Notes under the pieces: generated by a model | What the model was told of the DNA's origin: nothing | Seen by the model: the letters and a program-made list of their open reading frames with translations, nothing else | The model's database searches: none | Shown: one piece after another, positions 1 to 64,000 of the stretch | Position numbering within the stretch: the stretch's first letter is position 1 | Layout: each line of letters opens with the position of its first letter | Program-made: the position numbers and the translations under genes | Virus record (IMG/VR): IMGVR_UViG_3300028048_000064 | Location: 85,925-149,924 of that record | Reading direction: 5' to 3' (one strand) | DNA: 64,000 nt | Source of the DNA: a virus | Lineage: Duplodnaviria; Caudoviricetes

Positions 1-378
1 GATGCATTCACGTTTTATGAATATGTAAATGACATTAACGATACAATAACATCATACAATAAGTATGCTTTCAGTTTGGTTAATTCTACACGTTATTATG
101 ATAAGCGGCTAGATACACAGATAGTATCAATTCCTTATGTAAAAAGTGACTATGAAGCCATTATAAAAAACGAAACAGACTATTTATTTGCAGATACATT
201 CAAGAGAGATTATCTGAATGATATAACATATAAACCAACTGTTGAGAATGATGTGAGGATAGACAGAGGTAACTATGCTGCATTTGAAAAACATTTGAAA
301 CTTGGCGAAATCAAGTCTATGGAAACAATGGAAAACTTCTCTAATGGTTCATTCTTCAATATACAGAAGGTTAATTAA
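1..378 (+). CDS. Hypothetical protein, 5'-truncated (probable virion/structural module)
   Basis: Frame is open from base 1 to TAA at 378; first of a co-oriented gene run. Confidence 0.6.
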   Translation, partial: DAFTFYEYVNDINDTITSYNKYAFSLVNSTRYYDKRLDTQIVSIPYVKSDYEAIIKNETDYLFADTFKRDYLNDITYKPTVENDVRIDRGNYAAFEKHLKLGEIKSMETMENFSNGSFFNIQKVN

Positions 379-432
379 CATTTGAAAAAATTGAGTTTTT
401 AATATAAATTAATAGATATACAGACAAGGTAG

Positions 433-1341
433 ATGAATAATACATATGGGATTGTAAAATCAAGTTTAATAGACCCTGCACAGGATGTACAGGTATTCTA
501 TCATTATAGACCAAGCCGTAGTTCAGAGGATAGTTCATTTAAGTCTTTCAAAGAGATTACAGATGTTTCATCTATTTTCTCAAATTCGGTAATTGATACA
601 GATGATTTTGATAAACGTTTACCTGGTATGTATAATCTTAATTTGCCGGTTTCAATATTCGGGAAAAAAGGCATCTATACGATTTATATTAGACCAAAGG
701 AGTTTACATGCACAATCAAGGATGTAGGCTCATTGGCCGCATATCCTGATATAAAGGGTATTGTCATTGACATGAACAGCGTTGAAAATCAGACATTGTT
801 TGAGGCTGATAAACTTGTTGGCTATCGTGTTGAATACTTTGACTATGAGGGTAGTGGTTTGAAAAGACAAGAGTATTATAGGCTTATTACAAGTAATAAT
901 ATGTGTGAACCTGTTTCACAGAATTTAACATCTGCCAATACAAATTCAAATGGCTACAGATTTAATGGAAGTGGTACGTTGTGCTTTATGACACTTACAC
1001 CATCTACAAGTCCAAGTTTTAAGAGTAATTCCAAGCCTTATATAGGCTCTCCTAATCAGCAAATTGTAATTACTAATACCAAATTTGACCCGGTAATGAT
1101 TGAGGTTGAAATGGTTGACCATGATATTGAAACGCTGAGTATAATGAGTGAAGGAAATGTGGTAAGAAACCTCGATAAAGGACAAGTGTCTTATTATAAC
1201 TTTGAAAATGAGATATATAAGCAGTATGAGTTCTCTACCATTAAGGATAATTACACAAAGAATAGTGTTGCAGAGATTAAGATTGACAGAAGTAACAATA
1301 TTGATAATGAACTTGATATAAATGATTTAATAGAGGCATAA
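433..1341 (+). CDS. Hypothetical protein, putative virion structural protein
   Basis: 302-aa ORF, beta-rich composition, tightly packed with neighbours; no recognised motif. Confidence 0.55.
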   Translation: MNNTYGIVKSSLIDPAQDVQVFYHYRPSRSSEDSSFKSFKEITDVSSIFSNSVIDTDDFDKRLPGMYNLNLPVSIFGKKGIYTIYIRPKEFTCTIKDVGSLAAYPDIKGIVIDMNSVENQTLFEADKLVGYRVEYFDYEGSGLKRQEYYRLITSNNMCEPVSQNLTSANTNSNGYRFNGSGTLCFMTLTPSTSPSFKSNSKPYIGSPNQQIVITNTKFDPVMIEVEMVDHDIETLSIMSEGNVVRNLDKGQVSYYNFENEIYKQYEFSTIKDNYTKNSVAEIKIDRSNNIDNELDINDLIEA

Positions 1342-1344
1342 ACA

Positions 1345-4110
1345 ATGGGTCGTTACAGTAAATTACATAGTAATTACATACTTAGTAAGAAGCATCAAGT
1401 CACCCATAAGGGTACAATCTTTGAAAGAGACTGGGTGACAATTGGCTCACAGCATCAGATTGAGAAAGGCAAGAAGCCTTATTATTCTGATACTAACTTC
1501 TTGTTTACTGACAACTCATATCCATCATATAAGAAAAAGTATAACTATGGAAAATGGGTTGCATCATGGGATTATGATGATGTCAAGGATGCAAAAGATG
1601 AGGTAAATAAGGTTAAAGTCAATAAGACAAGTAACGACATACGTGATTTTGCCTATTATGGCTCTGCTGTAGAGTTGGTTAAGTCCTCTGTTACTAATAT
1701 CATTAATTGGTTTCCAGCATATGTGGCATGTTCACACTCAGATATATATGTACCAAATGAAGATGGTACGGGATTTGTTGTATTAACAGGAACTAGATAC
1801 AATCACATGATTGTAAACCCCTTTAATATTGATTTTGTACATACTTTATCACAAGAGGAAAAGGAAGGCACTAATGTTGATAGGTTTATGGCTGAGTCAT
1901 ATACTAGATATATGATTAAATTCGGTAATGATACACCCGGAGAAATTATAGCATATAGAAAAACACAATATGTTCCATTAAATAGTAATTCAGATAACTC
2001 ATTCGGTGTTTATACAGAAAACGAAGCTAAAACAAAAATAAAAAGTGGCGAATACCGTTATGCTGATTGCTACCCAGAATATTGGCTACCAGGTGGTAAC
2101 AGAAAACCACTTTATCAAATAAACTTAGGTGCTGAGAATGAAACACATTTGGAACTTATTTTCCAAGCATATATCATTGACTCAGAGATTGTTTTGCTTA
2201 CCAAAAATAGTGGAACATCTGGTAATCCTGATTTTATGATTATTCCAAAAGAAGAAGTATTTGAGGAATATTTCAACAATCTCGATGATTTTGAGAAACA
2301 ACTTCTTACATTAAATTCAAAACCTGTATATAGAAATTCATTTTTGACACCTTTTGAGGGTGAGACAGATTATAAATATGTATATCGTGATTATACATGG
2401 CCTTCAATAAGTGTTGATGGGTATCCTTATTCGTTTATTGACATTGTTTCAGAGGGTTATACTGATTATCTGTCAAGATTGGTTGATATGGCAACCACTT
2501 ATGATGAATTATGGTGTGATAGCCTATATAGGAATATGACCCATGAGGCAATCAAGAACTTTGATTGGACTTATACAAAGGACTATACTGACGGTGATGA
2601 ACAAGATAATATAGATGGCGGTAATCAGATGATGAAACTTCTACGTATCTATGGCCGTGCATTTGATGACTTGAAGAGATATGCCGATGGCATTGGTTTT
2701 GTGTCAAAGAATACTTATGACGGCTATAACAATGAACCAGATGCAGAGATTTCAGATAGACTTGAGTTAATGGGTTGGGATGCCCCATCAGTTATACCAG
2801 ATGCTACTGACGGAAATACAGATATTATCAAGATTGAAAAATCTTTCCTTGATAATGGAAATTATAAATGGTTTGATGCCCAAAACTCAGAGGATATAGA
2901 CACAGCCAAGACAGACATTAACTTTGCAAAACATCTTTTACTTTCATCAAGTAGGATTTTGAATACAAAGGGTACAACGCAGGCTATTGATATGGTTATG
3001 GCATTGTTTGGATTTGGTGAAAAAGATTATACTTTAACAGAAAGGTTCTATAAGATACCTTATTCTTCATTGAAGAATTTTGATGACGAATATACCACAT
3101 CAGAAGAAGAAACAATGACATATGGTGAATTGGTTGATAATATCAACTTTTATAAGGACTATCCAAAGGCTTATGATGATATATACAGTGGTGTACCTCT
3201 TGGTGATTACTATGTTTCCAAAAAAGCATATGTTAATAAAAATAACGGGTCTGTTATTGGGCAACAAGCTTATAATGAGTTAGATGATAATACTAAAAAA
3301 GATTATGAGGAAGTAATGAAAACCACTCACTATATTATTCCTTTCTATACACAGAAGAGAGTGTATGATGGGGATTTATACTTCAATTCAAAGGGCGGTT
3401 GGGGTAAAAATGATATTGATGGCCAATATCTTGAAACCATGTCATATCTACATATTGTAGATGATTTCAGTGAATTGTTAAATCTTAACCCAAGTTCATT
3501 AAATGATGAAGACATATATTATGTATCAGATATGACAACTTACAGTGAATATGTGGAAACATTACCTGAGAATTTATCCCATTTCTTTGTGATTATTGAA
3601 AATGGAAAATATAATCCACAACTTCCGGAGTCATGGGCTAATGTTGATATGACAAGTGATACAGATATTGCCAAGAAAGCTAAGTATCTTGATAGTTTGG
3701 TTTCTAACAATATTGGAAATAATCCACATGTCGGCTATGGTGCATATGATATGGGTGAGGATTTCATTGAGTATATGAAGAAACCATTCAAATTTGCCCT
3801 TGATGAAGAATTATTGCCGGATGAATGGAAAGATGAAGCAGATAATTTCACATTTGTGGCTGACTATGAGGATAGCGTTGTAGTGTTTGGCAATGGAAAT
3901 GAAGATAACATATATGGTAAGGTGAAGATAATTGATGATGGCACTACGGATTACTATATCAATCACAAGTATCTGAAACTCAAATTCAATCTTGATGATG
4001 AGAGGCAACCAAACGAACTTTTCAGAAATTATTTCATGAATGTTGTTCTGAAATATGTAATGCAAGTTATACCATCAACAACAATTTTGGAAATAAATTT
4101 CAATAGTTAA
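1345..4110 (+). CDS. Large acidic protein, putative baseplate/virion protein
   Basis: 921-aa ORF; the segment ILNTKGTTQAIDMVMALFG resembles the KGT..AI motif of baseplate wedge/tail proteins (inference). Confidence 0.5.
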   Translation: MGRYSKLHSNYILSKKHQVTHKGTIFERDWVTIGSQHQIEKGKKPYYSDTNFLFTDNSYPSYKKKYNYGKWVASWDYDDVKDAKDEVNKVKVNKTSNDIRDFAYYGSAVELVKSSVTNIINWFPAYVACSHSDIYVPNEDGTGFVVLTGTRYNHMIVNPFNIDFVHTLSQEEKEGTNVDRFMAESYTRYMIKFGNDTPGEIIAYRKTQYVPLNSNSDNSFGVYTENEAKTKIKSGEYRYADCYPEYWLPGGNRKPLYQINLGAENETHLELIFQAYIIDSEIVLLTKNSGTSGNPDFMIIPKEEVFEEYFNNLDDFEKQLLTLNSKPVYRNSFLTPFEGETDYKYVYRDYTWPSISVDGYPYSFIDIVSEGYTDYLSRLVDMATTYDELWCDSLYRNMTHEAIKNFDWTYTKDYTDGDEQDNIDGGNQMMKLLRIYGRAFDDLKRYADGIGFVSKNTYDGYNNEPDAEISDRLELMGWDAPSVIPDATDGNTDIIKIEKSFLDNGNYKWFDAQNSEDIDTAKTDINFAKHLLLSSSRILNTKGTTQAIDMVMALFGFGEKDYTLTERFYKIPYSSLKNFDDEYTTSEEETMTYGELVDNINFYKDYPKAYDDIYSGVPLGDYYVSKKAYVNKNNGSVIGQQAYNELDDNTKKDYEEVMKTTHYIIPFYTQKRVYDGDLYFNSKGGWGKNDIDGQYLETMSYLHIVDDFSELLNLNPSSLNDEDIYYVSDMTTYSEYVETLPENLSHFFVIIENGKYNPQLPESWANVDMTSDTDIAKKAKYLDSLVSNNIGNNPHVGYGAYDMGEDFIEYMKKPFKFALDEELLPDEWKDEADNFTFVADYEDSVVVFGNGNEDNIYGKVKIIDDGTTDYYINHKYLKLKFNLDDERQPNELFRNYFMNVVLKYVMQVIPSTTILEINFNS

Positions 4111-4122
4111 CTATAAAGATTA

Positions 4123-4764
4123 ATGACGGTAAATGTAGAGAATAATACCTTGGAGTTTGATGCAAATTGGACTGAAGGTAGTAGTAATAATAAGAAGTCA
4201 TTTACTGTAAGTGGCAGTAAGGGATTTCGTTATGAGGTAAGTGAGGGTGATTGGTTTGATGTTACTCTTACTGACAATACATTTACTGTTACCGTAAGAG
4301 AAAACTTCAATATTGGCGAAAGAAACGGATATATATTGCTAAATAACAATATGGTACATGGCAATACAAGTGACGAAGATACAATAGATGAATTAGAGGT
4401 TGATATTCATCAGGATGGTATGAAATGTACAATAAACATTTCAGAAAATAGTGCCTCATTTGCTTCAAATCCAACACATGAAGATGGTGATAAGATAATA
4501 ATAAAGGAAGATAAGACTTTTACTGTTACAACTACAGGTGGGGTAAAGGATTTTATCATAAAGGAAATAAGGGAAGAATATACAAATAATACCAAACCAG
4601 TTCAATTTGACCATGGAATTAAGGTTGAAAAGATTAGTAAGACGCAGTTAAAGATTACAAGTTATGGCCGTGTATTTGACCCTAATGATAAAAAGTATAT
4701 CATAACATTGGCACATAAAAACAATCGTGAAATAGCAAAAACAATAACAGTTACATACAGTTAG
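4123..4764 (+). CDS. BACON-like (Ig-fold) domain protein
   Basis: Pattern SFTV..W....FTVTV.EN....R.G.I typical of BACON domains. Confidence 0.55.
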   Translation: MTVNVENNTLEFDANWTEGSSNNKKSFTVSGSKGFRYEVSEGDWFDVTLTDNTFTVTVRENFNIGERNGYILLNNNMVHGNTSDEDTIDELEVDIHQDGMKCTINISENSASFASNPTHEDGDKIIIKEDKTFTVTTTGGVKDFIIKEIREEYTNNTKPVQFDHGIKVEKISKTQLKITSYGRVFDPNDKKYIITLAHKNNREIAKTITVTYS

Positions 4765-4776
4765 AAAAAAGACATT

Positions 4777-5157
4777 ATGGTACAATCATATTATAGTTAT
4801 AAGAAACAATTACGTGAAAGTTATGTTGAACCGACAGTTTCATTACAAGAAGCAGCAGAGTCAACAAGAAAAGTCAGACGTAAGTCAAATGATAAATCTA
4901 CTGATGAGGTTTATTTTGACCGTGAGGGTGGTGAAATGAGGTTTAAATATAAGTTAGAGCCTGAGCATGCAGAACTATATGTTGAGATTTCATCTGATTT
5001 TATAACATATAGAACTGAGGATAATGATTTGATTTTAGTCGCAAAACCAAACCCATATAGTTTAGAAAGAAGATGTATTGTTAAGATAATGAATTCATTT
5101 AATCCGTTATTCTCGCAGACAAAAGTCGTTATTCAGAAAGGAGTTGACCAAAAATAG
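4777..5157 (+). CDS. Hypothetical protein with degenerate BACON-like C-terminus
   Basis: FDREGGE...LVAKPNPYSLERRCIV...VIQKG. Confidence 0.45.
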   Translation: MVQSYYSYKKQLRESYVEPTVSLQEAAESTRKVRRKSNDKSTDEVYFDREGGEMRFKYKLEPEHAELYVEISSDFITYRTEDNDLILVAKPNPYSLERRCIVKIMNSFNPLFSQTKVVIQKGVDQK

Positions 5158-5175
5158 CCAACTCCTTATTTTTTC

Positions 5176-6006
5176 TTAAAGATTGATTAATCTTTCCTCA
5201 TCATTTTGTATATCTTCATATGAGGTTATTTCGAATTTATATGTTCTATATAGGTTTTTAACCTCATGAAGCGTATATTTCATTGTATCAATATCCCATA
5301 TGACAAATCCATGACCAGTTGTATTTTCTCCACTGTTGCATTGGAATACTGAGCCTGCATAGACAATTGGAACACCGTTTTTCTTTATTGTCTGATGTTT
5401 ATGTATATGTCCTGCCATTACGCAGTCACATTCTTTGAAATCATCTGTATTGATACCACTTTCTGACATTCTGCCAATATCCGTAACAGCACCGGCGATA
5501 TCACCATGATATAAACCAATTAGTTTACAATCCGGGTTTTCTTCTCTTAACCCATCAATATTTGGTTTTGCGAACTTATCGAACATTGAGTATAGAACCC
5601 ATATGATGTTATCATCCTTAATGTATCCGCTTTTATATTCAAGAGCCTTATCAGCATATATAATATTTGGATAAGCCCCTTTAATTGTGAATGTTGGCGA
5701 TATTGAGTCCATCCTGTCTTGATTATTTTCAAGCATATCATGATTACCGGCCACAATAATCGTTTTGGCCATTGCATTGAGATAATTCAAAAACTCATGG
5801 AATAAATCCTTTGATTCGTTGTCTGCTTTGATTTTCTTTTCAAATACATCACCAACGATGACAATTCTGACTTCCTCTTTCTTTAAATCCTTGATTTCAA
5901 GCATGATTTCGCCTGCAAGTTGCTTCAACATATCAGAGAATGGTCTATCTGTTGAAGAACTGTTAGGTATGTGCAAATCAGCCATGAAAATAACTTTCTT
6001 AACCAT
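5176..6006 (-). CDS. sbcD: SbcD/Mre11-like metallophosphoesterase nuclease
   Basis: Motifs DLH, GDVF, GNHD, YHG, GHIH, YAGS; SbcC partner nearby. Confidence 0.85.
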   Translation of the reverse strand: MVKKVIFMADLHIPNSSSTDRPFSDMLKQLAGEIMLEIKDLKKEEVRIVIVGDVFEKKIKADNESKDLFHEFLNYLNAMAKTIIVAGNHDMLENNQDRMDSISPTFTIKGAYPNIIYADKALEYKSGYIKDDNIIWVLYSMFDKFAKPNIDGLREENPDCKLIGLYHGDIAGAVTDIGRMSESGINTDDFKECDCVMAGHIHKHQTIKKNGVPIVYAGSVFQCNSGENTTGHGFVIWDIDTMKYTLHEVKNLYRTYKFEITSYEDIQNDEERLINL

Positions 6007-6024
6007 AGTTTCTTAAATTTTTTG

Positions 6025-6056
6025 CAAAGATACTACTTTTATTCCAAAAAAACAAA
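6025..6056 (-). promoter_or_regulatory. Bacteroidota sigma-A type promoter for sbcD
   Basis: On the minus strand TTTG-N20-TATCTTTG. Confidence 0.7.
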
Positions 6057-6160
6057 TAAAATTTGTTAAAAAATTCAAATTCTATAGGTACCTAGGTACC
6101 TTATGTATTGAAAAATAAAATTAAAATATATAATTTTATTTTTATATAATATTATACTAG

Positions 6161-6922
6161 ATGGACCAGGACCTAAAGAAGCGAATTATACTTGGTTTGG
6201 ATGTTTCCACACGTTGCATTGGTTCTACCGTTGCAAGCCTTGATGAGGATGGAACAATTAAGATTTTGGAAATAAGTCATTTGAAACTTAAAACCCCAAG
6301 AAAAACTAAGGGGACAAAGATTTTGTTCCAGAAGAGTGATGTATTTAAACAGAAGTTAGAGGATAAGTACACAAAATATTTCATTACTGACGTTATTATT
6401 GAAGAGCCACTTATCAGCAGCAATAATGCTGAAACGGCAGCAACACTAATGAGATTTAACGGTATGATTTCACAGTGTGTAAAGGATGTTCTTGGTATTA
6501 TTCCGGAATATATTTCTTCATATGATGCAAGAAAGTTTGGTTGCCCATCATTGATTGCAATCAGAAAGTACAATAAGGTGGGTGAAGTATATTCTCGTAA
6601 GAAGATAATGAAATGTATCAAGAAAAATGAATTAGTTTTGTTTGGCGCTTATCCGTTTGACTGTGCAAAGAAGTTCATACTTTGGAATTATGTTTCAGAG
6701 AAGTTCCCTTACATCAAATGGGACTATAACAAGAAGGGTGAATTGAAAAATGAGAATTTTGATGCAAGTGACAGCCTTATGTGCGTTCTTGGCTATGTTT
6801 CCAAATGTAAGTATGGTGATAAGGAACCAGAGATTGTGAATAGTACGAGCAAAAAGAATAAAATTGAGTATACAATTGATTTTTGCGGACAGAAATTTGA
6901 CAAAGTTATAGATTTTGAGTAG
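6161..6922 (+). CDS. RuvC-like Holliday junction resolvase
   Basis: RNase H-fold acidic motifs ILGLDVST, VIIEEP, DASDS. Confidence 0.75.
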   Translation: MDQDLKKRIILGLDVSTRCIGSTVASLDEDGTIKILEISHLKLKTPRKTKGTKILFQKSDVFKQKLEDKYTKYFITDVIIEEPLISSNNAETAATLMRFNGMISQCVKDVLGIIPEYISSYDARKFGCPSLIAIRKYNKVGEVYSRKKIMKCIKKNELVLFGAYPFDCAKKFILWNYVSEKFPYIKWDYNKKGELKNENFDASDSLMCVLGYVSKCKYGDKEPEIVNSTSKKNKIEYTIDFCGQKFDKVIDFE

Positions 6923-6947
6923 TTTTTTAATTAAAATTGCTTAAAAA

Positions 6948-6979
6948 TTTGGATATTTAGTATATTTTTAGTATCTTTG
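6948..6979 (+). promoter_or_regulatory. Bacteroidota-type promoter
   Basis: TTTG(6948)-N20-TATCTTTG(6972). Confidence 0.75.
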
Positions 6980-8017
6980 CAAAAAAAAAATAGAAGCAAA
7001 GTGGAAGAAAGTGTACTAAATTTGTTATATACCTTTTTGGGTAGTTATGGAAAACATTCAGGTGAATGGTATTCTTTTAATTGTCCTGAGTGTGCAGCAG
7101 AGAAAGGAGTTAAGGCCGACAATAAATACAACCTTGAAGTGAAGATAGACCTTACAGTTAAGGGCTGTGGAGGGTATCATTGTTGGCGTTGTAAGGACAC
7201 AAATGGTACAAAAGGTACACTTGTATCACTTTTCAAAAAATATGCCTCTAAAACGGTCTTAGATGAGTTTAAACAGATAGTAAATGACTTCCGTGAAGCA
7301 AAGAAGTATGAACTATTTGATGGAAGTGGTGTAATTCCGGATGAATTTATTGAAGATAATGAATTTTATCTCCCTGAAGGTTTTAAACCTATAAGGGAAA
7401 ATGACAAATATGCTGCCGATGTTAAGCAATATCTCTTGAAACGTGGTATTGATGATAAGATTATTAAGAAATACAATATTGGTTATATTGGAAACAATCC
7501 ATCAGTACATTTCTCATTAAGAAATAGGGTGGTTATACCATCATATGATGCTTTTGACAGCCTTAACTATTGGGTCGGACGTGATTATACAGGGAAAAAC
7601 AAGATTAGATACAAAAACCCAAAGGCTGAGAAGACACAATTCATATTTAACGAGGGAAAAATCAATTGGTATGAGCCTATTACACTTGTAGAAGGTCCAT
7701 TTGACCATATTGTAGTACCAAATTCAATTCCTTTGTTGGGTAAAACCTTGGATAAGGATTATTTGCTATATAAGACACTTATTCAGCGTTCAAGAAGTCT
7801 TATTTACATATTATTGGATGATGATGCATTATATAACGCCAAGAAGATATATAAATTGCTTGAAAATTCAGAATTAAGTGGCCGAATTAGGTTAATTGAA
7901 TGTCCGGCAGGTTATGATGCTTCATTGGTGTATGAAAAATACGGAAAGAAAGGGATTGTTTCACTTTTAACACATGCCAAGAAGTTAAATGACTATGATT
8001 TAGCAACTTTTCACTAA
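6977..8017 (+). CDS. DNA primase (Zn finger + TOPRIM); true start probably GTG 7001
   Basis: CPEC...CWRC zinc finger, YLLKRGI, RYKNP, LVEGPFD, LDDDA. Confidence 0.85.
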   Translation: MQKKNRSKVEESVLNLLYTFLGSYGKHSGEWYSFNCPECAAEKGVKADNKYNLEVKIDLTVKGCGGYHCWRCKDTNGTKGTLVSLFKKYASKTVLDEFKQIVNDFREAKKYELFDGSGVIPDEFIEDNEFYLPEGFKPIRENDKYAADVKQYLLKRGIDDKIIKKYNIGYIGNNPSVHFSLRNRVVIPSYDAFDSLNYWVGRDYTGKNKIRYKNPKAEKTQFIFNEGKINWYEPITLVEGPFDHIVVPNSIPLLGKTLDKDYLLYKTLIQRSRSLIYILLDDDALYNAKKIYKLLENSELSGRIRLIECPAGYDASLVYEKYGKKGIVSLLTHAKKLNDYDLATFH

Positions 8018-8021
8018 ATAA

Positions 8022-8053
8022 TTTGGTCATTTCAGAAAATTATAGTATATTTG
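8022..8053 (+). promoter_or_regulatory. Bacteroidota-type promoter
   Basis: TTTG-N20-TATATTTG. Confidence 0.7.
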
Positions 8054-8079
8054 CAAACGTAAAAGAATATTAATTAAAA

Positions 8080-8511
8080 ATGACTGTTGAAGTAGAGTTA
8101 ATAAATAGGATATATACGAATTTATGTGAGTTCTGTGATGCCAATGGCTTAGATGTACAGGAATACATGTCAAATGCTATTACGGAAAGATATAATCTTG
8201 ATAAGTATGGTGATTTGAATGAGAAGTTGGCAAAGAAAGAAGAAAAGAAGCCAACTACTAAACGTACTAAGAAAAATCAAAGCGAAGCAGAGTTAGCAAC
8301 AGAAGAATTCAACAAAATTGTAGTTGATAAATTAGTTTCTATGGTTAAAGGAAATGATGAACAAGACAATAGAGCACAGACTGATGAAATCAGAGAAGAA
8401 GTCATCAAGGAGGAAACAGAAGAAACAAAGCAGCCAACAATTGAACCCATTGTGGTACAAGGAGATGGTGACAAACCTAAGAAGGTAAGAAGAACATTAA
8501 AAACTAAGTAG
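8080..8511 (+). CDS. Hypothetical protein (possible ribbon-helix-helix-like N-terminus)
   Basis: 143-aa ORF after a promoter. Confidence 0.55.
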   Translation: MTVEVELINRIYTNLCEFCDANGLDVQEYMSNAITERYNLDKYGDLNEKLAKKEEKKPTTKRTKKNQSEAELATEEFNKIVVDKLVSMVKGNDEQDNRAQTDEIREEVIKEETEETKQPTIEPIVVQGDGDKPKKVRRTLKTK

Positions 8512-8527
8512 AAAAGAAAAAATATAT

Positions 8528-10948
8528 ATGGTAAATGTAAATCCGACTGATAAACTTGTATTTGATTTGAAGATGCTTCAGATTGACTACAATGAACAGA
8601 AGAAACAATCACTTAGAAAGGAAATATCAGAGAAGTATGGTGTTCCCTTGAAGAATGTTGAAATAAATTTCATACCAATTACTGTCAATAAGGATGGTGA
8701 TAGAATTTCCTTGACATCAGATGTTATTGAGAATATCCAAGACCCAAATTTCCAAGTTGGTTTGTTTAAGGAATATTTGGATTTAAAGGATATTAAGGAT
8801 GTAGATTTTGAGGAAATCAAGAAAATTGATGCACAGGTCAACGCATTTGTAGATTTTGACCAATATTCAAAATATAAGTTGTATAAGTTCAAGTATGTAA
8901 AGTGGAAGAATTACCTTTCATATGGTAATGATAACTATTTTGACTTTACTAAACTTCACGGCCTTGTCCTTTTGAATGGAGAACCTGAAAACCAGAGTGG
9001 TAAGACTACATTTGCCATTGATTTGCTTAGATTTGCATTATTTGGAAAGGCACAAAAGTCACCAAGTCTTGACAGTGTGTTTAATGTGTATCATCCGGAA
9101 GAAACTGAGGTAATGGTTGAAGCCGGTATTGAGATAGATGGCATAGACTATGTTATTAGAAGAACTGTTACACGTCCGGCATTAGCAAAGAGAACAAAGA
9201 AGAGTAAGGCCAAACAGAAGATTGAATATTTCAAACTCACAAATGGAGATTATGAACTTATTGAGAATTGTGAGGGTGAAAGTGGAACAGAAACCAATAA
9301 TATTATTAAAGAGTCAGTAGGAAGTGTTGATGATTATAACCTTGTAATTTCTGCAACGGCAAAGACACTTGGTGATTTGTTGGATATGGGTCAGACAGAT
9401 AAGGGTAAACTCTTTTCTCGTTGGCTTGGATTACTTACAATTGAAAAGAAAGAAGAAATTGCCAAGGATTTGTGGAAGAAACAGATTTCTCCGTCTTTGC
9501 TTTCAAATACATATAATAAGGCAACTATTGATAGCGAAATCACTGATTATGAGGCAGCAATCAAGGGAGATAAGGAAGAGGTTGAGAAGACTCAAGTAAA
9601 ATTGAATGCATCCAATGATAGGATAAATTCACTTAATACGGAAAAAGTCAATGTCCTTACCAATAGAAAGGAAATCAAAGAGGAATTGATTAAACTTGAT
9701 GTTACAACCATTGAGACTAAACTTACAAATCATAATGCAGAACTTACCAATTACCGTGCTCAGTTGGCAAAATTCAAAGAGGATTATACAATTGTAAAAG
9801 ATGCTAAATATGATGAGGATGAATATAATAAGGTAAATACTGCACGAGAGGGTAAAATTAAGGAACAGAAGGTATTTCTTGATAGGAATATTGAAATAAA
9901 GGTAGAAATCGGTCATTTACGTACAGATACCAAACGTATTGAGAAACTTATTGAGGATAAGGTTTGTCCTACTTGTGGCCATCCAATTGAATTAGATGAA
10001 CAGAATGGCTTTATAGATAAGAATAAGCAAGCAGAGGATAAACTTATTGAGGAAGGAAAGAAAAACAAAGCCGAAATTGATAAATTCACCGAAGAGATAG
10101 ATAAGTTAGCAAAGACAATGGATGAAATGCTAATTCAGAAGGAAAATCTTAGGAAAAAAGGTGAATTAGAACTTAGAATGACAGCCATTAAGTCAAATAT
10201 TGACACTATCAAACTTAAAATTGCTGACTTGGAGAGGCAAAAGGCTGAAATTGAAACAAATAGGGATAATATCAAATATAATAATGAAATTGACCTTAAA
10301 ATAAGAAATCTTGACGAAAGCATTAAGACTGAAACAAGGATTAAGGAACAATTCATTAAGGATATTGAAGCATATAACAATGATGCCAAGAATTACGAGA
10401 AAGAGATAGAAAAACGTAAGACGTTGGTGGCTAAATTGTTAGAGGAAGAGAAAATTATCAGAAATTGGACTATTTATCAACAATTAGTCGGAAAGAACGG
10501 TATTGTAAAGATTGTACTTAAGAGAGCATTACCGATTATCAATAATGAAATTGCACGTATCCTTAATGGTTTATGTGACTTTGAAGTAAAGTTGTCAGTT
10601 TCAGATGATGGTAAGGTTTGCATGGATTTGATAAGGGATGGCGTTGCATTGGATTTATCCACAGGTGCTTCCGGTTTTGAAATGACAGCATCTGCTCTTG
10701 CAATAAGAAGTGCTTTGGCAACCGCAACGGCTCTTAGCCATAGTAATGCGTTGGTTCTTGACGAGATTGATAGTGCTGTGGCAGCGTCGAATTATGATAA
10801 TCTAAGGGAACTGTATAAGCGAATAATCAAGAATTATGATTTCATATTACATATATGCCATAATGAGTTGCTGGCAGATTGGCACGATATTTGCATAACA
10901 GTGACAAAGGATATAAAGAACAATGTTTCAACAATTAAACTAAAATAA
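8528..10948 (+). CDS. sbcC: SbcC/Rad50-like SMC ATPase
   Basis: Walker A NQSGKTT, long coiled coil, Zn hook CPTCG, signature ASGFE, Walker B LVLDE, H-loop ICH. Confidence 0.9.
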   Translation: MVNVNPTDKLVFDLKMLQIDYNEQKKQSLRKEISEKYGVPLKNVEINFIPITVNKDGDRISLTSDVIENIQDPNFQVGLFKEYLDLKDIKDVDFEEIKKIDAQVNAFVDFDQYSKYKLYKFKYVKWKNYLSYGNDNYFDFTKLHGLVLLNGEPENQSGKTTFAIDLLRFALFGKAQKSPSLDSVFNVYHPEETEVMVEAGIEIDGIDYVIRRTVTRPALAKRTKKSKAKQKIEYFKLTNGDYELIENCEGESGTETNNIIKESVGSVDDYNLVISATAKTLGDLLDMGQTDKGKLFSRWLGLLTIEKKEEIAKDLWKKQISPSLLSNTYNKATIDSEITDYEAAIKGDKEEVEKTQVKLNASNDRINSLNTEKVNVLTNRKEIKEELIKLDVTTIETKLTNHNAELTNYRAQLAKFKEDYTIVKDAKYDEDEYNKVNTAREGKIKEQKVFLDRNIEIKVEIGHLRTDTKRIEKLIEDKVCPTCGHPIELDEQNGFIDKNKQAEDKLIEEGKKNKAEIDKFTEEIDKLAKTMDEMLIQKENLRKKGELELRMTAIKSNIDTIKLKIADLERQKAEIETNRDNIKYNNEIDLKIRNLDESIKTETRIKEQFIKDIEAYNNDAKNYEKEIEKRKTLVAKLLEEEKIIRNWTIYQQLVGKNGIVKIVLKRALPIINNEIARILNGLCDFEVKLSVSDDGKVCMDLIRDGVALDLSTGASGFEMTASALAIRSALATATALSHSNALVLDEIDSAVAASNYDNLRELYKRIIKNYDFILHICHNELLADWHDICITVTKDIKNNVSTIKLK

Positions 10949-10972
10949 AAGAATATGAGTTAGGAAAGACAT

Positions 10973-11677
10973 ATGAGAAGAACACAAAAGTTCGAGAAAT
11001 TAGACGAAATTGATGCATATTTCGAAGATATAAAACAATATAGACCACTTTCTTCAAGGGAAGAAAAGGAACTTGCCAAGAAGATTAAAAAGGGTGATAA
11101 AGCAGCACTTGATAAGTTAGTAAAGGCTAATCTGAAATTCGTAATAAACTATGCAAAACAATATAGAAAAAGCGGAGTTCCATTTACTGATTTGATTTCA
11201 GAAGGAAATATTGGGCTAATTAAGGCAGCAGAGAGATTTGATGAAACCAAAGGTGTAAAATTCATTTCATACGCAGTTTGGTGGATAAGAAACTCAATCC
11301 AAGAATGTATTGAACGTTATTTGGGTAATGATGAGGAAGTAAATGCAGAAACTTATATGTTTGACAAATGCAATACATCTGAATATGAATATTCTTCAAA
11401 ATTGGTAAATAATGAATTTGAGGAAGAACTGAATAATATTCAAAGCAGAGAAGCAACAATAGCCGAGCTTATGAAAACTCTTAAAGAACGTGAGATTAAG
11501 ATACTTTCACTTTATTTCGGCCTATATAACGGTAAGGAAATGACACTTGATGAAATCGGCCAAGAAATGGATTTAACAAAGGAAAGAGTAAGACAGATTA
11601 AGGATAAGGCATTGGTTAAATTAAAGGTAAATGCCCTTTCATCAGATGAGTTTTATACTTTTAAGGAACTGAGATAA
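10973..11677 (+). CDS. Phage-encoded RpoD/sigma70-family sigma factor
   Basis: LVKANLKFV, DLISEGNIGLIKAAERFD, KFISYAVWWIR, TLDEIG..LTKERVRQI. Confidence 0.92.
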   Translation: MRRTQKFEKLDEIDAYFEDIKQYRPLSSREEKELAKKIKKGDKAALDKLVKANLKFVINYAKQYRKSGVPFTDLISEGNIGLIKAAERFDETKGVKFISYAVWWIRNSIQECIERYLGNDEEVNAETYMFDKCNTSEYEYSSKLVNNEFEEELNNIQSREATIAELMKTLKEREIKILSLYFGLYNGKEMTLDEIGQEMDLTKERVRQIKDKALVKLKVNALSSDEFYTFKELR

Positions 11678-11733
11678 TAATTAGGGAACTATATACCTGT
11701 TATTCCCGAATGGGATGTCGAGGATTTACTATA

Positions 11734-12992
11734 TTGACGTTTCACAGGGTGTCCAATGACATTGCCCTCGCCGTCCTTTAAACCGGTTCCCTCCGGTCTA
11801 TTATATTCGCATCCTTCTCCACAATACCTACTAAGGCTTGTGGATTCAAGGCAAATCTCTTTATGTTTATTGCTGCATTAATATCACGGTCATGATGCAT
11901 ACCACAAACAGGACAATTCCATTCACGGTCTTTTAATGTCATGTCAGACTTAACATATCCGCAATTGCTGCATGTCTTACTACTTGGCTCAAACCTACCA
12001 ATGAATATCACGTTCTTACCAAGCCAATCACTCTTGTACATGACCTGACGGACAAACTCACCCCAAGATGCACTTTGTATACTATTCGCAAGTTTGTGAT
12101 TCTTCAGCATACCATCTACATTAAGGTTCTCAAGACAAATGGTGTCATAACGTCTTACAAGGTCTGTTGTGAGTTTGTGAAGAAAATCTAAACGCATATT
12201 GGTTATTTTCCTATATTGTTTTGCAATCTTCAATCTCATTACTTCATACCTGTTAGAGCCTTTTACTGTCCTTGCAAACCTACGTTGCAGCAAGGCAAGC
12301 CTTGCTTGGATATGTTCAAGATATTTTGGATTTGAGTATTTAGTCCCATCAGACAGTATTGCGTAATCCTTTATCCCAAGGTCGATTCCAACACTTGTTT
12401 CTTCAGAAATTTTGGTTTTCGATTTCTGAGGTTTGTTGTCTTCGACCACAATGGTACACCAATACTCGCCGCATTTATCTCTACTGACAGTCAGTGTTCC
12501 AATATTAGCACTTGATAAATCAAATAGCTTGTTCTTGCATAGTTTAACCCACCCGCATTTTGGTATTCTGACTTTCCAATTTTCAAAGTCAAATCTGATT
12601 GCATTAATATATTTTGAACGGTCTTTTGATTTTTTCTTTGATTTGAATTTAGGAAAACCTTTTTTTGCTTTGAAAAACTGTGTGTATGCATTGTCAAGGT
12701 TGCGTAGTGACTGCTGAAGGCATTCAGCCGGTACATTTTTCAACCATTTATATTCCTCAGTATTTTTTAGTGTGGTTAGTTCCTTTGCGAGTTCAAAATA
12801 AGTTATAGTTTTATGTTCGTTAGCCCAAGCCTTTGTTTTTTTATCAAGTCCCCAATTGTATATGAACCGAGCACAGCCAAATGTTTGCAGTAATTGGTGT
12901 TGCTGCTTGTATGTGGGTTTAATTTTGTACTTATATGCTCGTTTCATGATATTACTTATAGTTTTTACCTGTTTTCTATAAATAAATATCAT
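11734..12992 (-). mobile_element. IS200/IS605-superfamily (IS1341-like) solo tnpB element with putative omegaRNA at right end
   Basis: On the minus strand the tnpB 3' end is followed by a GC-rich structured tract ending GAAACGTCAA at 11734; no tnpA adjacent; left end not defined. Confidence 0.7.
11778..12947 (-). CDS. tnpB: RNA-guided endonuclease TnpB
   Basis: MKRAYKYKIKPT HTH, RuvC I GIDLGIK, RuvC II CLENL, Zn finger CSNC..CPVC, RuvC III DRDINAAINI; catalytic D/E/D intact. Confidence 0.92.
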   Translation of the reverse strand: MKRAYKYKIKPTYKQQHQLLQTFGCARFIYNWGLDKKTKAWANEHKTITYFELAKELTTLKNTEEYKWLKNVPAECLQQSLRNLDNAYTQFFKAKKGFPKFKSKKKSKDRSKYINAIRFDFENWKVRIPKCGWVKLCKNKLFDLSSANIGTLTVSRDKCGEYWCTIVVEDNKPQKSKTKISEETSVGIDLGIKDYAILSDGTKYSNPKYLEHIQARLALLQRRFARTVKGSNRYEVMRLKIAKQYRKITNMRLDFLHKLTTDLVRRYDTICLENLNVDGMLKNHKLANSIQSASWGEFVRQVMYKSDWLGKNVIFIGRFEPSSKTCSNCGYVKSDMTLKDREWNCPVCGMHHDRDINAAINIKRFALNPQALVGIVEKDANIIDRREPV

Positions 12993-13054
12993 AATGTTTT
13001 GAAAAATTTTCTTTATTTAACTATATTTATGTTATAAGATTAAGGTAATATACT

Positions 13055-13672
13055 ATGGCAAATAAGAAAACAGCAAGTAAAAAGGCTAAGAAAGATACAA
13101 AGAAAGTAAAGAATGCTGAAGCAAATGTAGATGTAAAGGATTTGTTTTTGGCTGAAGCTAAGAGTAGTGCATTTACAGAGGAAACAATAAGTGAATTGGA
13201 CGGGATAAAGGTTGAAAGTCCATATAAGAAAAAGGAAGTAGAAGAACCGGTTGATACTCCAACAGATGAGGTAGAAGTAAGTGATGCAGTTATTGATGCA
13301 ACTGATATTCCTACTGATGAATTAGCTGATATAATTATGACATCAGCACAGGATGATGTTGTTAAGATTGTTGATGAAGAAAATGAGACTGTTGAAGAAA
13401 AAACAGTAGGTGAGTTACTTGAAGAAGTTATTGAACAGCCGGAGAAAGAAGAAGTTATAAATGTTCCGTTTGTACAGATAGCCGGTGAGGAAACAAATGA
13501 TGCCAATGAAGGAGTTGCAACATATGCAACTACATATTCAACAGAGGAAATCAAGGAAGAAGTAAAAAATGAAACGCCTCAACCTAAAAAGGATACTATT
13601 AAGCCAAAGAAACGTTCAACATCAAGGGAAGTGTATGGTTATCATTGGATGGGTATGATTTTTGATGAGTAA
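13055..13672 (+). CDS. Acidic low-complexity hypothetical protein
   Basis: 205 aa, E/D/V-rich, preceded by a TATTTAT motif. Confidence 0.6.
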   Translation: MANKKTASKKAKKDTKKVKNAEANVDVKDLFLAEAKSSAFTEETISELDGIKVESPYKKKEVEEPVDTPTDEVEVSDAVIDATDIPTDELADIIMTSAQDDVVKIVDEENETVEEKTVGELLEEVIEQPEKEEVINVPFVQIAGEETNDANEGVATYATTYSTEEIKEEVKNETPQPKKDTIKPKKRSTSREVYGYHWMGMIFDE

Positions 13673-13700
13673 TTAATTAATTTTTAAATAAGTTAAGGAA

Positions 13701-14210
13701 ATGAATAAAGATAAAGGATATATAGAGATTTCAGAAAGTCTCAAAAGGATACGTTCAATCAACGAAGGTAAGGTTTTGAATGAGAATTATACATCAACAT
13801 CTACGTCTTCATCATCTTACAGTGAACCTACAACTACCGACGATGCTGATAGTAAGAAAGTTGATACTGTGCCATATACGATGCAGGATGAGTTGATGGC
13901 TAATATTACACAGACAGCAAAGACACAGTTTGGCGCTGATTTCTCACAGTCAGATAACCCAATGCTGTATTATCCAAAGGATGGTGATGTCACATTGAGT
14001 GGTACTATTGGTGATATGAATGATGCCAAATTCCAATTCAGATATAAAGATTCTTCCGGCAATGGATGTTATGTATGGGTTGACCCATTACAACTGACAG
14101 ATGAAACAATTAAGAAACTATCAGTAATAAATGGAGTATATAAGAATTGGAAGAATGACCTTGCATCCGCAGAAGATATAAAGCCGATGGGCTATAAAAA
14201 TAGACAGTAA
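13701..14210 (+). CDS. Hypothetical protein
   Basis: 169-aa ORF; followed by hairpin AAGCCAC..GTGGCTT plus T-run. Confidence 0.6.
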   Translation: MNKDKGYIEISESLKRIRSINEGKVLNENYTSTSTSSSSYSEPTTTDDADSKKVDTVPYTMQDELMANITQTAKTQFGADFSQSDNPMLYYPKDGDVTLSGTIGDMNDAKFQFRYKDSSGNGCYVWVDPLQLTDETIKKLSVINGVYKNWKNDLASAEDIKPMGYKNRQ

Positions 14211-14216
14211 GAGAAT

Positions 14217-14241
14217 AAGCCACTTAAATGTGGCTTTTTTT
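14217..14241 (+). terminator. Intrinsic terminator
   Basis: AAGCCAC-TTAAAT-GTGGCTT followed by a T-run. Confidence 0.6.
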
Positions 14242-14276
14242 CTTGTCAATTCAATATTTATTGTATATATTGAATA

Positions 14277-14498
14277 GTGATGGCAATTACTGATAATGAT
14301 ATAAAGAGAATGCTTCATGAGGAACTATCCAAACAAGAGGTTAGGTCAATGATTGATGACAAATTGGCAGAATATCTGAAGGATAGGGAATTGAAGAAAC
14401 AAATAAGGAATGTAGCAGTGGACGTTATTGAGGATTTCTTCCATGAGATGTGGAGAAAGAACGGCTTCTGGAAAAGTCCGATTAAAAACAAATTATAG
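14277..14498 (+). CDS. Small hypothetical protein
   Basis: 73-aa ORF in a co-oriented run. Confidence 0.55.
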   Translation: MMAITDNDIKRMLHEELSKQEVRSMIDDKLAEYLKDRELKKQIRNVAVDVIEDFFHEMWRKNGFWKSPIKNKL

Positions 14499-14513
14499 GA
14501 GGAAAAAAGAGGC

Positions 14514-15713
14514 ATGAATGACGTAATAATGGCTAATTTGAAGAAATATGCTGCTAATAATAAAAGCAGTGTTTTCGCATTAAGTAATTGGTTGACTCTG
14601 AAAATGAAGAATTTTTCATTGACTGAGGCTCTTGCATGTGTTTATTTGTTTGCCGGCGGTCATGAAGATGAAATGACAAAGATTATCAAGCAATTGACAG
14701 AGAAAAGAAAGGTTAATGGCCGTACACAAGTATATAATGCAGATAATGTTGATGTTATTGACATTATTCGTGGTACAAATGGTAAACTCCAATTAAAAGG
14801 ATATAATCCTGATAAAGAACCTATGGCTAAAGGACAGCATCTCCCAAGAAATCAGAAGATTTTCAGAAAGAGTGATGACCAAGTTAATAAAACTTATCAG
14901 AATTCTGAAAGGAAAATGATGGATTTCGGTCAAAAGGTAAGGGAAATGTTTCCGGGTGAGTCTAATATGTATATAACCCATGCAATGCAAGCCATTAAGA
15001 GGTATGCTAATGAAAAGAAGATAAGTACAGATAAGGTATTAAATTCAATTGAAAAGGGTAGACTCAAGTTAAAGGATGAGGAATATAATTCATTTGAAGT
15101 AGTGTCGGCTTTTAACGAATCTAGAACAATTATAATCAGTGAGTCAGTATTCAATGAAATCAATAGGGAATACGAAATGACAGAATATAAATTCTATAAT
15201 AATATAAAGAAATTCCTCGCTGATTTGCTTGCAGACCCTGTGAATGCTAAACCAACAGATATATTGTTGAAAAATAAACTTACACGTTCAAAACTTCTTA
15301 AATATCTAATCGGTCTTGGCATTTTAGAAAGAGATAATAAACTTTCTGACAAGGATGAAAATGGAATGCCGAAGAATGTAACAATGCTTACCAAATTCAA
15401 AGTCCCTAGGAAAAACCTTGACAGAAAACTTAAAAAGATGTGGATAAGGCTCTTTGAAAGGAATATACCTGAGAGAAAGCATAATACCGAATTAAATGAA
15501 GAAGGCGAAGGTGCAACAACAGCCGATGCATCAGGTGAGTTTGTACAGCCATTATTTTCTGTTCAAAGGAGAAAGATGCCTGTAGAGGTAGAAGAAGCAA
15601 CTACCACTTCAACAGCAGGAAACTATGAGTATGATGTGCCATTTGTCGGTGATGAAGAAACATTGGCAAGGAAAAATGGTGTTGGTGGCTCAGTTTCTGT
15701 AAATAAAGCGTAA
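14514..15713 (+). CDS. Hypothetical protein (possible internal head protein)
   Basis: 399 aa; IIISES..NE motif seen in several ORFs here. Confidence 0.55.
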   Translation: MNDVIMANLKKYAANNKSSVFALSNWLTLKMKNFSLTEALACVYLFAGGHEDEMTKIIKQLTEKRKVNGRTQVYNADNVDVIDIIRGTNGKLQLKGYNPDKEPMAKGQHLPRNQKIFRKSDDQVNKTYQNSERKMMDFGQKVREMFPGESNMYITHAMQAIKRYANEKKISTDKVLNSIEKGRLKLKDEEYNSFEVVSAFNESRTIIISESVFNEINREYEMTEYKFYNNIKKFLADLLADPVNAKPTDILLKNKLTRSKLLKYLIGLGILERDNKLSDKDENGMPKNVTMLTKFKVPRKNLDRKLKKMWIRLFERNIPERKHNTELNEEGEGATTADASGEFVQPLFSVQRRKMPVEVEEATTTSTAGNYEYDVPFVGDEETLARKNGVGGSVSVNKA

Positions 15714-15717
15714 TTTT

Positions 15718-15924
15718 TTGGCGATGTCAACTATTTATAGATATAATAATAGCGATGACTTCGACCGGTCAGTTGTAATAGATAAGTTACAGCATATAGC
15801 CGGCGAGTTGGAACTTGAACAAGAGAAACCCGATGAGGAACGAAGCAGAGAAGCGGAGTTTAAACTGATTTACCGACAGTTCATCGAGGGGTTGAAACTA
15901 TCAACAGGATACAATTATAGATAA
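15718..15924 (+). CDS. Small hypothetical protein
   Basis: 68-aa ORF. Confidence 0.4.
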   Translation: MAMSTIYRYNNSDDFDRSVVIDKLQHIAGELELEQEKPDEERSREAEFKLIYRQFIEGLKLSTGYNYR

Positions 15925-15944
15925 AAGTTAAATATATTTAAACA

Positions 15945-16814
15945 ATGTTATCAAAAAGATATACGTTCAGCGAATTAAATCAAATCCTCATGGAAAGCAA
16001 CTATGGGTTCAATCCTCGTATTGGTGAGAAAGTTGAGAGTGAGGATAAGAAGAATAACGAAAAGGCAGTGGACGATATCATGAAACAGTCTAAGGAGTTC
16101 GATGGTGGAATTACTGATAAGAAGAAAAACACCAACAAGGAAGATATACAGGACTTCAACAAGACAACACTTGATGTCAAGTTTGCATCTGAACCCGGTG
16201 ATTCTTATGTAGAAAGGGTAAAGGCACAAGTTCATGGTTTCCCATCTGCTGACAACGAGAAAAACAGCAAGATTAAGGAAGATAACAAGTCCTTAGACTT
16301 TGAAGGTAACGAAGAATTCTATGATGCTCAGAAAGAGAAATCAAAGGAAGTAAATGATAAGGAGGCAGAGTTGAAGCATGCCGGCCTTAAAGCGCGTGAG
16401 TTACCAAAAGAAATATTTAAAAATGATACATTATTTAAAAACGAGAATAAGACAATGAAGCGTTTACATTTCAAGAATACAATATTCCTCAGTGAAGCAC
16501 AGATGCTGAAGAAAGTCCCTGAAGAGTTCAAGAACTCTGATGGCAAATTTATTATGAAGGATGCAAGTGATACAGAGTACCTGGTAGAGTGCAAATATAA
16601 TGACACTTTCAAGTGTGCAAAACTCACTGTCCTCAATAAGACCAATAAGGAGCAGATTAATGAAGAGTTGGAAAGAATGAAGCAACTCTATGATTATAGC
16701 AGTTCAAACTACATGGGTGGTACAACTGCCAAGTCAAGAAAGGATGAGACAAAAACCTTGTCTGAAATGATTGACCATGTTAAGGACATGGATAAAACTG
16801 TTAAGGGAGAATAA
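15945..16814 (+). CDS. Hypothetical acidic protein (possible head protein)
   Basis: 289 aa, K/E-rich, INEELERMKQL motif. Confidence 0.6.
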   Translation: MLSKRYTFSELNQILMESNYGFNPRIGEKVESEDKKNNEKAVDDIMKQSKEFDGGITDKKKNTNKEDIQDFNKTTLDVKFASEPGDSYVERVKAQVHGFPSADNEKNSKIKEDNKSLDFEGNEEFYDAQKEKSKEVNDKEAELKHAGLKARELPKEIFKNDTLFKNENKTMKRLHFKNTIFLSEAQMLKKVPEEFKNSDGKFIMKDASDTEYLVECKYNDTFKCAKLTVLNKTNKEQINEELERMKQLYDYSSSNYMGGTTAKSRKDETKTLSEMIDHVKDMDKTVKGE

Positions 16815-16825
16815 TAAACTGACTA

Positions 16826-17524
16826 TTGAGGATAACGGAGACGGAGATGGAGCATTTAGAATTTTTAGAAAAGACTATCAAACTGATGGATAAGTATGGT
16901 TTGTGGAAGATATTCCAAGCTACACTTGTATTGGCTGGTTTTCTTTACATAACATATAATGTCCAAAATCTGCCTGATATAGTGTCAGTTGCTTTTAACA
17001 ATGAGACTGAGATAAAACAGAAATCACATGATGCTGCCGTCGAAGTAAGAAGAGCAATCAAGCCAAATGTGGATATGCTTCTTAAAGATGCCTTGTCCAC
17101 AATGAATGCAGACCGTGCATTCGTAATCGAAATGCACAACGGTACGAATAACGTTGCAGGACTGCCATTCATCTATGGTGAAATGACCTATGAAGAGGTA
17201 AGGTCACATATAGCACACATTGATGAGGATTATACATCTGTCAATCTGTCAAGGTTCAATTTTCCAATATATATTGAAAACAACCATATATGGCGTGGAA
17301 GTATCGAGGAATTAGGTAAAATTGATTCGAAGCTGGCATCAAGGCTTGCATCAAACGACGTTACCTTTCTTGCAATTATAGGGCTTCATGGTGTGAATAA
17401 CGAATTGGGATATTTCGGTTTCACATTCTGTAATGGAAAAGCCGTTCCAACTGAACAAGAAATTGAAATATGTCTTACATCAACAGCCCAAAAACTGTCA
17501 ATATTACTCGATTCTAAAAGATGA
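16826..17524 (+). CDS. Membrane-anchored protein with GAF-like C-terminus, holin-like
   Basis: One N-terminal TM helix; ADRAFVIEMHNG and LGYFGFTF segments; architecture like T4 holin T (inference). Confidence 0.5.
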   Translation: MRITETEMEHLEFLEKTIKLMDKYGLWKIFQATLVLAGFLYITYNVQNLPDIVSVAFNNETEIKQKSHDAAVEVRRAIKPNVDMLLKDALSTMNADRAFVIEMHNGTNNVAGLPFIYGEMTYEEVRSHIAHIDEDYTSVNLSRFNFPIYIENNHIWRGSIEELGKIDSKLASRLASNDVTFLAIIGLHGVNNELGYFGFTFCNGKAVPTEQEIEICLTSTAQKLSILLDSKR

Positions 17525-17547
17525 TTTAATAGTTTGGAGGGTTAGAT

Positions 17548-17805
17548 ATGACGTTAACGAAGAGACAGAGGAACATCATCGATGTAGCACAGTGGATACT
17601 TATAGGTATCATGCTATTCGTTTGCACAGTAGTTTATGTTGGAAACGTAAAACTCAGCAACGAGGACAGAGTGCTTAAAAAAGAAAGTACTTATATCAAA
17701 ATCTACAGTGACCACAGAATTCATGAATTGGAAAAAGAAAACAAAGAATTAGCTGATTCACTGCTGAAAATAACCGAAAAATTGAAAGAGTCAACAGTTA
17801 ACTGA
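17548..17805 (+). CDS. Small TM + coiled-coil protein (possible spanin-like)
   Basis: N-terminal TM helix then heptad-rich tail. Confidence 0.45.
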   Translation: MTLTKRQRNIIDVAQWILIGIMLFVCTVVYVGNVKLSNEDRVLKKESTYIKIYSDHRIHELEKENKELADSLLKITEKLKESTVN

Positions 17806-17820
17806 AATTAAAGCTTATTT

Positions 17821-18333
17821 ATGACTGATATAGATAATAAAAAATTTTTCTACGTTCTATTAGCACTGATTGCATTGCTAATTGGGTCAATAATACTGAA
17901 TATCACACAGTATCAAGACCTTCACAATAGTGAAACAAAAACCACTATTGTTGAGAAACATGACACCCTTACAGTACATGATACCCTCACAATTGATAAC
18001 CCACAACCTGCTGAGATAATAGAGACAACCAAATATATTAAAGTACCTGTCAAGAGTGATGAAAAAGATACCGTATATGTTGAACTTGCAAAAACAGAGA
18101 AAATATACAAGGATGATTCAACATACGAATGTAAGGTATCAGGCGTAGAACCAAATCTTGATTATATCAAGGTTTTTCCGAAGACAACTATTATAACCAA
18201 TGAAAAGACAATCACAATAGAAAAAACACGTAAAGCACATTTCAATTGGGGCTTACAAGGTGGTTTAGGATATGGCATATTAGGGAAGAAATTTGATATA
18301 TATGTGGGATTTGGCGCACAATATAGTTTTTGA
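17821..18333 (+). CDS. Bacteroidota-phage membrane protein (possible spanin-like)
   Basis: N-terminal TM, HDTL/DTVY repeats, C-terminal GLQGGLGYG..YVGFGAQYSF beta-hairpin. Confidence 0.55.
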   Translation: MTDIDNKKFFYVLLALIALLIGSIILNITQYQDLHNSETKTTIVEKHDTLTVHDTLTIDNPQPAEIIETTKYIKVPVKSDEKDTVYVELAKTEKIYKDDSTYECKVSGVEPNLDYIKVFPKTTIITNEKTITIEKTRKAHFNWGLQGGLGYGILGKKFDIYVGFGAQYSF

Positions 18334-18419
18334 AAACAACTTTACATATTTTTCTGACGGCTAAATGTTGAGTTTAGCCGCTTTTTTTATTATATTGATA
18401 TTATATTTAATCGATTAAT

Positions 18420-18602
18420 ATGTTTTTGACGAAAATTTTTGTTTTTATATTCATAATGTGCCTATTAAATCTGATTAGAGAAGGCTTTAGATTTGGAATT
18501 TGCTTTGCAAAGAATGAAAAGTATAAAAGTAATACAGTAAGGACAATATTCTTGTGGGCATCTATTTCATATGTCCTAACAATAATTTTTTGTGGGTTTT
18601 AA
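18420..18602 (+). CDS. Small two-TM membrane protein
   Basis: 60 aa, two hydrophobic segments. Confidence 0.5.
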   Translation: MFLTKIFVFIFIMCLLNLIREGFRFGICFAKNEKYKSNTVRTIFLWASISYVLTIIFCGF

Positions 18603-18617
18603 AAAGGAATAATATAT

Positions 18618-19157
18618 ATGGATTTACAGGAAAGACTAATTGAATTATCAGAATATGGAGCAAATTTCAATGTTGCAAACGGTAATTTCGTAATAAAAAT
18701 CAAATATGATAGCAAATGGTCTATCATTCAACCTGATGGTGATGAAATTGCATTCTATCGTGATGAGAATGATTCATCAGTATACTATTATGTTGCACCG
18801 GTATCTATCAGTATAGATAAGATATTTGCAGCAATTGATGAAACTATTGACTATAATAGGGAACTTGAACAGAAAGTCGTACTGTTTAAACAGAAAATGG
18901 AAGAATTGCAGAATATCTTTGCAAAAGAAAGCCTTGAAGTACTGAATACCTTGGAGTTTAAGGTTAAAAAGAAAAAAGTTGCCAATAATAAAAAGGAAAA
19001 ACAAACCAAGGAAGAAGTTGAGGAACAAACCGAAACAAAAAATGAAGTAGAGTCTACAACAGTAGAGGAAACAAAGGAAACTGAAAAGGAAGAGAAAAAA
19101 GAAGATAAACTTTCAGAGATAGATGATAAAATAAGTAAGATATTAAATAATAAGTAA
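18618..19157 (+). CDS. Hypothetical protein
   Basis: 179-aa ORF, coiled-coil C-terminus. Confidence 0.6.
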   Translation: MDLQERLIELSEYGANFNVANGNFVIKIKYDSKWSIIQPDGDEIAFYRDENDSSVYYYVAPVSISIDKIFAAIDETIDYNRELEQKVVLFKQKMEELQNIFAKESLEVLNTLEFKVKKKKVANNKKEKQTKEEVEEQTETKNEVESTTVEETKETEKEEKKEDKLSEIDDKISKILNNK

Positions 19158-19164
19158 AGGTAAA

Positions 19165-19560
19165 ATGATGACATTAATTACATTTTTAAGCTACATATTT
19201 TTATTATACGGGCTATCCAACCTTGTGGTCTATAGTAATGGCATTTTCCATATATTTGAGAAGTGGCGTTTAATTGCACATAATATCGGAGAACAATTTG
19301 GCGAATTATTCACATGTATGATGTGTTTCTCTACATGGGTTGGCCTTGCATTAAGCCTTATTAATAATATCTTTTTACCATCAGTACCATTTACAGCATT
19401 TAATATGATATTAGGGGCAGTAGCACCTTGGTGGTTTGTTATGGTACTTGATATGGGATTTGCAAGTGCTGTTGTATGGCTATTACATCAGTTAGAGGAA
19501 ATGATGGAAAGAACCGGCAATGTTGTTTACGAAGACGAAATGATTAATCAACAAACTTAA
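19165..19560 (+). CDS. Membrane protein with CxxC..W motif (DUF1360-like)
   Basis: LFTCMMCFSTWVG in a multi-TM protein. Confidence 0.55.
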   Translation: MMTLITFLSYIFLLYGLSNLVVYSNGIFHIFEKWRLIAHNIGEQFGELFTCMMCFSTWVGLALSLINNIFLPSVPFTAFNMILGAVAPWWFVMVLDMGFASAVVWLLHQLEEMMERTGNVVYEDEMINQQT

Positions 19561-19572
19561 CATATACGCACT

Positions 19573-19824
19573 ATGGGTTTCGATTTACAGAAAGAATTGA
19601 ATAACAATGAGAATGACAAGATTGCCATTGAAGCACAAGTTGAAAAATACAAGAAGACTTTTGCTGATGAGTTAGTTAAAAAAGGCGTAGGAAAGGAAAT
19701 GTCCGAAAGCCTTAAATATAATTCACAACCGGTAAAGTTAAGGAAACCTTTCAAACTAAGGGTAAATGAAAAGATAGAGAAGTTTAAAAATAAATTGAAA
19801 ATCGTATTAGGAGTGGAAGAATAG
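19573..19824 (+). CDS. Hypothetical protein
   Basis: 83-aa ORF. Confidence 0.5.
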   Translation: MGFDLQKELNNNENDKIAIEAQVEKYKKTFADELVKKGVGKEMSESLKYNSQPVKLRKPFKLRVNEKIEKFKNKLKIVLGVEE

Positions 19825-19825
19825 G

Positions 19826-20092
19826 ATGGTTATAGATGATTTTTTTGAAATTGCCAATGGACTTGACAATACATTGCTGATGCTTCAGGAGAAGTACCAA
19901 ACGGATTTAAAAAGAAAATTCACAATTGGAATACAATTGCCAAAGGATGAATTAAGAAGACTTGACCATGACCTTTATGTAATGCAGAATGGTAATGAAG
20001 CCGGCTTTACTGGAAGTGATGAAATAAGAGCCAAGATAATGGGACTTGACTTTGTTGTCGTTTCAGAAGAAGAAAAAGAGGAAGAAACCTAA
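19826..20092 (+). CDS. Hypothetical protein
   Basis: 88-aa ORF. Confidence 0.5.
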   Translation: MVIDDFFEIANGLDNTLLMLQEKYQTDLKRKFTIGIQLPKDELRRLDHDLYVMQNGNEAGFTGSDEIRAKIMGLDFVVVSEEEKEEET

Positions 20093-21018
20093 TTGGCTTT
20101 TTCCTTTTCTTTTTTCTTTTTTTCCTGAAATGTACGTTTGCGATTTTTTTGACCTGTCTTGTTTTGTAATTCATCTATAATCCATGTTGATAACCTCCTG
20201 TTAAGTTTATCGGTGAATAGTATGTACTTGTTTTGTTTTAATTTCTTAACAGCTTTCTCTAATATATCATATAGCCTTTCAGCTTCCTCATAACTTTTAC
20301 AAGATATGAAATCATACTCCAAGTCATATTGTATGATGATGTGTTCCTGATATAGGAATATTCTTTTTATATTCTCACGACATACATCCTTTAAAAGTAT
20401 CTCTTTAAGTATAAAATGGGCAGTTTTCTTATCCTTTACAGGGTGATAGCCATATACCTTGAATTTTTCTTCAACAAGCCAATCATGCTTTGCAATGATT
20501 TTATAGTCACTGTCGGTTATGACGTTTTCAACGAATTTTCCGAACTCATTCTTGAATTTCTTTGCCTTTTCTACATCTGCACCGACCTTTTCAACAATCA
20601 TTATCTCATATTTGACAGGTTTTGTTAGTTTTCCATTAATGGCAATACCATCACTTGTTTCCAATACAGCCATAGGGCATAGTACTGACTTCATGTTTTC
20701 CTCTACAGCATTGTTATACATATCATAGGCATCATTCCTCCACCATGTAGTGCCAATACGCTTAACCCTACGCCTATTCTTCATAACAACAACCATATAA
20801 TAAGCATACTTGTCATTGTTTTTCTTCTTCTCAGCAAGAATAACGGCACGTCTTTTCTTATAAGCACGCTTGTTTTGCTTGCTTTTAAGTTTTTTCTTAT
20901 GGGCAATTTTCTTTAATCTTTCCTTTTCAGCCTTCTTCTCGGCTCTTTTGCGTTCCCTTTCAAGTTTTCTCTGTTTTTCCTCTTCACGTCTTTTTAAAAT
21001 CTTTTCTAATTGTGTCAT
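20089..21018 (-). CDS. Basic hypothetical protein
   Basis: 309 aa, K/R-rich N-terminus. Confidence 0.6.
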   Translation of the reverse strand: MTQLEKILKRREEEKQRKLERERKRAEKKAEKERLKKIAHKKKLKSKQNKRAYKKRRAVILAEKKKNNDKYAYYMVVVMKNRRRVKRIGTTWWRNDAYDMYNNAVEENMKSVLCPMAVLETSDGIAINGKLTKPVKYEIMIVEKVGADVEKAKKFKNEFGKFVENVITDSDYKIIAKHDWLVEEKFKVYGYHPVKDKKTAHFILKEILLKDVCRENIKRIFLYQEHIIIQYDLEYDFISCKSYEEAERLYDILEKAVKKLKQNKYILFTDKLNRRLSTWIIDELQNKTGQKNRKRTFQEKKKKEKEKAN

Positions 21019-21062
21019 AGACAGTTAAATTTCAATTTTATCATAAATATGTACTGAAAAAA

Positions 21063-21094
21063 TTTGGTTGTAAAGAGAAAAAATAGTATCTTTG
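21063..21094 (+). promoter_or_regulatory. Bacteroidota-type promoter
   Basis: TTTG-N20-TATCTTTG. Confidence 0.75.
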
Positions 21095-21136
21095 CAACCG
21101 ATAATAAAATTTATTAACTTAAATACGTAAAAGAAA

Positions 21137-21616
21137 ATGAAGACATTTGATTTAACAGAAGAGAACCAGAACCTGTTTAATGATTTGTTTGAGGAAACAG
21201 GTTATCATAACTACATGCAATTGAGACTTATCGGTGTTGCAAAGTCAAAGGAAGTTATTACAGTTAATAGGCCTAATGCAATTGCAAAGCATGTTGGGCA
21301 TCTTCCTGATGATGTTGTAACTATTCTTGTATATGAGGATGCTTTTGACCGTCTTGATGACAAGAGTAAGAAACTCCTTATTAAGGATGCATTCAACCTT
21401 ATTGCATATGATGATGAGAAGGATAAGATTGCCATTGGTGCTCCGATGATTACCGTTACAGTTGCAGGTAGACAGAAGTGGGGTGAGGATTTGATTAATA
21501 GTGCAGAGTTTGCTGTTGCTGCTATTGCTCAAATCGAGGAAGAAAAGAAAGAGGCCAAGGAAGCAGAAAAGGCACGTAAGGCTGCTGAGAAGGCTGCAAA
21601 AAAGAGAAATAAGTAA
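21137..21616 (+). CDS. Hypothetical protein
   Basis: 159-aa ORF after a promoter. Confidence 0.6.
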   Translation: MKTFDLTEENQNLFNDLFEETGYHNYMQLRLIGVAKSKEVITVNRPNAIAKHVGHLPDDVVTILVYEDAFDRLDDKSKKLLIKDAFNLIAYDDEKDKIAIGAPMITVTVAGRQKWGEDLINSAEFAVAAIAQIEEEKKEAKEAEKARKAAEKAAKKRNK

Positions 21617-22383
21617 TGCATAGCAACTATTCTTTATATCACGGTGACTGTATTGATATCATGCATCAGCTTATAGACATGAACGTCAAGGCTGATGCTA
21701 TCATCTGTGATGTTCCATATGGCATACATAATAATAAGTTTGATACGGTTATACCATTTGATGATATGTGGGATTGTATCAATAAACTTGTTAAACCAAA
21801 GGGTAATATCGTCTTGTTTGGTGGCGGATTGTTTGCCTGCAAGTTGGTTTTAAGTAATGAGAAAAAATTCAGATATGAATTGATTTGGAAAAAGTCAAAA
21901 TGTGGCTCACCACTCACTGCCAAGTATATGCCGCTAAAAAAGCATGAAAATATTCTTGTATTTGGTGAAAGTGCTGCGTATTATGAACCACAAATGACAA
22001 CCGGAACACCATATAAAAGGAAATACACACCAAATAAGGTAAATAACCTCGGTTATGGTATTGCCGGTGTACAGACTGATAATAAAGGCACAAGACACCC
22101 ATCAACAGTACTTGATTTTCCACAAAAATGGAGAAGACAAGACCAACTTCATCCGACACAGAAACCGGTTGAATTAATGGAATTCCTTGTTAAGTCATAT
22201 TGTCCTAAAAATGGTCTGGTAATAGATTTTTGTGCAGGTAGTGGAAGTACGGGAGTTGCATGTATAAACACCGATAGGAATTTTATAGGTATAGAACTTG
22301 ACTTGGATTATTATAAGATAATGGAAGAAAGGATTAAAGAAGCAGTTATTAATAAAGAAACAAACGAACTTACGAATGGATAA
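21616..22383 (+). CDS. DNA methyltransferase (N4/N6, beta class)
   Basis: GDC, DVPYG (DPPY-like), HPTQKP, DFCAGSGSTG, FIGIE. Confidence 0.88.
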   Translation: MHSNYSLYHGDCIDIMHQLIDMNVKADAIICDVPYGIHNNKFDTVIPFDDMWDCINKLVKPKGNIVLFGGGLFACKLVLSNEKKFRYELIWKKSKCGSPLTAKYMPLKKHENILVFGESAAYYEPQMTTGTPYKRKYTPNKVNNLGYGIAGVQTDNKGTRHPSTVLDFPQKWRRQDQLHPTQKPVELMEFLVKSYCPKNGLVIDFCAGSGSTGVACINTDRNFIGIELDLDYYKIMEERIKEAVINKETNELTNG

Positions 22384-23062
22384 TATTAAGGATTTAAAAC
22401 TATTTGCCTCTGATATGGGTGTGAATAGCAATACTTTTGACGAATATCAGAAGTACAATTTCAGAAATTCATATATTGAGCCAACAGTTATTGAGGAACG
22501 TTCAAATATGGGGCCTATGACATCTATATCTGTGTATTCAAGACTATTGATGGATAGGATTATATTCCTTGGTACAGAGATAAATGATGATGTGGCTAAT
22601 ATCATTTCAGCACAGTTGCTATGGCTTGAACAACAAGGTAGTAGTGATATTACCATACAAATTTCAAGCCCCGGCGGGAGCATATACGATGGCCTCCAAA
22701 TCATTGACTCTATGGAGTACATTAAACCTGATGTTTCAACAGTGTCAATGGGTATGGTTGCATCAATGGCAACTGTTATTGCAAGTTGTGGAACAAAGGG
22801 AAAGAGATTTATTCTTCCACATGCAAGATTTCTTGTTCATCAGCCATTACAAGGCGGAGGTGGCGGAATGAAACAGTGCAGTGATGTACAAATCCAAGCA
22901 AAGGAAATACAGACACTGAAAGAGGAATTACAGCAAATGCTTGCAGAAAACAGTGGTCAGCCATATGATGTAATTGAAAAGATGTGTGACCGAGATACTA
23001 TTCTTACAGCAAAGGAAACGGTTGAATACGGATTTGTGGATGAAATTATAACAAGAACATGA
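22376..23062 (+). CDS. clpP: ATP-dependent Clp protease proteolytic subunit
   Basis: SRLLMDRIIFLG, SPGGS, ASMAT (catalytic Ser), HQP, DRD. Confidence 0.93.
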   Translation: MDNIKDLKLFASDMGVNSNTFDEYQKYNFRNSYIEPTVIEERSNMGPMTSISVYSRLLMDRIIFLGTEINDDVANIISAQLLWLEQQGSSDITIQISSPGGSIYDGLQIIDSMEYIKPDVSTVSMGMVASMATVIASCGTKGKRFILPHARFLVHQPLQGGGGGMKQCSDVQIQAKEIQTLKEELQQMLAENSGQPYDVIEKMCDRDTILTAKETVEYGFVDEIITRT

Positions 23063-23235
23063 CGTTAGAGGAATTAATCGAAGGCCTTTTCAGTAACGCA
23101 CTTAATGGTATGCCGTCATTCCCTGAAGATATACAAGAAAAAATTAAGAAAGAAATAGAAAAAGCTGAAAAAGAGACTAAGGAATGTATTGAAACAAATA
23201 TGAAATAATATTTATTGTTATAATAAGCAATAAAA

Positions 23236-23937
23236 ATGGCATACATAAGTGAAAATATCAAACGTTTATTCTATTTTGTAGAAAGTCAGACAATATACGA
23301 AATTAGCAAACATCAAGATGCAGATAATTGTGGGCTTTGTATGGGTTATACTAAAACCGAAGACGGCGACTATGTAATTAAGGAAAATTCGGAACTTGCA
23401 ACTATATTCCCATATTTTACTATTACATATTCTACATATAAATTCGTAGAAGACGAAGATGAAGAAGGAAATAAGGTTATAAAAAAGGTAATTGATGATA
23501 CAATTCCACCTGTAACGAAATACTTCTGGTTGCAAGACCTAATTCACGATGGGGACAAAATAGCAAATAATAAGTTTGTTTGTACTGTTGGTTTGCACGG
23601 AGATACTTCTGCAACATTCCTTGACAGATACATTAAAAAAGTAACTGAGGATGCAGTTGCAAAGATTAAGAATAATTATCTGCCGGACGAATTGAGAAGA
23701 CAGTATCCTGGTTATCTTATTGGTACACCTTATGATAGTTTTGTTGATGGTAAGGATGTCAAGGTTACTGCAACATCACTCACAGCAGCACAACAGATAC
23801 TATCTGATGTTAATATAAAAACTCTGTATAATAATGCGGCAAAAGAAAAAGCAACCGCATCTGCAAATACTGTTCTTAGAAACATTAACAATCAGGTAGA
23901 TACCTTGGAGATAACAACTGAACCAATTTCTGATTAA
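23236..23937 (+). CDS. Hypothetical protein
   Basis: 233-aa ORF preceded by TATTTAT. Confidence 0.6.
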   Translation: MAYISENIKRLFYFVESQTIYEISKHQDADNCGLCMGYTKTEDGDYVIKENSELATIFPYFTITYSTYKFVEDEDEEGNKVIKKVIDDTIPPVTKYFWLQDLIHDGDKIANNKFVCTVGLHGDTSATFLDRYIKKVTEDAVAKIKNNYLPDELRRQYPGYLIGTPYDSFVDGKDVKVTATSLTAAQQILSDVNIKTLYNNAAKEKATASANTVLRNINNQVDTLEITTEPISD

Positions 23938-23961
23938 TAACAATAAAAATAGAGCCACATT

Positions 23962-24093
23962 TTATTTTGCGGCTCTTCTTATAAATCTACGAGTAGTTGT
24001 TGTTCCAGTTGTTCCGCTTGTCGTTCTTGGCGGGGTTTTGATTATCTTTTTCGGCTGTGTTGCCAAATTCTTCTTACCGCAATTGCATCCCAT
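23962..24093 (-). CDS. 43-aa small basic protein MGCNCGKK... (not in ORF track)
   Basis: Manual translation: MGCNCGKKNLATQPKKIIKTPPRTTSGTTGTTTTRRFIRRAAK*. Confidence 0.55.
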   Translation of the reverse strand: MGCNCGKKNLATQPKKIIKTPPRTTSGTTGTTTTRRFIRRAAK

Positions 24094-24132
24094 CTTATTT
24101 TATCCTTTATCTGTTATATCTTTATTTTAAAA

Positions 24133-24543
24133 TTAATTCAGTTTATAGTCTGAAACCTTATCAAACTTGCAAAGGAATTGGTTTTTAAGCATATTTGCCT
24201 TATAATCATCAATTGTTGAAACAATACCTGACAGTTTTTCAATTTTACTGTATTCAGTCTTCAATATATCAACAATCTCCATTGCTCTTGCACAAAGTTC
24301 ACCAAGGTCATCCGTTTCATTGATTTCAAGTTTATTCAACTTGGTTAATTGGGTATATGATGGCTTACCATAGTAGCCAAATGTCTGTTCTGCCAATTCA
24401 TCAGCAAAATCAACAATTGTATTTCTGATTTTATCACACATCTCATGTGCATGATTGCTGTCAGTTGAATAGTGTATCATTTTCGTAGCGTCAGCATACA
24501 GATACAACTTGAATATAATGTCACTTATCTGTGTAATGTCCAT
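24133..24543 (-). CDS. Ferritin/Dps-like four-helix protein
   Basis: KMIHYST..HAHEMCD...DELAEQ pattern resembles Dps-like phage proteins. Confidence 0.55.
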   Translation of the reverse strand: MDITQISDIIFKLYLYADATKMIHYSTDSNHAHEMCDKIRNTIVDFADELAEQTFGYYGKPSYTQLTKLNKLEINETDDLGELCARAMEIVDILKTEYSKIEKLSGIVSTIDDYKANMLKNQFLCKFDKVSDYKLN

Positions 24544-24658
24544 TTTTATTTGTAAATTTTACTATAAATATGTATAAAAAACCAAATATTAACAATATTT
24601 AACGTGTTTTATTTGGACATTTGAAAATAAATTAGTAATTTTGTCAAAAATCTGAATT

Positions 24659-24862
24659 ATGAGTATAGTTTATTTAATAATTGCTATTATTATAGTGTTA
24701 AACGGTACACGTGTTAGAAACAAATATGTGAATTATTATTTTAACTTTGAAACAAGCAACCCATGTAATGAATTTGCACATTTTTTGGGAACATTTTTTG
24801 TTGCTTTAACTGAAGGTGTTTGTTGGTGGTATATAATAAAAACAATAATTAAGTATATATAA
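24659..24862 (+). CDS. Small membrane protein
   Basis: 67 aa, two hydrophobic segments. Confidence 0.45.
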   Translation: MSIVYLIIAIIIVLNGTRVRNKYVNYYFNFETSNPCNEFAHFLGTFFVALTEGVCWWYIIKTIIKYI

Positions 24863-25686
24863 TGTTTCAACCGGTTATTAAGTGGAGTGGCAGCAAAAGA
24901 AGCCAAGCAAATGAGATAATAAAGTACTTTCCAAAGGAAATAGACACATATTATGAGCCGTTTTGCGGCGGAGCAAGTATGCTATATGCATTAATCACAT
25001 CAGATATTAGTGTTAATAACTATGTTTGCTCTGATATTAATTCAGATTTGATTAATCTGTGGAGATATATCAAGAATAACCCATATATTCTTGCTTGTGA
25101 ATATGAAAGACTGTGGAGAGAACTGAATAAGGATAAAGATATTGCAAGACAGAAAGAATATTATAATAGAATAAGGTTTGTATTCAATGAAAGTAGGCAT
25201 CCAGTACATTTCCTATTCTTAAATCGTACATGCTTCAACGGATTAATAAGATATAATTCAGATAATGAGTTTAATAGTCCATTTCATCTTAATAGACCTG
25301 GTATTGAACCAAACAAATTAGGGAAAATACTTGAAAATTGGTCAGAATTACTTCAAAAGAATGATGTTACATTCCTAAAATGCGATTATAAGGATATTTT
25401 GCCATTTGAGGGTGATTTTGTATATTTAGACCCACCATATGCAAATACAAACGGAATGTATTCAGGAAATTTCGACAATGAAGAGTTTTTTAAGTGGTTA
25501 AAGACAGTAAGGGCCGAATGGGCATTAAGCTATGATGGTAAAAGTGGTAATGATGATAATACATTCGATGTACCAAAGGAATTATATACAAAACATGTAT
25601 ATATAAAAAGTGGAAACAGTTCATTTAAGAGAATAAAACAAAGTGATAACAAAGCAATAGTTTTTGAAAGTTTATATTTAAAATAA
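24862..25686 (+). CDS. dam: Dam-like (D12 class) DNA adenine methyltransferase
   Basis: KWSGSK, YEPFCGG, FNGLIRYN, YLDPPY, LSY. Confidence 0.9.
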   Translation: MFQPVIKWSGSKRSQANEIIKYFPKEIDTYYEPFCGGASMLYALITSDISVNNYVCSDINSDLINLWRYIKNNPYILACEYERLWRELNKDKDIARQKEYYNRIRFVFNESRHPVHFLFLNRTCFNGLIRYNSDNEFNSPFHLNRPGIEPNKLGKILENWSELLQKNDVTFLKCDYKDILPFEGDFVYLDPPYANTNGMYSGNFDNEEFFKWLKTVRAEWALSYDGKSGNDDNTFDVPKELYTKHVYIKSGNSSFKRIKQSDNKAIVFESLYLK

Positions 25687-25691
25687 AAAAT

Positions 25692-28289
25692 ATGGAGAAA
25701 TTATGTACAACCTTGGAACAATCCAAAAAACTCATTAAGTTAGGGATTAGTGCTGACACTGCTGATATGAGATATGGATATATTGCTCCGTATGATTATT
25801 CTGACAGAATGTTTGACGGAGGCTATGATGAAGTACCTTATCCAAAGGATTTTCTGAAATTGAATGCTGATTTCTCAGAAAATGAGTATGAAAGTTATTT
25901 TCCTGCATGGAGTCTTGTAGCTTTGTTGAATATAATGCCGAAATGTATAACAATTAAGGTAACTGAACACAGCGCATATTTCTATTTCCTTGAATGGCAA
26001 TTTGCCAATGACAATTCTTTGAGATATGTCGGGCATGATGGAAAATGCCTTGTGGATATATACAGTGACCATGATGATGATAAATATAAAGATACTATTG
26101 ATACGGCAGTGGAAATGATTATTTGGTTAAAAGAAAACGGAAAAATATAATGACAAAGGAAATTGAGGAATTTATACTTTTAAATGATAAAGAAGATAAA
26201 ATGTTTTTAAATAATGCGGAAAGGGAAATGTTTATCATATTATCTGACCAAATCTGCATGCTGTTTGAAGAACATAATAAAGAAAGATATTTTGATAAGT
26301 TAAAACTAATTAAGGATTTCTACAATAAGATATTTGTCTTTACGGTAAGACCGTTGATGGAAAACAACGAAAAACTGATGAAAGAACTTGAGCTACAGAT
26401 GAAATACGGCACAAGAATCACATTATTGCCGGAAGAAATTGACAAAATAATAGCAAATATATGACAAAGAAATTTTGGAATAATTGGAAAAGTAGGCTCG
26501 GTGATACTAAGCAAATTTACCTTTGCCGTCAAAAAACAAAGTGGTCTGATTATGAAAATAATTTACACTATTCAAAGAGGTTATTAAATGACCATATTGG
26601 CGAAAGAATACTTTCTTATAAATTCAATGGTAATACTGTTGATTTGGTGATTGAAAGAAAACGTTATGTTGATGACGGTCATTTTAATTGGCATTATAAT
26701 ATTGAAAATGAATACATTACTATAAAAAGAAAGGATATAGTATCTGTTAGTTTTGGAAAAATTAAATATTAAGATATGTGTTATACAATCAAGAAACTTT
26801 ACAAGACATACGGTAAACGGAAAATCCAAGTATATGACGGTAAAAAACTGTTTGGCACTATTTCTAACGCATGGGGATGGATATGCATTGACCCAGTAGA
26901 AAGAGGCGAAGGGAATGATTACAAAAATAATGTATTCAGCCGGGTTTTTATTAAAAACCATGATATTCTCCGAAAAATTGCAATGGAAAATCTTTGGTGG
27001 TTGCTTCATTCAGACCACATTAACGAAGAATATACTGAACAGGAAGCATGGGAAGAAAAAATTAAGAATTGGGATAGAGGAATTGTAGCATTTCATTCAG
27101 ATAATGAATCAGTATTTTTCCCAGGTGAAAAGGAAATTGCGTTAAATTCAATTAATAATAAATAATATAACAAATACAATGAATAGATTAGAAGAAATAT
27201 GGCAAGCCTTTCAGAAATATAAGTCAGTAACCGAAACTGGTAGTCTATCTGAAGGTGATTTTATTGCAGGCGCTGAATGGTCCGATGAAAATCCAAGGAC
27301 TGATATAATACCACGAGGCTCAATATCACATATAAGGATAATATTGGTTAATAAGTTCTGTGATATTGCTAAGAAATATAGCAACTGTACCATTGACGAA
27401 GTTCCTGAAATGAAAGAAGCCTTTGACATGGCGGATATGTTTGATAAGGCTTGTGAGTACGCTGGATATAAGTTTAATAATAATAAAGGAATTTACGAAT
27501 TTAAATAGTATAAATTATGAAAGTATATATAGTAGCAAGACCCTATGATGAGATTGAGGAATTTATTCCTATGTATGTAACAACGTATGAAGATAAGGCT
27601 CGTACATTTTTAAAGTGGTATAGTGATGAATCCATTCAAATGGTCATTTTCTCTAAAGAGTGGAATCCTGAAGACCCAAAAGGTTCACCAAATATTCTAT
27701 TCAACTATCTTGATGGAGATTTGACATATAAACAAGATATGACTGAAAAGAATACTTTGTATGGTAAGTATAAAGAATGGCTTGAATTGGATGAAGAAGA
27801 AGCAGAAAAATATATGTTTGGCGACCCAGATGAAGACAAAGATGAGAATGGAATGTTGAACGTTAAAATTTGGAATTTGGATAAAGATGAGTAGGTTTAC
27901 AAAACGTCGCAAGGCTGCACGGCAAGAAAAGGAAGAAAAACAGCGTAGATTGGAAGAAAATTTAAAGAAATCTGAAAAAACATGTAATGACATTCTGAAG
28001 GTCTGTGATTATATTAATAAAAATCATCCGGAATTTGATTCGTTAGATGGAGATAAACGTGTAGAACTTTTTGGCGAAATTTTTAATAATATGCATAATG
28101 AGACATAACTACAAAGAACCATATTGGGCAAAATATGTACCAAGTTGGAAGAAACCACCGAAGTATATTCCTCCTAAAAGAGAATATAAACCATTGCAAC
28201 ATTGTAATGGTTGCACAGCGACATGTGAATATTTTGGCTATACAGAATACGAGAAATCGTATTTATGCCCCTATTATGATTTGCAATAA
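25692..28289 (+). other. Run of ~8 small hypothetical CDSs (25692-26150, ~26150-26464, 26461-26772, 26776-27165, 27179-27508, 27517-27894, 27887-28108, ~28098-28289)
   Basis: Tightly packed or overlapping co-oriented ORFs typical of phage early accessory genes. Confidence 0.6.
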
Positions 28290-28330
28290 ATAAGAAAATA
28301 ATAGGTTTTTATAATTTTTAACGAAAAATA

Positions 28331-28362
28331 TTTGGTACTTTCATTTTTTTGTAGTACCTTTG
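28331..28362 (+). promoter_or_regulatory. Bacteroidota-type promoter upstream of Ro60
   Basis: TTTG-N20-TACCTTTG. Confidence 0.75.
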
Positions 28363-28550
28363 CAAACGAAAATAGAAAGATAACCTCGTCTAAGGGTAAG
28401 TGCAGGGGTTTGACACACAATGTACATTTGTGAAAAGGGTTGTCTGTGAGGCAAGTAAGGAAAGTGCAACGCCACCCTAATTAGTCTTTCTTTTTTAAAT
28501 ATAGAATAAAAAATTTCTTTTAATAATAACAAATTAAATAGTGATAGATT

Positions 28551-30215
28551 ATGGCAAAGTTTAATTCAAAGAAAGAGGCTACAAAGCCAACCGTAATTAA
28601 TGAGATGGGCGAGAAGGCTTTTGAACTTACCGCAAAGGAAAATCTCGTACAGAGTGTGTTAACCTCATTCCTTCAGGGACAGTACTATGAGAGTGAGTCT
28701 GAGGAAGTAAAGAAAATTCTTGATTGTGTAGATAAGGTTGACCCATTGTTCGTGGCAAAACTTGCATTGTATGCACGTAATGAGGGTAATATGAGGTCAT
28801 CAAGCCATTTGCTTGGTGCTGCATTGGCAAAGTATATTGCCGGTCAGAATTATGCCGCACGTTTCTATAACAAACTCATTGTCCGTCCGGATGATATGTC
28901 TGAGGTGCTTTCATGCTATGGTTCGTTGAACGGCATGAATATTACTGATAAGTCACTTCGTAGGATTCCAAACTCTATTAAGAAGGGATTCAAGGCTGCA
29001 CTTGAGCGTCTTGATGCTTATCAGATTGACAAATATAAGATGAATAGCCGTCAGGTGAAACTCATCGACCTTGTTAATCTGTTGCACCCAACGCCAACAC
29101 AGAAGAATAAGGAAGCTTATAAGCGTCTTATTAACGGTGAGTCTCTTGCTGACCTTTATGAGAGTAAGGTACTGGAGAAGGAAATGTCAAAGGGTGGCCA
29201 GACAGCCAAGACTGAGGAAGAGAAGACTGCTGCAAAGGAGGAAGCAATCTCTACCGTTCTTGACAATGTTAAGGGTATGCCTATTTTCAATCTGCTTCGT
29301 AACCTGCGTAACATTATCCTCTATGCGCCAAACCGTATAGACGATGCTATTGCACAGTTGACCACAAGGGAAAAGATTGTCAATTCAAGATTGCTTCCAT
29401 TCCGTTTCGCAACTGCATACACAGAAATTGAGAACATGAGTTATGAGGCAAAGAAGCCATCATCTTCAATCGCTTTGGAAAGCGAAATCAGTAAGATGAA
29501 ACTCACTCAGAATGAGTTTGCCGCTATTAAAGCAAAGGTTCTTAATGCTCTTGAAGATGCACTTGAGTATGCTTGTGAGAATATTCCGGAGTTTGATAAC
29601 GGCACATACATCTTGGTAGACTCGTCAGGTTCTATGCGAGGGGACATGGGTGGTTCTTCCCGTGTATCTGCATTTTCAAAGACTACCACTTCAATTATTG
29701 GTTATTTGTTTGCTGCAATGGTCGGATGGAAGCAGAAGGATATCTATATCGGCTTGTTCGGTGATAGGCTTATTCCAGTGGAAGTTGACCGTTCTAAGAG
29801 GATGCTCGATTTCTGTAACTACATGAACAGTAAGGGTGGCTCATGTGGTGGTGGTACAGAGGCTGGTATTTATGACTTCCTTCGCCAGTGCATTAAGGAG
29901 AAGAAGAAGGTGGATAACGTAATCGTCTTCTCTGACTGTCAGATTGGTTCCGGTGCAGAGACTGCATGGTATGGCACAGATAGTAGTGACCGTAGTGGAC
30001 GCTTCCAGGACTTGTTCAAGGAGTTCAAGAAGATTAACCCAATGTGTAACTTCATTGTGTGCAATCTTCGTTCGGCTAAGGGTAACTCAGTATTCCACAA
30101 GTCACAGAGAATACTTAACATCGCTGGTTGGAGTGAGAAGATTTTCGATGTGATTAAGTCCAACACCGTTGGTATGGATGCAATCATCAAGAAGATTGAA
30201 GCCATCGAGATATAA
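28551..30215 (+). CDS. rsr: Ro60/TROVE-domain RNA-binding protein (Rsr)
   Basis: TROVE motifs DPLFVAKLALYAR, RPDD, FNLLRNLRNI, SRLLPFRF; C-terminal vWA LVDSSGSM..GGT..FSDCQ..AGWSE. Confidence 0.9.
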   Translation: MAKFNSKKEATKPTVINEMGEKAFELTAKENLVQSVLTSFLQGQYYESESEEVKKILDCVDKVDPLFVAKLALYARNEGNMRSSSHLLGAALAKYIAGQNYAARFYNKLIVRPDDMSEVLSCYGSLNGMNITDKSLRRIPNSIKKGFKAALERLDAYQIDKYKMNSRQVKLIDLVNLLHPTPTQKNKEAYKRLINGESLADLYESKVLEKEMSKGGQTAKTEEEKTAAKEEAISTVLDNVKGMPIFNLLRNLRNIILYAPNRIDDAIAQLTTREKIVNSRLLPFRFATAYTEIENMSYEAKKPSSSIALESEISKMKLTQNEFAAIKAKVLNALEDALEYACENIPEFDNGTYILVDSSGSMRGDMGGSSRVSAFSKTTTSIIGYLFAAMVGWKQKDIYIGLFGDRLIPVEVDRSKRMLDFCNYMNSKGGSCGGGTEAGIYDFLRQCIKEKKKVDNVIVFSDCQIGSGAETAWYGTDSSDRSGRFQDLFKEFKKINPMCNFIVCNLRSAKGNSVFHKSQRILNIAGWSEKIFDVIKSNTVGMDAIIKKIEAIEI

Positions 30216-30436
30216 GGCTGAATATTCAGTAGAATAGTTGACTGAGGCTATTTGCAAGAGAATAGCTGCCACAGGCCGGTGAAAGCAATAGGAGATAATT
30301 ACGTAATAATACCTATGGGCGTACACCTATTAAGAGAAAATAAAAGTTAGAACTAGGCTGTTTCTAGCAACTATTCTTTCCTTTTTCAGAAAAATATCCT
30401 ATATTATTAATATACAACTTTTAAAATTTAAATCCT

Positions 30437-30652
30437 ATGAGTAAGAAGTTATTTAAAAATCTGATGGCTCAGAAGCAGTCTGAGTTCAGAAAGTGGGCAA
30501 GCAGATATGGTCTTACATTTAAGACTACTTCAGAGATGGAGCGTGAGCGTTCTGTACGTGAGAAGGAACAGGAACGTGTTGGTTCACAGCGTGGTGATAA
30601 TGCACGTGGTGGACGTGGTAATAAAAACCATAAAATGCGTAACCATGCATAA
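30437..30652 (+). CDS. Small basic protein with RGG tail
   Basis: 71 aa, overlaps start of the next gene. Confidence 0.5.
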   Translation: MSKKLFKNLMAQKQSEFRKWASRYGLTFKTTSEMERERSVREKEQERVGSQRGDNARGGRGNKNHKMRNHA

Positions 30653-32102
30653 TGAGCAAGTATTTACCCCATCTTGGATGGTGAGGCTTATGCTTGATAA
30701 ATTGCAGTATTCTGGAAACGGGGTACTGCAAAAGCATATTATAGATAATAGTTGTGGTAAGGGTGCATTCTTAACCAATGTAGTAGATAGGTACTGTAAG
30801 GCTTATATTGCAGCCAATGGTTCTGAAAATGGGCTTAAACATGAACTTGAAACATATATTCACGGAATTGAAGTTGATGAAGCATGTTGGGGAATAACAA
30901 TTGTTGAACTTAACAGAGTTGCCTTAAAATACAATATTGAAGATGTCAATTGGAATATAATTAATGGTGATGCACTTGGGATTAATTCATTTGATGGTAA
31001 AATGGATTATGTTGTTGGTAATCCACCTTATTGCAAGGTACATGACTTTGGTGACAAATATGATTTAATTAAGAAATATTCATTTGTACAAGGTGGAATG
31101 CCTGATTTATATCTTGCATTTTTTGAGATTGGCATCCATATGTTGAATGAAACCGGTAAGTTAATCTATATTACACCAAGTACATGGACGGTAACTGTTG
31201 CAGGAAAAACGTTTAGAAAATACCTAATTGAAAACAATACACTATCTGATGTAATTGTTATGGAGCATGAACAGATATTCCCGGAGGCAACCACATTTAC
31301 AATGATTACACAGATTGATAATTCCAAGAAAGATATAAAGGAGGATTATAATAAGGTAACATTATATAAGTATAATCCTAAAACCGTTGATTTTGATTAT
31401 ATTGCAACAAGACCATTATCATTGTTTACCGTTGGGGAAATGTTCTGTTTTGTAGGGGATACAGATACATTAAACCTTATGAAAGGGGTTAATAAGCATG
31501 AATATGATGATATTATCAAGGTTAAGAACGGATTTGCAACATTGAATGATAAATTATTCATTATCGATGAGAATATACCGGAAACAGACCCAAGATTTGT
31601 TGCAAAGGACTATATCATGGTTATTAAGGCATCAACAGGTGAACAGAAATGGGCAATTTTCCCTTATAATATGCAGAAAGACATGAAACCGTTCAAATTC
31701 GATGAGTTAAGTGAATATGCAAGAAACTATCTTCTTGAAAGAGCAAATGAACTGCATTTGGAAGAGCAAGGCAGAATGAAAGGAAAATGGTGGCTCTATG
31801 GACGGACTCAAGCAATTAATGATGTTGCAACAGGAATGAGATATTCTGTCAGCCCGATTATCAGTTGCAAGGAAGATGTAATTGTTAAGTATGTATTTTC
31901 CGGTATGGGTGTATATGGCGGAGTGTTTGTAATACCAAATGGAACAGAACTTGATTTTGACGTTGAGGAATGCCTGAAGACTGATGAGTTTATCAGTTAT
32001 GTGAAAGCACTTGGCAGATTTAAAAACGGTGGTTATTATACATTCTCATCAAAGGAATTACAGAATTATCTGAATTATAAGTATAAACAAAGCAGAATGT
32101 AA
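30645..32102 (+). CDS. Eco57I/TaqI-like (gamma class) N6-adenine DNA methyltransferase
   Basis: QVFTP, DNSCGKGAF, VVGNPPY, DLYLAFFE; ATG 30645 is a likelier start than 30507. Confidence 0.88.
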   Translation: MHNEQVFTPSWMVRLMLDKLQYSGNGVLQKHIIDNSCGKGAFLTNVVDRYCKAYIAANGSENGLKHELETYIHGIEVDEACWGITIVELNRVALKYNIEDVNWNIINGDALGINSFDGKMDYVVGNPPYCKVHDFGDKYDLIKKYSFVQGGMPDLYLAFFEIGIHMLNETGKLIYITPSTWTVTVAGKTFRKYLIENNTLSDVIVMEHEQIFPEATTFTMITQIDNSKKDIKEDYNKVTLYKYNPKTVDFDYIATRPLSLFTVGEMFCFVGDTDTLNLMKGVNKHEYDDIIKVKNGFATLNDKLFIIDENIPETDPRFVAKDYIMVIKASTGEQKWAIFPYNMQKDMKPFKFDELSEYARNYLLERANELHLEEQGRMKGKWWLYGRTQAINDVATGMRYSVSPIISCKEDVIVKYVFSGMGVYGGVFVIPNGTELDFDVEECLKTDEFISYVKALGRFKNGGYYTFSSKELQNYLNYKYKQSRM

Positions 32103-32435
32103 TTGGTATTTTAGATTAATTCATATATAAAAAGAGAGCATTGATATTTTTTTCTTTGCTCTCTTTCTTTTTAGAATTGTTTACTATATTTTTACAATAA
32201 AAATTTTTCTTAAATTTATATTTTTTTCTTTCTGATAACTTGTTTCTTTTTGTATGAAACTATATATTTATCTAATGAAGTCAGGTAGAAAACGCCGGCA
32301 TTCTTGCCAATTTCTGATGGAATCTATATTCCGAGAGTATACGCTGACATACAGAGATATATGCTTGCTATGCTGCATTTTTTTACTTGGTGGAAATAAC
32401 ATTTAAAATAAAATATTTTACATATTATATCAAAC

Positions 32436-33026
32436 ATGGTAAATTCATTTTGCAAGGCTGAGGACTATCAGCAAATACTTAACGTAAGGGAAAACGTGTC
32501 TATTATCCGTTTTTCAAAAGAACCAATTATGGAACCTGTATATGAGGGAGAAGGCGAAGATATGCACCCAACAGGTGAATACGTAGACTCAGGCCTCGTT
32601 AAATTCACAGAGGAAACTATTATCGGTGAACTGACACCGGAGAAAATCATTGACGTAAGACTTCATGAAGTAGACGTATATGATGCTTCAGAGGATGTAA
32701 ACCTCATCTTCGTGAACGGTAAACCAATGTGGTTCGACAAGGTGACACGTACATGCATCAGCTATTCAATGCAGATTGAGAAAGAAGCAGGTAATACAAC
32801 TACTACCCTCTATGATAATGACGGTACTGCATACGTACTCCCAATCGATGATGCACTTAGCATGTTTGGAGCAGTTGAACTCTATGCAAAGGCTTGCTAT
32901 AATAAGACACAAGAACATAAGGATAACCTTAAAGCACTCACTACCGTACAAGAGGCACTTGACTATAATATCAAGACCGGATATCCTGAAAAACTCAAAT
33001 TCACTACCCCACAGGAAAGTGAATAA
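32436..33026 (+). CDS. DUF4376-like tail-fibre-associated protein
   Basis: VELYAKACYNKTQEH...YNIKTGYPEKL C-terminus; directly upstream of the DGR target. Confidence 0.6.
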   Translation: MVNSFCKAEDYQQILNVRENVSIIRFSKEPIMEPVYEGEGEDMHPTGEYVDSGLVKFTEETIIGELTPEKIIDVRLHEVDVYDASEDVNLIFVNGKPMWFDKVTRTCISYSMQIEKEAGNTTTTLYDNDGTAYVLPIDDALSMFGAVELYAKACYNKTQEHKDNLKALTTVQEALDYNIKTGYPEKLKFTTPQESE

Positions 33027-33091
33027 TAGATAGTTTCATACAAAAACCATATTTTTAAAATAATATTATATTAATATAACAAGGGAATAAA

Positions 33092-35626
33092 ATGCCAAAC
33101 GTAAACAATAATATAATTACAAAAGATTGGATGGATGTACATGATGCGGTATTGACTTCCAAACTTAAAGGATTGGCCGATGCACAGATAGTCCTAACTC
33201 TTGATGCTGCTCCGGCAAATTGGGAAACCTATACTACCTATACAATCGGTACAGGGGCATCTGCCGAAGTACATGATTTCAAGGAAGGTGATGAGGTTAG
33301 AGTACCGGACACAGGTGCTGTCAATGGCTTCTCCTATTATAAGCTTATTAAATTCACCGGAACTGGTAGTAATAAAACTGCTACATGGGTGAAAATCGGT
33401 GATGGCACTGGTGACTATAGAGGAACTATCAAGGTAACACTGCAAGCAATTGTTAATAATGCACAAGCGTCAGGCGATGACCTTAATGGACTTACCGTTA
33501 GTGTACAGAACGTTACAGGTAGCGAAGCTGCTATTGTAAAGACATGGGCGGGTAGTGAATTGGTATTCAATCAATTGACACCAATGAAGGAATACCTTAT
33601 TACCGTACAGACAAAGAACGATACATATGTAACGAAAATCGGTGGCAATGTTGGTAATACTTATACTGTTGCATCATTGGGTATCGCACAGGAAGTATCA
33701 AAGACATTCCAATATTTTGCAGAACAATATACAATATCAATTGACAGTAACCAAATTGATAAGACTGATATTGCCAATGCAAAGGTTATATATAATGAAA
33801 CACAATATGCTAATGGTGCTTCATTCAAAGTGCCACTTGGAACAACTATTGCAGTTGACGGCGAAAGTCAAAACGTAACAGCAACTGACTTGACAAGTAC
33901 TGGTTATTCATGTGCATTGTCACTTACTAACCATGTTATTAATGCGTTGTACAGTACTGAGGTTTTATCAATTACTTCTGTAACCTCTGATAAGGCCGGT
34001 GATGATTTCGCTGGTGTCACATTTACTGTAAATAATGTTACTAAAACCTATGGTACCGATACACTTACATGGAAAATACCATACGGTAATAGCGATATAG
34101 TTACAGCTGATAGAACAGGATTTAGTGTTACTATTACTAAAACACCTAATACAGATAAAGCTGACTCGGTATCTAAAACTGCAACAATCGCATATGAAGA
34201 AATGAAAAACGGAGTGTTCGCATATTATTCAAACGGCGATATGAAACCACTTGCACAAGCAGATAACACTGCAATTGGCGTAGCTGTTATTGATGATGAT
34301 GCATGCTTTGTAATCGGAAAAAATACTACACAGTTAGCATTTGGTGGATACGGTACAGTTAATTTAACAGGTACTGCAATGGTAACAACTGATAGTACTA
34401 CTGCTAAAACTGACTTTGACGGCTATCGTAACACATCAAGAATAATGAATGCACTGAAAGACCAAGCAGGCAATGGTTCAAGTCCTTATCCTGCAACTAC
34501 CGGCGCTCCTGCTGCTGAATGGTGCAGAACACAATTCAATGGAGAAGGTTATCTGCCTTCATTAGGTGAAATGAATTTTGCTTATCAACATAAAGCTGAC
34601 ATTGATGCAATGATGACCGCTATTGGCGGTACTGCAATGGGAACAAATTACAGCCATTGGACATCAACCCATTATAATACAACGCAGTACTCGTGGAGGC
34701 TTAGTTGGAATGGTGGCTATGCGAATTACGGCAACCGTTATACCAATAGCTACTACGTGAGGGCGTTCCAAGCTCTTAAAACTTCAATTACTTTAAATCT
34801 TTCTGCAACGGGTAGTTCATCTATCGGTGGGCAAACCGTACTTGTGTCCGACAAATTAGGTAATGTACAAACAGCAACATCTGATAGTAATGGTCAAGTG
34901 ACATTTAGCAACGTTGCATGTGGACAGGTATTTGTTAGCGTTAAAAAATGCTTGGTTAACTCAAATCGTACAATTAAGGTGTCACCAAACAATAAAGTAT
35001 TTACTATTGGGTTCAGTATCCCTAATGTAGGCCTATACTACTATAGCCTTGATAAAAATGGCAATGGCGTATTATCACCAAGTTCAGCAACCAATGCAAT
35101 TGGTGTGGCTGTTGTAACAAGTAACTGTGCATTTGTTATTGATAAAAATGATTTATCCGCAGCAAAGGGAGGTACAGGTATTGCATGGGGTGGTTATCAA
35201 GTTGATTTAAGCAATATTGGTGTAATGGTAACAGATAATAGTACAACTGCCAAAACGGACTTCTCTGGTGAGGAAAATACTGCCAAGGTTATAAATGCAT
35301 TGTACCAAGTACAAGGTGCTGCATACAACACTTATCCTGCAACGTATGGTGCTCCTGCATTGGAGACATGTACCACTGCATTTAATGGTAAAGGCTATAT
35401 GCCATCACTTGGTGAATGGAATGCTGCATACAGCAATAAATCAACGATTGACTCTATGATGCAGAATATTAGTGGATATACAGCAATTAAAAGTGGATAC
35501 CATTGGGGTAGTACAATATATAATGCTACGCAGGGCTCGTGGATTCTTTATTGGAATCTTGGCAATTCGGATGGCCTCGACCGTTATAACTATAGCAGCT
35601 ACGTGAGGGCGTTCCAAGCTCTTTAA
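33092..35626 (+). CDS. DGR target protein (tail fibre/adhesin-like) with two tandem C-type-lectin-like variable domains
   Basis: Duplicated domain (AIGVAV..., TAKTDF.G..NT, GAPA, YLPSLGE, W.ST, YVRAFQAL); both copies end in a VR. Confidence 0.9.
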   Translation: MPNVNNNIITKDWMDVHDAVLTSKLKGLADAQIVLTLDAAPANWETYTTYTIGTGASAEVHDFKEGDEVRVPDTGAVNGFSYYKLIKFTGTGSNKTATWVKIGDGTGDYRGTIKVTLQAIVNNAQASGDDLNGLTVSVQNVTGSEAAIVKTWAGSELVFNQLTPMKEYLITVQTKNDTYVTKIGGNVGNTYTVASLGIAQEVSKTFQYFAEQYTISIDSNQIDKTDIANAKVIYNETQYANGASFKVPLGTTIAVDGESQNVTATDLTSTGYSCALSLTNHVINALYSTEVLSITSVTSDKAGDDFAGVTFTVNNVTKTYGTDTLTWKIPYGNSDIVTADRTGFSVTITKTPNTDKADSVSKTATIAYEEMKNGVFAYYSNGDMKPLAQADNTAIGVAVIDDDACFVIGKNTTQLAFGGYGTVNLTGTAMVTTDSTTAKTDFDGYRNTSRIMNALKDQAGNGSSPYPATTGAPAAEWCRTQFNGEGYLPSLGEMNFAYQHKADIDAMMTAIGGTAMGTNYSHWTSTHYNTTQYSWRLSWNGGYANYGNRYTNSYYVRAFQALKTSITLNLSATGSSSIGGQTVLVSDKLGNVQTATSDSNGQVTFSNVACGQVFVSVKKCLVNSNRTIKVSPNNKVFTIGFSIPNVGLYYYSLDKNGNGVLSPSSATNAIGVAVVTSNCAFVIDKNDLSAAKGGTGIAWGGYQVDLSNIGVMVTDNSTTAKTDFSGEENTAKVINALYQVQGAAYNTYPATYGAPALETCTTAFNGKGYMPSLGEWNAAYSNKSTIDSMMQNISGYTAIKSGYHWGSTIYNATQGSWILYWNLGNSDGLDRYNYSSYVRAFQAL
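34679..34777 (+). repeat. DGR variable region VR1 (internal)
   Basis: 99-nt match to TR with 17 differences, all at TR adenines. Confidence 0.95.
35525..35623 (+). repeat. DGR variable region VR2 (C-terminal)
   Basis: 99-nt match to TR with 22 differences, all at TR adenines. Confidence 0.95.
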
Positions 35627-35631
35627 AACTT

Positions 35632-35656
35632 TATTCTCCCCAACCAGGGGAGAATA
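35632..35656 (+). promoter_or_regulatory. DGR post-IMH hairpin/cruciform
   Basis: TATTCTCCCC-AACCA-GGGGAGAATA, perfect 10-bp stem just after the target stop codon. Confidence 0.8.
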
Positions 35657-35787
35657 TTTTTTACTTTATTTAGGCTGTATTTGTTTTTTAACGCTCTTAA
35701 TTGGTGAACTATCCACGTCTAAAAGTAAGGTACTTTTTGCAAATTTTGTTAAAAATACTTAAATAAAAACATTTTTTGTGAAAAATA

Positions 35788-35819
35788 TTTGTATATATGC
35801 AGAAAAAGTATTACCTTTG
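35788..35819 (+). promoter_or_regulatory. Bacteroidota-type promoter for avd-TR-RT
   Basis: TTTG-N20-TACCTTTG. Confidence 0.75.
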
Positions 35820-35862
35820 CACAACAAAATTAAACATTAATACTTTTAAAAAGTAAAATTCG

Positions 35863-36228
35863 ATGGCAAAGACTAATACATTATCCGTATATAAAGTTAC
35901 GGAGGAACTAACAACAAGAGTTTACTTACTTATTGGTAATTATAGTAAAAAATTTAAACATACCCTTGGTGATAAAATATGTGAAGGATGTATAGAATTA
36001 CTTAGTTATATAACATATGCTAATAGGTCAGAAGAAATTGCTGTACGCATAAAGTATTTGAATGATTTTCTTTTAAAATTTGAAATTGTAAAAAATCAAT
36101 TAAGATTATCTTATAAACTTAAATGTATAAGTTTAAAACAAATGACTGATATTTCTGTTTTAATCAATGACGTTGAAAAACAGATTGTTAGTTGGAAGAA
36201 ATTTAGTAAAACTAAGGAAAATAAATAG
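35863..36228 (+). CDS. avd: DGR accessory variability determinant (four-helix bundle)
   Basis: 121 aa; LSVYK..., KFKHTLGDKI, KQIVSWKK; located between target and TR. Confidence 0.85.
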   Translation: MAKTNTLSVYKVTEELTTRVYLLIGNYSKKFKHTLGDKICEGCIELLSYITYANRSEEIAVRIKYLNDFLLKFEIVKNQLRLSYKLKCISLKQMTDISVLINDVEKQIVSWKKFSKTKENK

Positions 36229-36354
36229 ATAAAAAATTTTTGTCAGAATCATTGAAGTTACGGCGACAATGAGTGAACGTTTACTATTAAAAAGAGGGGT
36301 GTGCACTGTAAACCTTTAATATTAAGGAGCAGTTAAGTGAATAGTTACACCATG

Positions 36355-36453
36355 AAAACGCAGAACTCGTGGAAACTTAATTGGAATAATGGCAATACGA
36401 ATAACAACAACCGTTATAACAATAACAACTACGTGAGGGCGTTCCAAGAACTT
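36355..36453 (+). repeat. DGR template region TR
   Basis: AAC/AAT-rich; aligns ungapped to both VRs; between avd and RT; followed by hairpin GCCACTAT..ATAGTGGC (36473-36498). Confidence 0.95.
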
Positions 36454-36544
36454 TTTATAGTAGATATTAAGAGCCACTATATTTCAAATAATAGTGGCAT
36501 TTTTTTTATTAACAATTTTGTTTAATAAAAAAAAAAATAATATT

Positions 36545-37747
36545 ATGGTGGCATATGAAGACATATTTGAAGCATATTTTGAATGCAGAAAAAAGAAAAG
36601 AGGTAAAAAAACTTCTTTAGAGTTTGAAATGAGTTATGAGGCAGAATGCGTATCTTTAGCAAATGAAATAAATAATCGTACATATGAGATTGGTACATCT
36701 ATAGCATTTTTTGTGCAAAGACCAAAGAAAAGAGAAGTCTTCGCCGCCAATTTTAGAGACCGTGTTGTCCATCATTGGTTAGCGTTAAGGCTTGAACCTT
36801 TATTTGAAAATTTGTTTATTGAAGACACATATAGTTGCAGAAAAGATAAAGGTACGCAATATGGCATTAAATGTTTAAAAGAAAAAATTGAACATTTAAG
36901 TAATAATTATACTGAAGATTGTTATGTTTCAAAATTTGATTTACAAGGCTTTTTCATGTCAATTGACAAGGAAATTCTTTGGACAAAATTAAAACACTTT
37001 ATAGAAGAAAACTACAAAAACACTGTTGATTTTGATGATGTATTATGGGTAACAGAAAAAATAGTCAAGCATTGTCCGGAGAAAAACTGTATAAAACGTT
37101 CTCCTGAAAGTTGGTGGATTGGTTTCCCCGAAGACAAGTCATTATTTACTTGTGGTGAAGGGAAAGGCCTTCCAATTGGCAATTTAACATCTCAACTATT
37201 TGCTAATTTTTATATGCATGAATTTGATGCAATGATGGTAGAAAAATTTGGAGACGGGTATGGCAGATATGTTGATGACTTTTTCATAATTGCTAAAGAT
37301 AAACAAGAGATATTGAATTTTATAAATCCAATGAAAAAGTTTCTTTTTGAAAGACTGCATGTAAAGCTTCATCATAAAAAGATGTATTTGCAGCATGGGT
37401 CAAAAGGTGTTAAATTCATTGGGGGTGTTGTCAAACCAAAACGTATTTATACGGGTAATGAAACCATAACCAACTTCTGTAATGCCATTGATGACATTAA
37501 TAAAAATTATCGTAAATATACAATTGAAGACATTGTATGCCGTCTTAATAGTTATTTTGGTTTTTTGAGACACACTAAAAGCTTTAATATAAGAAAAAGA
37601 ATGTTTTTAAAACTTAATTTAAAAGTTACTAGTAAGCTTTATTGCAGAGGCTTTTACGAAAGTGTTGTAATTAAAAAACAGTTTAAAAAGAAAAATAAAT
37701 TAAAAAATAAGATAAGAAGTTTAATAAAGAATAGTGTTGAATTTTAA
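36545..37747 (+). CDS. DGR reverse transcriptase
   Basis: KREVFAANFRDRVVHH, YSCRKDKGT, DLQGFFMSI, GLPIGNLTSQLFAN, RYVDDF; ATG 36545 is the likely start. Confidence 0.95.
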   Translation: MVAYEDIFEAYFECRKKKRGKKTSLEFEMSYEAECVSLANEINNRTYEIGTSIAFFVQRPKKREVFAANFRDRVVHHWLALRLEPLFENLFIEDTYSCRKDKGTQYGIKCLKEKIEHLSNNYTEDCYVSKFDLQGFFMSIDKEILWTKLKHFIEENYKNTVDFDDVLWVTEKIVKHCPEKNCIKRSPESWWIGFPEDKSLFTCGEGKGLPIGNLTSQLFANFYMHEFDAMMVEKFGDGYGRYVDDFFIIAKDKQEILNFINPMKKFLFERLHVKLHHKKMYLQHGSKGVKFIGGVVKPKRIYTGNETITNFCNAIDDINKNYRKYTIEDIVCRLNSYFGFLRHTKSFNIRKRMFLKLNLKVTSKLYCRGFYESVVIKKQFKKKNKLKNKIRSLIKNSVEF

Positions 37748-37795
37748 AATTTTTATGTCACTCCTATATATTTATAATATATAATTTATAAAATT

Positions 37796-38077
37796 ATGAA
37801 ACAGAAAATACTAATTAACGAAAAACAGTTGCATAACATAGTAAAAAGAACTGTGAATAATGTCTTGAAAGAATGGGACGATGTTAATGATGAGTCATAT
37901 CGTGAAAAAACGTTTATTGACGATTTATATAATATACGTGCATATATTGATGCTGCAATAGAGGATGCTGAAAAAGGTAAATATACGCAAGAGAATGGAA
38001 GCTGGTGGCTAAAGCGTTTATATGATAATTGCAAGAGCTTTATCAGTAATTATGATAAGGTTTTTAATTTTTCTTAA
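37796..38077 (+). CDS. Hypothetical protein (INE..L..IVK..V..VLKE N-terminal motif)
   Basis: 93 aa, preceded by TATTTAT. Confidence 0.55.
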   Translation: MKQKILINEKQLHNIVKRTVNNVLKEWDDVNDESYREKTFIDDLYNIRAYIDAAIEDAEKGKYTQENGSWWLKRLYDNCKSFISNYDKVFNFS

Positions 38078-38468
38078 AAAAACTTGATACTTTTTGAAAA
38101 CTACTCTATATTTATTTTTAAAATTAACCAAATAAAAATGCAGAAATCTTACATCAGCGCATCAGCAAGCAGACAATGGCTTCAGGGAACCACAACAAGT
38201 TGTTCTCCGATTAATAGTGCGTTGTACGATAATTTTGTGCCAGCATTTGAACATGGTTTAGATTATGATAAAATTGAAAAGGGTATAAAGCAGCGAAAAA
38301 AGAAAATATTAAATGTAGCCGCATAGAAACATTCCGATTTAAAACTCAATATATTTTCCCCAAAGCTGTGATGAAGACCCTAAAAAAGTAAAAATCACGG
38401 CTTTTTTATATTATAATAAGGTGTATTCCTTAAAAAACATTAAATGGGATAAAAAAGTTGAGAAAATA

Positions 38469-38500
38469 TTTGGATATTTCAAAATTAGTTAGTACCTTTG
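38469..38500 (+). promoter_or_regulatory. Bacteroidota-type promoter heading the tRNA/ncRNA island
   Basis: TTTG-N20-TACCTTTG. Confidence 0.75.
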
Positions 38501-38803
38501 CATCGCAATTCAGAAATAATACTTCTGATAAAGCGAAAAACGGAACAATGAGGCAGAAATACCGAATGTAAGTTTCCAAAAAGAGTTCTTTGACATATTG
38601 GGACAACAAAATAAAGCAAAAAAATCAATGCGGAGAGGATTGGTGAAAAACCACATTCATTTTTGTCTATAAGGTGACGAATTGGGGTCAGGTAGTCAGT
38701 AATTACAAGCCCACCTTACGGGATGAGCCTATAAACAAACAAAATGAATTAGTTCAGTAAATATAAGATAGAAATATCTAACAGAATTCCAAATTGGTGA
38801 AAT

Positions 38804-38873
38804 GCGTCTTTGGTGTAATGGTTGCATATCTGATTTCCAATCAGAAGGACAGGTTCAATTCCTGAAGACTGCT
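38804..38873 (+). tRNA. tRNA-Gly(TCC), acceptor stem bulged (possibly degenerate)
   Basis: TCTGA-TTTCCAA-TCAGA anticodon arm; CAGG-TTCAATT-CCTG T arm. Confidence 0.65.
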
Positions 38874-38878
38874 CTCTT

Positions 38879-39332
38879 TTGCATATCATAGGTAGTTTCT
38901 TCAAAATTCGGTGGAAATCCTTCCCTTCAAACCTGCAATTTATAATGTGTGGCTTAAGTATGGCGGAGGAACCACAACACTAATCAATAATGTGCAAGGA
39001 TAATACCGAGTTAAATTGAGATAATGACCTCCTTAATTGGACTGGGAAAGTTAAAAGCTTTTTATCTTATAGTACCTAAGTTGAAATTTATATAGTAGAA
39101 AAGCGGAGCACGTGTGAATCGGAGGTAACCAGTTCTAGTAGAAGCACTTCATCGTGTGGGCTGGGCATAAATGAGGAGATACTACTATGTAACTTGCAAG
39201 AATTTCAATAAGGTAATTTCAGACTACAACAAACAAAGAATAGAGGAATAGCAATTTGCTATAAACTCCACTGTCAACTGACAGGAAGTAGGCTTTATTG
39301 TACAAACCACTTTGTTTGGCTATGATATGCAA
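38879..39332 (+). ncRNA. Group-I-intron-derived structured RNA, no exons
   Basis: 13-bp closing helix TTGCATATCATAG/CTATGATATGCAA; P4-P6-like core shared with 44681-45030. Confidence 0.5.
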
Positions 39333-39348
39333 TCTTTAGAAAATATAT

Positions 39349-39638
39349 AGAACAAGTACAGACCACTGAGTAGGAACTGGGGAAGTGATAGGTAAATGCT
39401 AGCTTCATATTTATCATGTAGACGGACTCAAAGCAGTACCGACAGCCCAGTGAAAGGTGTTGGTTAGGATAAGGAGTTATCCAATACGTGAAGAGCAGCG
39501 TATTTCGTGAGAAGCCATAAGCAGGAACACAACAAATGCCGTAAAACAGCGCAAGTGCCTAATAGCGGGTTTCCTGATTAAATCTGAATAGATGATAAAA
39601 GGTTGCAAAAGTCTGTACCTCGTAAATTTACTTGTTCT
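39349..39638 (+). ncRNA. Unknown ~290-nt structured RNA
   Basis: Closing helices AGAACAAGTA/TACTTGTTCT and GTACAGAC/GTCTGTAC; GC-enriched, no credible ORF. Confidence 0.45.
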
Positions 39639-39645
39639 TTTGAAT

Positions 39646-39717
39646 GCTTGGATAGCTCAGAGGCAGAGCATCGCACTGTTAATGCGAGGGTCGGGATATC
39701 GTAATTCTCTCCAAGCG
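39646..39717 (+). tRNA. tRNA-Asn(GTT), atypical T loop
   Basis: TCGCA-CTGTTAA-TGCGA; acceptor GCTTGGA/TCCAAGC. Confidence 0.8.
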
Positions 39718-39861
39718 CAAAATATTTTTGTATTAAAAACTCCGAGGGTTGGAAGATGGTTGGACTTACGGCAAATGCTAGGAACCTGATGAACCGTAAG
39801 TCAAAGGTGTGTTGTAGGAGTTGCAGGTGAAACGGACAACAGTGTAGGAGTTTTTTTATAT

Positions 39862-40019
39862 GTGGCAGTAACTCAGTTGGTAGAGTGCCGGACTGAATAC
39901 AGAGTAAACTGAAAAATCAAACTTCGTATTGGTTGAGTGGCTGAAACTTTTAAACATTGGTTCGAATCCAATATACGAAGCAAATCCGGTTGTCGGTGGT
40001 TCAAATCCACCCTGCCGCA
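39862..40019 (+). tRNA. tRNA-Phe(GAA) interrupted after position 36 by an 85-nt insert (39898-39982) containing a tRNA-like module
   Basis: Joining 39862-39897 to 39983-40019 gives a canonical cloverleaf with CCGGA-CTGAAAA-TCCGG. Confidence 0.8.
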
Positions 40020-40097
40020 CATTTATATGAAAAAAAAACGTTCGAAACTTGTTTATTCAACTATTTATTAGTATATTTGCAATATATTAGTAAAAAA

Positions 40098-41144
40098 ATG
40101 AAAATGATTGATATTACAAGCGACGAAAACAAGAGAGAAATTTACAAATTATTTGATTCTTTTAATAAAAAAGAAGACATATACAATTATTTTGGAATAA
40201 GTCATAATAGCTATGGTGTTAAGTATGTTAATGCTATTGCATTAGAGATTAATTTTGATTTAAATATTTATCATAAAAGACGTTTTCCGGAAAGATTTTG
40301 TTTAAATTGTGGAAAAAAATTAAAAAAAGGACAAAAGAAATTTTGTGGCCATTCTTGTTCAGCCTCATATAATAATGCTACAAGTGCAAAAGTTGTTAAT
40401 AAGAAGAAAAAACAAGTAAAAAGTCGGGTAAACAAACAAAATAAATGTAAAGTATGTGGAAAAATAGATTGTTTACATACAGGCGTTTGTAATCATCATT
40501 CTTTAAATTGGTTTGATAATCTTATATATTTCGGTTTTGATAAAACGAAGTTAGGAACTGATGGCGTTTTTAATGAATATGAAAATGTAAAAAAGAAAAT
40601 TTCAGATGAATATAAAAATGGTTTGTCTGTATCTGCAATCAAAGAAAAATATAATTATCAGGGTTCAACTGAACGTCTTGTTCATGTTATGAAAAACATG
40701 GGAATTAATTTACGTTGTTTATCTGATGCTTTGCGTAAAGCCATTAGCGAAAAACGTTGTAAATTGCCAGAAGTTATGAAACAATTTAATTATGGGTGGC
40801 ATAATACATGGGATGGATACAAAGTTTTTTATCGCAGTTCATATGAATATGATTTATGCAAATATTTTGATGACAGAAAAATACACTATGAAATGGAAAA
40901 TTTAGTAATTGAGTATTTTGACACCATTTTAAATAAAAAGCGTTATGCGTTACCAGATTTTTATATTGAAAAAGAGAATAAAATTATAGAAGTTAAATCA
41001 AGAGTGACATTTGTTAAACAGAATATGATAGATAAAATGAAACGTTATATAGAGTTAGGGTATGATGTTTTATTAAATTATGAGCATAAAATGTATACCT
41101 TTGATGAAATGCTTAAAATTGAAGAATATAAGTATAAGATTTAA
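40098..41144 (+). CDS. Free-standing homing-type endonuclease, Zn fingers + C-terminal PD-(D/E)XK domain
   Basis: CLNCG..FCGHSC; YRSSYE...LPDFYI...IIEVKS; upstream ORF-track extension overlaps tRNA-Phe, so ATG 40098 is preferred. Confidence 0.75.
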   Translation: MKMIDITSDENKREIYKLFDSFNKKEDIYNYFGISHNSYGVKYVNAIALEINFDLNIYHKRRFPERFCLNCGKKLKKGQKKFCGHSCSASYNNATSAKVVNKKKKQVKSRVNKQNKCKVCGKIDCLHTGVCNHHSLNWFDNLIYFGFDKTKLGTDGVFNEYENVKKKISDEYKNGLSVSAIKEKYNYQGSTERLVHVMKNMGINLRCLSDALRKAISEKRCKLPEVMKQFNYGWHNTWDGYKVFYRSSYEYDLCKYFDDRKIHYEMENLVIEYFDTILNKKRYALPDFYIEKENKIIEVKSRVTFVKQNMIDKMKRYIELGYDVLLNYEHKMYTFDEMLKIEEYKYKI

Positions 41145-41151
41145 ATAATTT

Positions 41152-41350
41152 GGGAGGTTATTCCGTAAGTGGTAGCGGGGCTGACTGTATACAGAGTAAA
41201 CTGAAAATCAAATTTTAGTTTGGCTGAGTGGTTGAAAGCTAAGGCACTAAGTGCTGAGTGAATTTACACTCACATTCGCCGGTTCGAATCCGACAACTAA
41301 AACAAATCAGCTGCTTAACGGCTCGGGTGGTTCGACTCCATCACCTCCCA
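41152..41350 (+). tRNA. tRNA-Tyr(GTA) interrupted after the anticodon by a 115-nt insert (41190-41304) containing a tRNA-like module
   Basis: Joined exons give GCTGA-CTGTAAA-TCAGC, long V arm, GGTGG-TTCGACT-CCATC, acceptor GGGAGGT/ACCTCCC. Confidence 0.8.
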
Positions 41351-41378
41351 CATAATTTTTCATAACTAATGTTTCTGA

Positions 41379-41675
41379 TTGAATATGTTACAGAAAATTA
41401 AAGAAAAATATAAACGATACAAAAGGTTAAAAGGACTTAGAACATATCGTAAGTTAAGAAACACTTTTGATACTGAATATGGAAAATTCCTTGCTTATAT
41501 GTATTATGTCGGTGGTGAAGGAAAATTAGAAGACTTATATAAGTTATTTAATCCTGAAATAATTAGACGTGCTTGGTTTGCCGGATATTTTAACGTCTAT
41601 GATAAAAATTTAGGGTGGAAAGACCATCTGTACAATACAGATGTATATAAAAAATATGATAATGGAAAAAAATAA
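41379..41675 (+). CDS. Hypothetical protein
   Basis: ~97-aa ORF within the tRNA island. Confidence 0.5.
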   Translation: MNMLQKIKEKYKRYKRLKGLRTYRKLRNTFDTEYGKFLAYMYYVGGEGKLEDLYKLFNPEIIRRAWFAGYFNVYDKNLGWKDHLYNTDVYKKYDNGKK

Positions 41676-41908
41676 AATTCAGACCCGATGTTTTGCTGTG
41701 TCAGAGTAAATAAACAGTAGGTGGGATATGGTATGTCACCTTGATAGAAGAAACAGAGAGAAACTGTGCTAATATCAGAATAAACCATTAATACTAGTTA
41801 AGGGTAATGAGGTTTTGTAGGTAAGGAAACCGCCGCACTAAGTTTGGAAACAATAAATAAGAACTAAGTGAAATGGTAAGTTGGTTTATGGATTTCCAAC
41901 GTAAATTT

Positions 41909-41981
41909 AGCCCATTCATCTAGCGGCCTAGGATACATGCCTCTCACGCATGTCACAGCAGTTCAAATCTGCTATGGGTTA
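41909..41981 (+). tRNA. tRNA-Glu(CTC)
   Basis: CATGC-CTCTCAC-GCATG; full cloverleaf. Confidence 0.85.
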
Positions 41982-41992
41982 CAAATTATTTT

Positions 41993-42069
41993 GGGGGCGT
42001 AGTTCAGTTGGCTAGAACATCTGCTTTGCAAGCAGGGGGTCGTGGGTTCAAGTCCCACCGTCTCCACCA
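41993..42069 (+). tRNA. tRNA-Ala(TGC)
   Basis: TCTGC-TTTGCAA-GCAGG; encoded CCA. Confidence 0.92.
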
Positions 42070-42092
42070 ACTTGATTAACAAATGGTTATAC

Positions 42093-42166
42093 AGATGCTT
42101 AGTTCAGTTGATTAGAATATCGGTCTCCAAAATCGAGGGTCGGAGGTTTGAGTCCTTCAGCATCTG
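42093..42166 (+). tRNA. tRNA-Trp(CCA)
   Basis: TCGGT-CTCCAAA-ATCGA. Confidence 0.85.
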
Positions 42167-42172
42167 CAAAAA

Positions 42173-42245
42173 CGGGATATGAGGTTTAATGGTAGCCTGC
42201 GTGCTTTGGGAGCATGTCGAGTCAGTTCGAGTCTGGCTATCCCGA
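42173..42245 (+). tRNA. tRNA-Pro(TGG)
   Basis: CGTGC-TTTGGGA-GCATG. Confidence 0.85.
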
Positions 42246-42252
42246 CAAATAT

Positions 42253-42325
42253 GGTCGGTTCGACAAGTTGGTTAAGTCGTCGCCCTTTCAAGGCGGAGTC
42301 ACGGGTTCGAGTCCCGTACCGACTA
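42253..42325 (+). tRNA. tRNA-Glu(TTC)
   Basis: TCGCC-CTTTCAA-GGCGG. Confidence 0.9.
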
Positions 42326-42336
42326 CTTTCATTTTC

Positions 42337-42408
42337 GCCTCCTTGGGTGAGTGGCCGAGCCACCGGTCTGCAAAACCGGGTACCCCTGTTCGAGTCAGGG
42401 AGGAGGCT
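42337..42408 (+). tRNA. tRNA-Cys(GCA)
   Basis: CCGGT-CTGCAAA-ACCGG; U discriminator. Confidence 0.9.
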
Positions 42409-42423
42409 CATTAAATTATATTT

Positions 42424-42495
42424 GCCGGTGAAGCACAATGGTTGTGCAACTGATTTGTAATCAGTAGGCTGTGGGTTCGACCCCCATCACCGGCT
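42424..42495 (+). tRNA. tRNA-Thr(TGT)
   Basis: ACTGA-TTTGTAA-TCAGT. Confidence 0.88.
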
Positions 42496-42503
42496 CAAAG
42501 AAT

Positions 42504-42588
42504 GGCTTCATGGGGGAATTGGTAGACCCGGCAGACTTAAAATCTTCTGGCCAGTATGGCCGTCCGGGTTCGAGTCCCGGTGAAGCTA
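42504..42588 (+). tRNA. tRNA-Leu(TAA)
   Basis: AGA-CTTAAAA-TCT; long V arm. Confidence 0.85.
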
Positions 42589-42620
42589 CTGAATAATGGG
42601 TATTTAGCTCAGTGATAACT

Positions 42621-42694
42621 GTTGGCATAATTCAGTAGGTTAGAATGTCACGCTGATACCGTGAATGTGGGTGGTTCGAGTCCATCTGCCAACA
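42621..42694 (+). tRNA. tRNA-Ile(GAT)
   Basis: TCACG-CTGATAC-CGTGA. Confidence 0.85.
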
Positions 42695-42702
42695 CTTTTT
42701 AT

Positions 42703-42777
42703 AGTGCGTTAGTTCAGTAGGTTTAGAATGCCACACTGTCACTGTGGAGGTCGCCGGTTCGAATCCGGTACGCACTG
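42703..42777 (+). tRNA. tRNA-Asp(GTC)
   Basis: CCACA-CTGTCAC-TGTGG. Confidence 0.9.
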
Positions 42778-42796
42778 CTTATAATATTTAAATTTT

Positions 42797-43546
42797 ATGG
42801 AATATAATGTAGATGATATTAAAAAGTCAAAACCAAATCAAAGTTTTGAATTTATTTGTAAAAATTGTGGCTGTTCATTTTATCGTACAAAACGTGACAT
42901 TTCTAAAAATAAATATGAACTTCCAATGTTTTGTAGTTGTAAATGCAGAGGTGAATGGAAAAGTAAAAATCGTACCGTAAATGTTAAATGCAAATATTGT
43001 GGAAAAGAATTTAAAATTTTACTCAGTGATTATAATAGAAGCAAAACAAAACATTTTTTCTGTTGCCAATCTCATTCGGCATCGTATACTAACAGATATA
43101 GAAATAACGATAAAAAAATGAAAGATGTAGTATGGAAAGGTGGTAAACATAAAAAAGGATATAATGCTTGCCCTCGCTGTGGTAAACTAAAATCTTATAC
43201 CGCTGAATTATGCAGAAAATGTTGCATTGAGTTGAAACATGAAAAAATAAAATTAAAGACCCTTGGCTATTATATAGACGGACATAAATATTTGACTATT
43301 AAATGTAGTGAAATAAGAAAGGACGCTAGAAGAACAATTGAAAACAGTAATAAATTAAAACATTGCTGTTTTTGTGGAAACAATCATGAATTTGATGAGA
43401 TTCTTGACGTACATCATATAAAAGGCATATTAAAATTTCCTAGTTCTGCCACTATTGGTGAAATTAATAATATAGATAATTTAATGTGGGTTTGCCCTAG
43501 CCATCATAAGATGTTAGAGAAAGGTTTAATTACACTGACTCCGTAG
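42797..43546 (+). CDS. HNH homing endonuclease with multiple Zn fingers
   Basis: CKNCG, CKYCG, DVHHIKG...NNIDNLMWVCPSHH; stop codon lies inside tRNA-Lys. Confidence 0.85.
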   Translation: MEYNVDDIKKSKPNQSFEFICKNCGCSFYRTKRDISKNKYELPMFCSCKCRGEWKSKNRTVNVKCKYCGKEFKILLSDYNRSKTKHFFCCQSHSASYTNRYRNNDKKMKDVVWKGGKHKKGYNACPRCGKLKSYTAELCRKCCIELKHEKIKLKTLGYYIDGHKYLTIKCSEIRKDARRTIENSNKLKHCCFCGNNHEFDEILDVHHIKGILKFPSSATIGEINNIDNLMWVCPSHHKMLEKGLITLTP

Positions 43547-43609
43547 CTCAGTTGGTAGAGCACAACACTTTTAATGTTGGGGTCCCGGGTCCGAGTCCCG
43601 GCGGGGTCA
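43537..43609 (+). tRNA. tRNA-Lys(TTT)
   Basis: CAACA-CTTTTAA-TGTTG. Confidence 0.88.
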
Positions 43610-43621
43610 CTGAATTAATAT

Positions 43622-43694
43622 GGGACAGTTGGCCGAGTGGTTAGGTGCATGTTTGTGGCACATGTTTACGTTGGTTCGAACCCAACACTGCCCC
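43622..43694 (+). tRNA. tRNA-His(GTG)
   Basis: CATGT-TTGTGGC-ACATG; G-1:C73. Confidence 0.82.
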
Positions 43695-43701
43695 CATAAT
43701 T

Positions 43702-43774
43702 GCACCATTGGTGTTAGTGATTAGCATATCAGACTTCCAATCTGAAGGGGACAGTTTGAATCTGTTATGGTGCT
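43702..43774 (+). tRNA. tRNA-Gly(TCC)
   Basis: TCAGA-CTTCCAA-TCTGA. Confidence 0.82.
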
Positions 43775-43781
43775 CTAATTT

Positions 43782-43853
43782 GCAGTATTCGTATAGTGGT
43801 TATTACACCTGCTTGCCATGCAGGAGACGAAGTTTCGATTACTTTATACTGCT
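43782..43853 (+). tRNA. tRNA-Gly(GCC)
   Basis: CCTGC-TTGCCAT-GCAGG. Confidence 0.82.
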
Positions 43854-43974
43854 CTAATAATAGAAATTGACGATAGAGGTCTCAATGTTAAGTCCGGTAA
43901 CGGATAAAAGAAGTCTTGTTGGTTAAGGAAACCAGATTCCCTTGAAAGTACGTCCGTCAATTTTTTATATGAAC

Positions 43975-44158
43975 CTTGCAAGAAAACCCCATCCTTCAGG
44001 GTAGGGATGAATTGCAAAAAAATTCTTCGTAGGGGCATCTACGAATTGGCAAGCGGGAGTGAGACCATTGAGACTACGTGTCAAAGGGCATCCCACGCAA
44101 GCGTTGTTACACGAAGTGGCCAAGAATCCCTCAATCTTTAGGTGGGGGAGTATGTCAA
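43975..44158 (+). mobile_element. Non-autonomous IS200/IS605-type miniature element (left-end hairpin + omegaRNA-like right end), copy 1
   Basis: LE CCCCATCC-TTCA-GGGTAGGG; RE GAATCCC..TTTAGG..GGGGAGTATGTCAA; paralogous to 49837-50019. Confidence 0.75.
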
Positions 44159-44645
44159 GAACTAACAGAAGGAAACACCCGTATGTACTAGCGGGAGAAG
44201 TTACCGTAGGCAACCAATCTGAGGTTGAGATACATATCCGATTTGTATTGTAATTGGAGGTGGTTATTCATTAGTATGGATGTGTAGGATTAGAGTTGTA
44301 CGGGATAGTGGAATGTATGTTTTTAAGTATAAGTTGAAATTAATTCAGCAATGTTGATGCAATGAAGATTATCATTGAAATCTGAGTTTATGCAGCGGTG
44401 GCCATGTAATTGCATCAGTAGTGAGTCAAACGACACTATGGTCAAATTGTTGAATTTACTTGCAAGGATTTCGACTTTTTTTGATATGGTTTTACTCTGA
44501 CTTCGAGTACTGGCAATTCGGCAGAAAGCATTTATATGTTGTTAGATGCTATAGAGTGATAATGGTGGGAGTCCATGATGTCGTTTTGTGTTATCTACTG
44601 CTTGGAGAACTCTAATTAAAACTATTTTTGCTTTATTATATAAAT

Positions 44646-45038
44646 GAAAACATAAGCCTAATTGGTAAGGCAGTGGTCTTGAATTTAATTCGAGTGCTAT
44701 GGCGAGAAATCCCATAGTAGAATCTCCCTAAAACGGCGGAAGTCCTCAGAAGTGGGCATAAGTTGTGTGAGATATGTACATTCACACCACCTAAACAATA
44801 ATGGTGGAGGATAATACCGTGCTAAATTGAGAGACTATACCTTCAAATAACTTTGATGTTCATAAGGTTAAGTTTGGGTAAACAAGTTAGCCTCATAAAA
44901 GTGTCGAGAGTATATAGGAGATACCTAAGTTGAAATTTATAATGAAACCTAGAAGTGCGAACATCCAAGAAAGGTCAGTAGCTCGGTTGATTTATATCTC
45001 ATGAGAATTTTAATATGGTAAAAATAAACTGTCTTCCA
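44646..45038 (+). pseudogene. tRNA (Ser-like body) pseudogene with truncated group I intron after U34
   Basis: 5' exon GAAAACATAAGCCTAATTGGTAAGGCAGTGGTCTT; P1 CTTGAA/TTCGAG with U-G; P3 ATCTCC/GGAGAT; P4; R-like GTCGAGAGTATA; only acceptor 3' strand TGTCTTC remains. Confidence 0.6.
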
Positions 45039-45046
45039 TTTATAAT

Positions 45047-45130
45047 GGCGGGTTGCCGGAACGGTAACGGGCCTGACTTGAAATCAGAGGCATCCTTCGG
45101 GGTGAGTGGGTTCGACTCCTACACCCGCCG
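45047..45130 (+). tRNA. tRNA-Ser(TGA)
   Basis: CTGA-CTTGAAA-TCAG; long V arm with TTCG loop. Confidence 0.85.
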
Positions 45131-45220
45131 CACATACTTTATTTTTTCTAAAAAAAAAACGTTCGAAATTTTGTTTTTCCGCTATTTATTAGTATATTTA
45201 CAATATACATAAATAACAAA

Positions 45221-46117
45221 ATGAGAAAACGTAATATTATAGACATTAGTACAGAGGAAAAGAAAAAAGAAGTTTACGATATTTTAAATTCGTTATCAAG
45301 TAAAAATCAAATTCATGAGTATTTTGGTATATCAGATAATAAATGTGGTTCTGATTATGTTAAACAAATTGCTTCAAAAATTGGATTTGATTTAAACATT
45401 TATAAAGAAAGAAAAAAGAAACCTATTAAATATTGTAAGCAATGTGGTAATGAAATCACAAGTAAAACAGCAAATGAATTTTGTTGTAGTTCTTGTGCCG
45501 CAACGTACAATAATGAACACCGTTCAAAAGATGTTTATGAAAATATTGGTAACAAATTAAGAAAACATCCTAAAAAGGTATGTAAAGAAAAATATTGCGA
45601 AATATGTGGTAAAAAATTAGAAGGCCATCAGCATAAATATTGCTCTGAGAGTTGTAGGAATCGAAACAAATATTTAACGCAAGGACAAGAATTTATTTGT
45701 CAAGAATGTGGTAAAATATTTAAAAGTAGAAATCCAAATAGGAAGTTTTGTTCAAATGAATGTTGTGCTAAACATAGAGGTAAAGAAACTATTGACAAGT
45801 GGATTAAAGGCGAATATTTTTTAGACCCAAATTCAAAATTACCTAAATATATAAGATTGTTTCTTTATGAAAGAGCACATTATAAATGTGAAGAATGTGG
45901 CTTTGAAGGTTATAATAAGAGAACAAATAATACTATTTTACAAATTCATCATATAGACGGAAATTGTGGTAATAACTGTAGAGAAAATCTGAAAGTTTTA
46001 TGCCCTAATTGCCACGCTATGACTGAAAATTATATGGCACTCAATAAAGGAAAAAGTGCAAGGTCTAAAAGATATAAAGGAGAGAGCAACCAACAAGGAG
46101 TTGGGTCTGACTGCTAA
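45221..46117 (+). CDS. HNH homing endonuclease with Zn-finger repeats
   Basis: CxxCG..FCS..C repeats; LQIHHIDGN..NN...NLKVLCPNCH; 3' end overlaps tRNA-Ser(GCT). Confidence 0.88.
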   Translation: MRKRNIIDISTEEKKKEVYDILNSLSSKNQIHEYFGISDNKCGSDYVKQIASKIGFDLNIYKERKKKPIKYCKQCGNEITSKTANEFCCSSCAATYNNEHRSKDVYENIGNKLRKHPKKVCKEKYCEICGKKLEGHQHKYCSESCRNRNKYLTQGQEFICQECGKIFKSRNPNRKFCSNECCAKHRGKETIDKWIKGEYFLDPNSKLPKYIRLFLYERAHYKCEECGFEGYNKRTNNTILQIHHIDGNCGNNCRENLKVLCPNCHAMTENYMALNKGKSARSKRYKGESNQQGVGSDC

Positions 46118-46164
46118 TCAGAACGTGCTATTTGTGGCATAGGTATCGTAAACCTGCCTCTCCG
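46079..46164 (+). tRNA. tRNA-Ser(GCT), atypical D/T loops
   Basis: TCTGA-CTGCTAA-TCAGA; acceptor GGAGAG/CTCTCC, G discriminator. Confidence 0.7.
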
Positions 46165-46197
46165 CAGAGTTTAACATTAAAGCAGAAAGGAAAAATT

Positions 46198-46866
46198 ATG
46201 GAAAACAGTAAATACCCAAGAACGTTTCACGTCCCGTTCTCAGAAGGGTTACAGAATGATGACAGACGTGTTGATGACGATTGGTTTTCCTATTTGAAAG
46301 GAAAGGAACTGATTCTTAGCGAAAAATTAGACGGTGAAAACAGTTCTATATCTCGTTATGGTGTATTTGCTCGTTCTCATGCAGCACCTACAAGGAATCC
46401 TTGGTCAATAAACCTATGGGGAAATGACGGCCTTTATTGGAGAATTAAGGATTTGATTGGTGAAGATGAAATGATTTACGGTGAGAACTTATATGGTGTT
46501 CATTCGATTGAATATAATAGGTTGAAAGAATATTTCCATATGTTTGCCGTAAGGGATGAAGAGAAATGGTATTCTTGGGATGATGTTTCAGAAATGGCAC
46601 AGATTCTTGATTTGCCGACTGTTCCTGTATTGGAAAGACGTTCATTTGACACAGAAGATGAATTAAAGGAACACGTATTGTATTGGATGACGCAAGGCAG
46701 TAGGTATGGTGATACTATTGAGGGTGTTGTTATCCGTAATGTTGATAGTTATCCGATTGATGAGTTTTGTCATAATGTCGTGAAGTATGTACGTAAGAAT
46801 CATGTGCAAACTGACCAATTTTGGGCAAAAAATTGGAGAAAAGCGAAAATAACAGAATATTATTAA
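46198..46866 (+). CDS. ATP-dependent RNA ligase (Rnl2-like nucleotidyltransferase)
   Basis: KYPRTFH, motif I SEKLDGEN, III IYGEN, IV EGVVIR, V KYVR. Confidence 0.85.
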   Translation: MENSKYPRTFHVPFSEGLQNDDRRVDDDWFSYLKGKELILSEKLDGENSSISRYGVFARSHAAPTRNPWSINLWGNDGLYWRIKDLIGEDEMIYGENLYGVHSIEYNRLKEYFHMFAVRDEEKWYSWDDVSEMAQILDLPTVPVLERRSFDTEDELKEHVLYWMTQGSRYGDTIEGVVIRNVDSYPIDEFCHNVVKYVRKNHVQTDQFWAKNWRKAKITEYY

Positions 46867-46976
46867 TAACTTTTAACAAAAAATATTTGTAGATTCTTTG
46901 CACTGTCAAACGATGACAAAGTGTTCTTTTTATATATTTATATAATAAGAAAGGAGAAATAGAAAACACATCAAAG

Positions 46977-47444
46977 ATGATTATTGGTTCATATAATAGC
47001 ATGAGTTATCTTCAACCAGCAAATAAATGGTTGAAATATATTAACAAGTGGTTTATAAGGTATCAAGAAAAGACAATTGAGCAACAATATGCCGAAGGTA
47101 TAAGACTATTTGACATAAGGCTATTTGTTAACAAATATGGCAAGTTATGCTTTAAATGTCGTTTTGTTGAATATATTATATTCAGTTTATATGGTGTGTT
47201 TAATTTCCTTAATAAACAAGGTGATTGCTACGTAAGATTAACACTTGAAGAAACACTTGTTGATGCCGGTAGTAATAATATAAAGAATGTTGAGGAAAAA
47301 TTCATATGGGCTTGCAAATCATTACCAGAGATTTATCCAAATATTAAATTCTTTGGTGGAAAAAGAGAATTTGATGGAAAATTGCTGTATGAATTTAAAA
47401 ATGAATTGAAAGATTATGAATATAGACTTTTAACGTTTATATAG
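46977..47444 (+). CDS. PI-PLC X-box-like protein, probably catalytically altered
   Basis: GSYNSMSY (usual His replaced by Tyr), QEKTIEQQYAEGIRLFDIR. Confidence 0.6.
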   Translation: MIIGSYNSMSYLQPANKWLKYINKWFIRYQEKTIEQQYAEGIRLFDIRLFVNKYGKLCFKCRFVEYIIFSLYGVFNFLNKQGDCYVRLTLEETLVDAGSNNIKNVEEKFIWACKSLPEIYPNIKFFGGKREFDGKLLYEFKNELKDYEYRLLTFI

Positions 47445-47777
47445 AAAGACAAAAATGGAGAGTAAGGTGGCGCACTCCGCCGGAATAAAACGTCACGCTT
47501 ATAAGTCTGAAATTTTAAATACATATTAGGGTACAGAAATGACCGGGCGTAGATTTCAGTCTAAGTTCGTAGGAGGACTTCGAAATTGTATTTATTCTTC
47601 GAAGAATTTCAGATTTTTAGAAAATAGTTAGGAGATGCACCTAATGACTCAAGCATGCTGATATTTTGTTATGGTGACTTGCAAGATTTCTTAACTATTT
47701 TTGTTTTTGGAAAGTGAAAATAACAGAATTTTATTAGTTTTAAGTTATGGAGGAATTAAAAGACTAAGTAATGGTAT

Positions 47778-47851
47778 TGGGGTGTCGTATAGTCCGGTTA
47801 GTACACATGACTTTGACTCATGTAGCACCAGTTCAAATCTGGTCGCCCCAA
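47778..47851 (+). tRNA. tRNA-Gln(TTG)
   Basis: CATGA-CTTTGAC-TCATG. Confidence 0.88.
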
Positions 47852-47857
47852 CTATTT

Positions 47858-47931
47858 TAGAGATTGGTGTAAAATTGGTAACACGTGACACTCTGGATGT
47901 TAAGTTATCAGTCCGAGTCTGGTATCTCCAA
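47858..47931 (+). tRNA. tRNA-Gln(CTG)
   Basis: TGACA-CTCTGGA-TGTTA; one acceptor mismatch. Confidence 0.72.
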
Positions 47932-47938
47932 CTAATTT

Positions 47939-48022
47939 GGCTTCATGGTGGAATTGGTAGACACGAATGTCTCAAAAGCATTTGTCCGAGAGGATGTAAG
48001 GGTTCAAGTCCCTTTGAAGCCA
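47939..48022 (+). tRNA. tRNA-Leu(CAA)
   Basis: AATGT-CTCAAAA-GCATT; long V arm. Confidence 0.88.
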
Positions 48023-48024
48023 CT

Positions 48025-48149
48025 AAGCAAATAGTCATTTAATGGCAAGAACGGGGCGCATGGAGGAATATTGATGGAAACCATTGATACACAGTTAATG
48101 TGATGTTGCCAATCGGTGATGTTGGGTTCGATTCCTGACCTATTTGTTT
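48025..48149 (+). ncRNA. tRNA-like RNA with anticodon arm replaced by ~65 nt
   Basis: Acceptor-like AAGCAAATAG/CTATTTGTTT, D loop TTTAATGGCAA, T arm GTTGGG-TTCGATT-CCTGAC. Confidence 0.55.
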
Positions 48150-48209
48150 AATTTTAGTATTGAAAAACTGTTAAACTATATTTATATTAATATTTAAAGT
48201 TTAATTGTT

Positions 48210-48542
48210 ATGAGTTCAATATTAGATGAATATAAGAGATACACGGATGACAGTTTACTAACAGAGGAAGAAAAAGCCAAAGTTAGGGAGTTAGTAAATG
48301 ACTATGAGGCCTTAAATATGGATTTATTTATCCGTAAGATTGGTGGAATGGAACGTATTGAGGAAATGAAACGAATTAATGACGTTGCCGATGGCATGTA
48401 TGTTGTTGGCGGCAAGGTTGTGCATAAATCAAGGCCAAATAGTAATGCTTCTATTTCAAATAGACAGGAAGACCTGGATGAGTGGAAAAAAGGCTTCATG
48501 GAAGGTTTTGAGGAAGCATACAAGAGACTGAATATGAGATAA
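48210..48542 (+). CDS. Hypothetical protein
   Basis: 110-aa ORF preceded by TATTTAT. Confidence 0.55.
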   Translation: MSSILDEYKRYTDDSLLTEEEKAKVRELVNDYEALNMDLFIRKIGGMERIEEMKRINDVADGMYVVGGKVVHKSRPNSNASISNRQEDLDEWKKGFMEGFEEAYKRLNMR

Positions 48543-48558
48543 ATAATTTTTTATATAT

Positions 48559-48957
48559 GGGGATAACAGGCATTTGACAGCAAGTATGAAATGGTCTGTA
48601 AGCATGCAGTGTGAAGACTATTACACTTAAATCAATTTGGTCGAACAATTAATTGGCGAAACAACTTACGCTCTCGCTGCCTAATCGAAGTACAGTAGGT
48701 TACTGGCTTAATTCCCTTACAAGGTGAGGGAACGAGACATCACTTAATGAGTTATTTTCTGAGACTTGTTAGTATAGTGGTGCAGGAAAATCAGAAATAG
48801 TTGGTCTATGCCTTGATGGATTGATGAAAATTAAAAGGATAAGAATGCAATTTGGTAGTTCAAGTCGTGTTGCATTATGAAAATCAAAATTGAACTAAGC
48901 ATGTAGAAAATAGATGGTTTCCTTGTTTGGACGAGGTTTCGATTACCTCTATCTCCA
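48559..48957 (+). ncRNA. ssrA: tmRNA
   Basis: 5' GGGGATAACAGGCATTTGAC, 3' GGACGAGGTTTCGATTACCTCTATCTCCA, tag ORF 48655-48684 GETTYALAA*. Confidence 0.93.
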
Positions 48958-48968
48958 CAAATTAGGAT

Positions 48969-49054
48969 GCCGTTGTACCCGAACTGGTATAGGGGACAGT
49001 CTAAGGAACTGTTGCAACGGAAGTTGCGTGAGGGTTCGACTCCCTCCAACGGCA
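48969..49054 (+). tRNA. tRNA-Leu(AAG)
   Basis: ACAGT-CTAAGGA-ACTGT; long V arm; A discriminator. Confidence 0.82.
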
Positions 49055-49064
49055 CAAACATGAT

Positions 49065-49138
49065 GCCCCCATAGCTCAGTTGAATAGAGCACGATACTTC
49101 TAATATCGGGGTCACAGGTTTGAATCCTGTTGGGGGTA
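49065..49138 (+). tRNA. tRNA-Arg(TCT)
   Basis: CGATA-CTTCTAA-TATCG. Confidence 0.9.
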
Positions 49139-49177
49139 CAAAATTTTCTTGAAATTTACAATTTTTAACAAAAAATA

Positions 49178-49209
49178 TTTGGTAGTTTCAAAAATAATTA
49201 GTATCTTTG
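49178..49209 (+). promoter_or_regulatory. Bacteroidota-type promoter heading the Y-RNA-like array
   Basis: TTTG-N20-TATCTTTG. Confidence 0.75.
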
Positions 49210-49269
49210 CAACCGAATTAATGAAGAAAGCGTTCTTTAATATATTTATAATGTAGAAAACAAAAAAAT

Positions 49270-49353
49270 ACGAATAGTGATGTGAGAGTTACTTCGATAC
49301 AATATAATGTGGATATTTTCAATCAAAACTCACTCTCGCTGTTTTTCTTTCGT
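49270..49353 (+). ncRNA. Y-RNA-like unit 1 (stem only, no tRNA module)
   Basis: TAGTGA-TGTGAGA-GTTACTTCGA ... ACTCTCGC..TTTTCTTTCG. Confidence 0.55.
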
Positions 49354-49371
49354 TATTTTTTTAAAATATAA

Positions 49372-49516
49372 GTTGGTAGTGAAGTTAAGGGTTACTTCGA
49401 TTAATTATTGGTTCGAATCCAATAGATTCCGTTTTGGGAATTTTGGCGAAATGGTATACGCGAAACACTTGAAATGTTTTTTAGACAGAAACTCACCCTT
49501 GCTGTGATTCTCCAAT
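49372..49516 (+). ncRNA. Y-RNA-like unit 2, YrlA-type circularly permuted tRNA module
   Basis: Conserved stem encloses T arm (TATTGG-TTCGAAT-CCAATA), loop-closed acceptor (GATTCC/GGAATT), D arm and anticodon-like arm, in that order. Confidence 0.7.
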
Positions 49517-49525
49517 TTTTTATAC

Positions 49526-49665
49526 GGGCGTAAAGTTTAGAAAAAAGAAATTTACTGAAGGTATTTTCTTTGATTTTTCAATAGTGAACTTTACAGTTAC
49601 TTCGAATAGGTTAAAACGTTATCATGTCAAGATAAAGATTCTTGGTTCGACTCCAAGTACGCCCG
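49526..49665 (+). ncRNA. Y-RNA-like unit 3: tRNA-Asp(GTC) with the Y stem inserted (strand-swapped) in its D loop
   Basis: Acceptor GGGCGTA/TACGCCC-G, TTATC-ATGTCAA-GATAA; insert ~49541-49606 carries TAGTGA..GTTACTTCGA. Confidence 0.65.
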
Positions 49666-49670
49666 CAAAC

Positions 49671-49803
49671 AACAAGTAGTGACAGAAGAGTTACTTCGAT
49701 TTTTTAGCTAAGTAGGTTATAGCGCAATTCTGTTAAAATTGATGTCCGAGGTTCGAGTCCTCGAAGAATCTATTTTGTAATACTCTTCTAATTTTCTCTT
49801 GTT
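49671..49803 (+). ncRNA. Y-RNA-like unit 4 enclosing a complete tRNA-Asn(GTT)-like cloverleaf (49698-49771)
   Basis: AACAAG..AGAAGAGT / ACTCTTCT..CTTGTT stem; CAATT-CTGTTAA-AATTG. Confidence 0.7.
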
Positions 49804-49836
49804 TTTCTTTTGAAAGTAGTATATATTTATATACGT

Positions 49837-50019
49837 CTTGCAAGAAAACTCCATCCTTCAGTGTGTGGATGAATTGCAAAAAAAAATTCTTCGTAGGGGC
49901 ATCTACGAATTGGAAAGCGGGTGGAAGACCAGTGAGGCTCCGGCCAAAGGGCATCCCACGAAAGCGTCTAGTACGAAATGTCCAAGAATCCCCTCACTTT
50001 AGGGAGGGGAGTATGTCAA
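49837..50019 (+). mobile_element. Non-autonomous IS200/IS605-type miniature element, copy 2
   Basis: Paralogue of 43975-44158 (shares TTCTTCGTAGGGGCATCTACGAATTGG and GTATGTCAA end). Confidence 0.75.
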
Positions 50020-50028
50020 ATAAGAAAT

Positions 50029-50165
50029 ATGCAGTAGTGACGTGACTGTTACTTCGATAACATTTAGACAAGTGGTTAAGTCGCAATTTTTTGGTAATTG
50101 AGAACGCCGGTTCAATTCCGGCAGTGTTGTAAACAATAGCAAACAGTCACAAATTTTCTCTGTAT
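50029..50165 (+). ncRNA. Y-RNA-like unit 5 enclosing a complete tRNA-Gln(TTG)-like cloverleaf (50058-50130)
   Basis: GTGACTGTT/AACAGTCAC stem; CAATT-TTTTGGT-AATTG; GCCGG-TTCAATT-CCGGC. Confidence 0.7.
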
Positions 50166-50172
50166 TATTTAG

Positions 50173-50337
50173 TGGGCGGTAGTTCAGTGGTAGAACACGA
50201 GTCTCGTCTCTGTAGTTTAATTGGCAGAACACAAATTTTTATGATTTGGACATGAGGTCGATACTCATCGGAGGCACAAAGTTTTAAGAACTTACAAAAT
50301 AATCTCGAAATCCCTGGTTCGAGTCCAGGTCGCCCAA
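50173..50337 (+). tRNA. tRNA-Met(CAT)-like gene interrupted between C34 and A35 by a 93-nt insert (50206-50298) that begins with a full tRNA-like cloverleaf
   Basis: Joined exons give CGAGT-CTC|ATAA-TCTCG; acceptor TGGGCGG/TCGCCCA; T arm CCTGG-TTCGAGT-CCAGG. Confidence 0.7.
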
Positions 50338-50435
50338 CAAAAATATGTTGTCCCAATATATCGTAGGGAGCATGCAATTGTCTATTAATATAGGCTTTTG
50401 CATATTTTATTTTATATATAAAGATTTATTATTAA

Positions 50436-50807
50436 TTGAAAATGAGTGTAAACAGATATGATGAATTATTAAAACAGTTATATGAGAAAGACTTTGTTAA
50501 TTTGAGGTTCACAGTATTCAATTTCATTGAGAATGACGGTTATGTTGCAGAGATTTCCTCTGTTCATGGCAAGAAGTTTGACATTGATGATTTTGAGTTT
50601 ATTGTTTTTGACATTCCGCAGGAGGATAAGAAGGCAATTAAGAATGGAAATGCATTGGTTATTCAGAGATACCAGTCATTTAAGTATTATATTGAAAAGG
50701 AGTGTCAGGAAGTTCCGAATTGCGCTATTTTCATTATGAAAGATTTAGGAATTGTCATTGCAGTTAAGTTAAAATATTATAATCTTGGAAAAATGAATGA
50801 AGCTTAG
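50436..50807 (+). CDS. Hypothetical protein
   Basis: ~121-aa ORF. Confidence 0.55.
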   Translation: MKMSVNRYDELLKQLYEKDFVNLRFTVFNFIENDGYVAEISSVHGKKFDIDDFEFIVFDIPQEDKKAIKNGNALVIQRYQSFKYYIEKECQEVPNCAIFIMKDLGIVIAVKLKYYNLGKMNEA

Positions 50808-50827
50808 TATTTTTTAACGGTATTTCT

Positions 50828-50858
50828 TTTGAAGTATCGTTTTTTTGTAGTATATTTG
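50828..50858 (+). promoter_or_regulatory. Bacteroidota-type promoter
   Basis: TTTG-N19-TATATTTG. Confidence 0.6.
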
Positions 50859-50930
50859 CAAAAAATTAAGGAGACACAAGGGAAAGTGTGTGTGTTTATA
50901 TATATATAACAACATTAATCAAATATATTT

Positions 50931-51152
50931 ATGGCACAATTTTTAGAAAGAACATGTAGATGTATTAATGATTTATCCATTCCGTCTGAGGGTAGAAATT
51001 CAGCATTGGATATATTGAATTTTCATGCGGGCAGGGAATATCAGGTAGATGTTTACCCTTTATTTCTACAGGTATATCAGAATGGTGGATATAATGATTA
51101 TGTTTATTTGGAAGAAAAGGAATTTTTGGAACATTTTGAAATGATTGAATGA
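50931..51152 (+). CDS. Small hypothetical protein
   Basis: 73-aa ORF. Confidence 0.5.
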   Translation: MAQFLERTCRCINDLSIPSEGRNSALDILNFHAGREYQVDVYPLFLQVYQNGGYNDYVYLEEKEFLEHFEMIE

Positions 51153-51173
51153 TAAATTTAAAGTAAAGACTTT

Positions 51174-53342
51174 ATGTTAGATTACGAAGTACTTAAACAA
51201 AAAGAAAAGTTGCTTGACAATGCTTGTTCGGTATTGAAGAAGGAGTTTGTTGGACTTAATGAGATTATTGATGGAATAATCTACAATGTGAAACCGTGGT
51301 TTCTGTTTCCCGAATTACAGAATAGACCACATGTTGTATGTCTTTGGGGTTTGACGGGAACGGGAAAAACGAGTCTGGTTAAAAGGCTTTGCCAATTGCT
51401 TGAAATTGAGAAGGATATGGTATATTTCAATTTCGCTGAGATTGGTGAATGTTCATCGTGGGATATTGAGAGTAAGATTGAGGAAGAGTTATCAAGTGAG
51501 CGTTCAAATCGTGTATTTGTATATGATGAATTTCAATATGCTGCGACTTTGGATGCCACTGGTGCTGAGAAGGACAGAAAGAGTGGTTTGAAGCCATTCT
51601 GGGAGTTGCTTGATGATGGTAAGTTGCATCGTCGTGACTCATTTTGGCGTGTACGTACCTTGTATAAGGTTGTAGGTTACATGCAGAAGATTAATGCATT
51701 CTGTCCTATCAAGTTGGAGCATGGCGTTTGGGTTAATTCACAGGAATGTATGTCATATTTCACACAGTATGACATCGCAATGTTTTCACAGGTGTTTAAC
51801 TTTGACACAAATAATGGAAAAACAGTTCATGGTTTACCTCAGAATGGACCGGTTGCCAATGAAGACTATGATGATGATGATTGTTGCCGTGATGAAGTAG
51901 CAACACAGTCATCTGCTTCTGGCCAATTGGCAAGTATTATTGGTGATAAGAAGGGTGATGGAAGCCGTCATTTCTTCTTGAAGGACCATTATCTTGATAC
52001 GTTGATTGAACTTTATGATAAGACAAAATCAACCGTCAGTGACAAATTGACAATCTTTCATAAGATTAGGGAATACAGTTTTGAACAATTGTTAGGTCTT
52101 ATAACAGAGGTATTTGACAGTGCAACAAAGGGATATGACTTGAATTTCAGTGACAGTATCATATTTGTCATCGGCAATTTGGACGAGGCATATACCATTG
52201 CATTCAATGCAGACCCGGATATGAGTCCTGACCAATTCAATAAGGTAACAAAGAAAATTACCATTGTTGATGTTAAAGAGGCATTGCAGAAACGTTTCAG
52301 AAATGAACAGATTGCACGTCTTGGAAATATCCATATGATTTATCCTGCATTCTCAAGCAAGTCATTCATGGAAATCATTAACCTTTCACTTGCCAAATAT
52401 GCCAAGGATGTTAAAGAATTGACTGGATATGATGTTATATTCAAGGACAGCATTGTTAAATTCATTTATAATGAATCTGTGTTCCCTACACATGGTACAA
52501 GACCTATATATTCATCAATCCATGAGATTGTAAAGGCAAAACTACCACTTGTTATGCGTGAGGTGTATGACAAGGAAGATGACATCAAGAAGATTGAATT
52601 TTCTCATAAGGGGCGTAAGACAATTATTGAAATTTACAGTAATTCAAATGAACTTATACAAACCCTTAAATATACAGAGAAGACACGCCTTGATAAACTA
52701 AGGGAAAGTGAATGTGATGAGGAACAGGCAATTGTTGCAGTCCATGAAAGTGGCCACTTTGCAGTCTATGCTGCATTGATGCATAAAATCCCGGAGAAAC
52801 TATGCAGTAAGACTGCTTCAAGTAATAATGGCGGTTTCTTAATGCAAGACTTTGATGATACACATAAACTACATTCCGTTGATATGCTGCTTAATAGGAT
52901 TAAGATTAGTCTTGGCGGTTATTGCGCAGAGAAAATGGTCTTCGGCGATGATTACATGTCTGTCGGTGCATCAAGTGATTTACGTAGTGCAACACGTACA
53001 GCAAGCCAACTTGTACGTGATTATGGCTATTGTGCGCCATATGTGACCACATATTCAGAAAATGCTGAAATCAACGATTTCGGACATATGATAAGACCGG
53101 AATCCCGTGAAGAGGCTAATGCGGAAATTATCGATATCATTAAGATTTGTGAGAATGATGTGAATAATATTCTGAAATCAGACTGTTGGAGAACATTGCT
53201 TAAAGACTCAAGCGAATATCTTTCAGTTAATTCAAATATGCCAAAGAAGAAGATGCAGGAACTATATGATAAGGTAGCATCTACTTGTAAGGCAGATAAA
53301 AAGGGTAGTGAGTATTACAGAAATAAGATTAAGGAAATCTGA
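51174..53342 (+). CDS. Soluble AAA+ ATPase fused to M41 (FtsH-type) metallopeptidase
   Basis: Walker A GLTGTGKT, Walker B VYDE, AVHESGH, LGGYCAE, GASSDL; no TM segment. Confidence 0.8.
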   Translation: MLDYEVLKQKEKLLDNACSVLKKEFVGLNEIIDGIIYNVKPWFLFPELQNRPHVVCLWGLTGTGKTSLVKRLCQLLEIEKDMVYFNFAEIGECSSWDIESKIEEELSSERSNRVFVYDEFQYAATLDATGAEKDRKSGLKPFWELLDDGKLHRRDSFWRVRTLYKVVGYMQKINAFCPIKLEHGVWVNSQECMSYFTQYDIAMFSQVFNFDTNNGKTVHGLPQNGPVANEDYDDDDCCRDEVATQSSASGQLASIIGDKKGDGSRHFFLKDHYLDTLIELYDKTKSTVSDKLTIFHKIREYSFEQLLGLITEVFDSATKGYDLNFSDSIIFVIGNLDEAYTIAFNADPDMSPDQFNKVTKKITIVDVKEALQKRFRNEQIARLGNIHMIYPAFSSKSFMEIINLSLAKYAKDVKELTGYDVIFKDSIVKFIYNESVFPTHGTRPIYSSIHEIVKAKLPLVMREVYDKEDDIKKIEFSHKGRKTIIEIYSNSNELIQTLKYTEKTRLDKLRESECDEEQAIVAVHESGHFAVYAALMHKIPEKLCSKTASSNNGGFLMQDFDDTHKLHSVDMLLNRIKISLGGYCAEKMVFGDDYMSVGASSDLRSATRTASQLVRDYGYCAPYVTTYSENAEINDFGHMIRPESREEANAEIIDIIKICENDVNNILKSDCWRTLLKDSSEYLSVNSNMPKKKMQELYDKVASTCKADKKGSEYYRNKIKEI

Positions 53343-53388
53343 AATTCACAACATATTGGTAATTTACAATAAATTAATATAAAATACT

Positions 53389-54132
53389 ATGGCAAAATTG
53401 GAAAAATCACAATATATTGGGATTGTAGAAAATACAGACCCTTGTTTCCACTTGGAGATATTCGATAACCTATATTTAGGTAATATCATTATAACAAAAC
53501 GTCTTACAGACAAACTAATTGAAAAATTAGTGGAGAATAAGGATAAATGCATATTGCATTTTACAATTACCGGATTTGGTAATACTAAGGTGGAACCATT
53601 TGTACCTTCAGTGGAGCAATCGTTTGATAAGTTTCAGAAACTGATTAATTGTGGTTTTCCAATCGAGCAATTTGTATTGAGAATAGACCCAATCATTCCA
53701 ACGGATAAGGGCATTAATACAGCCTTACATGTTATTGATATATTTAAGGATAGTGGAGTAAAGAGAGTACGTTTTTCTGTATTGGATATGTACAAGCATG
53801 TAAAGGAACGGTTTGCAGAGAATGGTTTGCCAATACCTTATAATACATTTCATGCACCATTGGAGAAACGTTTGGAAATACGTGACAGATTAGTGGAATT
53901 AGGTAATCAATATGGTTTTGAAGTTGAAGCATGTGGAGAACCCGGTATAGAGAGTATTTCCTGTCTATCTCAAAAGGATATTGATATCTTAAATCTAACT
54001 GACAAGATTAAATTGGTAGGTAATAAGGAACAAAGGGCAAATTGTAACTGTCCCCTTAATAAAATGCAACTGTGGCATAATAAAATGGAGCATTGTAAAC
54101 ATGGCTGTCTATATTGTTATATAAAAGACTGA
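53389..54132 (+). CDS. DUF1848/SPL-like radical-SAM-related protein
   Basis: FTITG..EP.VP, RIDPII, C-terminal CKHGCLYCY. Confidence 0.65.
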   Translation: MAKLEKSQYIGIVENTDPCFHLEIFDNLYLGNIIITKRLTDKLIEKLVENKDKCILHFTITGFGNTKVEPFVPSVEQSFDKFQKLINCGFPIEQFVLRIDPIIPTDKGINTALHVIDIFKDSGVKRVRFSVLDMYKHVKERFAENGLPIPYNTFHAPLEKRLEIRDRLVELGNQYGFEVEACGEPGIESISCLSQKDIDILNLTDKIKLVGNKEQRANCNCPLNKMQLWHNKMEHCKHGCLYCYIKD

Positions 54133-54229
54133 CAATTTGGCAGACTTGAATGGTTTGGCATGGTATTTGAATATATTGGGGTAAAGAAATAAGTAAATAA
54201 TAAACGCATATAAAAAAATTAAAAAAATT

Positions 54230-54883
54230 ATGAAGAACAGTTTTTTAGATTTGATGGAAACAGCAGAAGATTTGCTGGATAAGTGGTGTAACAATGATTT
54301 GGATAGAAAACCAAATGATTACATTACAACTTTTTGGACTGATTATGATTGGTTGAAACCCAATTATGAGTTAAAGGATAAAGGTGACAAGTATCAGGTT
54401 GAAGTCCATTATAATGATGATAAGGATTATGTACGTATCAGAACCGATAAGAAGAAGCATACAATCCATATAAGTGTATTTGAGGATTTTGACAAGACAC
54501 ATGCTTATACTGCATCCACATATTACGGTTCTTATACCTTTACAGCCCCAGAAGACTGCATTCTTGACAAATATGAAAAGACAATTGACAAGGAAAATAA
54601 GATGATGGTTATCACCTTTGAAAAAGCCAAGGCAGTTGAGAATAAAAAGGATGAACCAAAGGTTTTGGACGTTGAAAAGCAGAAGGATGATAAGGCAATC
54701 GACTATAAGGCACTCTATAATGACTTGCTTGAAAAGTATCATAAGGCAATTACAGAGTATGATAATAAGATGGATGCATTCCGTAATACACTTCTCAAGA
54801 GAAATGATGAGGTAGAGAAATATAAGAGGGAAAATATTGTATTGAAAAAGAAGTTTGAAGACATTAAGAAGATGTTTAATTAG
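54230..54883 (+). CDS. Small heat-shock (alpha-crystallin-like) protein with coiled-coil tail
   Basis: PNYELKDKGDKYQVEV...YTFTAPED...MMVITFEK; next to dnaK/dnaJ. Confidence 0.45.
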   Translation: MKNSFLDLMETAEDLLDKWCNNDLDRKPNDYITTFWTDYDWLKPNYELKDKGDKYQVEVHYNDDKDYVRIRTDKKKHTIHISVFEDFDKTHAYTASTYYGSYTFTAPEDCILDKYEKTIDKENKMMVITFEKAKAVENKKDEPKVLDVEKQKDDKAIDYKALYNDLLEKYHKAITEYDNKMDAFRNTLLKRNDEVEKYKRENIVLKKKFEDIKKMFN

Positions 54884-54961
54884 TAAGTGAAAAAAAAAAA
54901 GACAGCGCAGTACCTAATTTTTCAGGTTTAGGAACTACTTATAGTTATAAGCCTGAAAAAT

Positions 54962-56227
54962 ATGAGTACAAAAAGAAAAACAACAGAACAGTTTATTGAA
55001 GAAGCAAGAAAAATACATGGTGATAAGTATGACTACTCAAAAGTAGAGTATATAAACCAAGTGACAGCGGTTTGCATTATTTGTCCAATTCATGGTGAAT
55101 TTAAACAGATACCAAAATTACATCTTAGAGGCAGTGGTTGCCCTAAATGTGGAGTTGAACAACAGTCAGAAAAGAGACGAAATAAGCCAACGGTTTTCAA
55201 AAAAGAACGTGTAATACGAGAGAAACGCCAAAAATTTCATGTACCATTAATTAAAACGACAGAAGAATTTATAAATAGGGCTAAGGAAATACACGGTGAT
55301 AAATATGACTACTCAAAAGTAGTGTATAAAGGAAAAAAAGAACACGTTACAATTATCTGCCCGGAACATGGTGAATTTCAACAAAGGGCTAATTTCCATT
55401 TAAATGGTGGCGGATGCCCGAAATGTGGACGTATGGCAGCACATGAAAAGCAACGGTATACTAATGATGAGTTTATAGAAAATCTAAAGAAAATTTACGG
55501 TGATAGGTATGATTATTCAAAAGTAGAATATAAAGGCAGAAAAGAAAAAATAACTTTGATATGTAAAAAACACGGTGAATTTGAAAAAATAGCAAGTGAT
55601 TTAATCAATAAAAGAACAGGATGCCAGTTATGTAATAAAGAGAATAAACGAAAATTATTTTCACTCGGAAAGGAAAATTTTATTGAGAAATCGAATAATA
55701 TTTTTCATGGAAAATATAGTTATGAAAATGTTATTTATGTAAATAATTCGACAAAAGTTAACATAACTTGCCCTAAACATGGTGATTTTCCTTGCACTCC
55801 GGCAAATCATTTGAAAGGGCGTGGTTGCCCAATATGCAAAGCTGAAAATAATGTTTATGAAGAACGCTTATATAATTTTCTGTTAACAATTTTTGATAAA
55901 AATGAAATAAAATGGCAATATAAGCCCAAATGGTTAAGCGATAATAAATCATTAGATTTTTTTATTGAAAAATATAATATAGCAATTGAACATCAGGGTA
56001 GCCAACATTTTAAATATGTACCATTTTTATGCGGAAATAAGTCTGATAAATTTGAAAGGACTATTCACAATGACATTAATAAAAAATATGAGTGCGAAGC
56101 AAATGATGTAAAACTTTTGTATTTTACATATGAACTTAATAATGTAGATATATATTTTGACACTGTTTATACAAAAGAAGAAGATTTGAAAAATAAAATT
56201 TTAGATATAATTAAAAAAGAAAAGTAA
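54962..56227 (+). CDS. Homing-type endonuclease with four DUF723-like Zn repeats and a Vsr/PD-(D/E)XK-like domain
   Basis: Repeats [15 protein letters not shown]...IICP.HGEF.....HL.G.GCP.C; C-terminal [15 protein letters not shown]. Confidence 0.8.
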
Positions 56228-56228
56228 T

Positions 56229-58181
56229 ATGGGAAAAATTATTGGAATTGACTGCGGAACTGGTAATCAGTGTGTTAGTGTATTTGAAGGTGGTTCGCCT
56301 GTTGTTATAACTAATAGTGAAGGAAAACGTACTACTCCATCAGTGGTAGGCTTTACAGATGATGGTGAGATTAAAGTTGGTGAGTCAGCAAAGAGGCAAG
56401 CAATCACCAACGCCAAAAATACAGTAACAAGTATTAAACGTATAATTGGCCGAACTTATGATGAGGTTAAAGATTTGAAAACAACTTATAAAATTGAAAA
56501 CCGTCAGGGTAAACCTGTTGTGAATATTAACGGAAAACAATACACACCCCAAGAGATTACGGCATTCATCTTGCAGAAGATGAAAAAGACTGCTGAGGAT
56601 TATCTTGGTGAAAATGTTACAGAAGCTGTTATTACAGTACCTGCACGTTTTTCACAAGACCAACGCCAAGCGACGAAAGAAGCAGCTGAGATTGCAGGTC
56701 TAAAAGTCGCTAGAATAATAAACGAACCTACGGCTGGTTCATTAGCATATGGCATTGATAAAGCGGATAAAGACATGAAAGTTGCTGTTTTCGATGCCGG
56801 ACAAGGCACATACGACATTTCTATTCTTGAATTTGGCGGAGGTGTATTTGAAGTGCTCTCAAGTGGCGGTAATGATACGCTTGGAGGAGATAATTTTGAC
56901 AGTAAAATCATGGATTGGATAACTGACCTCATTAAACAGCAACACAATGTTGATATAACAACAGATGCGATGGCAATGCAAAGAATTAAAGAGGCAGCAG
57001 AAAAAGCAAAGATTGAATTGTCTTCAAGTACTGCGACAGATATTAATCTTCCATATATTACTTCTGTCAACGGTGAGCCAAAACATTTTGTTGAGACTTT
57101 GACACGTGCTAAGTTTGAACAACTTACACATGATATTATTGAGGCACATCGTCAGCCTTGTATTGAGGCAATGAAGGCAGCATCAGTTGAGCCAAAAGAT
57201 ATTGATGAAGTAATTCTTGTAGGTGGTACTACACGTATTCCTGCTATTCAGAACCTTGTTAAAGAGATTTTTGGTAAAGAACCGAATAAATCAGTTAATC
57301 CTGATGAAGCTGTTAGTATTGGTGCATGCATTCAAGGTGCAGTTCTTAACCAAGAAAAGGGTGCCGGCGATATAGTCTTGCTTGATGTCTTACCTTTGAA
57401 TTTGGGAATTGAAACTATCAATAACGCATTTACAACACTTATTGAGGCAAATACTACAATTCCTACTAAAAAGACACAAGTCTTCACCACAGCGGTTGCT
57501 AATCAGCCAGCAGTAACTATTAGGATTGCACAGGGAAATCGCCCACTGTTTAGTGATAATAGGCTAATTGGCCAATTTAATCTTGACAACATTCCGCCTG
57601 CCCCCAGAGGAGTGCCACAGATAGAAGTCACCGTCGACGTGGATGCAAATTCACTCGTTACTGTTAGTGCTAAGGATTTGGGAACCGGTAAAGAACAGCA
57701 TATAACCATTCAGAATAATAATCTTTCAAAGGATGAAATTGAACGAATGAAAGCAGAGGCTGAAAGATATGCTAAACAAGATGAGGAAGCAAAATCACGT
57801 CTTGATAAAATCAATAAAATAGATACAACAGTCTATAATGTTGAGAAGTTTGTTGAAGACTATAAGGATAAGACAGATATCTTAACAGAGGATGATAAAA
57901 ATTACTTTAGTGATAAAGTAAAGGAACTGTCTGAAATTAAAAATGGTGATTTAACAAATGCTGATAACTTAATTGAAGAGGTTAATAAACGTTTGGCTAC
58001 AGTTGGTGCAAAAGTCTATGCTAATGTGAATAATGCTCAATCCGGTGGTCCTAACCAATTTGGCGGATTTGATGCTTCGCAGTTTGGAGACATTTTCGGT
58101 GGTTTCAATGGTGGTGCAAAGACTGAAACACAGGCAGCACAGCCAACATCAGATGCTGAGGACATACAAGACGCAAAATAA
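56229..58181 (+). CDS. dnaK: Chaperone DnaK (Hsp70)
   Basis: [43 protein letters not shown]. Confidence 0.95.
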
Positions 58182-58242
58182 TGATAAGATAGTAGGTAGT
58201 TTTAGATTACCTACTATTTTTAAACATTTTTAACAAAAAACA

Positions 58243-58274
58243 TTTGGATATTTAAAAATAATGTATTACTTTTG
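58243..58274 (+). promoter_or_regulatory. Bacteroidota-type promoter for dnaJ
   Basis: TTTG-N20-TACTTTTG. Confidence 0.7.
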
Positions 58275-58300
58275 CATCTTGAAAACGATAAATTAATAAA

Positions 58301-59401
58301 ATGACACAGAGTAAAGATTATTACGAAATATTAGGAGTCGATAGGAATGCATCACTTGATGAAATAAAGCATGCTTACCGAAAGCTTGCTGTAAAGTGGC
58401 ATCCGGATAAGAACCCCGGTAATAAGGAAGCTGAAGAGAAATTCAAGGATGTGGTCAACGCTTATGAGATTTTGTCCGACCCTAAGAAGAAAGAGATGTA
58501 CGACACCTACGGAACTGTTGACCCTTCATTTGAACCGGGTGGTGCAGATGCTACTATGGATGAAATACTGAGGCGTTTTATGCAGCATGGTGGTTTTAAT
58601 CCATTTGGTGATGATGATGATTTCTTTGGCGGTTTTGGTCAGCAGCAAGTGATTAGGCGTGGAAGTGATACCAAGGTTAGGGTTACGTTGACTCTTGATG
58701 AAGTTTATAATAGGGGCAGTAAAACTATTAAATACAATAGGCTTAAACCTTGTAAGTCATGCAATGGAAAAGGTTCAAAGGATGGAAGTACCATAGGTAT
58801 GTGTCCTCACTGTCATGGAACTGGTTACATAACTCAGACACAGCAATTTGCATTTGGTTTTTCACGTCAGACTGTTCAATGTCCATATTGTAATGGAAGT
58901 GGAAAGAAAATTACCAATCCGTGCCCTAAATGTAATGGAAGTGGTCTTGAAATGATGGAGGAATCATTCACGTTTGATATACCGGCCGGCGTAACTGACA
59001 ATGTTACAATGAGAATACCAAGAAAGGGTAATTATTGTGAACGTATGGAAGGACAAGAAGGTGATTTGATAATTTTCTTCAAGGTTGATGAAAACAGTAA
59101 GTTCAAGGTAATACCTAATAATCCATATGATTTGGCATATGTTGATGAAACACCTGTTTTGGATTGTATAACAGGTTGTGATAAGACAATCAAGCATATT
59201 GATGGAAAAACCTATAAATATAAGTTGAGACAAGGAATTGAGGATGGTACAGTAATTAATTTGCCTGGTAAGGGTCTTCCGATGGGTAATGGAAGAATGG
59301 GTGACTTGAAGATTATTGTCAAGTACAGGATGCCAAAGGCTATTACAAGTGAGGAAAGAAAGTTAATAGAAAAATTAAGAAAAACAAATAACTTTAGTTA
59401 A
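58301..59401 (+). CDS. dnaJ: Chaperone DnaJ
   Basis: J domain HPD, G/F region, four CxxCxGxG repeats. Confidence 0.95.
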
Positions 59402-59412
59402 TATGAGTTTAA

Positions 59413-59865
59413 ATGAAGTATTCAGCAGGTGTTATTCCTTTTAGAGTTAATTCAAATAATGAATTAGAGTTCTTCGTCGGTCATCCGGGTGGTATTGGAT
59501 GGAGAAACAGAGAATATTGGGCGTACCTTAAAGGTGGCGTAGAAGCTGGTGAGAATTATGTAACCGCAGCTATACGTGAGTTTAAGGAGGAATCAGGTCT
59601 TTCAATGGAAGATTGTGAAAGTCAAATGTTGATACCACTTGGTACAAGTTTGCAAAACCCAAAAAAGACTGTTATTGCATATGGTTTGCATTATCCAAAT
59701 ATCAATCCGAATGATTGTCATTCAAATATGGCCGATAACGGGCTGAATCCTGAGATAGATGCTTATAGGTGGATGACATTTGAGGAATTGAAAAAGTATA
59801 CTCATCCGGCACATCTTATTTTTTATGAAACACTAATTAAAATGAACAAGTGGAAATCCAAGTAA
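59413..59865 (+). CDS. NUDIX hydrolase
   Basis: HPGG; Nudix box KGGVEAGE...AAIREFKEESG. Confidence 0.88.
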   Translation: MKYSAGVIPFRVNSNNELEFFVGHPGGIGWRNREYWAYLKGGVEAGENYVTAAIREFKEESGLSMEDCESQMLIPLGTSLQNPKKTVIAYGLHYPNINPNDCHSNMADNGLNPEIDAYRWMTFEELKKYTHPAHLIFYETLIKMNKWKSK

Positions 59866-60233
59866 TTATAATGCTGTTGGTGGTTGCAATTATTTCTTAT
59901 ACTGTTATCATGATGGTACAGTATCAAGAGACAATTGAAAAAACTGTTCCTAAGAAACGCTGTGAGTATTGTGCCAATTACATAAGATATGATATTTTTA
60001 AGCAAAAGTGTTCTTGGTTTAGACGGGACGGTGAATGCGCTAAATATTGCAATTTCTATGTGGAACTGCCAAAATGCCCGAAATGTAATAAACCTGTTAT
60101 TGTGAGGAATTGGAGTTCAAGATTTATTGGGCATGGTTATTTTGCAGAATGTCCGTCATGCGATTATCATACAGAAGTAATTTGGACTAAGGAAGACGGT
60201 AAGGAAATTATAAAAGAGGTAAATAATGCTTAA
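59850..60233 (+). CDS. Membrane-anchored Cys-rich protein
   Basis: N-terminal TM; CxxC motifs. Confidence 0.5.
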   Translation: MEIQVIIMLLVVAIISYTVIMMVQYQETIEKTVPKKRCEYCANYIRYDIFKQKCSWFRRDGECAKYCNFYVELPKCPKCNKPVIVRNWSSRFIGHGYFAECPSCDYHTEVIWTKEDGKEIIKEVNNA

Positions 60234-60801
60234 TATAATAAAGGATAAAGAGCCTATTTGGGAAACCGATAAATATGATGTGATATTGGTAGGTACAAGT
60301 ATATATTGCATGCTTACCAATGGGTTTCAGTCTAAGATGAGGTTAAAATATCCATATATAGATGCAATTAATGACTCAACGAATTATGGAGACTCAAGGA
60401 AATTGGGTAAGAGGATGACCATACAGGGGAAGCCCATTATATCTCTGATGTATATTGCCAATTATCCACATAGGAAAAGAGTATTTGTTGATTACGATGC
60501 ACTTGAGCATGCTATGGCCACAGCAAATGCTGAATTTAAGGGTAAGAAAGTATTAACCACCATGTTAGGTTGTTCAAGGTTTGATGGAAATGGTGATAGG
60601 GATAAGGTATTGGAGATATTGAAGGCTAATAGTTACAATATGGATTTGGATGTTTATGATTACATCCAATTAGAAAAGAGAAAAGAGATTTCTTTATATT
60701 TCAAGAAGTTGAGGTCAATTGAGTTTACAGAACCGGAGAAGTTCAATCAATTATGGCCAATTAAGAAACAGTTAATTAAGGAATTATATTTAGAATTTTA
60801 A
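60226..60801 (+). CDS. Hypothetical protein, possibly macro-domain-like
   Basis: YDVILVG...M..GF...KYP, DYDALEHAM, MLGC..DG pattern (weak). Confidence 0.45.
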   Translation: MLNIIKDKEPIWETDKYDVILVGTSIYCMLTNGFQSKMRLKYPYIDAINDSTNYGDSRKLGKRMTIQGKPIISLMYIANYPHRKRVFVDYDALEHAMATANAEFKGKKVLTTMLGCSRFDGNGDRDKVLEILKANSYNMDLDVYDYIQLEKRKEISLYFKKLRSIEFTEPEKFNQLWPIKKQLIKELYLEF

Positions 60802-60810
60802 TTTTTGTTA

Positions 60811-61350
60811 ATGATTAAAGGTAAGAAAGGCAGTAATGCAATTAATGAGCCGAGAATTAATGATGAAATCGTCGGCTGTGAGAGTGTAAGGCTTATTTAT
60901 GAATCTGTGAAGGCGAGAACAAGTCATATTATTTCAATTGATGAGGCACGTCGGATGGCAGAGAAATTGGGTAAGGATTTGATTGAGATAAATGGTAAGG
61001 CAGAGCCTCCAATTGTCAAGATTGAGGATTATTCGAAATATCTGTATGAATTGAAGAAGCAGTTGAAGAATAGCAAGAAACCATCGGTTGCATTAAAGGA
61101 GATACAGTTAAGCACTAACATTGCATCAAATGACTTGAATATAAAGGCTAACAAGGCACGTAAATTCATTTCTGACGGCGATAAGGTGAAGGTTGTATTA
61201 ACTATGAGAGGACGTGAATTATCACGTCGTGATGACTCTAAAAAGTGTATCTATGAGTTCATTGATATGCTGTCTGATGTATCAGTTCCGGAGGCATTGC
61301 CGCGTGATGAGGGTAATAAGTGTATTGTAATGCTTAAAAAGAAAAAATAA
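60811..61350 (+). CDS. infC: Translation initiation factor IF-3
   Basis: RINDEI..VRLI, DLIEI..PPIVKI.DY.KY.YE, KEIQL..I..DL..K...F...GDKVKV...RGRE. Confidence 0.92.
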   Translation: MIKGKKGSNAINEPRINDEIVGCESVRLIYESVKARTSHIISIDEARRMAEKLGKDLIEINGKAEPPIVKIEDYSKYLYELKKQLKNSKKPSVALKEIQLSTNIASNDLNIKANKARKFISDGDKVKVVLTMRGRELSRRDDSKKCIYEFIDMLSDVSVPEALPRDEGNKCIVMLKKKK

Positions 61351-61366
61351 ATTAAAATATTTTTTT

Positions 61367-61756
61367 ATGGATAATATTAAGGAAAAAATCAATGAGATTG
61401 ATGAACTGCTTGACAGGGCGACAGGCAGGACAACAAGGCTGATAGACCAATATGTTCAGGATATCTTCAATCATCCAAATGAGTGGCAGAAAATTACAGA
61501 CCACTGGCAGGATATGTATCCTAAACGTACAAGTCGTCATATTTTCGACAAACTGATGAATAGGCTGCGTAATGAGCATCCAGGAGAACAGTTTGAGCAT
61601 CGTTGGACTGATAACTATAAGGAAGTACGTTTGGTTAAACAGAATAGTAGTGATGTTGATAGATATAAGTTATCTGAGGTTAAACGTCTTTTTGGTGAAA
61701 TTAAGGAATTATATTCGAAACGTACAAAATATATTTTGAATGAGTGTAATTGTTAA
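61367..61756 (+). CDS. Hypothetical protein
   Basis: 129 aa; RATGRTTRL motif. Confidence 0.55.
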   Translation: MDNIKEKINEIDELLDRATGRTTRLIDQYVQDIFNHPNEWQKITDHWQDMYPKRTSRHIFDKLMNRLRNEHPGEQFEHRWTDNYKEVRLVKQNSSDVDRYKLSEVKRLFGEIKELYSKRTKYILNECNC

Positions 61757-62621
61757 TTGTAAATCAAAGGATTTTTCCTATGTACAGCGTAATAGTTTAA
61801 CAGTATCATATTTTGATGATATACGTAGTTACCCTGTATTGTCAAGTATGGAAGAACGTAAATTACTTGAAAGAACGAAGTCAAATAACCCTGTTATTGC
61901 TACTAAGGCAAGACAGAGGCTTATTGAATGTAATCAACGTTTTGTTGCATCTGTTGCTAAACATTGGCAGAATGGTGACAATCTGATGGATTTGATAAAT
62001 GAGGGAAATATTGGTTTGATGCATGCCATTGACAATTTTGACCTTAACAAGAAGCATAGGCTTATTACGTATGCTGTTTGGTGGATAAGGAAATACATCA
62101 ATGAATATGTGATTTTCAAGGAAAAGGCAATTGTACCGGCCGGTGCGTTGAAACTATACACATATGTACCGAAGGTTAGGAATAATTTCTATGCAGAAAA
62201 CCATAGGTTGCCCACATTTGAGGAAACAAAGGAGATACTTAGAAAGAAGTATAATGTATCAGTTCCTCATGATGAGGATTTGGAGATATTATCATATGCC
62301 CATATTGATGATGTGTATTTTGAACCTAATGAGAATGCATTGAGTAATGATAACGTCATGTTTGAGAATGTGACATCAAGTAATAATATTGAAGAGGAAA
62401 CTGATAGGGCAGATTTATGTAAATCTGTAAGGAATTTGCTTCAATATCTTACAGATAGGGAGAAGAAGATTATCAAGTTATTCTACGGTATTGACTGTCA
62501 TGAAAGAGGGCTTGTTTCTATCAGTGAAGAAATGGGGCTTTCAGTGGAGAGAATTAGACAAATTATCAATTCATCATTGAAAAAGATGCATAAGAAGGCT
62601 AATTTAATAAGGGAATATTAA
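61740..62621 (+). CDS. Second RpoD/sigma70-family sigma factor
   Basis: LIECNQRFV, DLINEGNIGL.AID.FD, TYAVWWIR, LSVERIRQI. Confidence 0.9.
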   Translation: MSVIVNCKSKDFSYVQRNSLTVSYFDDIRSYPVLSSMEERKLLERTKSNNPVIATKARQRLIECNQRFVASVAKHWQNGDNLMDLINEGNIGLMHAIDNFDLNKKHRLITYAVWWIRKYINEYVIFKEKAIVPAGALKLYTYVPKVRNNFYAENHRLPTFEETKEILRKKYNVSVPHDEDLEILSYAHIDDVYFEPNENALSNDNVMFENVTSSNNIEEETDRADLCKSVRNLLQYLTDREKKIIKLFYGIDCHERGLVSISEEMGLSVERIRQIINSSLKKMHKKANLIREY

Positions 62622-62649
62622 TTTAAGAAAAAGTAAAATATAGAATACT

Positions 62650-63207
62650 ATGGCAAAAGTAACAATTACATTTACAGAGCAGCATATCAAACTTATTCGC
62701 TGTCTGAGGTTTAAGCAAATTGAGATTAGGCATGAGAAGTCAGAACTTACCAAGTATACGAATTACATTAGACGTAGGCTTAATGATGACTTGAAGGATG
62801 ATAGCCTTATTGAAGACATTGAAACAAAACTTAATGCAATTGACCGTGCATCTAATATATCCAAGTCATATGCTGTTGAGGATAATGACAAGTATTATGG
62901 TATTGACACTTATGATTTGTTCAACTGTGACTATTGGTATGACCAAATGGCTCACATTGTTGGATTGTCAGATAAGGTAATCCCCGGAACGGAAGAAGAT
63001 ACAGACGGACCGAAGTATCCACAAGAGGTAATTGAGGAACTGAGAGCACTTGATGATTTCCTTGTTACCAATTTGCAAAGCATTGAGGATATTATCCATC
63101 AGTTCTGTGATAGGGGCGGTATTAAGCCCAATGTCAAGTATATCTCATATGACTATGAAGGTATTTGGCATACAGAGGAAGAGTGGAAAGCACTTGGAAG
63201 AAGATAG
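62650..63207 (+). CDS. Hypothetical protein
   Basis: 185-aa ORF. Confidence 0.55.
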   Translation: MAKVTITFTEQHIKLIRCLRFKQIEIRHEKSELTKYTNYIRRRLNDDLKDDSLIEDIETKLNAIDRASNISKSYAVEDNDKYYGIDTYDLFNCDYWYDQMAHIVGLSDKVIPGTEEDTDGPKYPQEVIEELRALDDFLVTNLQSIEDIIHQFCDRGGIKPNVKYISYDYEGIWHTEEEWKALGRR

Positions 63208-63273
63208 AATATACATATATACAAAAATGCCTCCTTTTTAGATATTGGAGGCATTAATTATTCATATAATTCT

Positions 63274-64000
63274 TTCAAGGAAACTCCATCCTTTAGGGTG
63301 GAGAGGAATTGAAAGTAGCCTTTTATTATTAAACTTATTTATTTTTCATTTGCAAATATACAACGTTTTCGGCAGAAAACAAAATATTTTTTTGCAAAAA
63401 ATACTTAATTATTGAGAATTTTTATAATTATTAACATATTTATATATAAATAACAACTAATACAAATGTACCTGACAACAAAAGTACAACTCACACAGAG
63501 CAACAAGGATAATATTAACCTTGATATACTCTATAAACTTGCATACCACAATGCAAGACTATACAACGTGGGGTTGTATAACGTCAGACAACATTTCTTC
63601 AACACTAACTCATACCTATCATACTTCTCTAACCATACAGAGTGCCAAACAAACGAAAACTATGCACTACTGCTTACAGACTGCGCACAGCAGACACTAA
63701 GACTGGTAGATAGAGATATGAACTCATTCTTTAAACTACTTAAAGCAAAAAAATACGGAAAGTATTCATTCCCAGTACACCTGCCAAAATATAAGGATAA
63801 GGAAGGAATTATGCCTTTCGCAGTACAAGGACGCTCATGCAGAATACAGAAAAACGGTACCGTGGCAATTGGCCTTACAAAGGAGTTTCGTGAACTATAC
63901 GGAATAACCGAAAGACGTTTCCTTATCACAATACCACGTAATCTACGTGATATACCGGTATTCAAGGAAATGAGGTTTATACCAAGGTACGGAGGAAAGG
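63274..64000 (+). mobile_element. IS200/IS605-family element: left-end hairpin plus tnpB (runs off window)
   Basis: LE CAAGGAAACTCCATCCTTTAGGGTGGAGAGGAATTG resembles the MITE left ends. Confidence 0.7.
63466..64000 (+). CDS. tnpB: TnpB, 3'-truncated by window edge (not in ORF track)
   Basis: Manual translation MYLTTKVQL...LAYHNARLYNVGLYNVRQHFF...NENYALLLTDCAQQTLRLVDRDMNSFF...LPKYKDK. Confidence 0.75.
   Translation, partial: MYLTTKVQLTQSNKDNINLDILYKLAYHNARLYNVGLYNVRQHFFNTNSYLSYFSNHTECQTNENYALLLTDCAQQTLRLVDRDMNSFFKLLKAKKYGKYSFPVHLPKYKDKEGIMPFAVQGRSCRIQKNGTVAIGLTKEFRELYGITERRFLITIPRNLRDIPVFKEMRFIPRYGGK

Follow-up and report, generated by a model that had tools for sequence, protein, structure and literature searches.

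How can a tRNA gene be used if its anticodon loop is split by an insert that itself resembles a tRNA? The question is raised by a cattle-rumen jumbo phage, known from a 150 kb contig (estimated 41% complete, standard genetic code). The window analyzed here is a stretch of 64,000 nucleotides of this contig (IMG/VR record IMGVR_UViG_3300028048_000064, positions 85,925 to 149,924). In its tRNA array, the anticodon loops of tRNA-Phe, tRNA-Tyr and a CAU tRNA are split by inserts of 85, 115 and 93 nt, respectively, leaving the following exons:

39862..39896, + strand: exon 1 of tRNA-Phe(GAA), through anticodon base 35, with a 1-nt register ambiguity (end at 39897 possible; Rfam RF00005, ARAGORN)
39982..40019, + strand: exon 2 of tRNA-Phe, anticodon base 36 to A73
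41152..41188, + strand: exon 1 of tRNA-Tyr(GUA), a class II tRNA (manual cloverleaf, ARAGORN after in-silico splicing)
41304..41350, + strand: exon 2 of tRNA-Tyr, including the long variable arm (manual cloverleaf, ARAGORN)
50173..50205, + strand: exon 1 of the CAU tRNA (elongator Met or Ile2), ending at C34 (ARAGORN Met(cat) after in-silico splicing)
50299..50337, + strand: exon 2 of the CAU tRNA, starting AUAA (ARAGORN)

The first-pass annotation of this DNA had reported three split tRNAs with tRNA-like inserts, and Rfam, ARAGORN and manual folding all support it, as does the recurrence of the design in about 36 distinct inserts. The tRNA-Phe gene (39862-40019) matched the Rfam tRNA model end to end at 52.4 bits, the alignment placing 88 inserted nt in the anticodon loop. 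For tRNA-Tyr (41152-41350) the class II cloverleaf was parsed by hand, and the stretch 41214-41302 within its insert scored as a tRNA in its own right. Within 50173-50337, both ARAGORN and Rfam recognized an entire inner cloverleaf (50206-50276/7) whose anticodon is UUA. Once the inserts were removed in silico, ARAGORN called Phe(gaa), Tyr(gta) and Met(cat). The tRNA-Tyr exons have the same sequence in a relative contig. Directly 3' of the second tRNA-Phe exon lies C74 (40020), and CCA is not encoded. Across the window, the 3' end reads N73-C-A/U in about 22 of 25 tRNA genes, and N73 is apparently followed by an encoded CCA in just one. It follows that tRNA 3' ends must be trimmed endonucleolytically, and CCA added, during infection.

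The inserts could be divided into the parts below, in which R1 denotes a model built solely from this phage's lineage:

39897..39921, + strand: leader of the Phe intron, consisting of A-U-A, a CAG/CUG hairpin (loop AGUAAA) and a spacer rich in A that includes AAAUC
39922..39981, + strand: body of the Phe intron, a tRNA top-half mimic (covariation; 109 bits to R1)
41189..41303, + strand: Tyr intron, 115 nt (34 bits as tRNA; 94 bits to R1)
50206..50298, + strand: mirror-type Met intron, 93 nt (ARAGORN tRNA(tta), Rfam 38.4 bits; fold z = -2.4)

The layout read earlier from the sequence was upheld: the Phe and Tyr inserts begin with a hairpin leader of about 25 nt and their tRNA-like module abuts exon 2, and in the Met insert the inner tRNA abuts exon 1 and is followed by a 22-nt hairpin trailer. 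The placement of the inserts also stood, but the exact edge of the Phe and Tyr inserts is ambiguous by 1 nt and, by the family rule given below, most likely lies one base further left. The Phe intron would then span 39897-39981 and the Tyr intron 41189-41303, both most likely between anticodon bases 35 and 36. In the Phe leader, 39900-39902 pair with 39909-39911, and its sequence is identical to that of the Tyr leader and of the leaders of 21 metagenomic introns. The Phe mimic has an 8-bp acceptor helix (39922-39929 with 39973-39980), a D-loop GG and a T arm (39956-39972), lacks an anticodon arm, and is followed by the final base of the intron, a C at 39981. The Tyr intron opens with a leader of the Phe type (hairpin 41192-41203, with a spacer that reaches 41212). 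Its mimic is class-II-like: 41213-41220 and 41295-41302 form an 8-bp helix, the anticodon hairpin is collapsed, and both a long variable arm and a T arm are present. The intron terminates with the C at 41303. In the Met intron, the inner cloverleaf (50206-50276) has 7/5 helices, an anticodon loop UUUUAUG and an atypical T loop, lies flush with exon 1, and is followed by the trailer, a hairpin (50279-50293) and then ACAAA.

The Phe and Tyr layout, here called type A, defines a family of about 36 distinct inserts of 64-141 nt (15 first members and 21 metagenomic members). From 5' to 3', its members consist of N-U-A, a hairpin whose 3-6-bp stem is capped by a conserved hexaloop rich in A, a spacer that is likewise A-rich and contains AAAUC, a tRNA top half, in which an 8-bp acceptor helix is stacked on a 5-bp T arm and the D-loop contributes a GG elbow, and a single C. 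The leader stem varies (CAG, ACAG, UAAUGG, ACGG, CAAUC, CAGG, UACAAG) around the fixed loop. The 8-bp helix occurs in more than 25 different versions, almost all of which pair completely; 99.6% of the inner helix cells are paired, and 14 of the 16 pairs have changed on both sides. The inner helices scored 0.94 for covariation; shuffles scored 0.25, and slid partners 0.17 at most. The nested design thus recurs far beyond chance.

The 3' edge can be placed directly after the C in all 15 + 21 members, and in several it must be. This boundary is confirmed by the intron-less Thr allele of Lak-C1 and Lak-B1, in which exactly the unit from leader to C is deleted. Read by this rule, the predicted isotypes are sensible: class II outer bodies give GUA in 6/6 cases, plus two of this lineage, and class I outer bodies give GUU in 9/9, plus three of this lineage. 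The class I Lak genes labeled Tyr(GTA) would accordingly be Asn(GUU) genes.

Introns of this kind have been seen before. The claim that the architecture was undescribed proved partly wrong, as Devoto et al. 2019 (Nat Microbiol; PMC6784885, Fig. 4, Table S6) reported "enigmatic introns" in tRNAs of Lak megaphages. Searching Lak genomes with R1 retrieved the introns of Lak-A2 and Lak-B1 at 41-53 bits (E around 1e-9 to 1e-6), and by these sequence matches the Phe and Tyr inserts are homologous to them. Both groups sit in the anticodon loop of phage tRNAs, share leader hairpin, A-rich spacer, tRNA-like body and terminal C, and show presence/absence polymorphism. The leaders are homologous, and the Lak Phe intron has the same ACAG-AGUAAA-CUGU hairpin. 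In contrast to the Lak introns, those described here are carried by a rumen phage contig with the standard code, and nothing in Lak corresponds to the mirror-type Met intron. Devoto et al. noted a tRNA in the Thr intron only ("may encode a tRNA"), with no architecture, boundary rule or mechanism (PMC6784885). New relative to that report are the leader/mimic architecture, the covariation, the exact C boundary, the variable loop position, and the mobility and modularity.

Among better known systems, group I introns of bacterial and phage tRNAs, such as tRNA-Leu(UAA) and tRNA-fMet, are likewise mobile, inserted at variable positions of the anticodon loop and removed with exact restoration of the exons. 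However, the inserts here are only 64-141 nt long, lack a P3-P9 core, end in C instead of G and have no Rfam match, so self-splicing is not to be expected. Group I, group II, HDV-like, hammerhead, twister and YrlA families were not matched in the inserts even at E<=5-10 (Rfam), and no bulge-helix-bulge can be drawn, in agreement with what had been noted on intron cores and on this geometry at first reading. Archaeal and eukaryal tRNA introns (EndA/TSEN with RtcB or Trl1) are also cut out of the anticodon loop by proteins and the exons ligated enzymatically, but they involve a bulge-helix-bulge, EndA, which is absent from all five intron-bearing records, and position 37/38, which is not the position used here. 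Their ends are a cyclic phosphate and a 5'-OH, whereas we propose a 3'-OH and a 5'-phosphate. MALAT1 mascRNA, mitochondrial tRNA punctuation and plant tRNA-snoRNA precursors follow the same logic as we suggest for one splice site, with an embedded tRNA-like fold that recruits RNase P and RNase Z to cut a longer RNA at the edges of the fold. Their flanks, however, stay unjoined, and the flanks here are halves of another tRNA that would need ligation. Such ligation recalls T4 Pnkp/Rnl1, in which an RNA ligase encoded with tRNA genes seals an anticodon-loop nick while the tRNA body holds the halves. T4 mends damage by a host anticodon nuclease, with end healing, using a ligase of the Rnl1 family; the breaks here would be programmed, and the ligase belongs to PF09414. 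The genes concerned are:

42797..43546, + strand: free-standing gene for an HNH endonuclease, within the tRNA array (Pfam HNH_2, PHROG HNH)
45221..46117, + strand: another HNH endonuclease gene, immediately 5' of the ligase gene (PHROG 1271, E = 1.5e-33)
46198..46866, + strand: ATP-dependent RNA ligase, candidate sealing enzyme (Pfam PF09414, E = 7e-28; PHROG RNA ligase)

The inserts are best explained as small mobile intervening sequences without a ribozyme, of the same kind as the Lak megaphage introns. We propose, with a probability of about 0.4, that they undergo protein-only splicing, in which the exons are sealed by an RNA ligase after nuclease cuts at mimic and leader; all enzymatic steps are ones that we infer. 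The insertion point differs between introns (33/34, 35/36 or 36/37). This indicates that the splice sites are set by the intron and not by the tRNA body, and it excludes a tRNA-body ruler as well as exonuclease trimming to a fixed stop. The type-A intron end shares its context, N73-C74 followed by A/U, with the 3'-trimming sites of the ordinary tRNAs in the array; judged by their sequence, the intron edges fit the usual tRNA-trimming enzymes and not any known splicing system. A host RNase Z-type 3'-processing nuclease would cut after the inner C, giving exon 2 a 5'-phosphate, although this C could serve RNase P recognition instead of marking an RNase Z site. A second endonuclease, possibly a host RNase E/G/Y-like enzyme or a phage protein reading the conserved leader, would cut between N and WUA just 5' of the leader hairpin, so that exon 1 would end in a 3'-OH. 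RNase P may additionally release the mimic. In the mirror-type Met intron, whose cloverleaf is flush with exon 1, RNase P would make the 5' cut, and the 3' cut would fall between A and AUA, after the trailer hairpin. The tRNA body would keep the halves paired until the anticodon-loop nick is sealed, most likely by the PF09414 ligase of the same array. Excision by RNase P and RNase Z followed by ligation had been one of two readings offered by the first-pass annotation. It is compatible with all findings, and the edges fit (the type-A 3' boundary after the C, and the Met 5' boundary at the first base of the inner cloverleaf), but it is incomplete: these two enzymes alone would leave the 22-27-nt leader or trailer on an exon, so a third cut, specified by the leader, is needed.

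The ligase itself was correctly recognized from the outset (PF09414, PHROG and catalytic motifs). It consists of the nucleotidyltransferase domain only, with motif I K-L-D-G, motif IV E-G-V-V-I-R and motif V K-x-x-K intact. A PF09414 ligase is present in 4/5 intron-bearing records, in the Lak phages too near tRNA arrays; none was found in contig G002, which bears introns and is an estimated 82% complete. The enzymes of PF09414 are mainly known as sealers of duplex nicks and not of broken anticodon loops. This preference and the missing ligase in G002 speak against protein-only splicing, as does the lack of comparative support for the Met intron, a singleton without a relative in IMG/VR. No genes for EndA, RtcB or an RNase Z-like enzyme were found in the intron-bearing phages, which points to host nucleases.

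Less likely, though the strongest competitor, is a dedicated phage endonuclease that reads leader hairpin and mimic jointly, with RNase P and RNase Z not defining the splice sites. It would leave a 2',3'-cyclic phosphate and a 5'-OH, to be sealed by host RtcB or by healing and then sealing. The leader is conserved in sequence as well as structure, suggesting a specific protein partner, many window genes have no assigned function, RtcB is present in the host group (the Bacteroides thetaiotaomicron control was positive), and the gap in G002 would also fit. However, neither an EndA-like gene nor a candidate nuclease common to all records was found, and beside the ligase lies an HNH endonuclease gene and no kinase/phosphatase was found. 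Moreover, the mimic retains features of RNase P, RNase Z and CCA-enzyme substrates (8/5 helix, elbow, N-C end followed by W) that a private enzyme would not need.

The other early reading, that the genes stay unspliced, is improbable. The inserts would be selfish insertions or gene-in-gene designs, the transcripts would be cut into tRNA halves plus a decoy or a Ro60/Y-RNA-type ligand, and the outer tRNAs would have no decoding role. The phage and a close relative do encode a TROVE/Ro60 protein (window 28551-30215), and the mimic, a tRNA top half (acceptor, T arm, D-loop elbow) without an anticodon arm, recalls the tRNA-like module of bacterial YrlA, which is bound by Ro60/Rsr. In two rumen metatranscriptomes, the contigs show the unspliced form only, at a DNA-like uniform depth that speaks neither for nor against splicing, and any clean insertion would give a perfect loop once removed on paper. 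But the inserts have neither a YrlA match nor a Ro-binding stem, and the expected co-occurrence with Ro60 failed, as both complete Lak genomes and G002 bear introns and lack TROVE. The exons also behave like those of working tRNAs. All of the more than 35 interrupted genes form a flawless cloverleaf with a 7-nt loop, U33 and A37, and exons stay identical across at least four different insert bodies. Between the Phe genes of Lak A and B, compensatory changes occur in the outer T stem and also in the inner T stem, which indicates selection on both layers. In addition, the array has no Phe, Tyr or CAU tRNAs besides the interrupted ones. The interrupted genes are best explained as working genes for Phe-GAA, Tyr-GUA and a CAU tRNA.

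It is more doubtful still that the leader acts at the DNA level, as a phage promoter or regulatory site, the insert being a mobile promoter-plus-tRNA-like cassette whose position at the exon edge reflects its mode of insertion. Without a tRNA, the 20-25-nt leader motif is intergenic in more than 60 other phage contigs, marine and rumen, always co-oriented with a downstream ORF whose start codon is 27-59 nt away. There are only 1-3 copies per genome, and those of rumen phages often lie directly 3' of terminator-like hairpins. The leader could thus be a promoter or regulatory signal instead of a cleavage signal, which counts against protein-only splicing. On the other hand, its covarying stem and fixed loop in the intron family argue for a folded single strand, it does not resemble the Bacteroidota -33/-7 promoter consensus, and intact exons would be left unexplained. 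In Lachnospiraceae, moreover, the same 24-mer lies directly 5' of an intrinsic terminator and is therefore located inside an RNA. Least probable of all is that leader and mimic form a novel small ribozyme capable of self-cleavage or self-splicing. In its favor, no partner is known for the conserved hexaloop and AAAUC, and theta/HDV-like ribozymes occur beside phage tRNAs (PMC10879173). Against it, no Rfam ribozyme family matched even at permissive thresholds, folding energies are near shuffled-sequence values, the body is freely exchangeable with only the tRNA-like helices kept, and members as short as 64 nt contain nothing besides a hairpin, a spacer and a minihelix whose linker is 7 nt long.

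The finding of different bodies within identical exons further indicates that the element is both mobile and modular. Group I introns in tRNAs often have homing endonucleases associated with them, and the free-standing HNH gene (42797..43546) is a candidate driver of mobility at the DNA level. For the gene at 45221..46117, a kinase/phosphatase identity was rejected on its PHROG 1271 match, and its product also showed a weak McrA-like match.

The window forms the final 64 kb of a 149,924-bp IMG/VR virus contig with an estimated completeness of 41% (CheckV), and the runs containing it are bovine and sheep gut (rumen) metagenomes. The standard genetic code fits it. Both the tmRNA tag and a weak DNA similarity to the Lak megaphages of Prevotella point to a probable Bacteroidota host. 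A tRNA array occupies 38.8-50.4 kb, with 24 genes called by ARAGORN, a tmRNA, two HNH endonuclease genes and an RNA ligase gene. The features relevant here are:

36494-37747, reverse transcriptase adjoining the tRNA array (RVT_1, PHROG 1423), a gene that the close relative lacks
39862-40019, interrupted tRNA-Phe gene, 85-nt insert
41152-41350, interrupted tRNA-Tyr gene, 115-nt insert
46198-46866, predicted ATP-dependent RNA ligase (PF09414), motifs I (KxDG), IV and V intact
50173-50337, interrupted CAU tRNA gene (tRNA-Met), 93-nt insert

About 22 of the 25 tRNA genes of the array (38804-50340) end in N73-C-A/U, encoding just the first C of CCA, and apparently only one of the 25 encodes the full CCA after N73. 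Lak tRNA genes likewise end with only the first C. With CCA so rarely encoded, endonucleolytic 3' trimming and CCA addition must therefore act on the array. Two genes missed by ARAGORN are found by Rfam, an Asn(GUU) with an unusual T loop (39646-39717) and a second Gly(UCC) (43702-43774). When introns are allowed, ARAGORN assigns the wrong type to two of the interrupted genes, taking Phe for Cys and Met for Thr. The reverse transcriptase was considered as a mobility factor and rejected, being present in the window's contig only and absent from all four other intron-bearing records.

The first-pass annotation had described three tRNA genes, each split in the anticodon loop by a tRNA-like insert and each restored to a cloverleaf by its removal, and this description holds. 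The Rfam tRNA model spans 39862-40019 end to end, scoring 52.4 bits and placing an 88-nt insertion within the anticodon loop. The Tyr gene is a class II cloverleaf over 41152-41350, with an insert that reaches 34 bits as a tRNA in its own right, and the Met gene contains a full inner cloverleaf (50206-50276) according to both ARAGORN and Rfam. On scripted splices ARAGORN calls Phe(gaa), Tyr(gta) and Met(cat). Minus their inserts, the outer genes have the full cloverleaf, 7-nt anticodon loop, U33 and purine 37 of the tRNA family (RF00005). The probable introns of the Phe (39897-39981) and Tyr (41189-41303) genes lie one base to the left of the coordinates first assigned, with an identical product in either register. 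An exact 28-nt junction pattern for an intron-less allele of the window's Tyr gene had no match in metagenome contigs. Thermodynamic folding of the inserts is unremarkable (z between -0.9 and -2.4); the case for their predicted structure rests on comparison with relatives, not on folding energy.

The architecture itself, first taken to be undescribed, had already been reported from Lak megaphages by Devoto et al. 2019 (PMC6784885). According to these authors, Lak tRNAs "contain enigmatic introns" without an Rfam match, and the intron of the tRNA-Thr "itself may encode a tRNA" (PMC6784885). In the literature after that study, we found no paper explaining them. The Lak introns and the window inserts both lie in the anticodon loop of otherwise intact phage tRNA genes, and the inserts of two Lak genomes, Lak-A2 and Lak-B1, share their parts with the Phe and Tyr inserts: a leader hairpin, a spacer and a tRNA-like body. 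A covariance model of window-lineage members only, built from five well-aligned members (the quality of a MAFFT alignment of the full set did not suffice for modelling), matches the Tyr, Phe and Gly introns of Lak-A2 and the Phe and Tyr introns of Lak-B1 with 41-53 bits. To this published but unexplained family the Phe and Tyr inserts add new members, whereas homology to Lak introns was not found for the intron of the Met gene. The B genomes are listed with one intron in the table of PMC6784885; Lak-B1 also has the Phe intron.

The common form, here type A, was defined on 15 members (two from the window, five from a 235-kb relative contig, two from a 302-kb contig and six from Lak-A2 and Lak-B1). 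A metagenome pattern scan for the exon-1/leader junction yielded another 21 distinct members in assemblies from the rumen and the human gut, and a looser leader-plus-T-loop pattern returned the known relative and chance matches only. The 5' part of all members consists of N-U-A, a 3-6-bp hairpin with an A-rich hexaloop (AGUAAA, AAUAAA, AAACAA or AGAGAA; one exceptional member has a 9-nt loop) and an A-rich spacer with AAAUC or AAAUU. It is followed by the body, made of an 8-bp helix, a 7-79-nt linker in which GG is always present, a T stem of 5 bp whose loop is of the UUCGAnU type and which directly adjoins the 3' strand of that helix, and one final C. The leader stem covaries (CAG, ACAG, UACAG, UAAUGG, ACGG, CAAUC, CAGG, UACAAG, ACAAG), and more than 25 different 8-bp helices occur in the family, nearly all of them fully paired. 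In a model-fitted alignment, which is biased towards structure and includes three ordinary tRNAs, 99.6% of cells are paired, both sides have changed in 14 of the 16 pairs, and the covariation score is 0.94, compared with 0.25 for shuffles and at most 0.17 for slid partners.

The boundaries of the introns are revealed by a presence/absence polymorphism in Lak with exact excision boundaries. The Thr gene of Lak-A2 has an intron-less allele in Lak-B1 and in a third Lak genome, Lak-C1; the last base of the inserted unit is unambiguously the C that follows the inner helix, and by alignment to the intron-less alleles exon 2 starts with A37. The rule that the intron ends after this C yields a 7-nt loop, U33 and A37 in all members. 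Applied to outer bodies with a long variable arm, it always gives GUA (Tyr), and to class I bodies always GUU (Asn), one of these being homologous to the window's own intron-less Asn gene. An ambiguous gene of the relative reads Arg(UCU). Three published Lak "Tyr(GTA)" genes (L007 c17503-17667, L009:19707-19922, L105:1501-1598) have class I bodies and are Asn(GUU) by the same rule. The position in the loop is 33/34 in one of the first 15 members, 35/36 in seven of the 15 and in all 21 metagenomic ones, and 36/37 in the other seven; in most members examined, the insert sits inside the anticodon itself. As the loop position varies, it would therefore be the insert that sets the splice sites, rather than a ruler on the tRNA body. 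This intron-defined boundary took the place of the rejected idea of a fixed 36/37 site of insertion. Exonuclease trimming of the leader to a fixed stop was also rejected; exon 1 retains 2, 4 or 5 loop bases, depending on the member.

The Tyr exons and leader are identical in the window and its relative, whereas the tRNA-like bodies differ, and the body in the relative's Tyr intron corresponds to that of the window's Phe intron. A single set of identical Phe exons is found with at least four distinct insert bodies, and nearly the same insert sits in very different Asn bodies in Lak-A and Lak-B. The orthologous interrupted Phe genes of Lak-A and Lak-B show compensatory changes in both the outer and the inner T stem. 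Because exons are shared across bodies and changes are compensatory, the element is, on this comparative evidence, mobile and modular at the DNA level, with outer tRNA and inner mimic both under selection. Such selection suggests that the outer tRNAs are in use, which argues that the inserts are removed from the RNA.

How this might happen is the subject of a proposal to which we give a probability of roughly one in three: a third, protein-only tRNA splicing route of Bacteroidota phages, combining a cut by the host's RNase Z or RNase P, attracted by an intron that imitates the top half of a tRNA, a leader-directed cut and a ligase, with the leader acting as an RNA-processing site before genes of many unrelated phages too. 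Excision by RNase P and RNase Z with sealing by the phage ligase, as envisaged in the first-pass annotation, is a plausible hypothesis, now constrained by explicit boundary rules. RNase Z leaves a downstream 5'-phosphate, RNase P and RNase E-type enzymes leave an upstream 3'-OH, and ATP-dependent RNA ligases join 3'-OH to 5'-phosphate ends. The inner mimic has the features of an RNase Z/RNase P substrate (acceptor/T coaxial helix, D/T elbow and an unpaired 3' trailer without CCA); its helix is 8+5 bp, compared with 7+5, and structure and covariation make it a candidate substrate for these enzymes. Its end context, helix-C then A/U, is that of the array tRNAs. In type A, this helix-C|A/U junction would copy the tRNA 3'-trimming context and be cut by the host RNase Z. 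A further cut would be needed, because with RNase P and RNase Z as the only nucleases exon 1 would keep the leader; this cut would have to be directed by the invariant N|WUA start before the hairpin and could be made by an RNase E-like or other enzyme. A U at +2 is a hallmark of RNase E sites. The ATP-dependent RNA ligase would then reseal the anticodon loop. The Met gene would follow a mirrored logic, with the start of the inner cloverleaf after C34 as the RNase P site.

The strongest rival assigns the reaction to a dedicated phage nuclease with RtcB-type chemistry. RNase Z-like, RtcB and EndA genes were found in none of the five intron-bearing phage records, and with no phage RNase Z-like gene the trimming enzyme of our proposal would therefore be the host's. 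Homologues of the ATP-dependent ligase occur in four of the five records, in Lak at about 10-15 kb or less from the tRNA arrays. The window's ligase has no match by sequence among solved structures. Its 298-aa neighbour, considered as a polynucleotide kinase/phosphatase, is an HNH endonuclease instead. Two rumen metatranscriptome runs, compared as assembled contigs, contain 68-82% of the window; in these contigs 39828-41899 is unspliced at a DNA-like depth, equal to that of the surrounding coding DNA, and none of the joints listed is a splice junction. One contig of RNA run X2 joins 45045 to 48241, skipping 3,195 bases that hold a tRNA-Ser, an HNH gene, the RNA ligase, a 155-aa ORF and three tRNAs. 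This contig probably represents a strain without the ligase cassette; if such a strain is real, the ligase is dispensable for some relatives.

A second rival, in which the inserts are unspliced decoys or Ro60 ligands, has been weakened. A TROVE/Ro60 homologue is indeed encoded at 28551-30215 and in the close relative, but it is absent from both complete Lak genomes (Lak-A2 and Lak-B1) and from a further intron-bearing contig (G002), and the inserts have no Rfam match to YrlA/Y RNA. Just upstream of the Met gene, 49270-50165 contains repeated UAGUGA...GUUACUUCGA units fused to tRNA-like pieces, which recur in the close relative (L006:14900-15340) and are possibly phage Y-like RNAs.

The leader (ACAG-AGUAAA-CUG, 1-4 nt, AAAUCAA) was found in 70 IMG/VR contigs, mostly not in tRNAs. 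In the window's own contig it occurs in the two introns only (39899, 41191), and as a stand-alone motif it recurs in about 60 further contigs of marine and rumen phages (L010-L078; e.g. L066:10588, L063:271 and L051 with two copies). These intergenic leaders, 1-3 per genome and belonging to no Rfam family, follow right after a stop codon or terminator-like hairpin, and a co-oriented small ORF starts 27-59 nt downstream. Among 185,579 prokaryote genomes, the leader pattern was rare, with 17 matches, mostly in an apparently unrelated Lachnospiraceae element, and it is therefore not a Bacteroidota chromosomal signal. In Lachnospiraceae/Clostridia (L080-L082, L087-L091, L093-L095), the same 24-mer forms the 3' end of a conserved non-coding element of ~85 nt and is directly followed by an intrinsic terminator; this Firmicutes element occurs in a dozen genomes and has no Rfam match. 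The leader is thus a portable signal. It could be promoter-like, acting at the DNA level, yet a site for RNA processing or protein binding is the role we favour, given the covariation of the stem and one context that clearly lies inside an RNA.

To our knowledge, self-splicing (group I) is the only route of tRNA intron removal known from bacteria and their viruses. Group I, group II and small ribozymes had no Rfam match on the inserts at E up to 10, and Rfam at permissive thresholds had none on the inserts or on the intergenic leader sites. At 64-141 nt, they match no P3-P9 core or G-binding-site model of group I (E<=5-10), and type-A members all end in C instead of G. They are far too small for the six domains of group II, including domain V, and have no Rfam match there. 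Covariance models of HDV-like/theta, hammerhead, twister, pistol and hatchet ribozymes, a test covering described classes, found no match, and a new ribozyme is unlikely in view of 64-nt members and exchangeable bodies. The absence of a bulge-helix-bulge was borne out by inspection of the junctions, where the exon-1 loop bases are not complementary to the intron 3' end. We know of no EndA/TSEN splicing endonuclease from bacterial hosts, and a search for PF01974 found it in none of the five intron-bearing phage records, with controls positive in archaea only.

Protein-dependent tRNA splicing is regarded as an archaeal and eukaryal trait. Here, a family without ribozyme or bulge-helix-bulge splits dozens of phage tRNA genes that are evidently functional, in viromes of the rumen and the human gut. 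For the Lak-type tRNA introns, an acknowledged puzzle since 2019, four rules were found: the intron ends on C after an 8/5 tRNA-like helix, begins N-U-A before a hairpin, varies in loop position and has an exchangeable body. If our proposal is true, they would be a new intron class and a mobile element borrowing housekeeping tRNA-processing enzymes, possibly shielding phage tRNA genes or transcripts from nucleases, and would offer a compact design for programmable RNA excision. The boundary rules also correct annotation, as tRNA finders miss or mis-type such genes (Asn as Tyr, Phe as Cys).

The Met insert is possibly a mirror variant of the family. Its inner cloverleaf begins exactly after C34, and exon 2 begins at A|AUA, five bases past the trailer hairpin. 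An exact 24-nt exon-2 pattern found no relatives of the Met gene in IMG/VR, and the mirror type therefore rests on one sequence. Instead of the window's nested Met gene, the corresponding locus of the relative (L006:15378-15464) holds another CAU tRNA, 87 nt long and with a variable region of 20 nt. The trailer hairpin (50277-50298, AAGUU...AACUU-ACAAA) resembles the variable-arm hairpin plus GCAAAC of 117-nt class-II-like intron bodies (L138, L148, L150), where these elements precede the T arm; this resemblance hints at a common origin. In a metagenome contig (L151, minus strand near 7560), the body of a Phe intron resembles a full tRNA with its own ~35-nt insertion in the anticodon region, which may represent a third nesting level.

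Follow-up and report, generated by a model that had tools for sequence, protein, structure and literature searches.

The anticodon loops of two tRNA genes in the 64-kb stretch of phage DNA analyzed in the present study (the window), tRNA-Phe (39862-40019) and tRNA-Tyr (41152-41350), are each split by a small insert of the same design, in which a common 24-25-nt leader is followed by a tRNA-like body that differs between the two genes. The questions raised by this locus are what kind of element these inserts represent, and how a decoding tRNA may be regained from the interrupted genes.

The split tRNA-Phe and tRNA-Tyr genes

39862..39896, + strand: tRNA-Phe(GAA) exon 1, positions 1-35, 3' end ...CCGGA-CUGA (sequence, Rfam tRNA, rule-based parse, MFE fold)
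39897..39921, + strand: Phe intron leader, composed of A, UA, hairpin CAG (39900-02)/CUG (39909-11) with loop AGUAAA, and A-rich linker AAAAAUCAAA
39922..39980, + strand: Phe intron body, with 8-bp stem CUUCGUAU/AUACGAAG including the -1:73 pair
39981..39981, + strand: terminal unpaired C of the Phe intron, predicted 3' splice site after this C (splice rule, register from the tRNA-Asn cases)
39982..40019, + strand: tRNA-Phe exon 2, first base A36 (AAA-UCCGG...), last base A73, then CA
Predicted Phe exon junction after excision (splice point at /): GGACUGA/AAAUCCGG
41152..41188, + strand: tRNA-Tyr (GUA, long-variable-arm type) exon 1, through U35 (sequence, rule-based parse)
41189..41212, + strand: Tyr intron leader AUACAGAGUAAACUGAAAAUCAAA
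41213..41302, + strand: Tyr intron body, with 8-bp stem UUUUAGUU/AACUAAAA (Rfam tRNA, rule-based parse)
41303..41303, + strand: terminal C of the Tyr intron (splice rule)
41304..41350, + strand: tRNA-Tyr exon 2 (AAA-UCAGC...), last base A73, then CA
Predicted Tyr exon junction after excision (splice point at /): GACUGU/AAAUCAGC

The inserts, 85 nt in tRNA-Phe and 115 nt in tRNA-Tyr, are predicted to span 39897-39981 and 41189-41303, respectively, each running from A to C. The near-identical leader noted in the sequence-only reading was confirmed: the window holds exactly two copies of the 18-mer TACAGAGTAAACTGAAAA, at 39898 and 41190, both directly 3' of a tRNA anticodon, and no further copies were found in the 150-kb record to which the window belongs. 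When up to 3 mismatches are allowed, chance predicts 0.19 matches, and none of 100 shuffles reached 3. The Phe leader is an exact repeat of 41189-41212 except for one extra A.

The bodies differ from each other, as had also been described. The Phe body (39922-39980) consists of an acceptor stem, a D-like arm, and the T arm AUUGG-UUCGAAU-CCAAU, and lacks an anticodon arm, while in the Tyr body the anticodon arm is replaced by a hairpin whose loop has 3 nt; this body also contains a D arm, a long extra arm, and a T arm, and scored 34 bits on the Rfam tRNA model at 41214-41302 (gathering score 29). The earlier claim that the inner stems differ in sequence and nevertheless pair was borne out, and the stems even comprise 8 bp since -1 pairs with 73. 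A genuine tRNA has a cloverleaf fold with 7 nt in the anticodon loop, and the discriminator is left unpaired next to an acceptor stem of 7 bp. The inner bodies depart from this: the anticodon arm is missing in Phe, the corresponding loop has 3 nt in Tyr, and 73 is paired with -1 in 19 of the 19 distinct stems of the family described below.

The outer tRNA genes are recognized only across the insert, Phe by the Rfam tRNA model (a match of 52.4 bits at 39862-40019, spanning the insert) and Tyr by manual parsing. The outer cloverleaf of tRNA-Phe is retained in the MFE fold. In the 150-kb record, the Phe and Tyr tRNAs are present solely as split genes.

An intron family with a fixed plan

The Phe and Tyr inserts are best explained as members of a wide family of small mobile introns (70-130 nt) that encode no protein and occupy the anticodon loop in tRNA genes of large phages. 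Split tRNA genes with the identical leader number 35, cover six identities (Phe, Tyr, Asn, Lys, Trp, and Arg), and come from the window, a related 235-kb phage (G001), and 31 metagenome sites. These genes were parsed with our own rule-based parser in place of the intron mode of ARAGORN, which was rejected because its arbitrary intron placement led to wrong identities (Phe became Cys, and Lys became Glu); ARAGORN also missed the Phe and Tyr genes of the window and named one intron body a suppressor tRNA.

The introns follow a fixed plan: A (or U), a hairpin of 3-6 bp with a purine-rich 6-nt loop (AGUAAA in the window), an A-rich linker of 7-12 nt, a tRNA mimic with an 8-bp stem, and one unpaired C. 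The mimic corresponds to the "top half" of a tRNA: its acceptor-like stem has 8 bp, including a pair between -1 and 73, and is accompanied by a D-like arm and a T arm, and its anticodon region varies or is missing. The 35 genes hold 27 distinct introns, all of which have the 8-bp stem and T arm, with 19 distinct stems and at least 10 unrelated body types. Pairing is observed at 151 of 152 stem positions, and the -1:73 pair is made by four pair types. The bodies range from 45 to 105 nt, their middle parts are interchangeable, and they have in common only a generic tRNA top half. The same leader heading genes of six identities and such unrelated bodies upholds the earlier proposal that it defines the 5' boundary of the insert.

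Under a single splice rule, 35 of 35 genes regain an anticodon stem of 5 bp and a loop of 7 nt that presents a sensible anticodon, and the restored anticodon agrees with other features of the tRNA: GUU is found with G73 and a short variable loop, and GUA with a long variable arm. The intron lies at 35/36 in the Phe and Tyr genes of the window and at 36/37 in Lys, Trp, and Arg, and this variation indicates that the intron, not the outer tRNA, sets the splice sites. The sequence-only reading had placed both inserts at 36/37; it was correct in that Phe and Tyr share one position, which is, however, 35/36. The window alone leaves the boundary ambiguous by one A, and the other genes settle this in favor of the position 1 nt further left. 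Only Asn-like genes have a U (U36) directly after the terminal C, which fixes the splice register. The description of the insert as ending in a discriminator followed by CA must, therefore, be replaced by a stem followed by C, with both boundaries 1 nt to the left, and the related concern that RNase Z would leave two extra nucleotides (CA) largely dissolves: the final A (U in tRNA-Asn) is exonic, and one C remains after the 8-bp stem.

The window also contains an uninterrupted gene that corresponds to split genes elsewhere:

39646..39717, + strand: uninterrupted tRNA-Asn(GUU), counterpart of the split short-variable-arm "GUA/GUU" genes (Rfam tRNA 50.8 bits, sequence, comparison with G001 L129:1464-1620)

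Four genes in IMG/VR share this anticodon arm and lack an intron; all of them carry GUU, and none carries GUA. The exons are intact in diverged lineages, and tRNA-Lys genes show compensatory differences in the anticodon stem (UCGCA/UGCGA vs. CAGCA/UGCUG); as judged from these substitution patterns, the exons are under selection.

Intron presence differs among close relatives. Of the Phe, Tyr, and Asn genes, two carry the intron in each case, the exception being Asn in the window, Phe in G001, and Tyr in L136. The Phe intron of the window is 91% identical to the tRNA-Tyr intron of G001, with a compensatory T-stem change, and the tRNA-Tyr exons of the window and G001 are identical at 84 of 84 positions, yet their introns differ. 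At the level of sequence comparison, these results show that the introns are mobile. At the DNA level, they would pass from one tRNA gene to another and replace each other at the same site, and such movement would probably be aided by free-standing endonuclease genes scattered through the tRNA array, of which one candidate lies between the two split genes:

40098..41144, + strand: 348-aa ORF with a zinc-ribbon N-terminal part and a C-terminal restriction-endonuclease-like domain (PD-(D/E)XK, TnsA-N/DUF7487-like)

This ORF probably encodes a free-standing homing-type DNA endonuclease. The protein itself had no Pfam match, and its homologues gave sub-threshold matches to PF24308, PF08722, and PF05367 in the aligned C-terminal part. 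The ORF is missing at the same spot in G001, in which tRNA-Phe and tRNA-Tyr are adjacent, and its relatives are located near intron-bearing tRNA-Lys genes in L135, L138, L142, and L159.

The leader, candidate enzymes, and proposed route of removal

In variant leaders, the hairpin stem covaries: 49 of 49 cells were paired, double changes were present in 3 of the 4 pairs, and none of 500 shuffles equaled this result. Compensatory hairpin changes are also found in the published introns of Lak megaphages (PMC6784885, Table S6). Such changes in variant leaders are a signature of RNA-level selection, and the view that the leader is a selected RNA element, always located at the 5' boundary of the intron, is supported by these sequence patterns. 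The leaders of the window itself form a hairpin of 3 bp only, and the stronger 5-bp form requires the U variant; a 3-bp hairpin is a poor RNase P substrate, which counts against RNase P at the 5' site. Hairpins of 4 bp with a leader-type loop are not enriched in the phage of the window (23 found vs. 15 expected).

The leader core does not always follow an anticodon. In at least 14 other viral contigs, the core CAGAGTAAACTGAAAA(A)TCA is located just past a stop codon, with a small protein gene starting 37-60 nt downstream, a type of occurrence that the sequence-only reading had itself named as evidence against its proposal. In these 5' UTRs, the core is followed by low-complexity A/C sequence and constitutes a stand-alone 20-nt element. 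We read its position upstream of an unrelated phage protein gene as that of an autonomous RNA signal that is not tRNA-specific and, in this reading, occurrences in unrelated contexts do not make the leader meaningless. They show that the function of the hairpin is not intrinsically splicing, which counts against the splicing model presented below. No protein common to the core-bearing small phages and the intron-bearing loci was found at E < 1e-4. The leader and body also occur as free-standing copies that are not part of a tRNA; in L146 and L166, such copies immediately precede a tRNA-Asn gene. A scan of 185,579 bacterial and archaeal species genomes gave 10 matches to the leader core. This count is close to chance expectation, and each match lay in an unrelated context, either coding or intergenic; on this basis, an origin of the leader from a promoter or other motif of the host was rejected.

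The fixed design of the introns suggests removal by tRNA-trimming enzymes together with a phage RNA ligase. In the model proposed here, the pre-tRNA would fold into a three-way junction of the outer anticodon stem, leader hairpin, and tRNA mimic, and the mimic would recruit the ordinary machinery of tRNA end maturation. The 3' splice site, after the terminal C, would be produced by the same cut that trims the N73-C-(A/U) tRNAs of the phage, leaving a 5'-phosphate on exon 2. At the 5' splice site, N/AUA (cut at /) at the foot of the leader hairpin, a hydrolytic endoribonuclease may use the hairpin as its mark and leave a 3'-OH on exon 1; candidates are RNase P, with the mini-helix as its substrate, an RNase E/G- or Y-type enzyme of the host, and some phage nuclease. 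The acceptor and anticodon stems would hold the two tRNA halves together, and the phage ATP-dependent RNA ligase, which requires a 3'-OH and 5'-phosphate, would seal the exons. We infer the nucleases, the end chemistry, and the action of the ligase on the exons, and give this protein-dependent splicing, with a tRNA-type 3' cut, a hairpin-marked 5' cut, and a phage RNA ligase, an even chance of being correct.

The candidate exon-sealing enzyme is encoded within the tRNA array:

46132..46866, + strand: ATP-dependent RNA ligase (Pfam RNA_ligase PF09414)

This predicted ligase gene matched the Pfam profile with an E of 7e-28 (profile positions 2-171 of 171) and the PHROG RNA ligase with an E of 4e-38, carries motif I EKLDGEN (KxDG lysine), and likely starts at the Met at 46198. 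The copy in G001 is 94% identical and is also located inside the array. Large phages commonly carry an RNA ligase with which tRNAs are repaired, and the presence of this gene is, therefore, weak evidence for a role in splicing. PDB sequence searches with the ligase and with the 348-aa ORF gave no match. In the two partial phage records, no RNase Z-like fold, RNase E/G-like gene, or CCA-adding enzyme was found.

Regarding the ends of the tRNAs, the array genes that were checked by eye read N73-C-(A/U), with the exception of a tRNA-Ala with CCA. A third nested gene (50173-50338) contains a complete inner tRNA, the 5' end of which is also the 5' splice site and is a textbook RNase P site. At the 3' site, an RNase Z that measures distance should cut after N73 and leave the C on exon 2, which counts against RNase Z in this role; tRNA-His likewise has an 8-bp stem, and RNase Z must cut after N73 there. 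A structured element of ~290 nt at 39349-39637 was considered as a reduced RNase P RNA and rejected: Infernal with RF00010 found nothing in either phage record, and Rfam gave nothing at E up to 10.

The inserts may instead remain unspliced, either as selfish miniature DNA elements or as carriers of a useful tRNA-shaped RNA, with the mimic being released by RNase P and RNase Z or the entire molecule acting as a two-headed tRNA mimic of the Ro60/Y-RNA type, and the interrupted tRNA being lost as a decoder. A Ro60/TROVE protein is encoded by both phages (that of the window and G001), the body retains exactly the parts needed by RNase P and RNase Z, and copies of the leader and body exist free of any tRNA, all of which fit this explanation. 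We consider it unlikely because a dead landing site would decay, whereas a 7-nt loop and a standard, feature-matching anticodon are regained in 35 of 35 genes, the exons are intact and covarying across diverged lineages, and there is no other Phe or Tyr gene in the record. Less probable still is a role for the leader as a DNA-level signal, whether as a promoter for the inner RNA or as an end or recognition site for a mobilizing endonuclease or recombinase. A leader that is nucleotide-identical across its tRNA hosts and is followed by variable bodies would suit a transposition or recombination end, the leader core occupies a promoter-like place upstream of a probably highly expressed gene in other phages, and endonuclease genes are interspersed in the tRNA array. 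However, the hairpin is kept by compensatory changes in variant leaders, the motif has a single copy per small-phage locus and no additional ones in the 150 kb of the phage, unlike a promoter class, and no recurrent signal was detected in the 185,579 species genomes.

The sequence conservation of the leader loop and linker, which is high, and the compact three-way junction, which would bring both splice sites together, are also consistent with a new small self-splicing or self-cleaving ribozyme, in which the tRNA-like fold would form the catalytic core together with the hairpin and linker, and ligation may or may not follow. Phage tRNA regions are known to contain small ribozymes, namely, HDV-like theta ribozymes, which also speaks for such an element. 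Nevertheless, no Rfam ribozyme (hammerhead, HDV-like, twister, pistol, hatchet, or similar) or group I/II match was obtained at E up to 1, the bodies of 45 to 105 nt are alike only in a generic tRNA top half, and the stand-alone 20-nt core in 5' UTRs leaves no room for a conserved catalytic core; a ribozyme is, in our opinion, as improbable as the DNA-level signal. The presence of RtcB in the host phylum (a Bacteroides control genome was positive) is compatible with splicing of the archaeal/eukaryal type, in which a bulge-helix-bulge is cut by a splicing endonuclease and joined by RtcB, but this mechanism is barely credible here: no 4-bp helix exists between the splice-site flanks (ACAG vs. 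GAAG or AAAA), the position is 35/36 or 36/37, not 37/38, and genes for RtcB and the EndA family (PF01974) were not found in the 150-kb record of the window or in G001, both of which are partial.

Comparison with known systems

Taken together with protein-dependent splicing, the introns may represent a third mechanistic class of tRNA intron beside group I and bulge-helix-bulge introns, in which the tRNA mimic of the intron itself would make trimming enzymes cut, a portable hairpin would mark the other cut, and a phage ligase would join the exons. Such an intron would sit inside the anticodon (35/36) and hop between genes, and its hairpin would be a general RNA-processing signal that is also used in mRNA leaders. 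We advance this broader proposal tentatively, as possible rather than probable. From the approximately 35 genes, the class can be defined by its order of parts (a hairpin, a linker, a tRNA mimic on an 8-bp stem, and a C at the end), by an exact rule for splicing, and by splice sites that are set by the intron. With concrete candidate enzymes named, the question becomes accessible to experiments that combine a 158-nt transcript with three or four purified proteins. Since tRNA finders overlook or misname split genes, tRNA inventories and genetic-code inferences for large phages are distorted.

The closest known elements are the "enigmatic" tRNA introns of Lak megaphages, which were published without a mechanism (Devoto et al., 2019, Nat Microbiol, PMC6784885); a literature search found no mechanistic follow-up of these non-group-I phage tRNA introns. 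They were described as anticodon-loop inserts of ~80-115 nt without an Rfam class, identical across cohorts and with presence/absence polymorphism (PMC6784885). In the Thr intron, "rfam found a tRNA", one intron was said to "itself encode a tRNA" (PMC6784885, Table S6), and the excision point was offset by one nucleotide from the tRNAscan call (PMC6784885). An architecture, leader, or splice rule is not given in that paper. Under the present rule, the Lak Phe, Gly, Thr, and "Tyr" introns read as W, a UA-hairpin with an A-rich loop of 6 nt, an A-rich linker, a tRNA mimic with an 8-9-bp stem, and C, a plan that was read off the published sequences and is our description, not that of the paper; the Lak Phe intron carries ACAGAGUAAACUGU. 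The short-variable-arm "Tyr GUA" gene of Lak is probably tRNA-Asn(GUU) under the same rule. As judged by their sequences, the inserts of the window are of the same kind as the Lak introns: both are non-group-I inserts with a tRNA-like fold, the removal of which restores a normal tRNA, and both show presence/absence differences (among the window, G001, and L136 in the present case). Lak A1 also encodes an Rnl2-like ligase (rnlB) and cca. The present introns differ from those of Lak in belonging to another phage lineage (34% GC vs. 26% in Lak) and another leader subfamily.

Group I introns occupy the anticodon loops of bacterial and phage tRNAs, including tRNA-Leu UAA, tRNA-fMet, and tRNA-Arg. 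The present inserts resemble them in their location in a bacterial-type anticodon loop, in their mobility, and in a probable association with homing endonucleases, which often accompany group I introns, and differ in that they are 85 and 115 nt long and have a tRNA-like fold instead of a P3-P9 core; the group I core (RF00028; typically >200 nt) had no Rfam match at E up to 1 in 38000-51000. Archaeal and eukaryal tRNA introns (EndA, with RtcB or Trl1) also involve enzymatic cutting and joining in the anticodon loop, as proposed here, and local intron structure sets the sites, as in archaea. In those systems, a bulge-helix-bulge, that is, two 3-nt bulges around a 4-bp helix at the splice sites, is cut by EndA. 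The present introns have no such motif, and their predicted ends are a 3'-OH and 5'-phosphate, not a cyclic phosphate and 5'-OH.

The use of tRNA-like structures as processing signals is established in mitochondrial "tRNA punctuation" and in the mascRNA of MALAT1, which is cut out by RNase P and RNase Z. The resemblance lies in an embedded tRNA-shaped module that would recruit RNase P and RNase Z and define the ends of the flanking RNA; however, the flanks are not re-joined in those cases, whereas here they are halves of another tRNA and would need ligation. In phage T4, Pnkp and Rnl1 reseal the anticodon loop of a tRNA after cleavage by PrrC, and the sealing of an anticodon-loop break by a phage RNA ligase, here a candidate, is common to both. 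The T4 system repairs damage with cyclic-phosphate ends and needs a kinase-phosphatase, whereas the break proposed here would be programmed. YrlA-like, two-headed tRNA mimics, the partners of Ro60, consist of a tRNA-like domain without a decoding anticodon that is joined to a Ro-binding helix, and are unspliced; a Ro60 gene is present in these phages, but the outer molecules regain exact anticodon loops.

Split tRNA-Phe and tRNA-Tyr genes and their relatives

The window, the terminal 64 kb of a virus record of 149.9 kb (GC, 34%; completeness estimate, 41%), carries at approximately 38.8-50.3 kb an array of about 27 tRNA genes plus a tmRNA. Neither tRNA-Phe nor tRNA-Tyr was called by ARAGORN in the window, while the Rfam tRNA model gave a 52-bit hit that extends over 39862-40019 and contains a large insertion, and two interrupted genes were read.

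39862-40019: tRNA-Phe(GAA) with an 85-nt insert (by eye and Rfam tRNA model)
41152-41350: tRNA-Tyr(GUA) of the bacterial type (long variable arm), interrupted by an insert of 115 nt (by eye)

Each insert begins with TACAGAGTAAACTGAAAA(A)TCAAA. The sequence-only reading, which described a shared leader followed by tRNA-like bodies that differ from each other, was confirmed on both counts for Phe and Tyr: the leader 18-mer occurs exactly twice in the window, the chance expectation being 0.19 even with three mismatches allowed, and no further copy was found elsewhere in the 149.9-kb record.

In G001, a related 235-kb phage contig, the tRNA-Tyr exons are identical to those in the window (84/84), whereas the introns differ; the 84-nt Tyr intron of G001 is instead 91% identical to the Phe intron of the window, the T stem differing by a compensatory change from A-U to G-C. 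Since an uninterrupted tRNA-Phe directly adjoins tRNA-Tyr in G001, the 348-aa ORF located between the split genes of the window (40098-41144) represents an insertion; its relatives, found on contigs as long as 553 kb, show weak TnsA-N/DUF7487/endonuclease-I-type matches. Another split gene with the same leader is present in G001 (L129:1464-1620), and in L136, a small contig, the Phe and Asn genes carry the intron and Tyr is intact. These differences in intron content indicate that Phe, Tyr and Asn are each intron-polymorphic among close relatives.

A leader scan of metagenomes yielded 34 loci, and the copies from the window, G001 and these loci amount to 40, among which 35 are in tRNA anticodon loops (Phe, Tyr, Asn-type, Lys, Trp, Arg and one mutated Phe), two are free-standing just upstream of a tRNA-Asn gene, and three are in other contexts. 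The 35 split genes represent 27 distinct introns, the middle parts of which belong to at least 10 unrelated types, and nearly all of the interrupted tRNAs have A or U at position 36. The free-standing copies (L146:5016-5160; L166, minus strand, from 2458) consist of a leader and a tRNA-like body outside any tRNA, end in the stem plus U, not the stem plus C, and lie 4 nt upstream of tRNA-Asn.

Splice rule and leader hairpin

The intron boundary slides by one A when read from the window alone, and its register was settled by split genes with a short variable arm, which read ...CUGU-A[UACAG...]C-U-AAUCCGU. These genes have the D arm, an unusual T arm and G73 in common with the uninterrupted tRNA-Asn(GUU) at 39646-39717, and among the IMG/VR genes that have this anticodon arm but no intron, GUU was read in 4/4 and GUA in 0/4. 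Because the base after the terminal C of the intron is U only in these Asn-type genes and A in all others, it was assigned to exon position 36 (37 in Lys, Trp and Arg). The intron extends from the A preceding UACAG through the single C beyond the body stem (39897-39981 and 41189-41303 in the window), and a script that applied this rule to the split genes recovered an anticodon stem of 5 bp and a loop of 7 nt in every one (35/35). The insertion point is 35/36, inside the anticodon, in Phe, Tyr and Asn; position 36/37, originally proposed for Phe and Tyr, applies to Lys, Trp and Arg. This variation shows that the splice sites are set by the intron rather than by measurement from the host tRNA body. 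As position -1 always pairs with 73, the body stem is 8 bp, and 151/152 positions are paired across 19 distinct body stems, the -1:73 pair occurring as four pair types.

The commoner U variant of the leader forms a 5-bp stem (UACAG-AGUAAA-CUGUA), and the A variant, present in the window, only 3 bp. The same contigs hold other split tRNA genes with variant leaders, the stems of which are ACAAG/CUUGU, UAAUGG/CCAUUA, AUCAG/CUGAU and ACGG/CCGU, with AGUAAA, AGAGAA or AAGGAA loops and, in each, a subsequent 7-12-nt A-rich linker. In an alignment of 14 leaders, 49/49 cells were paired with both-sided changes in 3/4 pairs, none of 500 shuffles was as good, and slid registers collapsed. These covarying stems support the hairpin that had been proposed and argue for selection on the RNA structure of the leader. 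The 3' half of all leaders, ACUG(U/A)AAAUC(A) (window 39906-39919 and 41198-41210), is the same over 10 nt as the anticodon loop and the beginning of the stem produced by splicing, in tRNA-Tyr for the U variant and in tRNA-Phe for the A variant. A preference for certain target sites, or an origin from a duplicated anticodon arm, might account for this identity and for the A/U36 bias.

The leader core outside tRNAs and the surroundings of the array

The leader core, CAGAGTAAACTGAAAA(A)TCA, is also present in at least 14 other IMG/VR contigs, where it has a different setting: it directly follows a stop codon and is succeeded by an A/C-rich low-complexity spacer ((CAA)n-like) and the ATG of a gene for a 97-158-aa protein with an invariant NPGG motif. 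These copies literally place the leader in unrelated contexts, a finding that the sequence-only reading had named as refuting its proposal.

L010, L025, L028, L063, L073, L076, L094, L107, L122-L127, L182-L261: IMG/VR contigs with the core or a related hairpin element

These 5'-leader elements, previously undescribed, are located about 40-110 nt upstream of the start of the NPGG-protein match, and 80 loci encoding relatives of this protein have a series of related ACAG-loop-CUGU hairpins at the equivalent place, one variant of which is letter-for-letter the tRNA-intron leader core. In some, a 7-nt loop pairs with a downstream segment to form a pseudoknot, with covarying partners (for example, UUAGG/CCUAG, UUGGG/CCCAG and GAGU/ACUC). 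An Rfam search with the NPGG-gene 5' element gave no family match, no proteins were common to NPGG-gene phages and intron-bearing loci in the DNA compared, and a genome scan did not find the leader motif as a recurrent feature of bacterial genomes. What these copies show is that some phages have in this hairpin a portable signal at the RNA level, for which a role in processing or as a 5'-end element is the most plausible. A GC-richer contig (L134:514-534 and L144:1539-1559) likewise has the full 21-nt leader, 9 nt upstream of an ATG (..UCAUCGACCUC-AUG-AAG-GAG..); this additional non-tRNA setting may be a chance match or one more mRNA leader.

The array contains an ATP-dependent RNA ligase gene (PF09414, E 7e-28; motif I EKLDGEN) that is 94% conserved in G001. 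RtcB, EndA, a CCA-adding enzyme, an RNase Z-like fold and RNase E/G were not found in the two partial records (the window phage and G001). The array tRNA genes checked by eye (38804-50131) read N73-C-(A/U) and not CCA, except for tRNA-Ala (CCA), and intron bodies have the same discriminator-C-(A/U) context, which points to a 3' maturation step in which C74 is retained or used.

The third nested gene, at 50173-50338, lacks the leader and differs in layout from Phe and Tyr. Its exon 1 ends at C34 (50205), exactly where a complete inner tRNA begins; this is followed by a 20-nt trailer, in which AAGUU-UUAAGA-AACUU forms a hairpin, and, from 50299, by exon 2, starting |AUA (AUAA...), which results in the anticodon CAU. 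Its 5' splice site would coincide with the canonical RNase P site of the inner tRNA, and the "suppressor" may only be intron cargo.

50206-50278: inner tRNA, anticodon UUA (suppressor tRNA according to ARAGORN)

Other features were observed around the array. Two HNH genes and the PD-(D/E)XK-like ORF at 40098-41144 make it a hotspot of free-standing endonucleases, and a reverse transcriptase gene lies just upstream (36494-37747; RVT_1 E 6e-20; PHROG reverse transcriptase E 2e-85). Next to the split tRNAs are two conserved non-coding elements that appear to be structured, one of approximately 290 nt closed by gaacaagta/tacttgttc and one of approximately 115 nt with a 3' end of GGAG and a U run; neither matched Rfam at E up to 10, and an RNase P RNA (RF00010) signal was absent. 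A 555-aa open frame in each of the two phages codes for a protein with a Ro60/TROVE domain. A different class of recurrent interrupted tRNA-shaped genes (acceptor CGAAGCG...GCUUCG) has its anticodon loop replaced by a ~55-60-nt insert with the hairpin GCUUACA...UGUAAGC and without a tRNA-like body.

42797-43546 and 45221-46117: HNH endonuclease genes among tRNA genes
39349-39637 and 39740-39860; G001 L129:1620-1920 and 1970-2085: structured elements
~28689-29471 (G000:114613-115395, the record of this phage); G001:129895-130707: Ro60/TROVE-domain protein
L151:13898-14035, L154:2502-2638, L155:539-676, L157:1667-1801, L162:530-665, L164:1197-1330, L165:655-793: CGAAGCG-type interrupted genes

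Proposed excision and the Lak introns

The architecture and splice rule, selection on exons, hairpin and stem, mobility of the introns and presence of the ligase were established in the present study. The introns may be excised by cuts of the tRNA-maturation type together with a hairpin-marked cut, followed by sealing by the phage ligase, a mechanism to which we give about an even chance. The tRNA mimic would retain nothing beyond the parts recognized by RNase P, RNase Z and the CCA enzyme; the 3' splice site would be cut in the context N73-C|W, which is that of the 3' ends of the ordinary tRNA genes of the phage, and the 5' splice site at N|AUA, marked by the leader hairpin. Hydrolytic tRNA-processing nucleases leave 3'-OH and 5'-phosphate ends, and the ligase family, which joins 3'-OH to 5'-phosphate, would seal the exons.

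The inserts may alternatively be unspliced tRNA mimics or selfish elements, contain a new ribozyme, carry a signal acting at the DNA level, or be removed by bulge-helix-bulge splicing. A weak point of the proposed 3' cut is that a ruler-type RNase Z should cut before the C, not after it. Enzymatic excision is favored because of the features of the mimic, the N73-C|W context, the RNase P site of the third gene and the end chemistry of the ligase.

Introns of this kind were named "enigmatic" in Lak megaphages, with one that "may encode a tRNA" and a real excision point offset by one nucleotide (Devoto et al., 2019; PMC6784885); subsequent mechanistic work on them was not found in the literature. 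The Lak sequences (Table S6, PMC6784885) fit the plan derived here, and one contains ACAGAGUAAACUGU; Lak A1 likewise has an Rnl2-like ligase, plus a CCA enzyme, and what is listed in Lak A1/A2 as a "Tyr GUA" gene with a short variable arm probably encodes tRNA-Asn(GUU). Since they have the same plan in another phage lineage, the window introns are new members of a known, unexplained kind, to which the present study adds a common architecture, exact boundaries, a variable position that includes the inside of the anticodon, the autonomy of the hairpin and a testable mechanism.

What the first reader, a model, noticed from the sequence alone, without database searches (positions are those of the whole stretch)
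49270..50165. Array of five Y-RNA-like stems fused to tRNA modules in four different topologies, in a phage that encodes Ro60
Seen: behind its own promoter (49178), five units share TAGTGA-N7/8-GTTACTTCGA (GTTACTTCGA at 49288, 49391, 49596, 49690, 50048) and a pyrimidine-rich TTCT(C/T) partner strand, with covarying helices between. The payload differs by unit: none (unit 1); circularly permuted tRNA in T-acceptor-D order (unit 2); stem inserted strand-swapped into the D loop of tRNA-Asp (unit 3); complete linear tRNA-Asn and tRNA-Gln cloverleafs enclosed by the stem (units 4, 5). Known: bacterial YrlA Y RNAs combine a Ro60-binding stem with a permuted tRNA-like domain. Inference: these are phage Y RNAs for the Ro60 at 28551. 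Units 3-5, with full anticodon-bearing tRNAs, go beyond the YrlA layout and could display Ro60-tethered tRNA baits for anticodon nucleases, or be Ro60-chaperoned tRNA precursors.
Basis: partly seen in the sequence, partly recalled or inferred. Interest (0 to 1): 0.85.

Follow-up and report, generated by a model that had tools for sequence, protein, structure and literature searches.

The report
Phage Y-RNA array carrying tRNA bodies
A giant rumen phage that encodes the RNA-binding ring protein Ro60 also makes five small RNAs that share one conserved "handle", found right next to Ro60 genes in many other phages, and that carry nothing, a scrambled tRNA or whole tRNAs whose anticodons change between close relatives: an undescribed branch of the known Ro60 partner RNAs (Y RNAs).

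Summary
Five units at 49270-50165 share GUAGUGA-N7/8-GUUACUUCGA plus a UUCU partner strand. They close a covarying two-helix stem.

- **Unit 1:** empty.
- **Unit 2:** a circularly permuted complete tRNA.
- **Unit 3:** tRNA-Asp, with the handle in the D loop.
- **Units 4 and 5:** whole tRNA-Asn and tRNA-Gln cloverleaves.

**Link to Ro60.** 27 of 28 motif-bearing IMG/VR records of 50 kb or more carry a TROVE gene. None of 16 control records does. In 27 loci a Ro60 homologue lies inside the fetched flank, often directly downstream. A covariance model built only from other phages finds units 1, 4 and 5 full length (E about 1e-7).

**Relation to YrlA.** Rfam YrlA does not reach threshold, so this is a divergent, undescribed Y-RNA subfamily.

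**Evidence against plain tRNA genes:**
- Each identity has a stand-alone twin elsewhere in the phage.
- Stems covary in close relatives, but anticodons switch (GUU/GCU/UUC in unit 4; UUG/UGG/AGG in unit 5).
- U33 is sometimes lost.

**Reading.** These are Ro60 handles displaying tRNA-shaped effector modules. Ro60 binding and RNA processing remain untested.

The scan found the same family before on other DNA (e1-5681810, e1-5681821).

The parts
49162..49212 (+). Promoter element of the array: -33 TTTG at 49178-49181 and -7 TATCTTTG at 49202-49209. A near-identical copy sits in front of Ro60 at 28315-28365.
   Evidence: Only these two copies occur in the window at up to 3 mismatches. A looser class has about 9 members in the 150-kb record. 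The element is conserved in L008 and L011.
49270..49353 (+). Unit 1, handle only. Basal stem ACGAA/TTCGT; UAGUGA at 49275-49280; helix 2 at 49282-49289 paired with 49332-49339; UACUUCGA at 49290-49297; 34-nt AU-rich loop.
   Evidence: Model R1, built from other phages, scores 44.3 bits, E 4e-8, full length.
49373..49515 (+). Unit 2, handle plus a circularly permuted complete tRNA. T arm 49407-49423; acceptor closed by a loop 49424-49443; D arm 49446-49461; anticodon arm 49463-49479 (UGA).
   Evidence: ARAGORN calls a full cloverleaf after re-permutation. Sub-threshold Rfam tRNA hit at 49437-49521. The acceptor hairpin covaries in L281.
49526..49665 (+). Unit 3, tRNA-Asp (anticodon GUC at 49626-49628). 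Its D loop holds a strand-swapped handle at 49554-49605, with the basal stem closed by a UUUU loop.
   Evidence: ARAGORN calls tRNA-Asp after the insert is deleted. Compensatory change ACTG/CAGT to ACCG/CGGT in L282 and L284.
49670..49803 (+). Unit 4, handle enclosing a whole tRNA-Asn-like cloverleaf at 49698-49771 (anticodon GUU at 49732-49734, U73).
   Evidence: Rfam tRNA 63.3 bits. R1 scores 43.2 bits, E 8e-8, spanning the tRNA as a 73-nt insert. Anticodon stem and T stem covary in L008.
49833..50020 (+). 190-nt G+C-rich insert of unknown nature between units 4 and 5. Not part of the handle family.
   Evidence: Absent from L008, L281, L283 and L287. In L282, L284, L285 and L286 a sixth handle unit occupies this position. 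No Rfam family reaches threshold (AdoCbl 18 bits). No IMG/VR match. No Pfam match for its small ORFs.
50029..50165 (+). Unit 5, handle enclosing a whole tRNA-Gln-like cloverleaf at 50058-50130 (anticodon UUG at 50091-50093).
   Evidence: Rfam tRNA 51.2 bits. R1 scores 39.6 bits, E 6e-7. All 38 pairs are 100% paired in 9 relatives, with 5 double-sided changes.
28551..30215 (+). Phage Ro60 gene (554 aa), the presumed protein partner.
   Evidence: Pfam TROVE 59 bits and vWA_Ro60 24 bits. The closest solved relative is Thermus phage phiLo Ro60, 9L5Y/9KOP, E 5e-10.

Best explanation
The array is one transcription unit that encodes five Y RNAs, the partner RNAs of the phage's own Ro60.

**The handle.** Each RNA has the same constant handle:
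- a basal helix;
- a bulged U;
- the short helix UAG-UGA paired with UU-U-CU;
- a 7-9 bp variable helix;
- an invariant single-stranded (G)UUACUUCGA at the junction.

By analogy with the bulged stem of known Y RNAs, this handle is where Ro60 binds.

**The distal modules.** The far end of the handle carries an exchangeable tRNA-derived module: nothing, a permuted tRNA, a tRNA holding the handle in its D loop, or a whole tRNA. I think the tRNA bodies mostly stay attached. They would act as tRNA-shaped effector modules that bring Ro60 together with proteins that recognise tRNA shape and, for units 3-5, the anticodon loop.

**Shown:** the family, its structure, its link to Ro60 genes, and the lability of the anticodon.

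**Inferred:** Ro60 binding, co-transcription, that the tRNAs are not released, and what they dock to.

**Odds:** about 0.85-0.9 that these are Ro60 ligands, and about 0.5 that the tRNA bodies work while attached.
For: 1. **Handle structure.** In 12 payload-less units from other phages, 18 pairs are 95.8% paired and 10 pairs change on both sides. No shuffle of 500 reaches this, and slid controls give 31-49%. TAGTGA to TGGTGA co-varies with TTCT to TTCC in L282, L284 and L057.
2. **Detection from other phages.** Model R1, built without the window or L008, finds units 1, 4 and 5 full length at E 4e-8 to 6e-7.
3. **TROVE association.** 27 of 28 motif records of 50 kb or more carry TROVE. None of 16 control records does, fetched with a composition-matched shuffled pattern.
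4. **Ro60 adjacency.** A Ro60 homologue lies inside the flank in 27 motif loci, often 60-400 nt downstream on the same strand, and in 0 of 75 control loci. The same holds beside Ro60 in several MAGs.
5. **Canonical payloads.** The same handle carries the canonical YrlA payload in many loci. Rfam YrlA aligns full length to one of these, with CUAC falling on UUAC.
6. **Shared promoter.** The same 50-nt promoter element precedes Ro60 and the array.
7. **tRNA bodies selected as shapes rather than decoders.**
   - Unit 5 has 38 of 38 pairs intact in 9 relatives while its anticodon loop reads UUG, UGG, AGG or is 8 nt long.
   - Unit 4 reads GUU, GCU or UUC, and has A33 in three relatives.
   - L007 and L034 differ at only 2 of 128 nt, both in the anticodon, while their flanks are 88.8% identical.
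   - Relatives carry bodies with only a 3-4 bp acceptor stem, or none.
   - Stand-alone Asn, Asp and Gln tRNAs exist elsewhere in the phage.
8. **Published precedent.** Thermus phage phiLo Ro60 binds two phage Y-like RNAs and host PNPase (PMC12135203).
Against: - No binding, expression or processing data exist.
- Here the array lies 19 kb from Ro60, outside the 4-kb neighbourhood used to define YrlA.
- Rfam YrlA gives no hit in the window even at E up to 10.
- The published Ro60-contact motif GNCGAA/GGUCCGA sits on the 5' strand of the stem. Here the only CGA lies beyond helix 2, so the true contact site is unknown.
- The window's own units 4 and 5 have 7-bp acceptor stems, U33 and good tRNA scores. 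RNase P and RNase Z could well release them.
- The association counts include related contigs, so they are not all independent.
- Single-sequence folding energies are not significant.
Confidence: 0.6

Rival explanations
1. Units 3-5 are tRNA precursors. The handle is a leader-trailer stem, possibly held by Ro60 as a chaperone or quality-control handle. RNase P and a 3' nuclease remove it, and the released tRNAs decode Asp, Asn and Gln codons.
For: The window's units 4 and 5 are good cloverleaves (63.3 and 51.2 bits). They have 7-bp acceptor stems, U33 and 7-nt anticodon loops. Stems covary, as expected for functional tRNA shape. The array sits in the tRNA region, next to an RNA ligase gene at 46132-46866. 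M. smegmatis YrlA is cut by RNase P and receives CCA (PMC4201824).
Against: - Anticodons differ between close relatives, and GCU sits on a class-I body with no long variable arm.
- A33 replaces U33 in units 3 and 4 of some relatives.
- Unit 5 has U1.G72, A2-U71 and A3-U70. The stand-alone tRNA-Gln has U1-A72, G2-C71 and G3-C70. Judging this uses E. coli GlnRS identity rules, which is my inference.
- Unit 4 has U73, where the stand-alone tRNA-Asn has G73.
- All three identities are redundant with stand-alone genes.
- Units 1 and 2 and many relatives cannot yield a chargeable tRNA.
- The 64-nt D-loop insert of unit 3 has no known removal route.
Confidence: 0.2
2. The handle is bound not by Ro60 but by another phage or host protein, or it acts only as a processing or stability element. 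It travels with Ro60 genes only because both belong to the same phage lineages.
For: In the window the array is 19 kb from Ro60. The handle lacks the published GNCGAA motif at the expected place (PMC4201824). The motif-bearing contigs are partly related to one another.
Against: The handle sits immediately upstream of Ro60, on the same strand, in loci whose Ro60 proteins are only 30-35% identical to the window's. It also does so in MAGs of several bacterial phyla, so simple shared descent is a poor explanation. Its layout is the Y RNA/YrlA layout.
Confidence: 0.08
3. The repeats are remnants of duplicated tRNA leaders or of a mobile element, with no function of their own.
For: None specific. 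The region does show insertion and deletion of whole modules.
Against: The handles are identical between the window and L008 while the payloads diverge with compensatory changes. There is strong covariation across distant phages. The L007 and L034 unit is far more conserved than its flanks.
Confidence: 0.02

Closest known systems
YrlA (Y RNA-like A; Rfam RF02553; Chen et al. 2014, PMC4201824; Wang et al. 2018, bioRxiv 10.1101/312249)
   Same: - Encoded in genomes with Ro60, and right beside it in many relatives.
- The 5' and 3' ends form a two-helix stem with an internal bulged region.
- A conserved YUAY (here UUAC) starts the junction.
- Unit 2 and many relatives carry the T arm, closed acceptor-like hairpin and D arm in that order.
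- Several Y RNAs per genome.
   Different: - Does not reach the Rfam threshold: no hit in the window, and 21.4 bits against 69 for a relative.
- The handle sequence differs: GUAGUGA and UACUUCGA instead of GNCGAA(N)G.
- Unit 2 keeps a full anticodon arm, which YrlA lacks.
- Units 3-5 carry whole tRNAs with anticodon loops.
- Unit 1 has no tRNA-like module.
- In this phage the array lies 19 kb from Ro60.
Deinococcus radiodurans Yrn1 (Chen et al. 2014, PMC4201824, sections 6 and 10)
   Same: The tRNA-like parts are in linear order (D-like, anticodon-like arm, T arm), enclosed by the Ro60-binding stem. Units 4 and 5, and the acceptor-less relatives, share this.
   Different: Yrn1 has only partial D features, a 6-nt 'anticodon' loop and no acceptor stem. 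Units 4 and 5 are complete cloverleaves that score as tRNA genes. In this family the two orientations share one handle inside one array.
Thermus phage phiLo Ro60 with Yrl1 and Yrl2 (PMC12135203; PDB 9L5Y, 9KOP)
   Same: A phage-encoded Ro60 with more than one phage-encoded Y-like RNA. This Ro60 is the closest solved relative of the window's Ro60. Binding of the RNAs, and of host PNPase, has been shown there.
   Different: The phiLo RNAs are stem-bulge-stem RNAs with a CGAA motif beside the Ro60 gene. That paper reports no tRNA bodies.
Permuted tRNA genes and other tRNA mimics (tmRNA, viral tRNA-like structures)
   Same: Unit 2 is a circular permutation of a complete cloverleaf. tRNA shape is reused for a non-decoding role.
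   Different: Unit 2's acceptor stem is sealed by a loop, and the break, in the variable region, is occupied by the Ro60-type handle. No processing route to a normal tRNA is evident.

Membership tests
Y RNA (Ro60 partner RNA) | Physically bound by Ro60 | not testable with these tools
   No RNA-protein tool is available. EMSA or RIP is needed.
Y RNA (Ro60 partner RNA) | Genome encodes a Ro60 orthologue, and the RNA family tracks that gene | tested here: met
   Ro60 at 28551-30215. TROVE in 27 of 28 motif records against 0 of 16 controls. Ro60 in the flank of 27 motif loci against 0 of 75 control loci.
Y RNA (Ro60 partner RNA) | Encoded within about 4 kb of Ro60 on the same strand (criterion of Chen 2014) | tested here: not met
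   In the window the array starts 19 kb downstream of Ro60, on the same strand. Many relatives of the family do meet the criterion.
Y RNA (Ro60 partner RNA) | 5' and 3' ends form a long stem containing a conserved bulged helix | tested here: met
   18-pair stem with a bulged U, 95.8% paired, 10 pairs with double-sided changes. In unit 3 the stem is circularly permuted.
Y RNA (Ro60 partner RNA) | GGUCCGA or GNCGAA(N0-1)G on the 5' strand of the stem | tested here: inconclusive
   The positionally equivalent 5' strand reads GUAGUGA (alignment). An invariant UUCGA exists, but it lies distal to helix 2.
YrlA (Rfam RF02553) | Scores at or above the family's gathering threshold (69 bits) | tested here: not met
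   No YrlA hit in 49100-50450 at E up to 10. A canonical-looking relative, L039, scores 21.4 bits.
YrlA (Rfam RF02553) | Module order T arm, closed acceptor-like hairpin, D arm, and no anticodon loop | tested here: not met
   Only unit 2 has this order, and it also keeps a 5-bp, 7-nt-loop anticodon arm. Units 1, 3, 4 and 5 have other layouts.
Decoding tRNA (units 4 and 5) | Cloverleaf scoring above the tRNA model threshold | tested here: met
   63.3 and 51.2 bits against 29. ARAGORN calls Asn GUU and Gln UUG.
Decoding tRNA (units 4 and 5) | Anticodon and U33 conserved among close relatives | tested here: not met
   Unit 4 reads GUU, GCU or UUC, with A33 in L008, L287 and L284. Unit 5 reads UUG, UGG or AGG, or has an extra loop base.
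Decoding tRNA (units 4 and 5) | Acceptor-end identity elements of the cognate synthetase | tested here: inconclusive
   Unit 5 lacks the G2-C71 and G3-C70 pairs that the stand-alone tRNA-Gln has. Unit 4 has U73 where the stand-alone tRNA-Asn has G73. The identity rules come from E. coli, and host rules are unknown.
Decoding tRNA (units 4 and 5) | Released with mature ends, CCA-tailed and aminoacylated | not testable with these tools
   Needs RNA-seq or northern blots and charging assays.

The most novel reading that the evidence does not exclude
The whole-tRNA units are Ro60-tethered anticodon displays. They would be decoys or capture probes for host factors that read a specific anticodon loop, for example anticodon nucleases used in anti-phage defence. 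Phages would retarget them by switching the anticodon while keeping the rest of the RNA fixed. In this lineage several modules carry GUN anticodons (Asp, Asn, and Tyr in the sixth unit of relatives). Ro60, perhaps with host PNPase, would then act on whatever is captured.
Probability: 0.15. Interest if true: 0.9.

Novelty: new variant of a known kind. Interest (0 to 1): 0.72.

Why it matters
Y RNAs are known as Ro60 tethers, but what their tRNA-like end is for has stayed open since 2014. This family offers a natural experiment. One strictly conserved handle is joined to tRNA bodies at four different points, in arrays of 2-7 units, across many large phages and some bacteria.

The stems are held by compensatory changes, while the anticodon triplet switches between near-identical relatives. 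That points to the anticodon loop as a specificity element of a Ro60 particle, which would be new.

The question becomes directly testable: binding assays with one recombinant protein and five short RNAs, and end-mapping in metatranscriptomes. The work also supplies a covariance model for a Y-RNA subfamily that the Rfam YrlA model does not detect at its threshold.

Tried and rejected
- **Rfam.** Gathering and E up to 10 searches gave no Y RNA or YrlA hit in the window. Nothing turned up around Ro60 either.
- **GenBank phages.** blastn of the array gave no match.
- **Raw pattern counts.** 84 hits for the real pattern against 75 for the shuffled one. This does not by itself exceed chance, and about half of the real-pattern hits are chance or coding matches. 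The signal lies in structure and TROVE linkage.
- **First partner search.** An unanchored search scored controls as high as real hits. I replaced it with an anchored version: 30 of 74 real hits score 10 or more, against 0 of 51 controls.
- **MAFFT alignment A1.** It misaligned the 3' strands. I replaced it with A2.
- **Model R1.** With filters off it cannot span the payloads. Unit 2 and the permuted unit 3 are not found full length by R1.
- **Single-sequence MFE z-scores.** Not significant.
- **Sigma-70 promoter and terminator scan.** Uninformative for a Bacteroidota-type host.
- **G+C-rich insert at 49833-50020.** No IMG/VR match, no Pfam match for its small ORFs, and only an 18-bit AdoCbl-like alignment. 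Left unexplained.
- **Anticodon-masked searches for more relatives.** They returned only known loci.
- **Papers not held.** The reviews by Sim and Wolin, and Burroughs and Aravind 2016, could not be read. My statement that whole-tRNA Y RNAs are unpublished therefore rests on five full-text searches only.
Full report
**1. What is in the sequence**

GTTACTTCGA occurs exactly five times in the window, at 49288, 49391, 49596, 49690 and 50048, all on the + strand. It occurs nowhere else in the window or in the 150-kb record. Each copy follows TAGTGA and 7-8 bases.

In units 1, 2, 4 and 5 three things line up:
- The bases before TAGTGA pair with bases that follow a downstream UUCU.
- The 6 bases before GT(TAC) pair with a strand starting AC.
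- The helix sequences differ between units (GTGAGAGT/ACTCTCGC, AGAAGAGT/ACTCTTCT, GTGACTGT/ACAGTCAC).

In unit 3 the two strands come in the opposite order and the basal helix is closed by UUUU.

The window is part of a 149,924-bp IMG/VR virus record of 34% G+C. It carries 27 tRNA hits and a tmRNA. It has Bacteroidota-type promoters, TTTG and TAnnTTTG. Earlier notes of this scan describe it as a cattle-rumen giant phage.

**2.

- **Unit 1:** only a 34-nt AU-rich loop.
- **Unit 2:** T arm, an acceptor stem sealed by a loop, D arm and, beyond YrlA, a full anticodon arm. When the pieces are put back in tRNA order, ARAGORN calls a complete cloverleaf with anticodon UGA.
- **Unit 3:** minus the insert in its D loop, ARAGORN calls tRNA-Asp GUC.
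- **Units 4 and 5:** Rfam tRNA hits of 63.3 and 51.2 bits, Asn GUU and Gln UUG.

**3. The handle is a real, conserved RNA structure**

An IMG/VR scan for TAGTGA-N6-9-GTTACTTCGA gave 84 loci. A composition-matched shuffled pattern gave 75, so the raw count is near chance.

With an anchored test (AC start, CT anchor, complementarity of both helices), 30 of 74 distinct real hits score 10 or more. None of 51 controls does.

Twelve payload-less units from other phages align cleanly (A2). For the 18-pair stem:
- 95.8% of cells pair.
- 10 pairs change on both sides.
- No shuffle of 500 reaches this.
- Sliding the partner strand gives 31-49%.

TAGTGA is not a loop. A and G pair with the CU of UUCU, G.U and A-U pairs follow, and the first U is bulged. 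TAGTGA to TGGTGA goes with TTCT to TTCC.

A covariance model built from these twelve units contains neither the window nor L008. It finds units 1, 4 and 5 full length at E 4e-8, 8e-8 and 6e-7, bridging the tRNAs as inserts. It does not find unit 2 or the permuted unit 3 full length.

**4. The handle belongs to Ro60**

- TROVE (PF05731) is above its cut-off in 27 of 28 motif-bearing records of 50 kb or more. The one miss is a 15%-complete fragment. It is present in 0 of 16 control records of the same size class.
- tblastn with the window's Ro60 finds a homologue inside the fetched flank of 27 motif loci and of no control locus. Often it starts 60-400 nt downstream of a unit on the same strand, as in L002, L039, L053, L069 and L083.
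- These Ro60 proteins are mostly only 30-35% identical to the window's. The link therefore holds across wide divergence, although some contigs are related to each other.
- The handle also lies next to Ro60 in MAGs of Saprospiraceae, other Bacteroidota, Thermoanaerobaculia, Brevinema and Verrucomicrobiales.
- In many loci the same handle carries the canonical YrlA payload.
- Rfam's YrlA model aligns end to end with one such unit at only 21.4 bits (threshold 69). It places YrlA's CUAC on UUAC and its 5' GNCGAAUG on GUAGUGA.
- In the window, the Ro60 gene and the array are preceded by the same 50-nt promoter element. These are the only two copies in 64 kb at up to 3 mismatches. A looser class has about nine members in the record.

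**5. Arrays and modular payloads are general**

The model finds 66 units in the IMG/VR loci, with up to seven in one locus (L057) and four just upstream of Ro60 (L039). Payload classes seen:
- none;
- T, acceptor hairpin, D;
- the same plus an anticodon arm;
- D, anticodon, T with no acceptor stem, or with only UUCG/CGA(A);
- whole tRNAs;
- roughly 200-260-nt non-tRNA RNAs on a variant handle (TAGCGA...GATACTTCGA) directly before Ro60.

**6. Are the whole tRNAs decoders?**

The evidence leans against.

- **Each identity has a stand-alone twin**:
  - Asn GUU at 39646-39717, with G73;
  - Asp GUC at 42703;
  - Gln UUG at 47778, with U1-A72, G2-C71 and G3-C70.
  - Unit 4 has U73. Unit 5 has U1.G72, A2-U71 and A3-U70.
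- **Anticodons vary in eight metagenome relatives plus L008**:
  - Unit 4 reads GUU, GCU or UUC, and has A33 in three.
  - Unit 5 reads UUG, UGG or AGG, or has an extra U.
  - Unit 3 reads GUC in all but one, with A33 in three (L282, L285, L286).
- **The structure is nevertheless held.** All 38 pairs of handle plus cloverleaf in unit 5 are intact in nine sequences, with five double-sided changes.
- **An independent lineage shows the same pattern.** L007 and L034 differ at 2 of 128 positions, both in the anticodon (GAU against UCU; L026 has UUU). Their flanks are 88.8% identical.

So tRNA shape is under purifying selection and the anticodon is either free to change or driven to change.

The window's own units 4 and 5 remain good enough tRNAs that release and use cannot be excluded.

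**7. Comparison with what is known**

- D. radiodurans Yrn1 has the other orientation, with a partial anticodon-like arm (PMC4201824, section 10).
- Thermus phage phiLo Ro60 binds two phage Y-like RNAs and host PNPase (PMC12135203). It is the closest solved relative of this Ro60.
- Jumbo phages are known to carry ROT/TROVE proteins with a tRNA-like partner (PMC7824862).

I found no paper describing this handle, whole anticodon-bearing tRNAs on a Y stem, a handle inside a D loop, or both orientations in one array. Three relevant papers, two reviews and Burroughs and Aravind 2016, were not available to me.

This scan has reported the same family on related DNA (e1-5681810, e1-5681821). It has also reported analogous handle arrays beside Ro60-like genes in other phages.

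**8. Verdict**

The Y-RNA reading is supported, at about 0.85-0.9. It is a new variant of a known kind.

The best mechanistic reading is a Ro60 handle displaying tRNA-shaped modules that stay attached, at about 0.5. Release as tRNAs is the main rival, at about 0.2. A decoy role directed at anticodon-reading host factors is the most novel reading still open, at about 0.15.

Noticed in passing
window 49833-50020: A 190-nt G+C-rich (about 50%) structured insert sits between units 4 and 5. L008, L281, L283 and L287 lack it. L282, L284, L285 and L286 carry a sixth handle unit at that spot, so this junction is a hot spot for module exchange. The only signal is an 18-bit AdoCbl-like alignment. No IMG/VR match, and no Pfam match for its 54-60-aa ORFs.
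   Followed up: partly
window 28366-28495 and 30216-30380: Two possibly structured non-coding stretches flank the Ro60 gene. The first lies between the shared promoter and the start codon and is closed by AGAAAGA/TCTTTCT. The second is closed by GAATAGTTG/CAACTATTC. Neither has an Rfam match or the handle motif. They could be further Ro60-associated RNAs or leaders.
   Followed up: partly
L010:2625-2900, L015:10050-10334 (-), L018, L063, L068, L053:3175-3439 (-), L083:7269-7532: In many related phages a second, long Y-like RNA lies directly before Ro60. It has a variant handle (CATAGCGA-N8-GATACTTCGA ... TTTTCTTGTTTG, or TAGTGA...) that encloses a roughly 200-260-nt non-tRNA payload containing GGTGAAAAAGTCCGG and CGTAAAGG. 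A strong terminator follows. No Rfam match.
   Followed up: partly
window 39646-39717: A stand-alone tRNA-Asn (GUU, G73) with an odd T loop. ARAGORN misses it, but Rfam scores it at 50.8 bits.
   Followed up: partly
window 49216-49269: The transcribed leader before unit 1 has a block, GTTCTTTAATATATTTATAA, that is conserved in L008, L011, L282 and L284. The 20 nt just after the promoter diverge completely. Its role is unknown.
   Followed up: no
window 46132-46866 and 36494-37747: An RNA ligase gene (PF09414) lies inside the tRNA region, 2.3 kb upstream of the array. A reverse transcriptase gene (RVT_1) lies further upstream.
   Followed up: no
window 50173-50337: Immediately after unit 5 lies a tRNA gene split in its anticodon loop by a 93-nt tRNA-shaped insert. 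ARAGORN reads the inner one as anticodon UUA. Other reports of this scan already treat it (e1-5822865), so I did not pursue it. In L008 and L011 this position holds an unsplit tRNA(CAU) with a long variable arm.
   Followed up: no
L280, L281, L286 (unit 5 anticodon arm): Three relatives have one extra U in the unit 5 anticodon arm. This gives either an 8-nt loop (UUUUGGGU), as in +1 frameshift suppressor tRNAs, or a bulged stem with a 7-nt loop. The alignment cannot tell which.
   Followed up: partly
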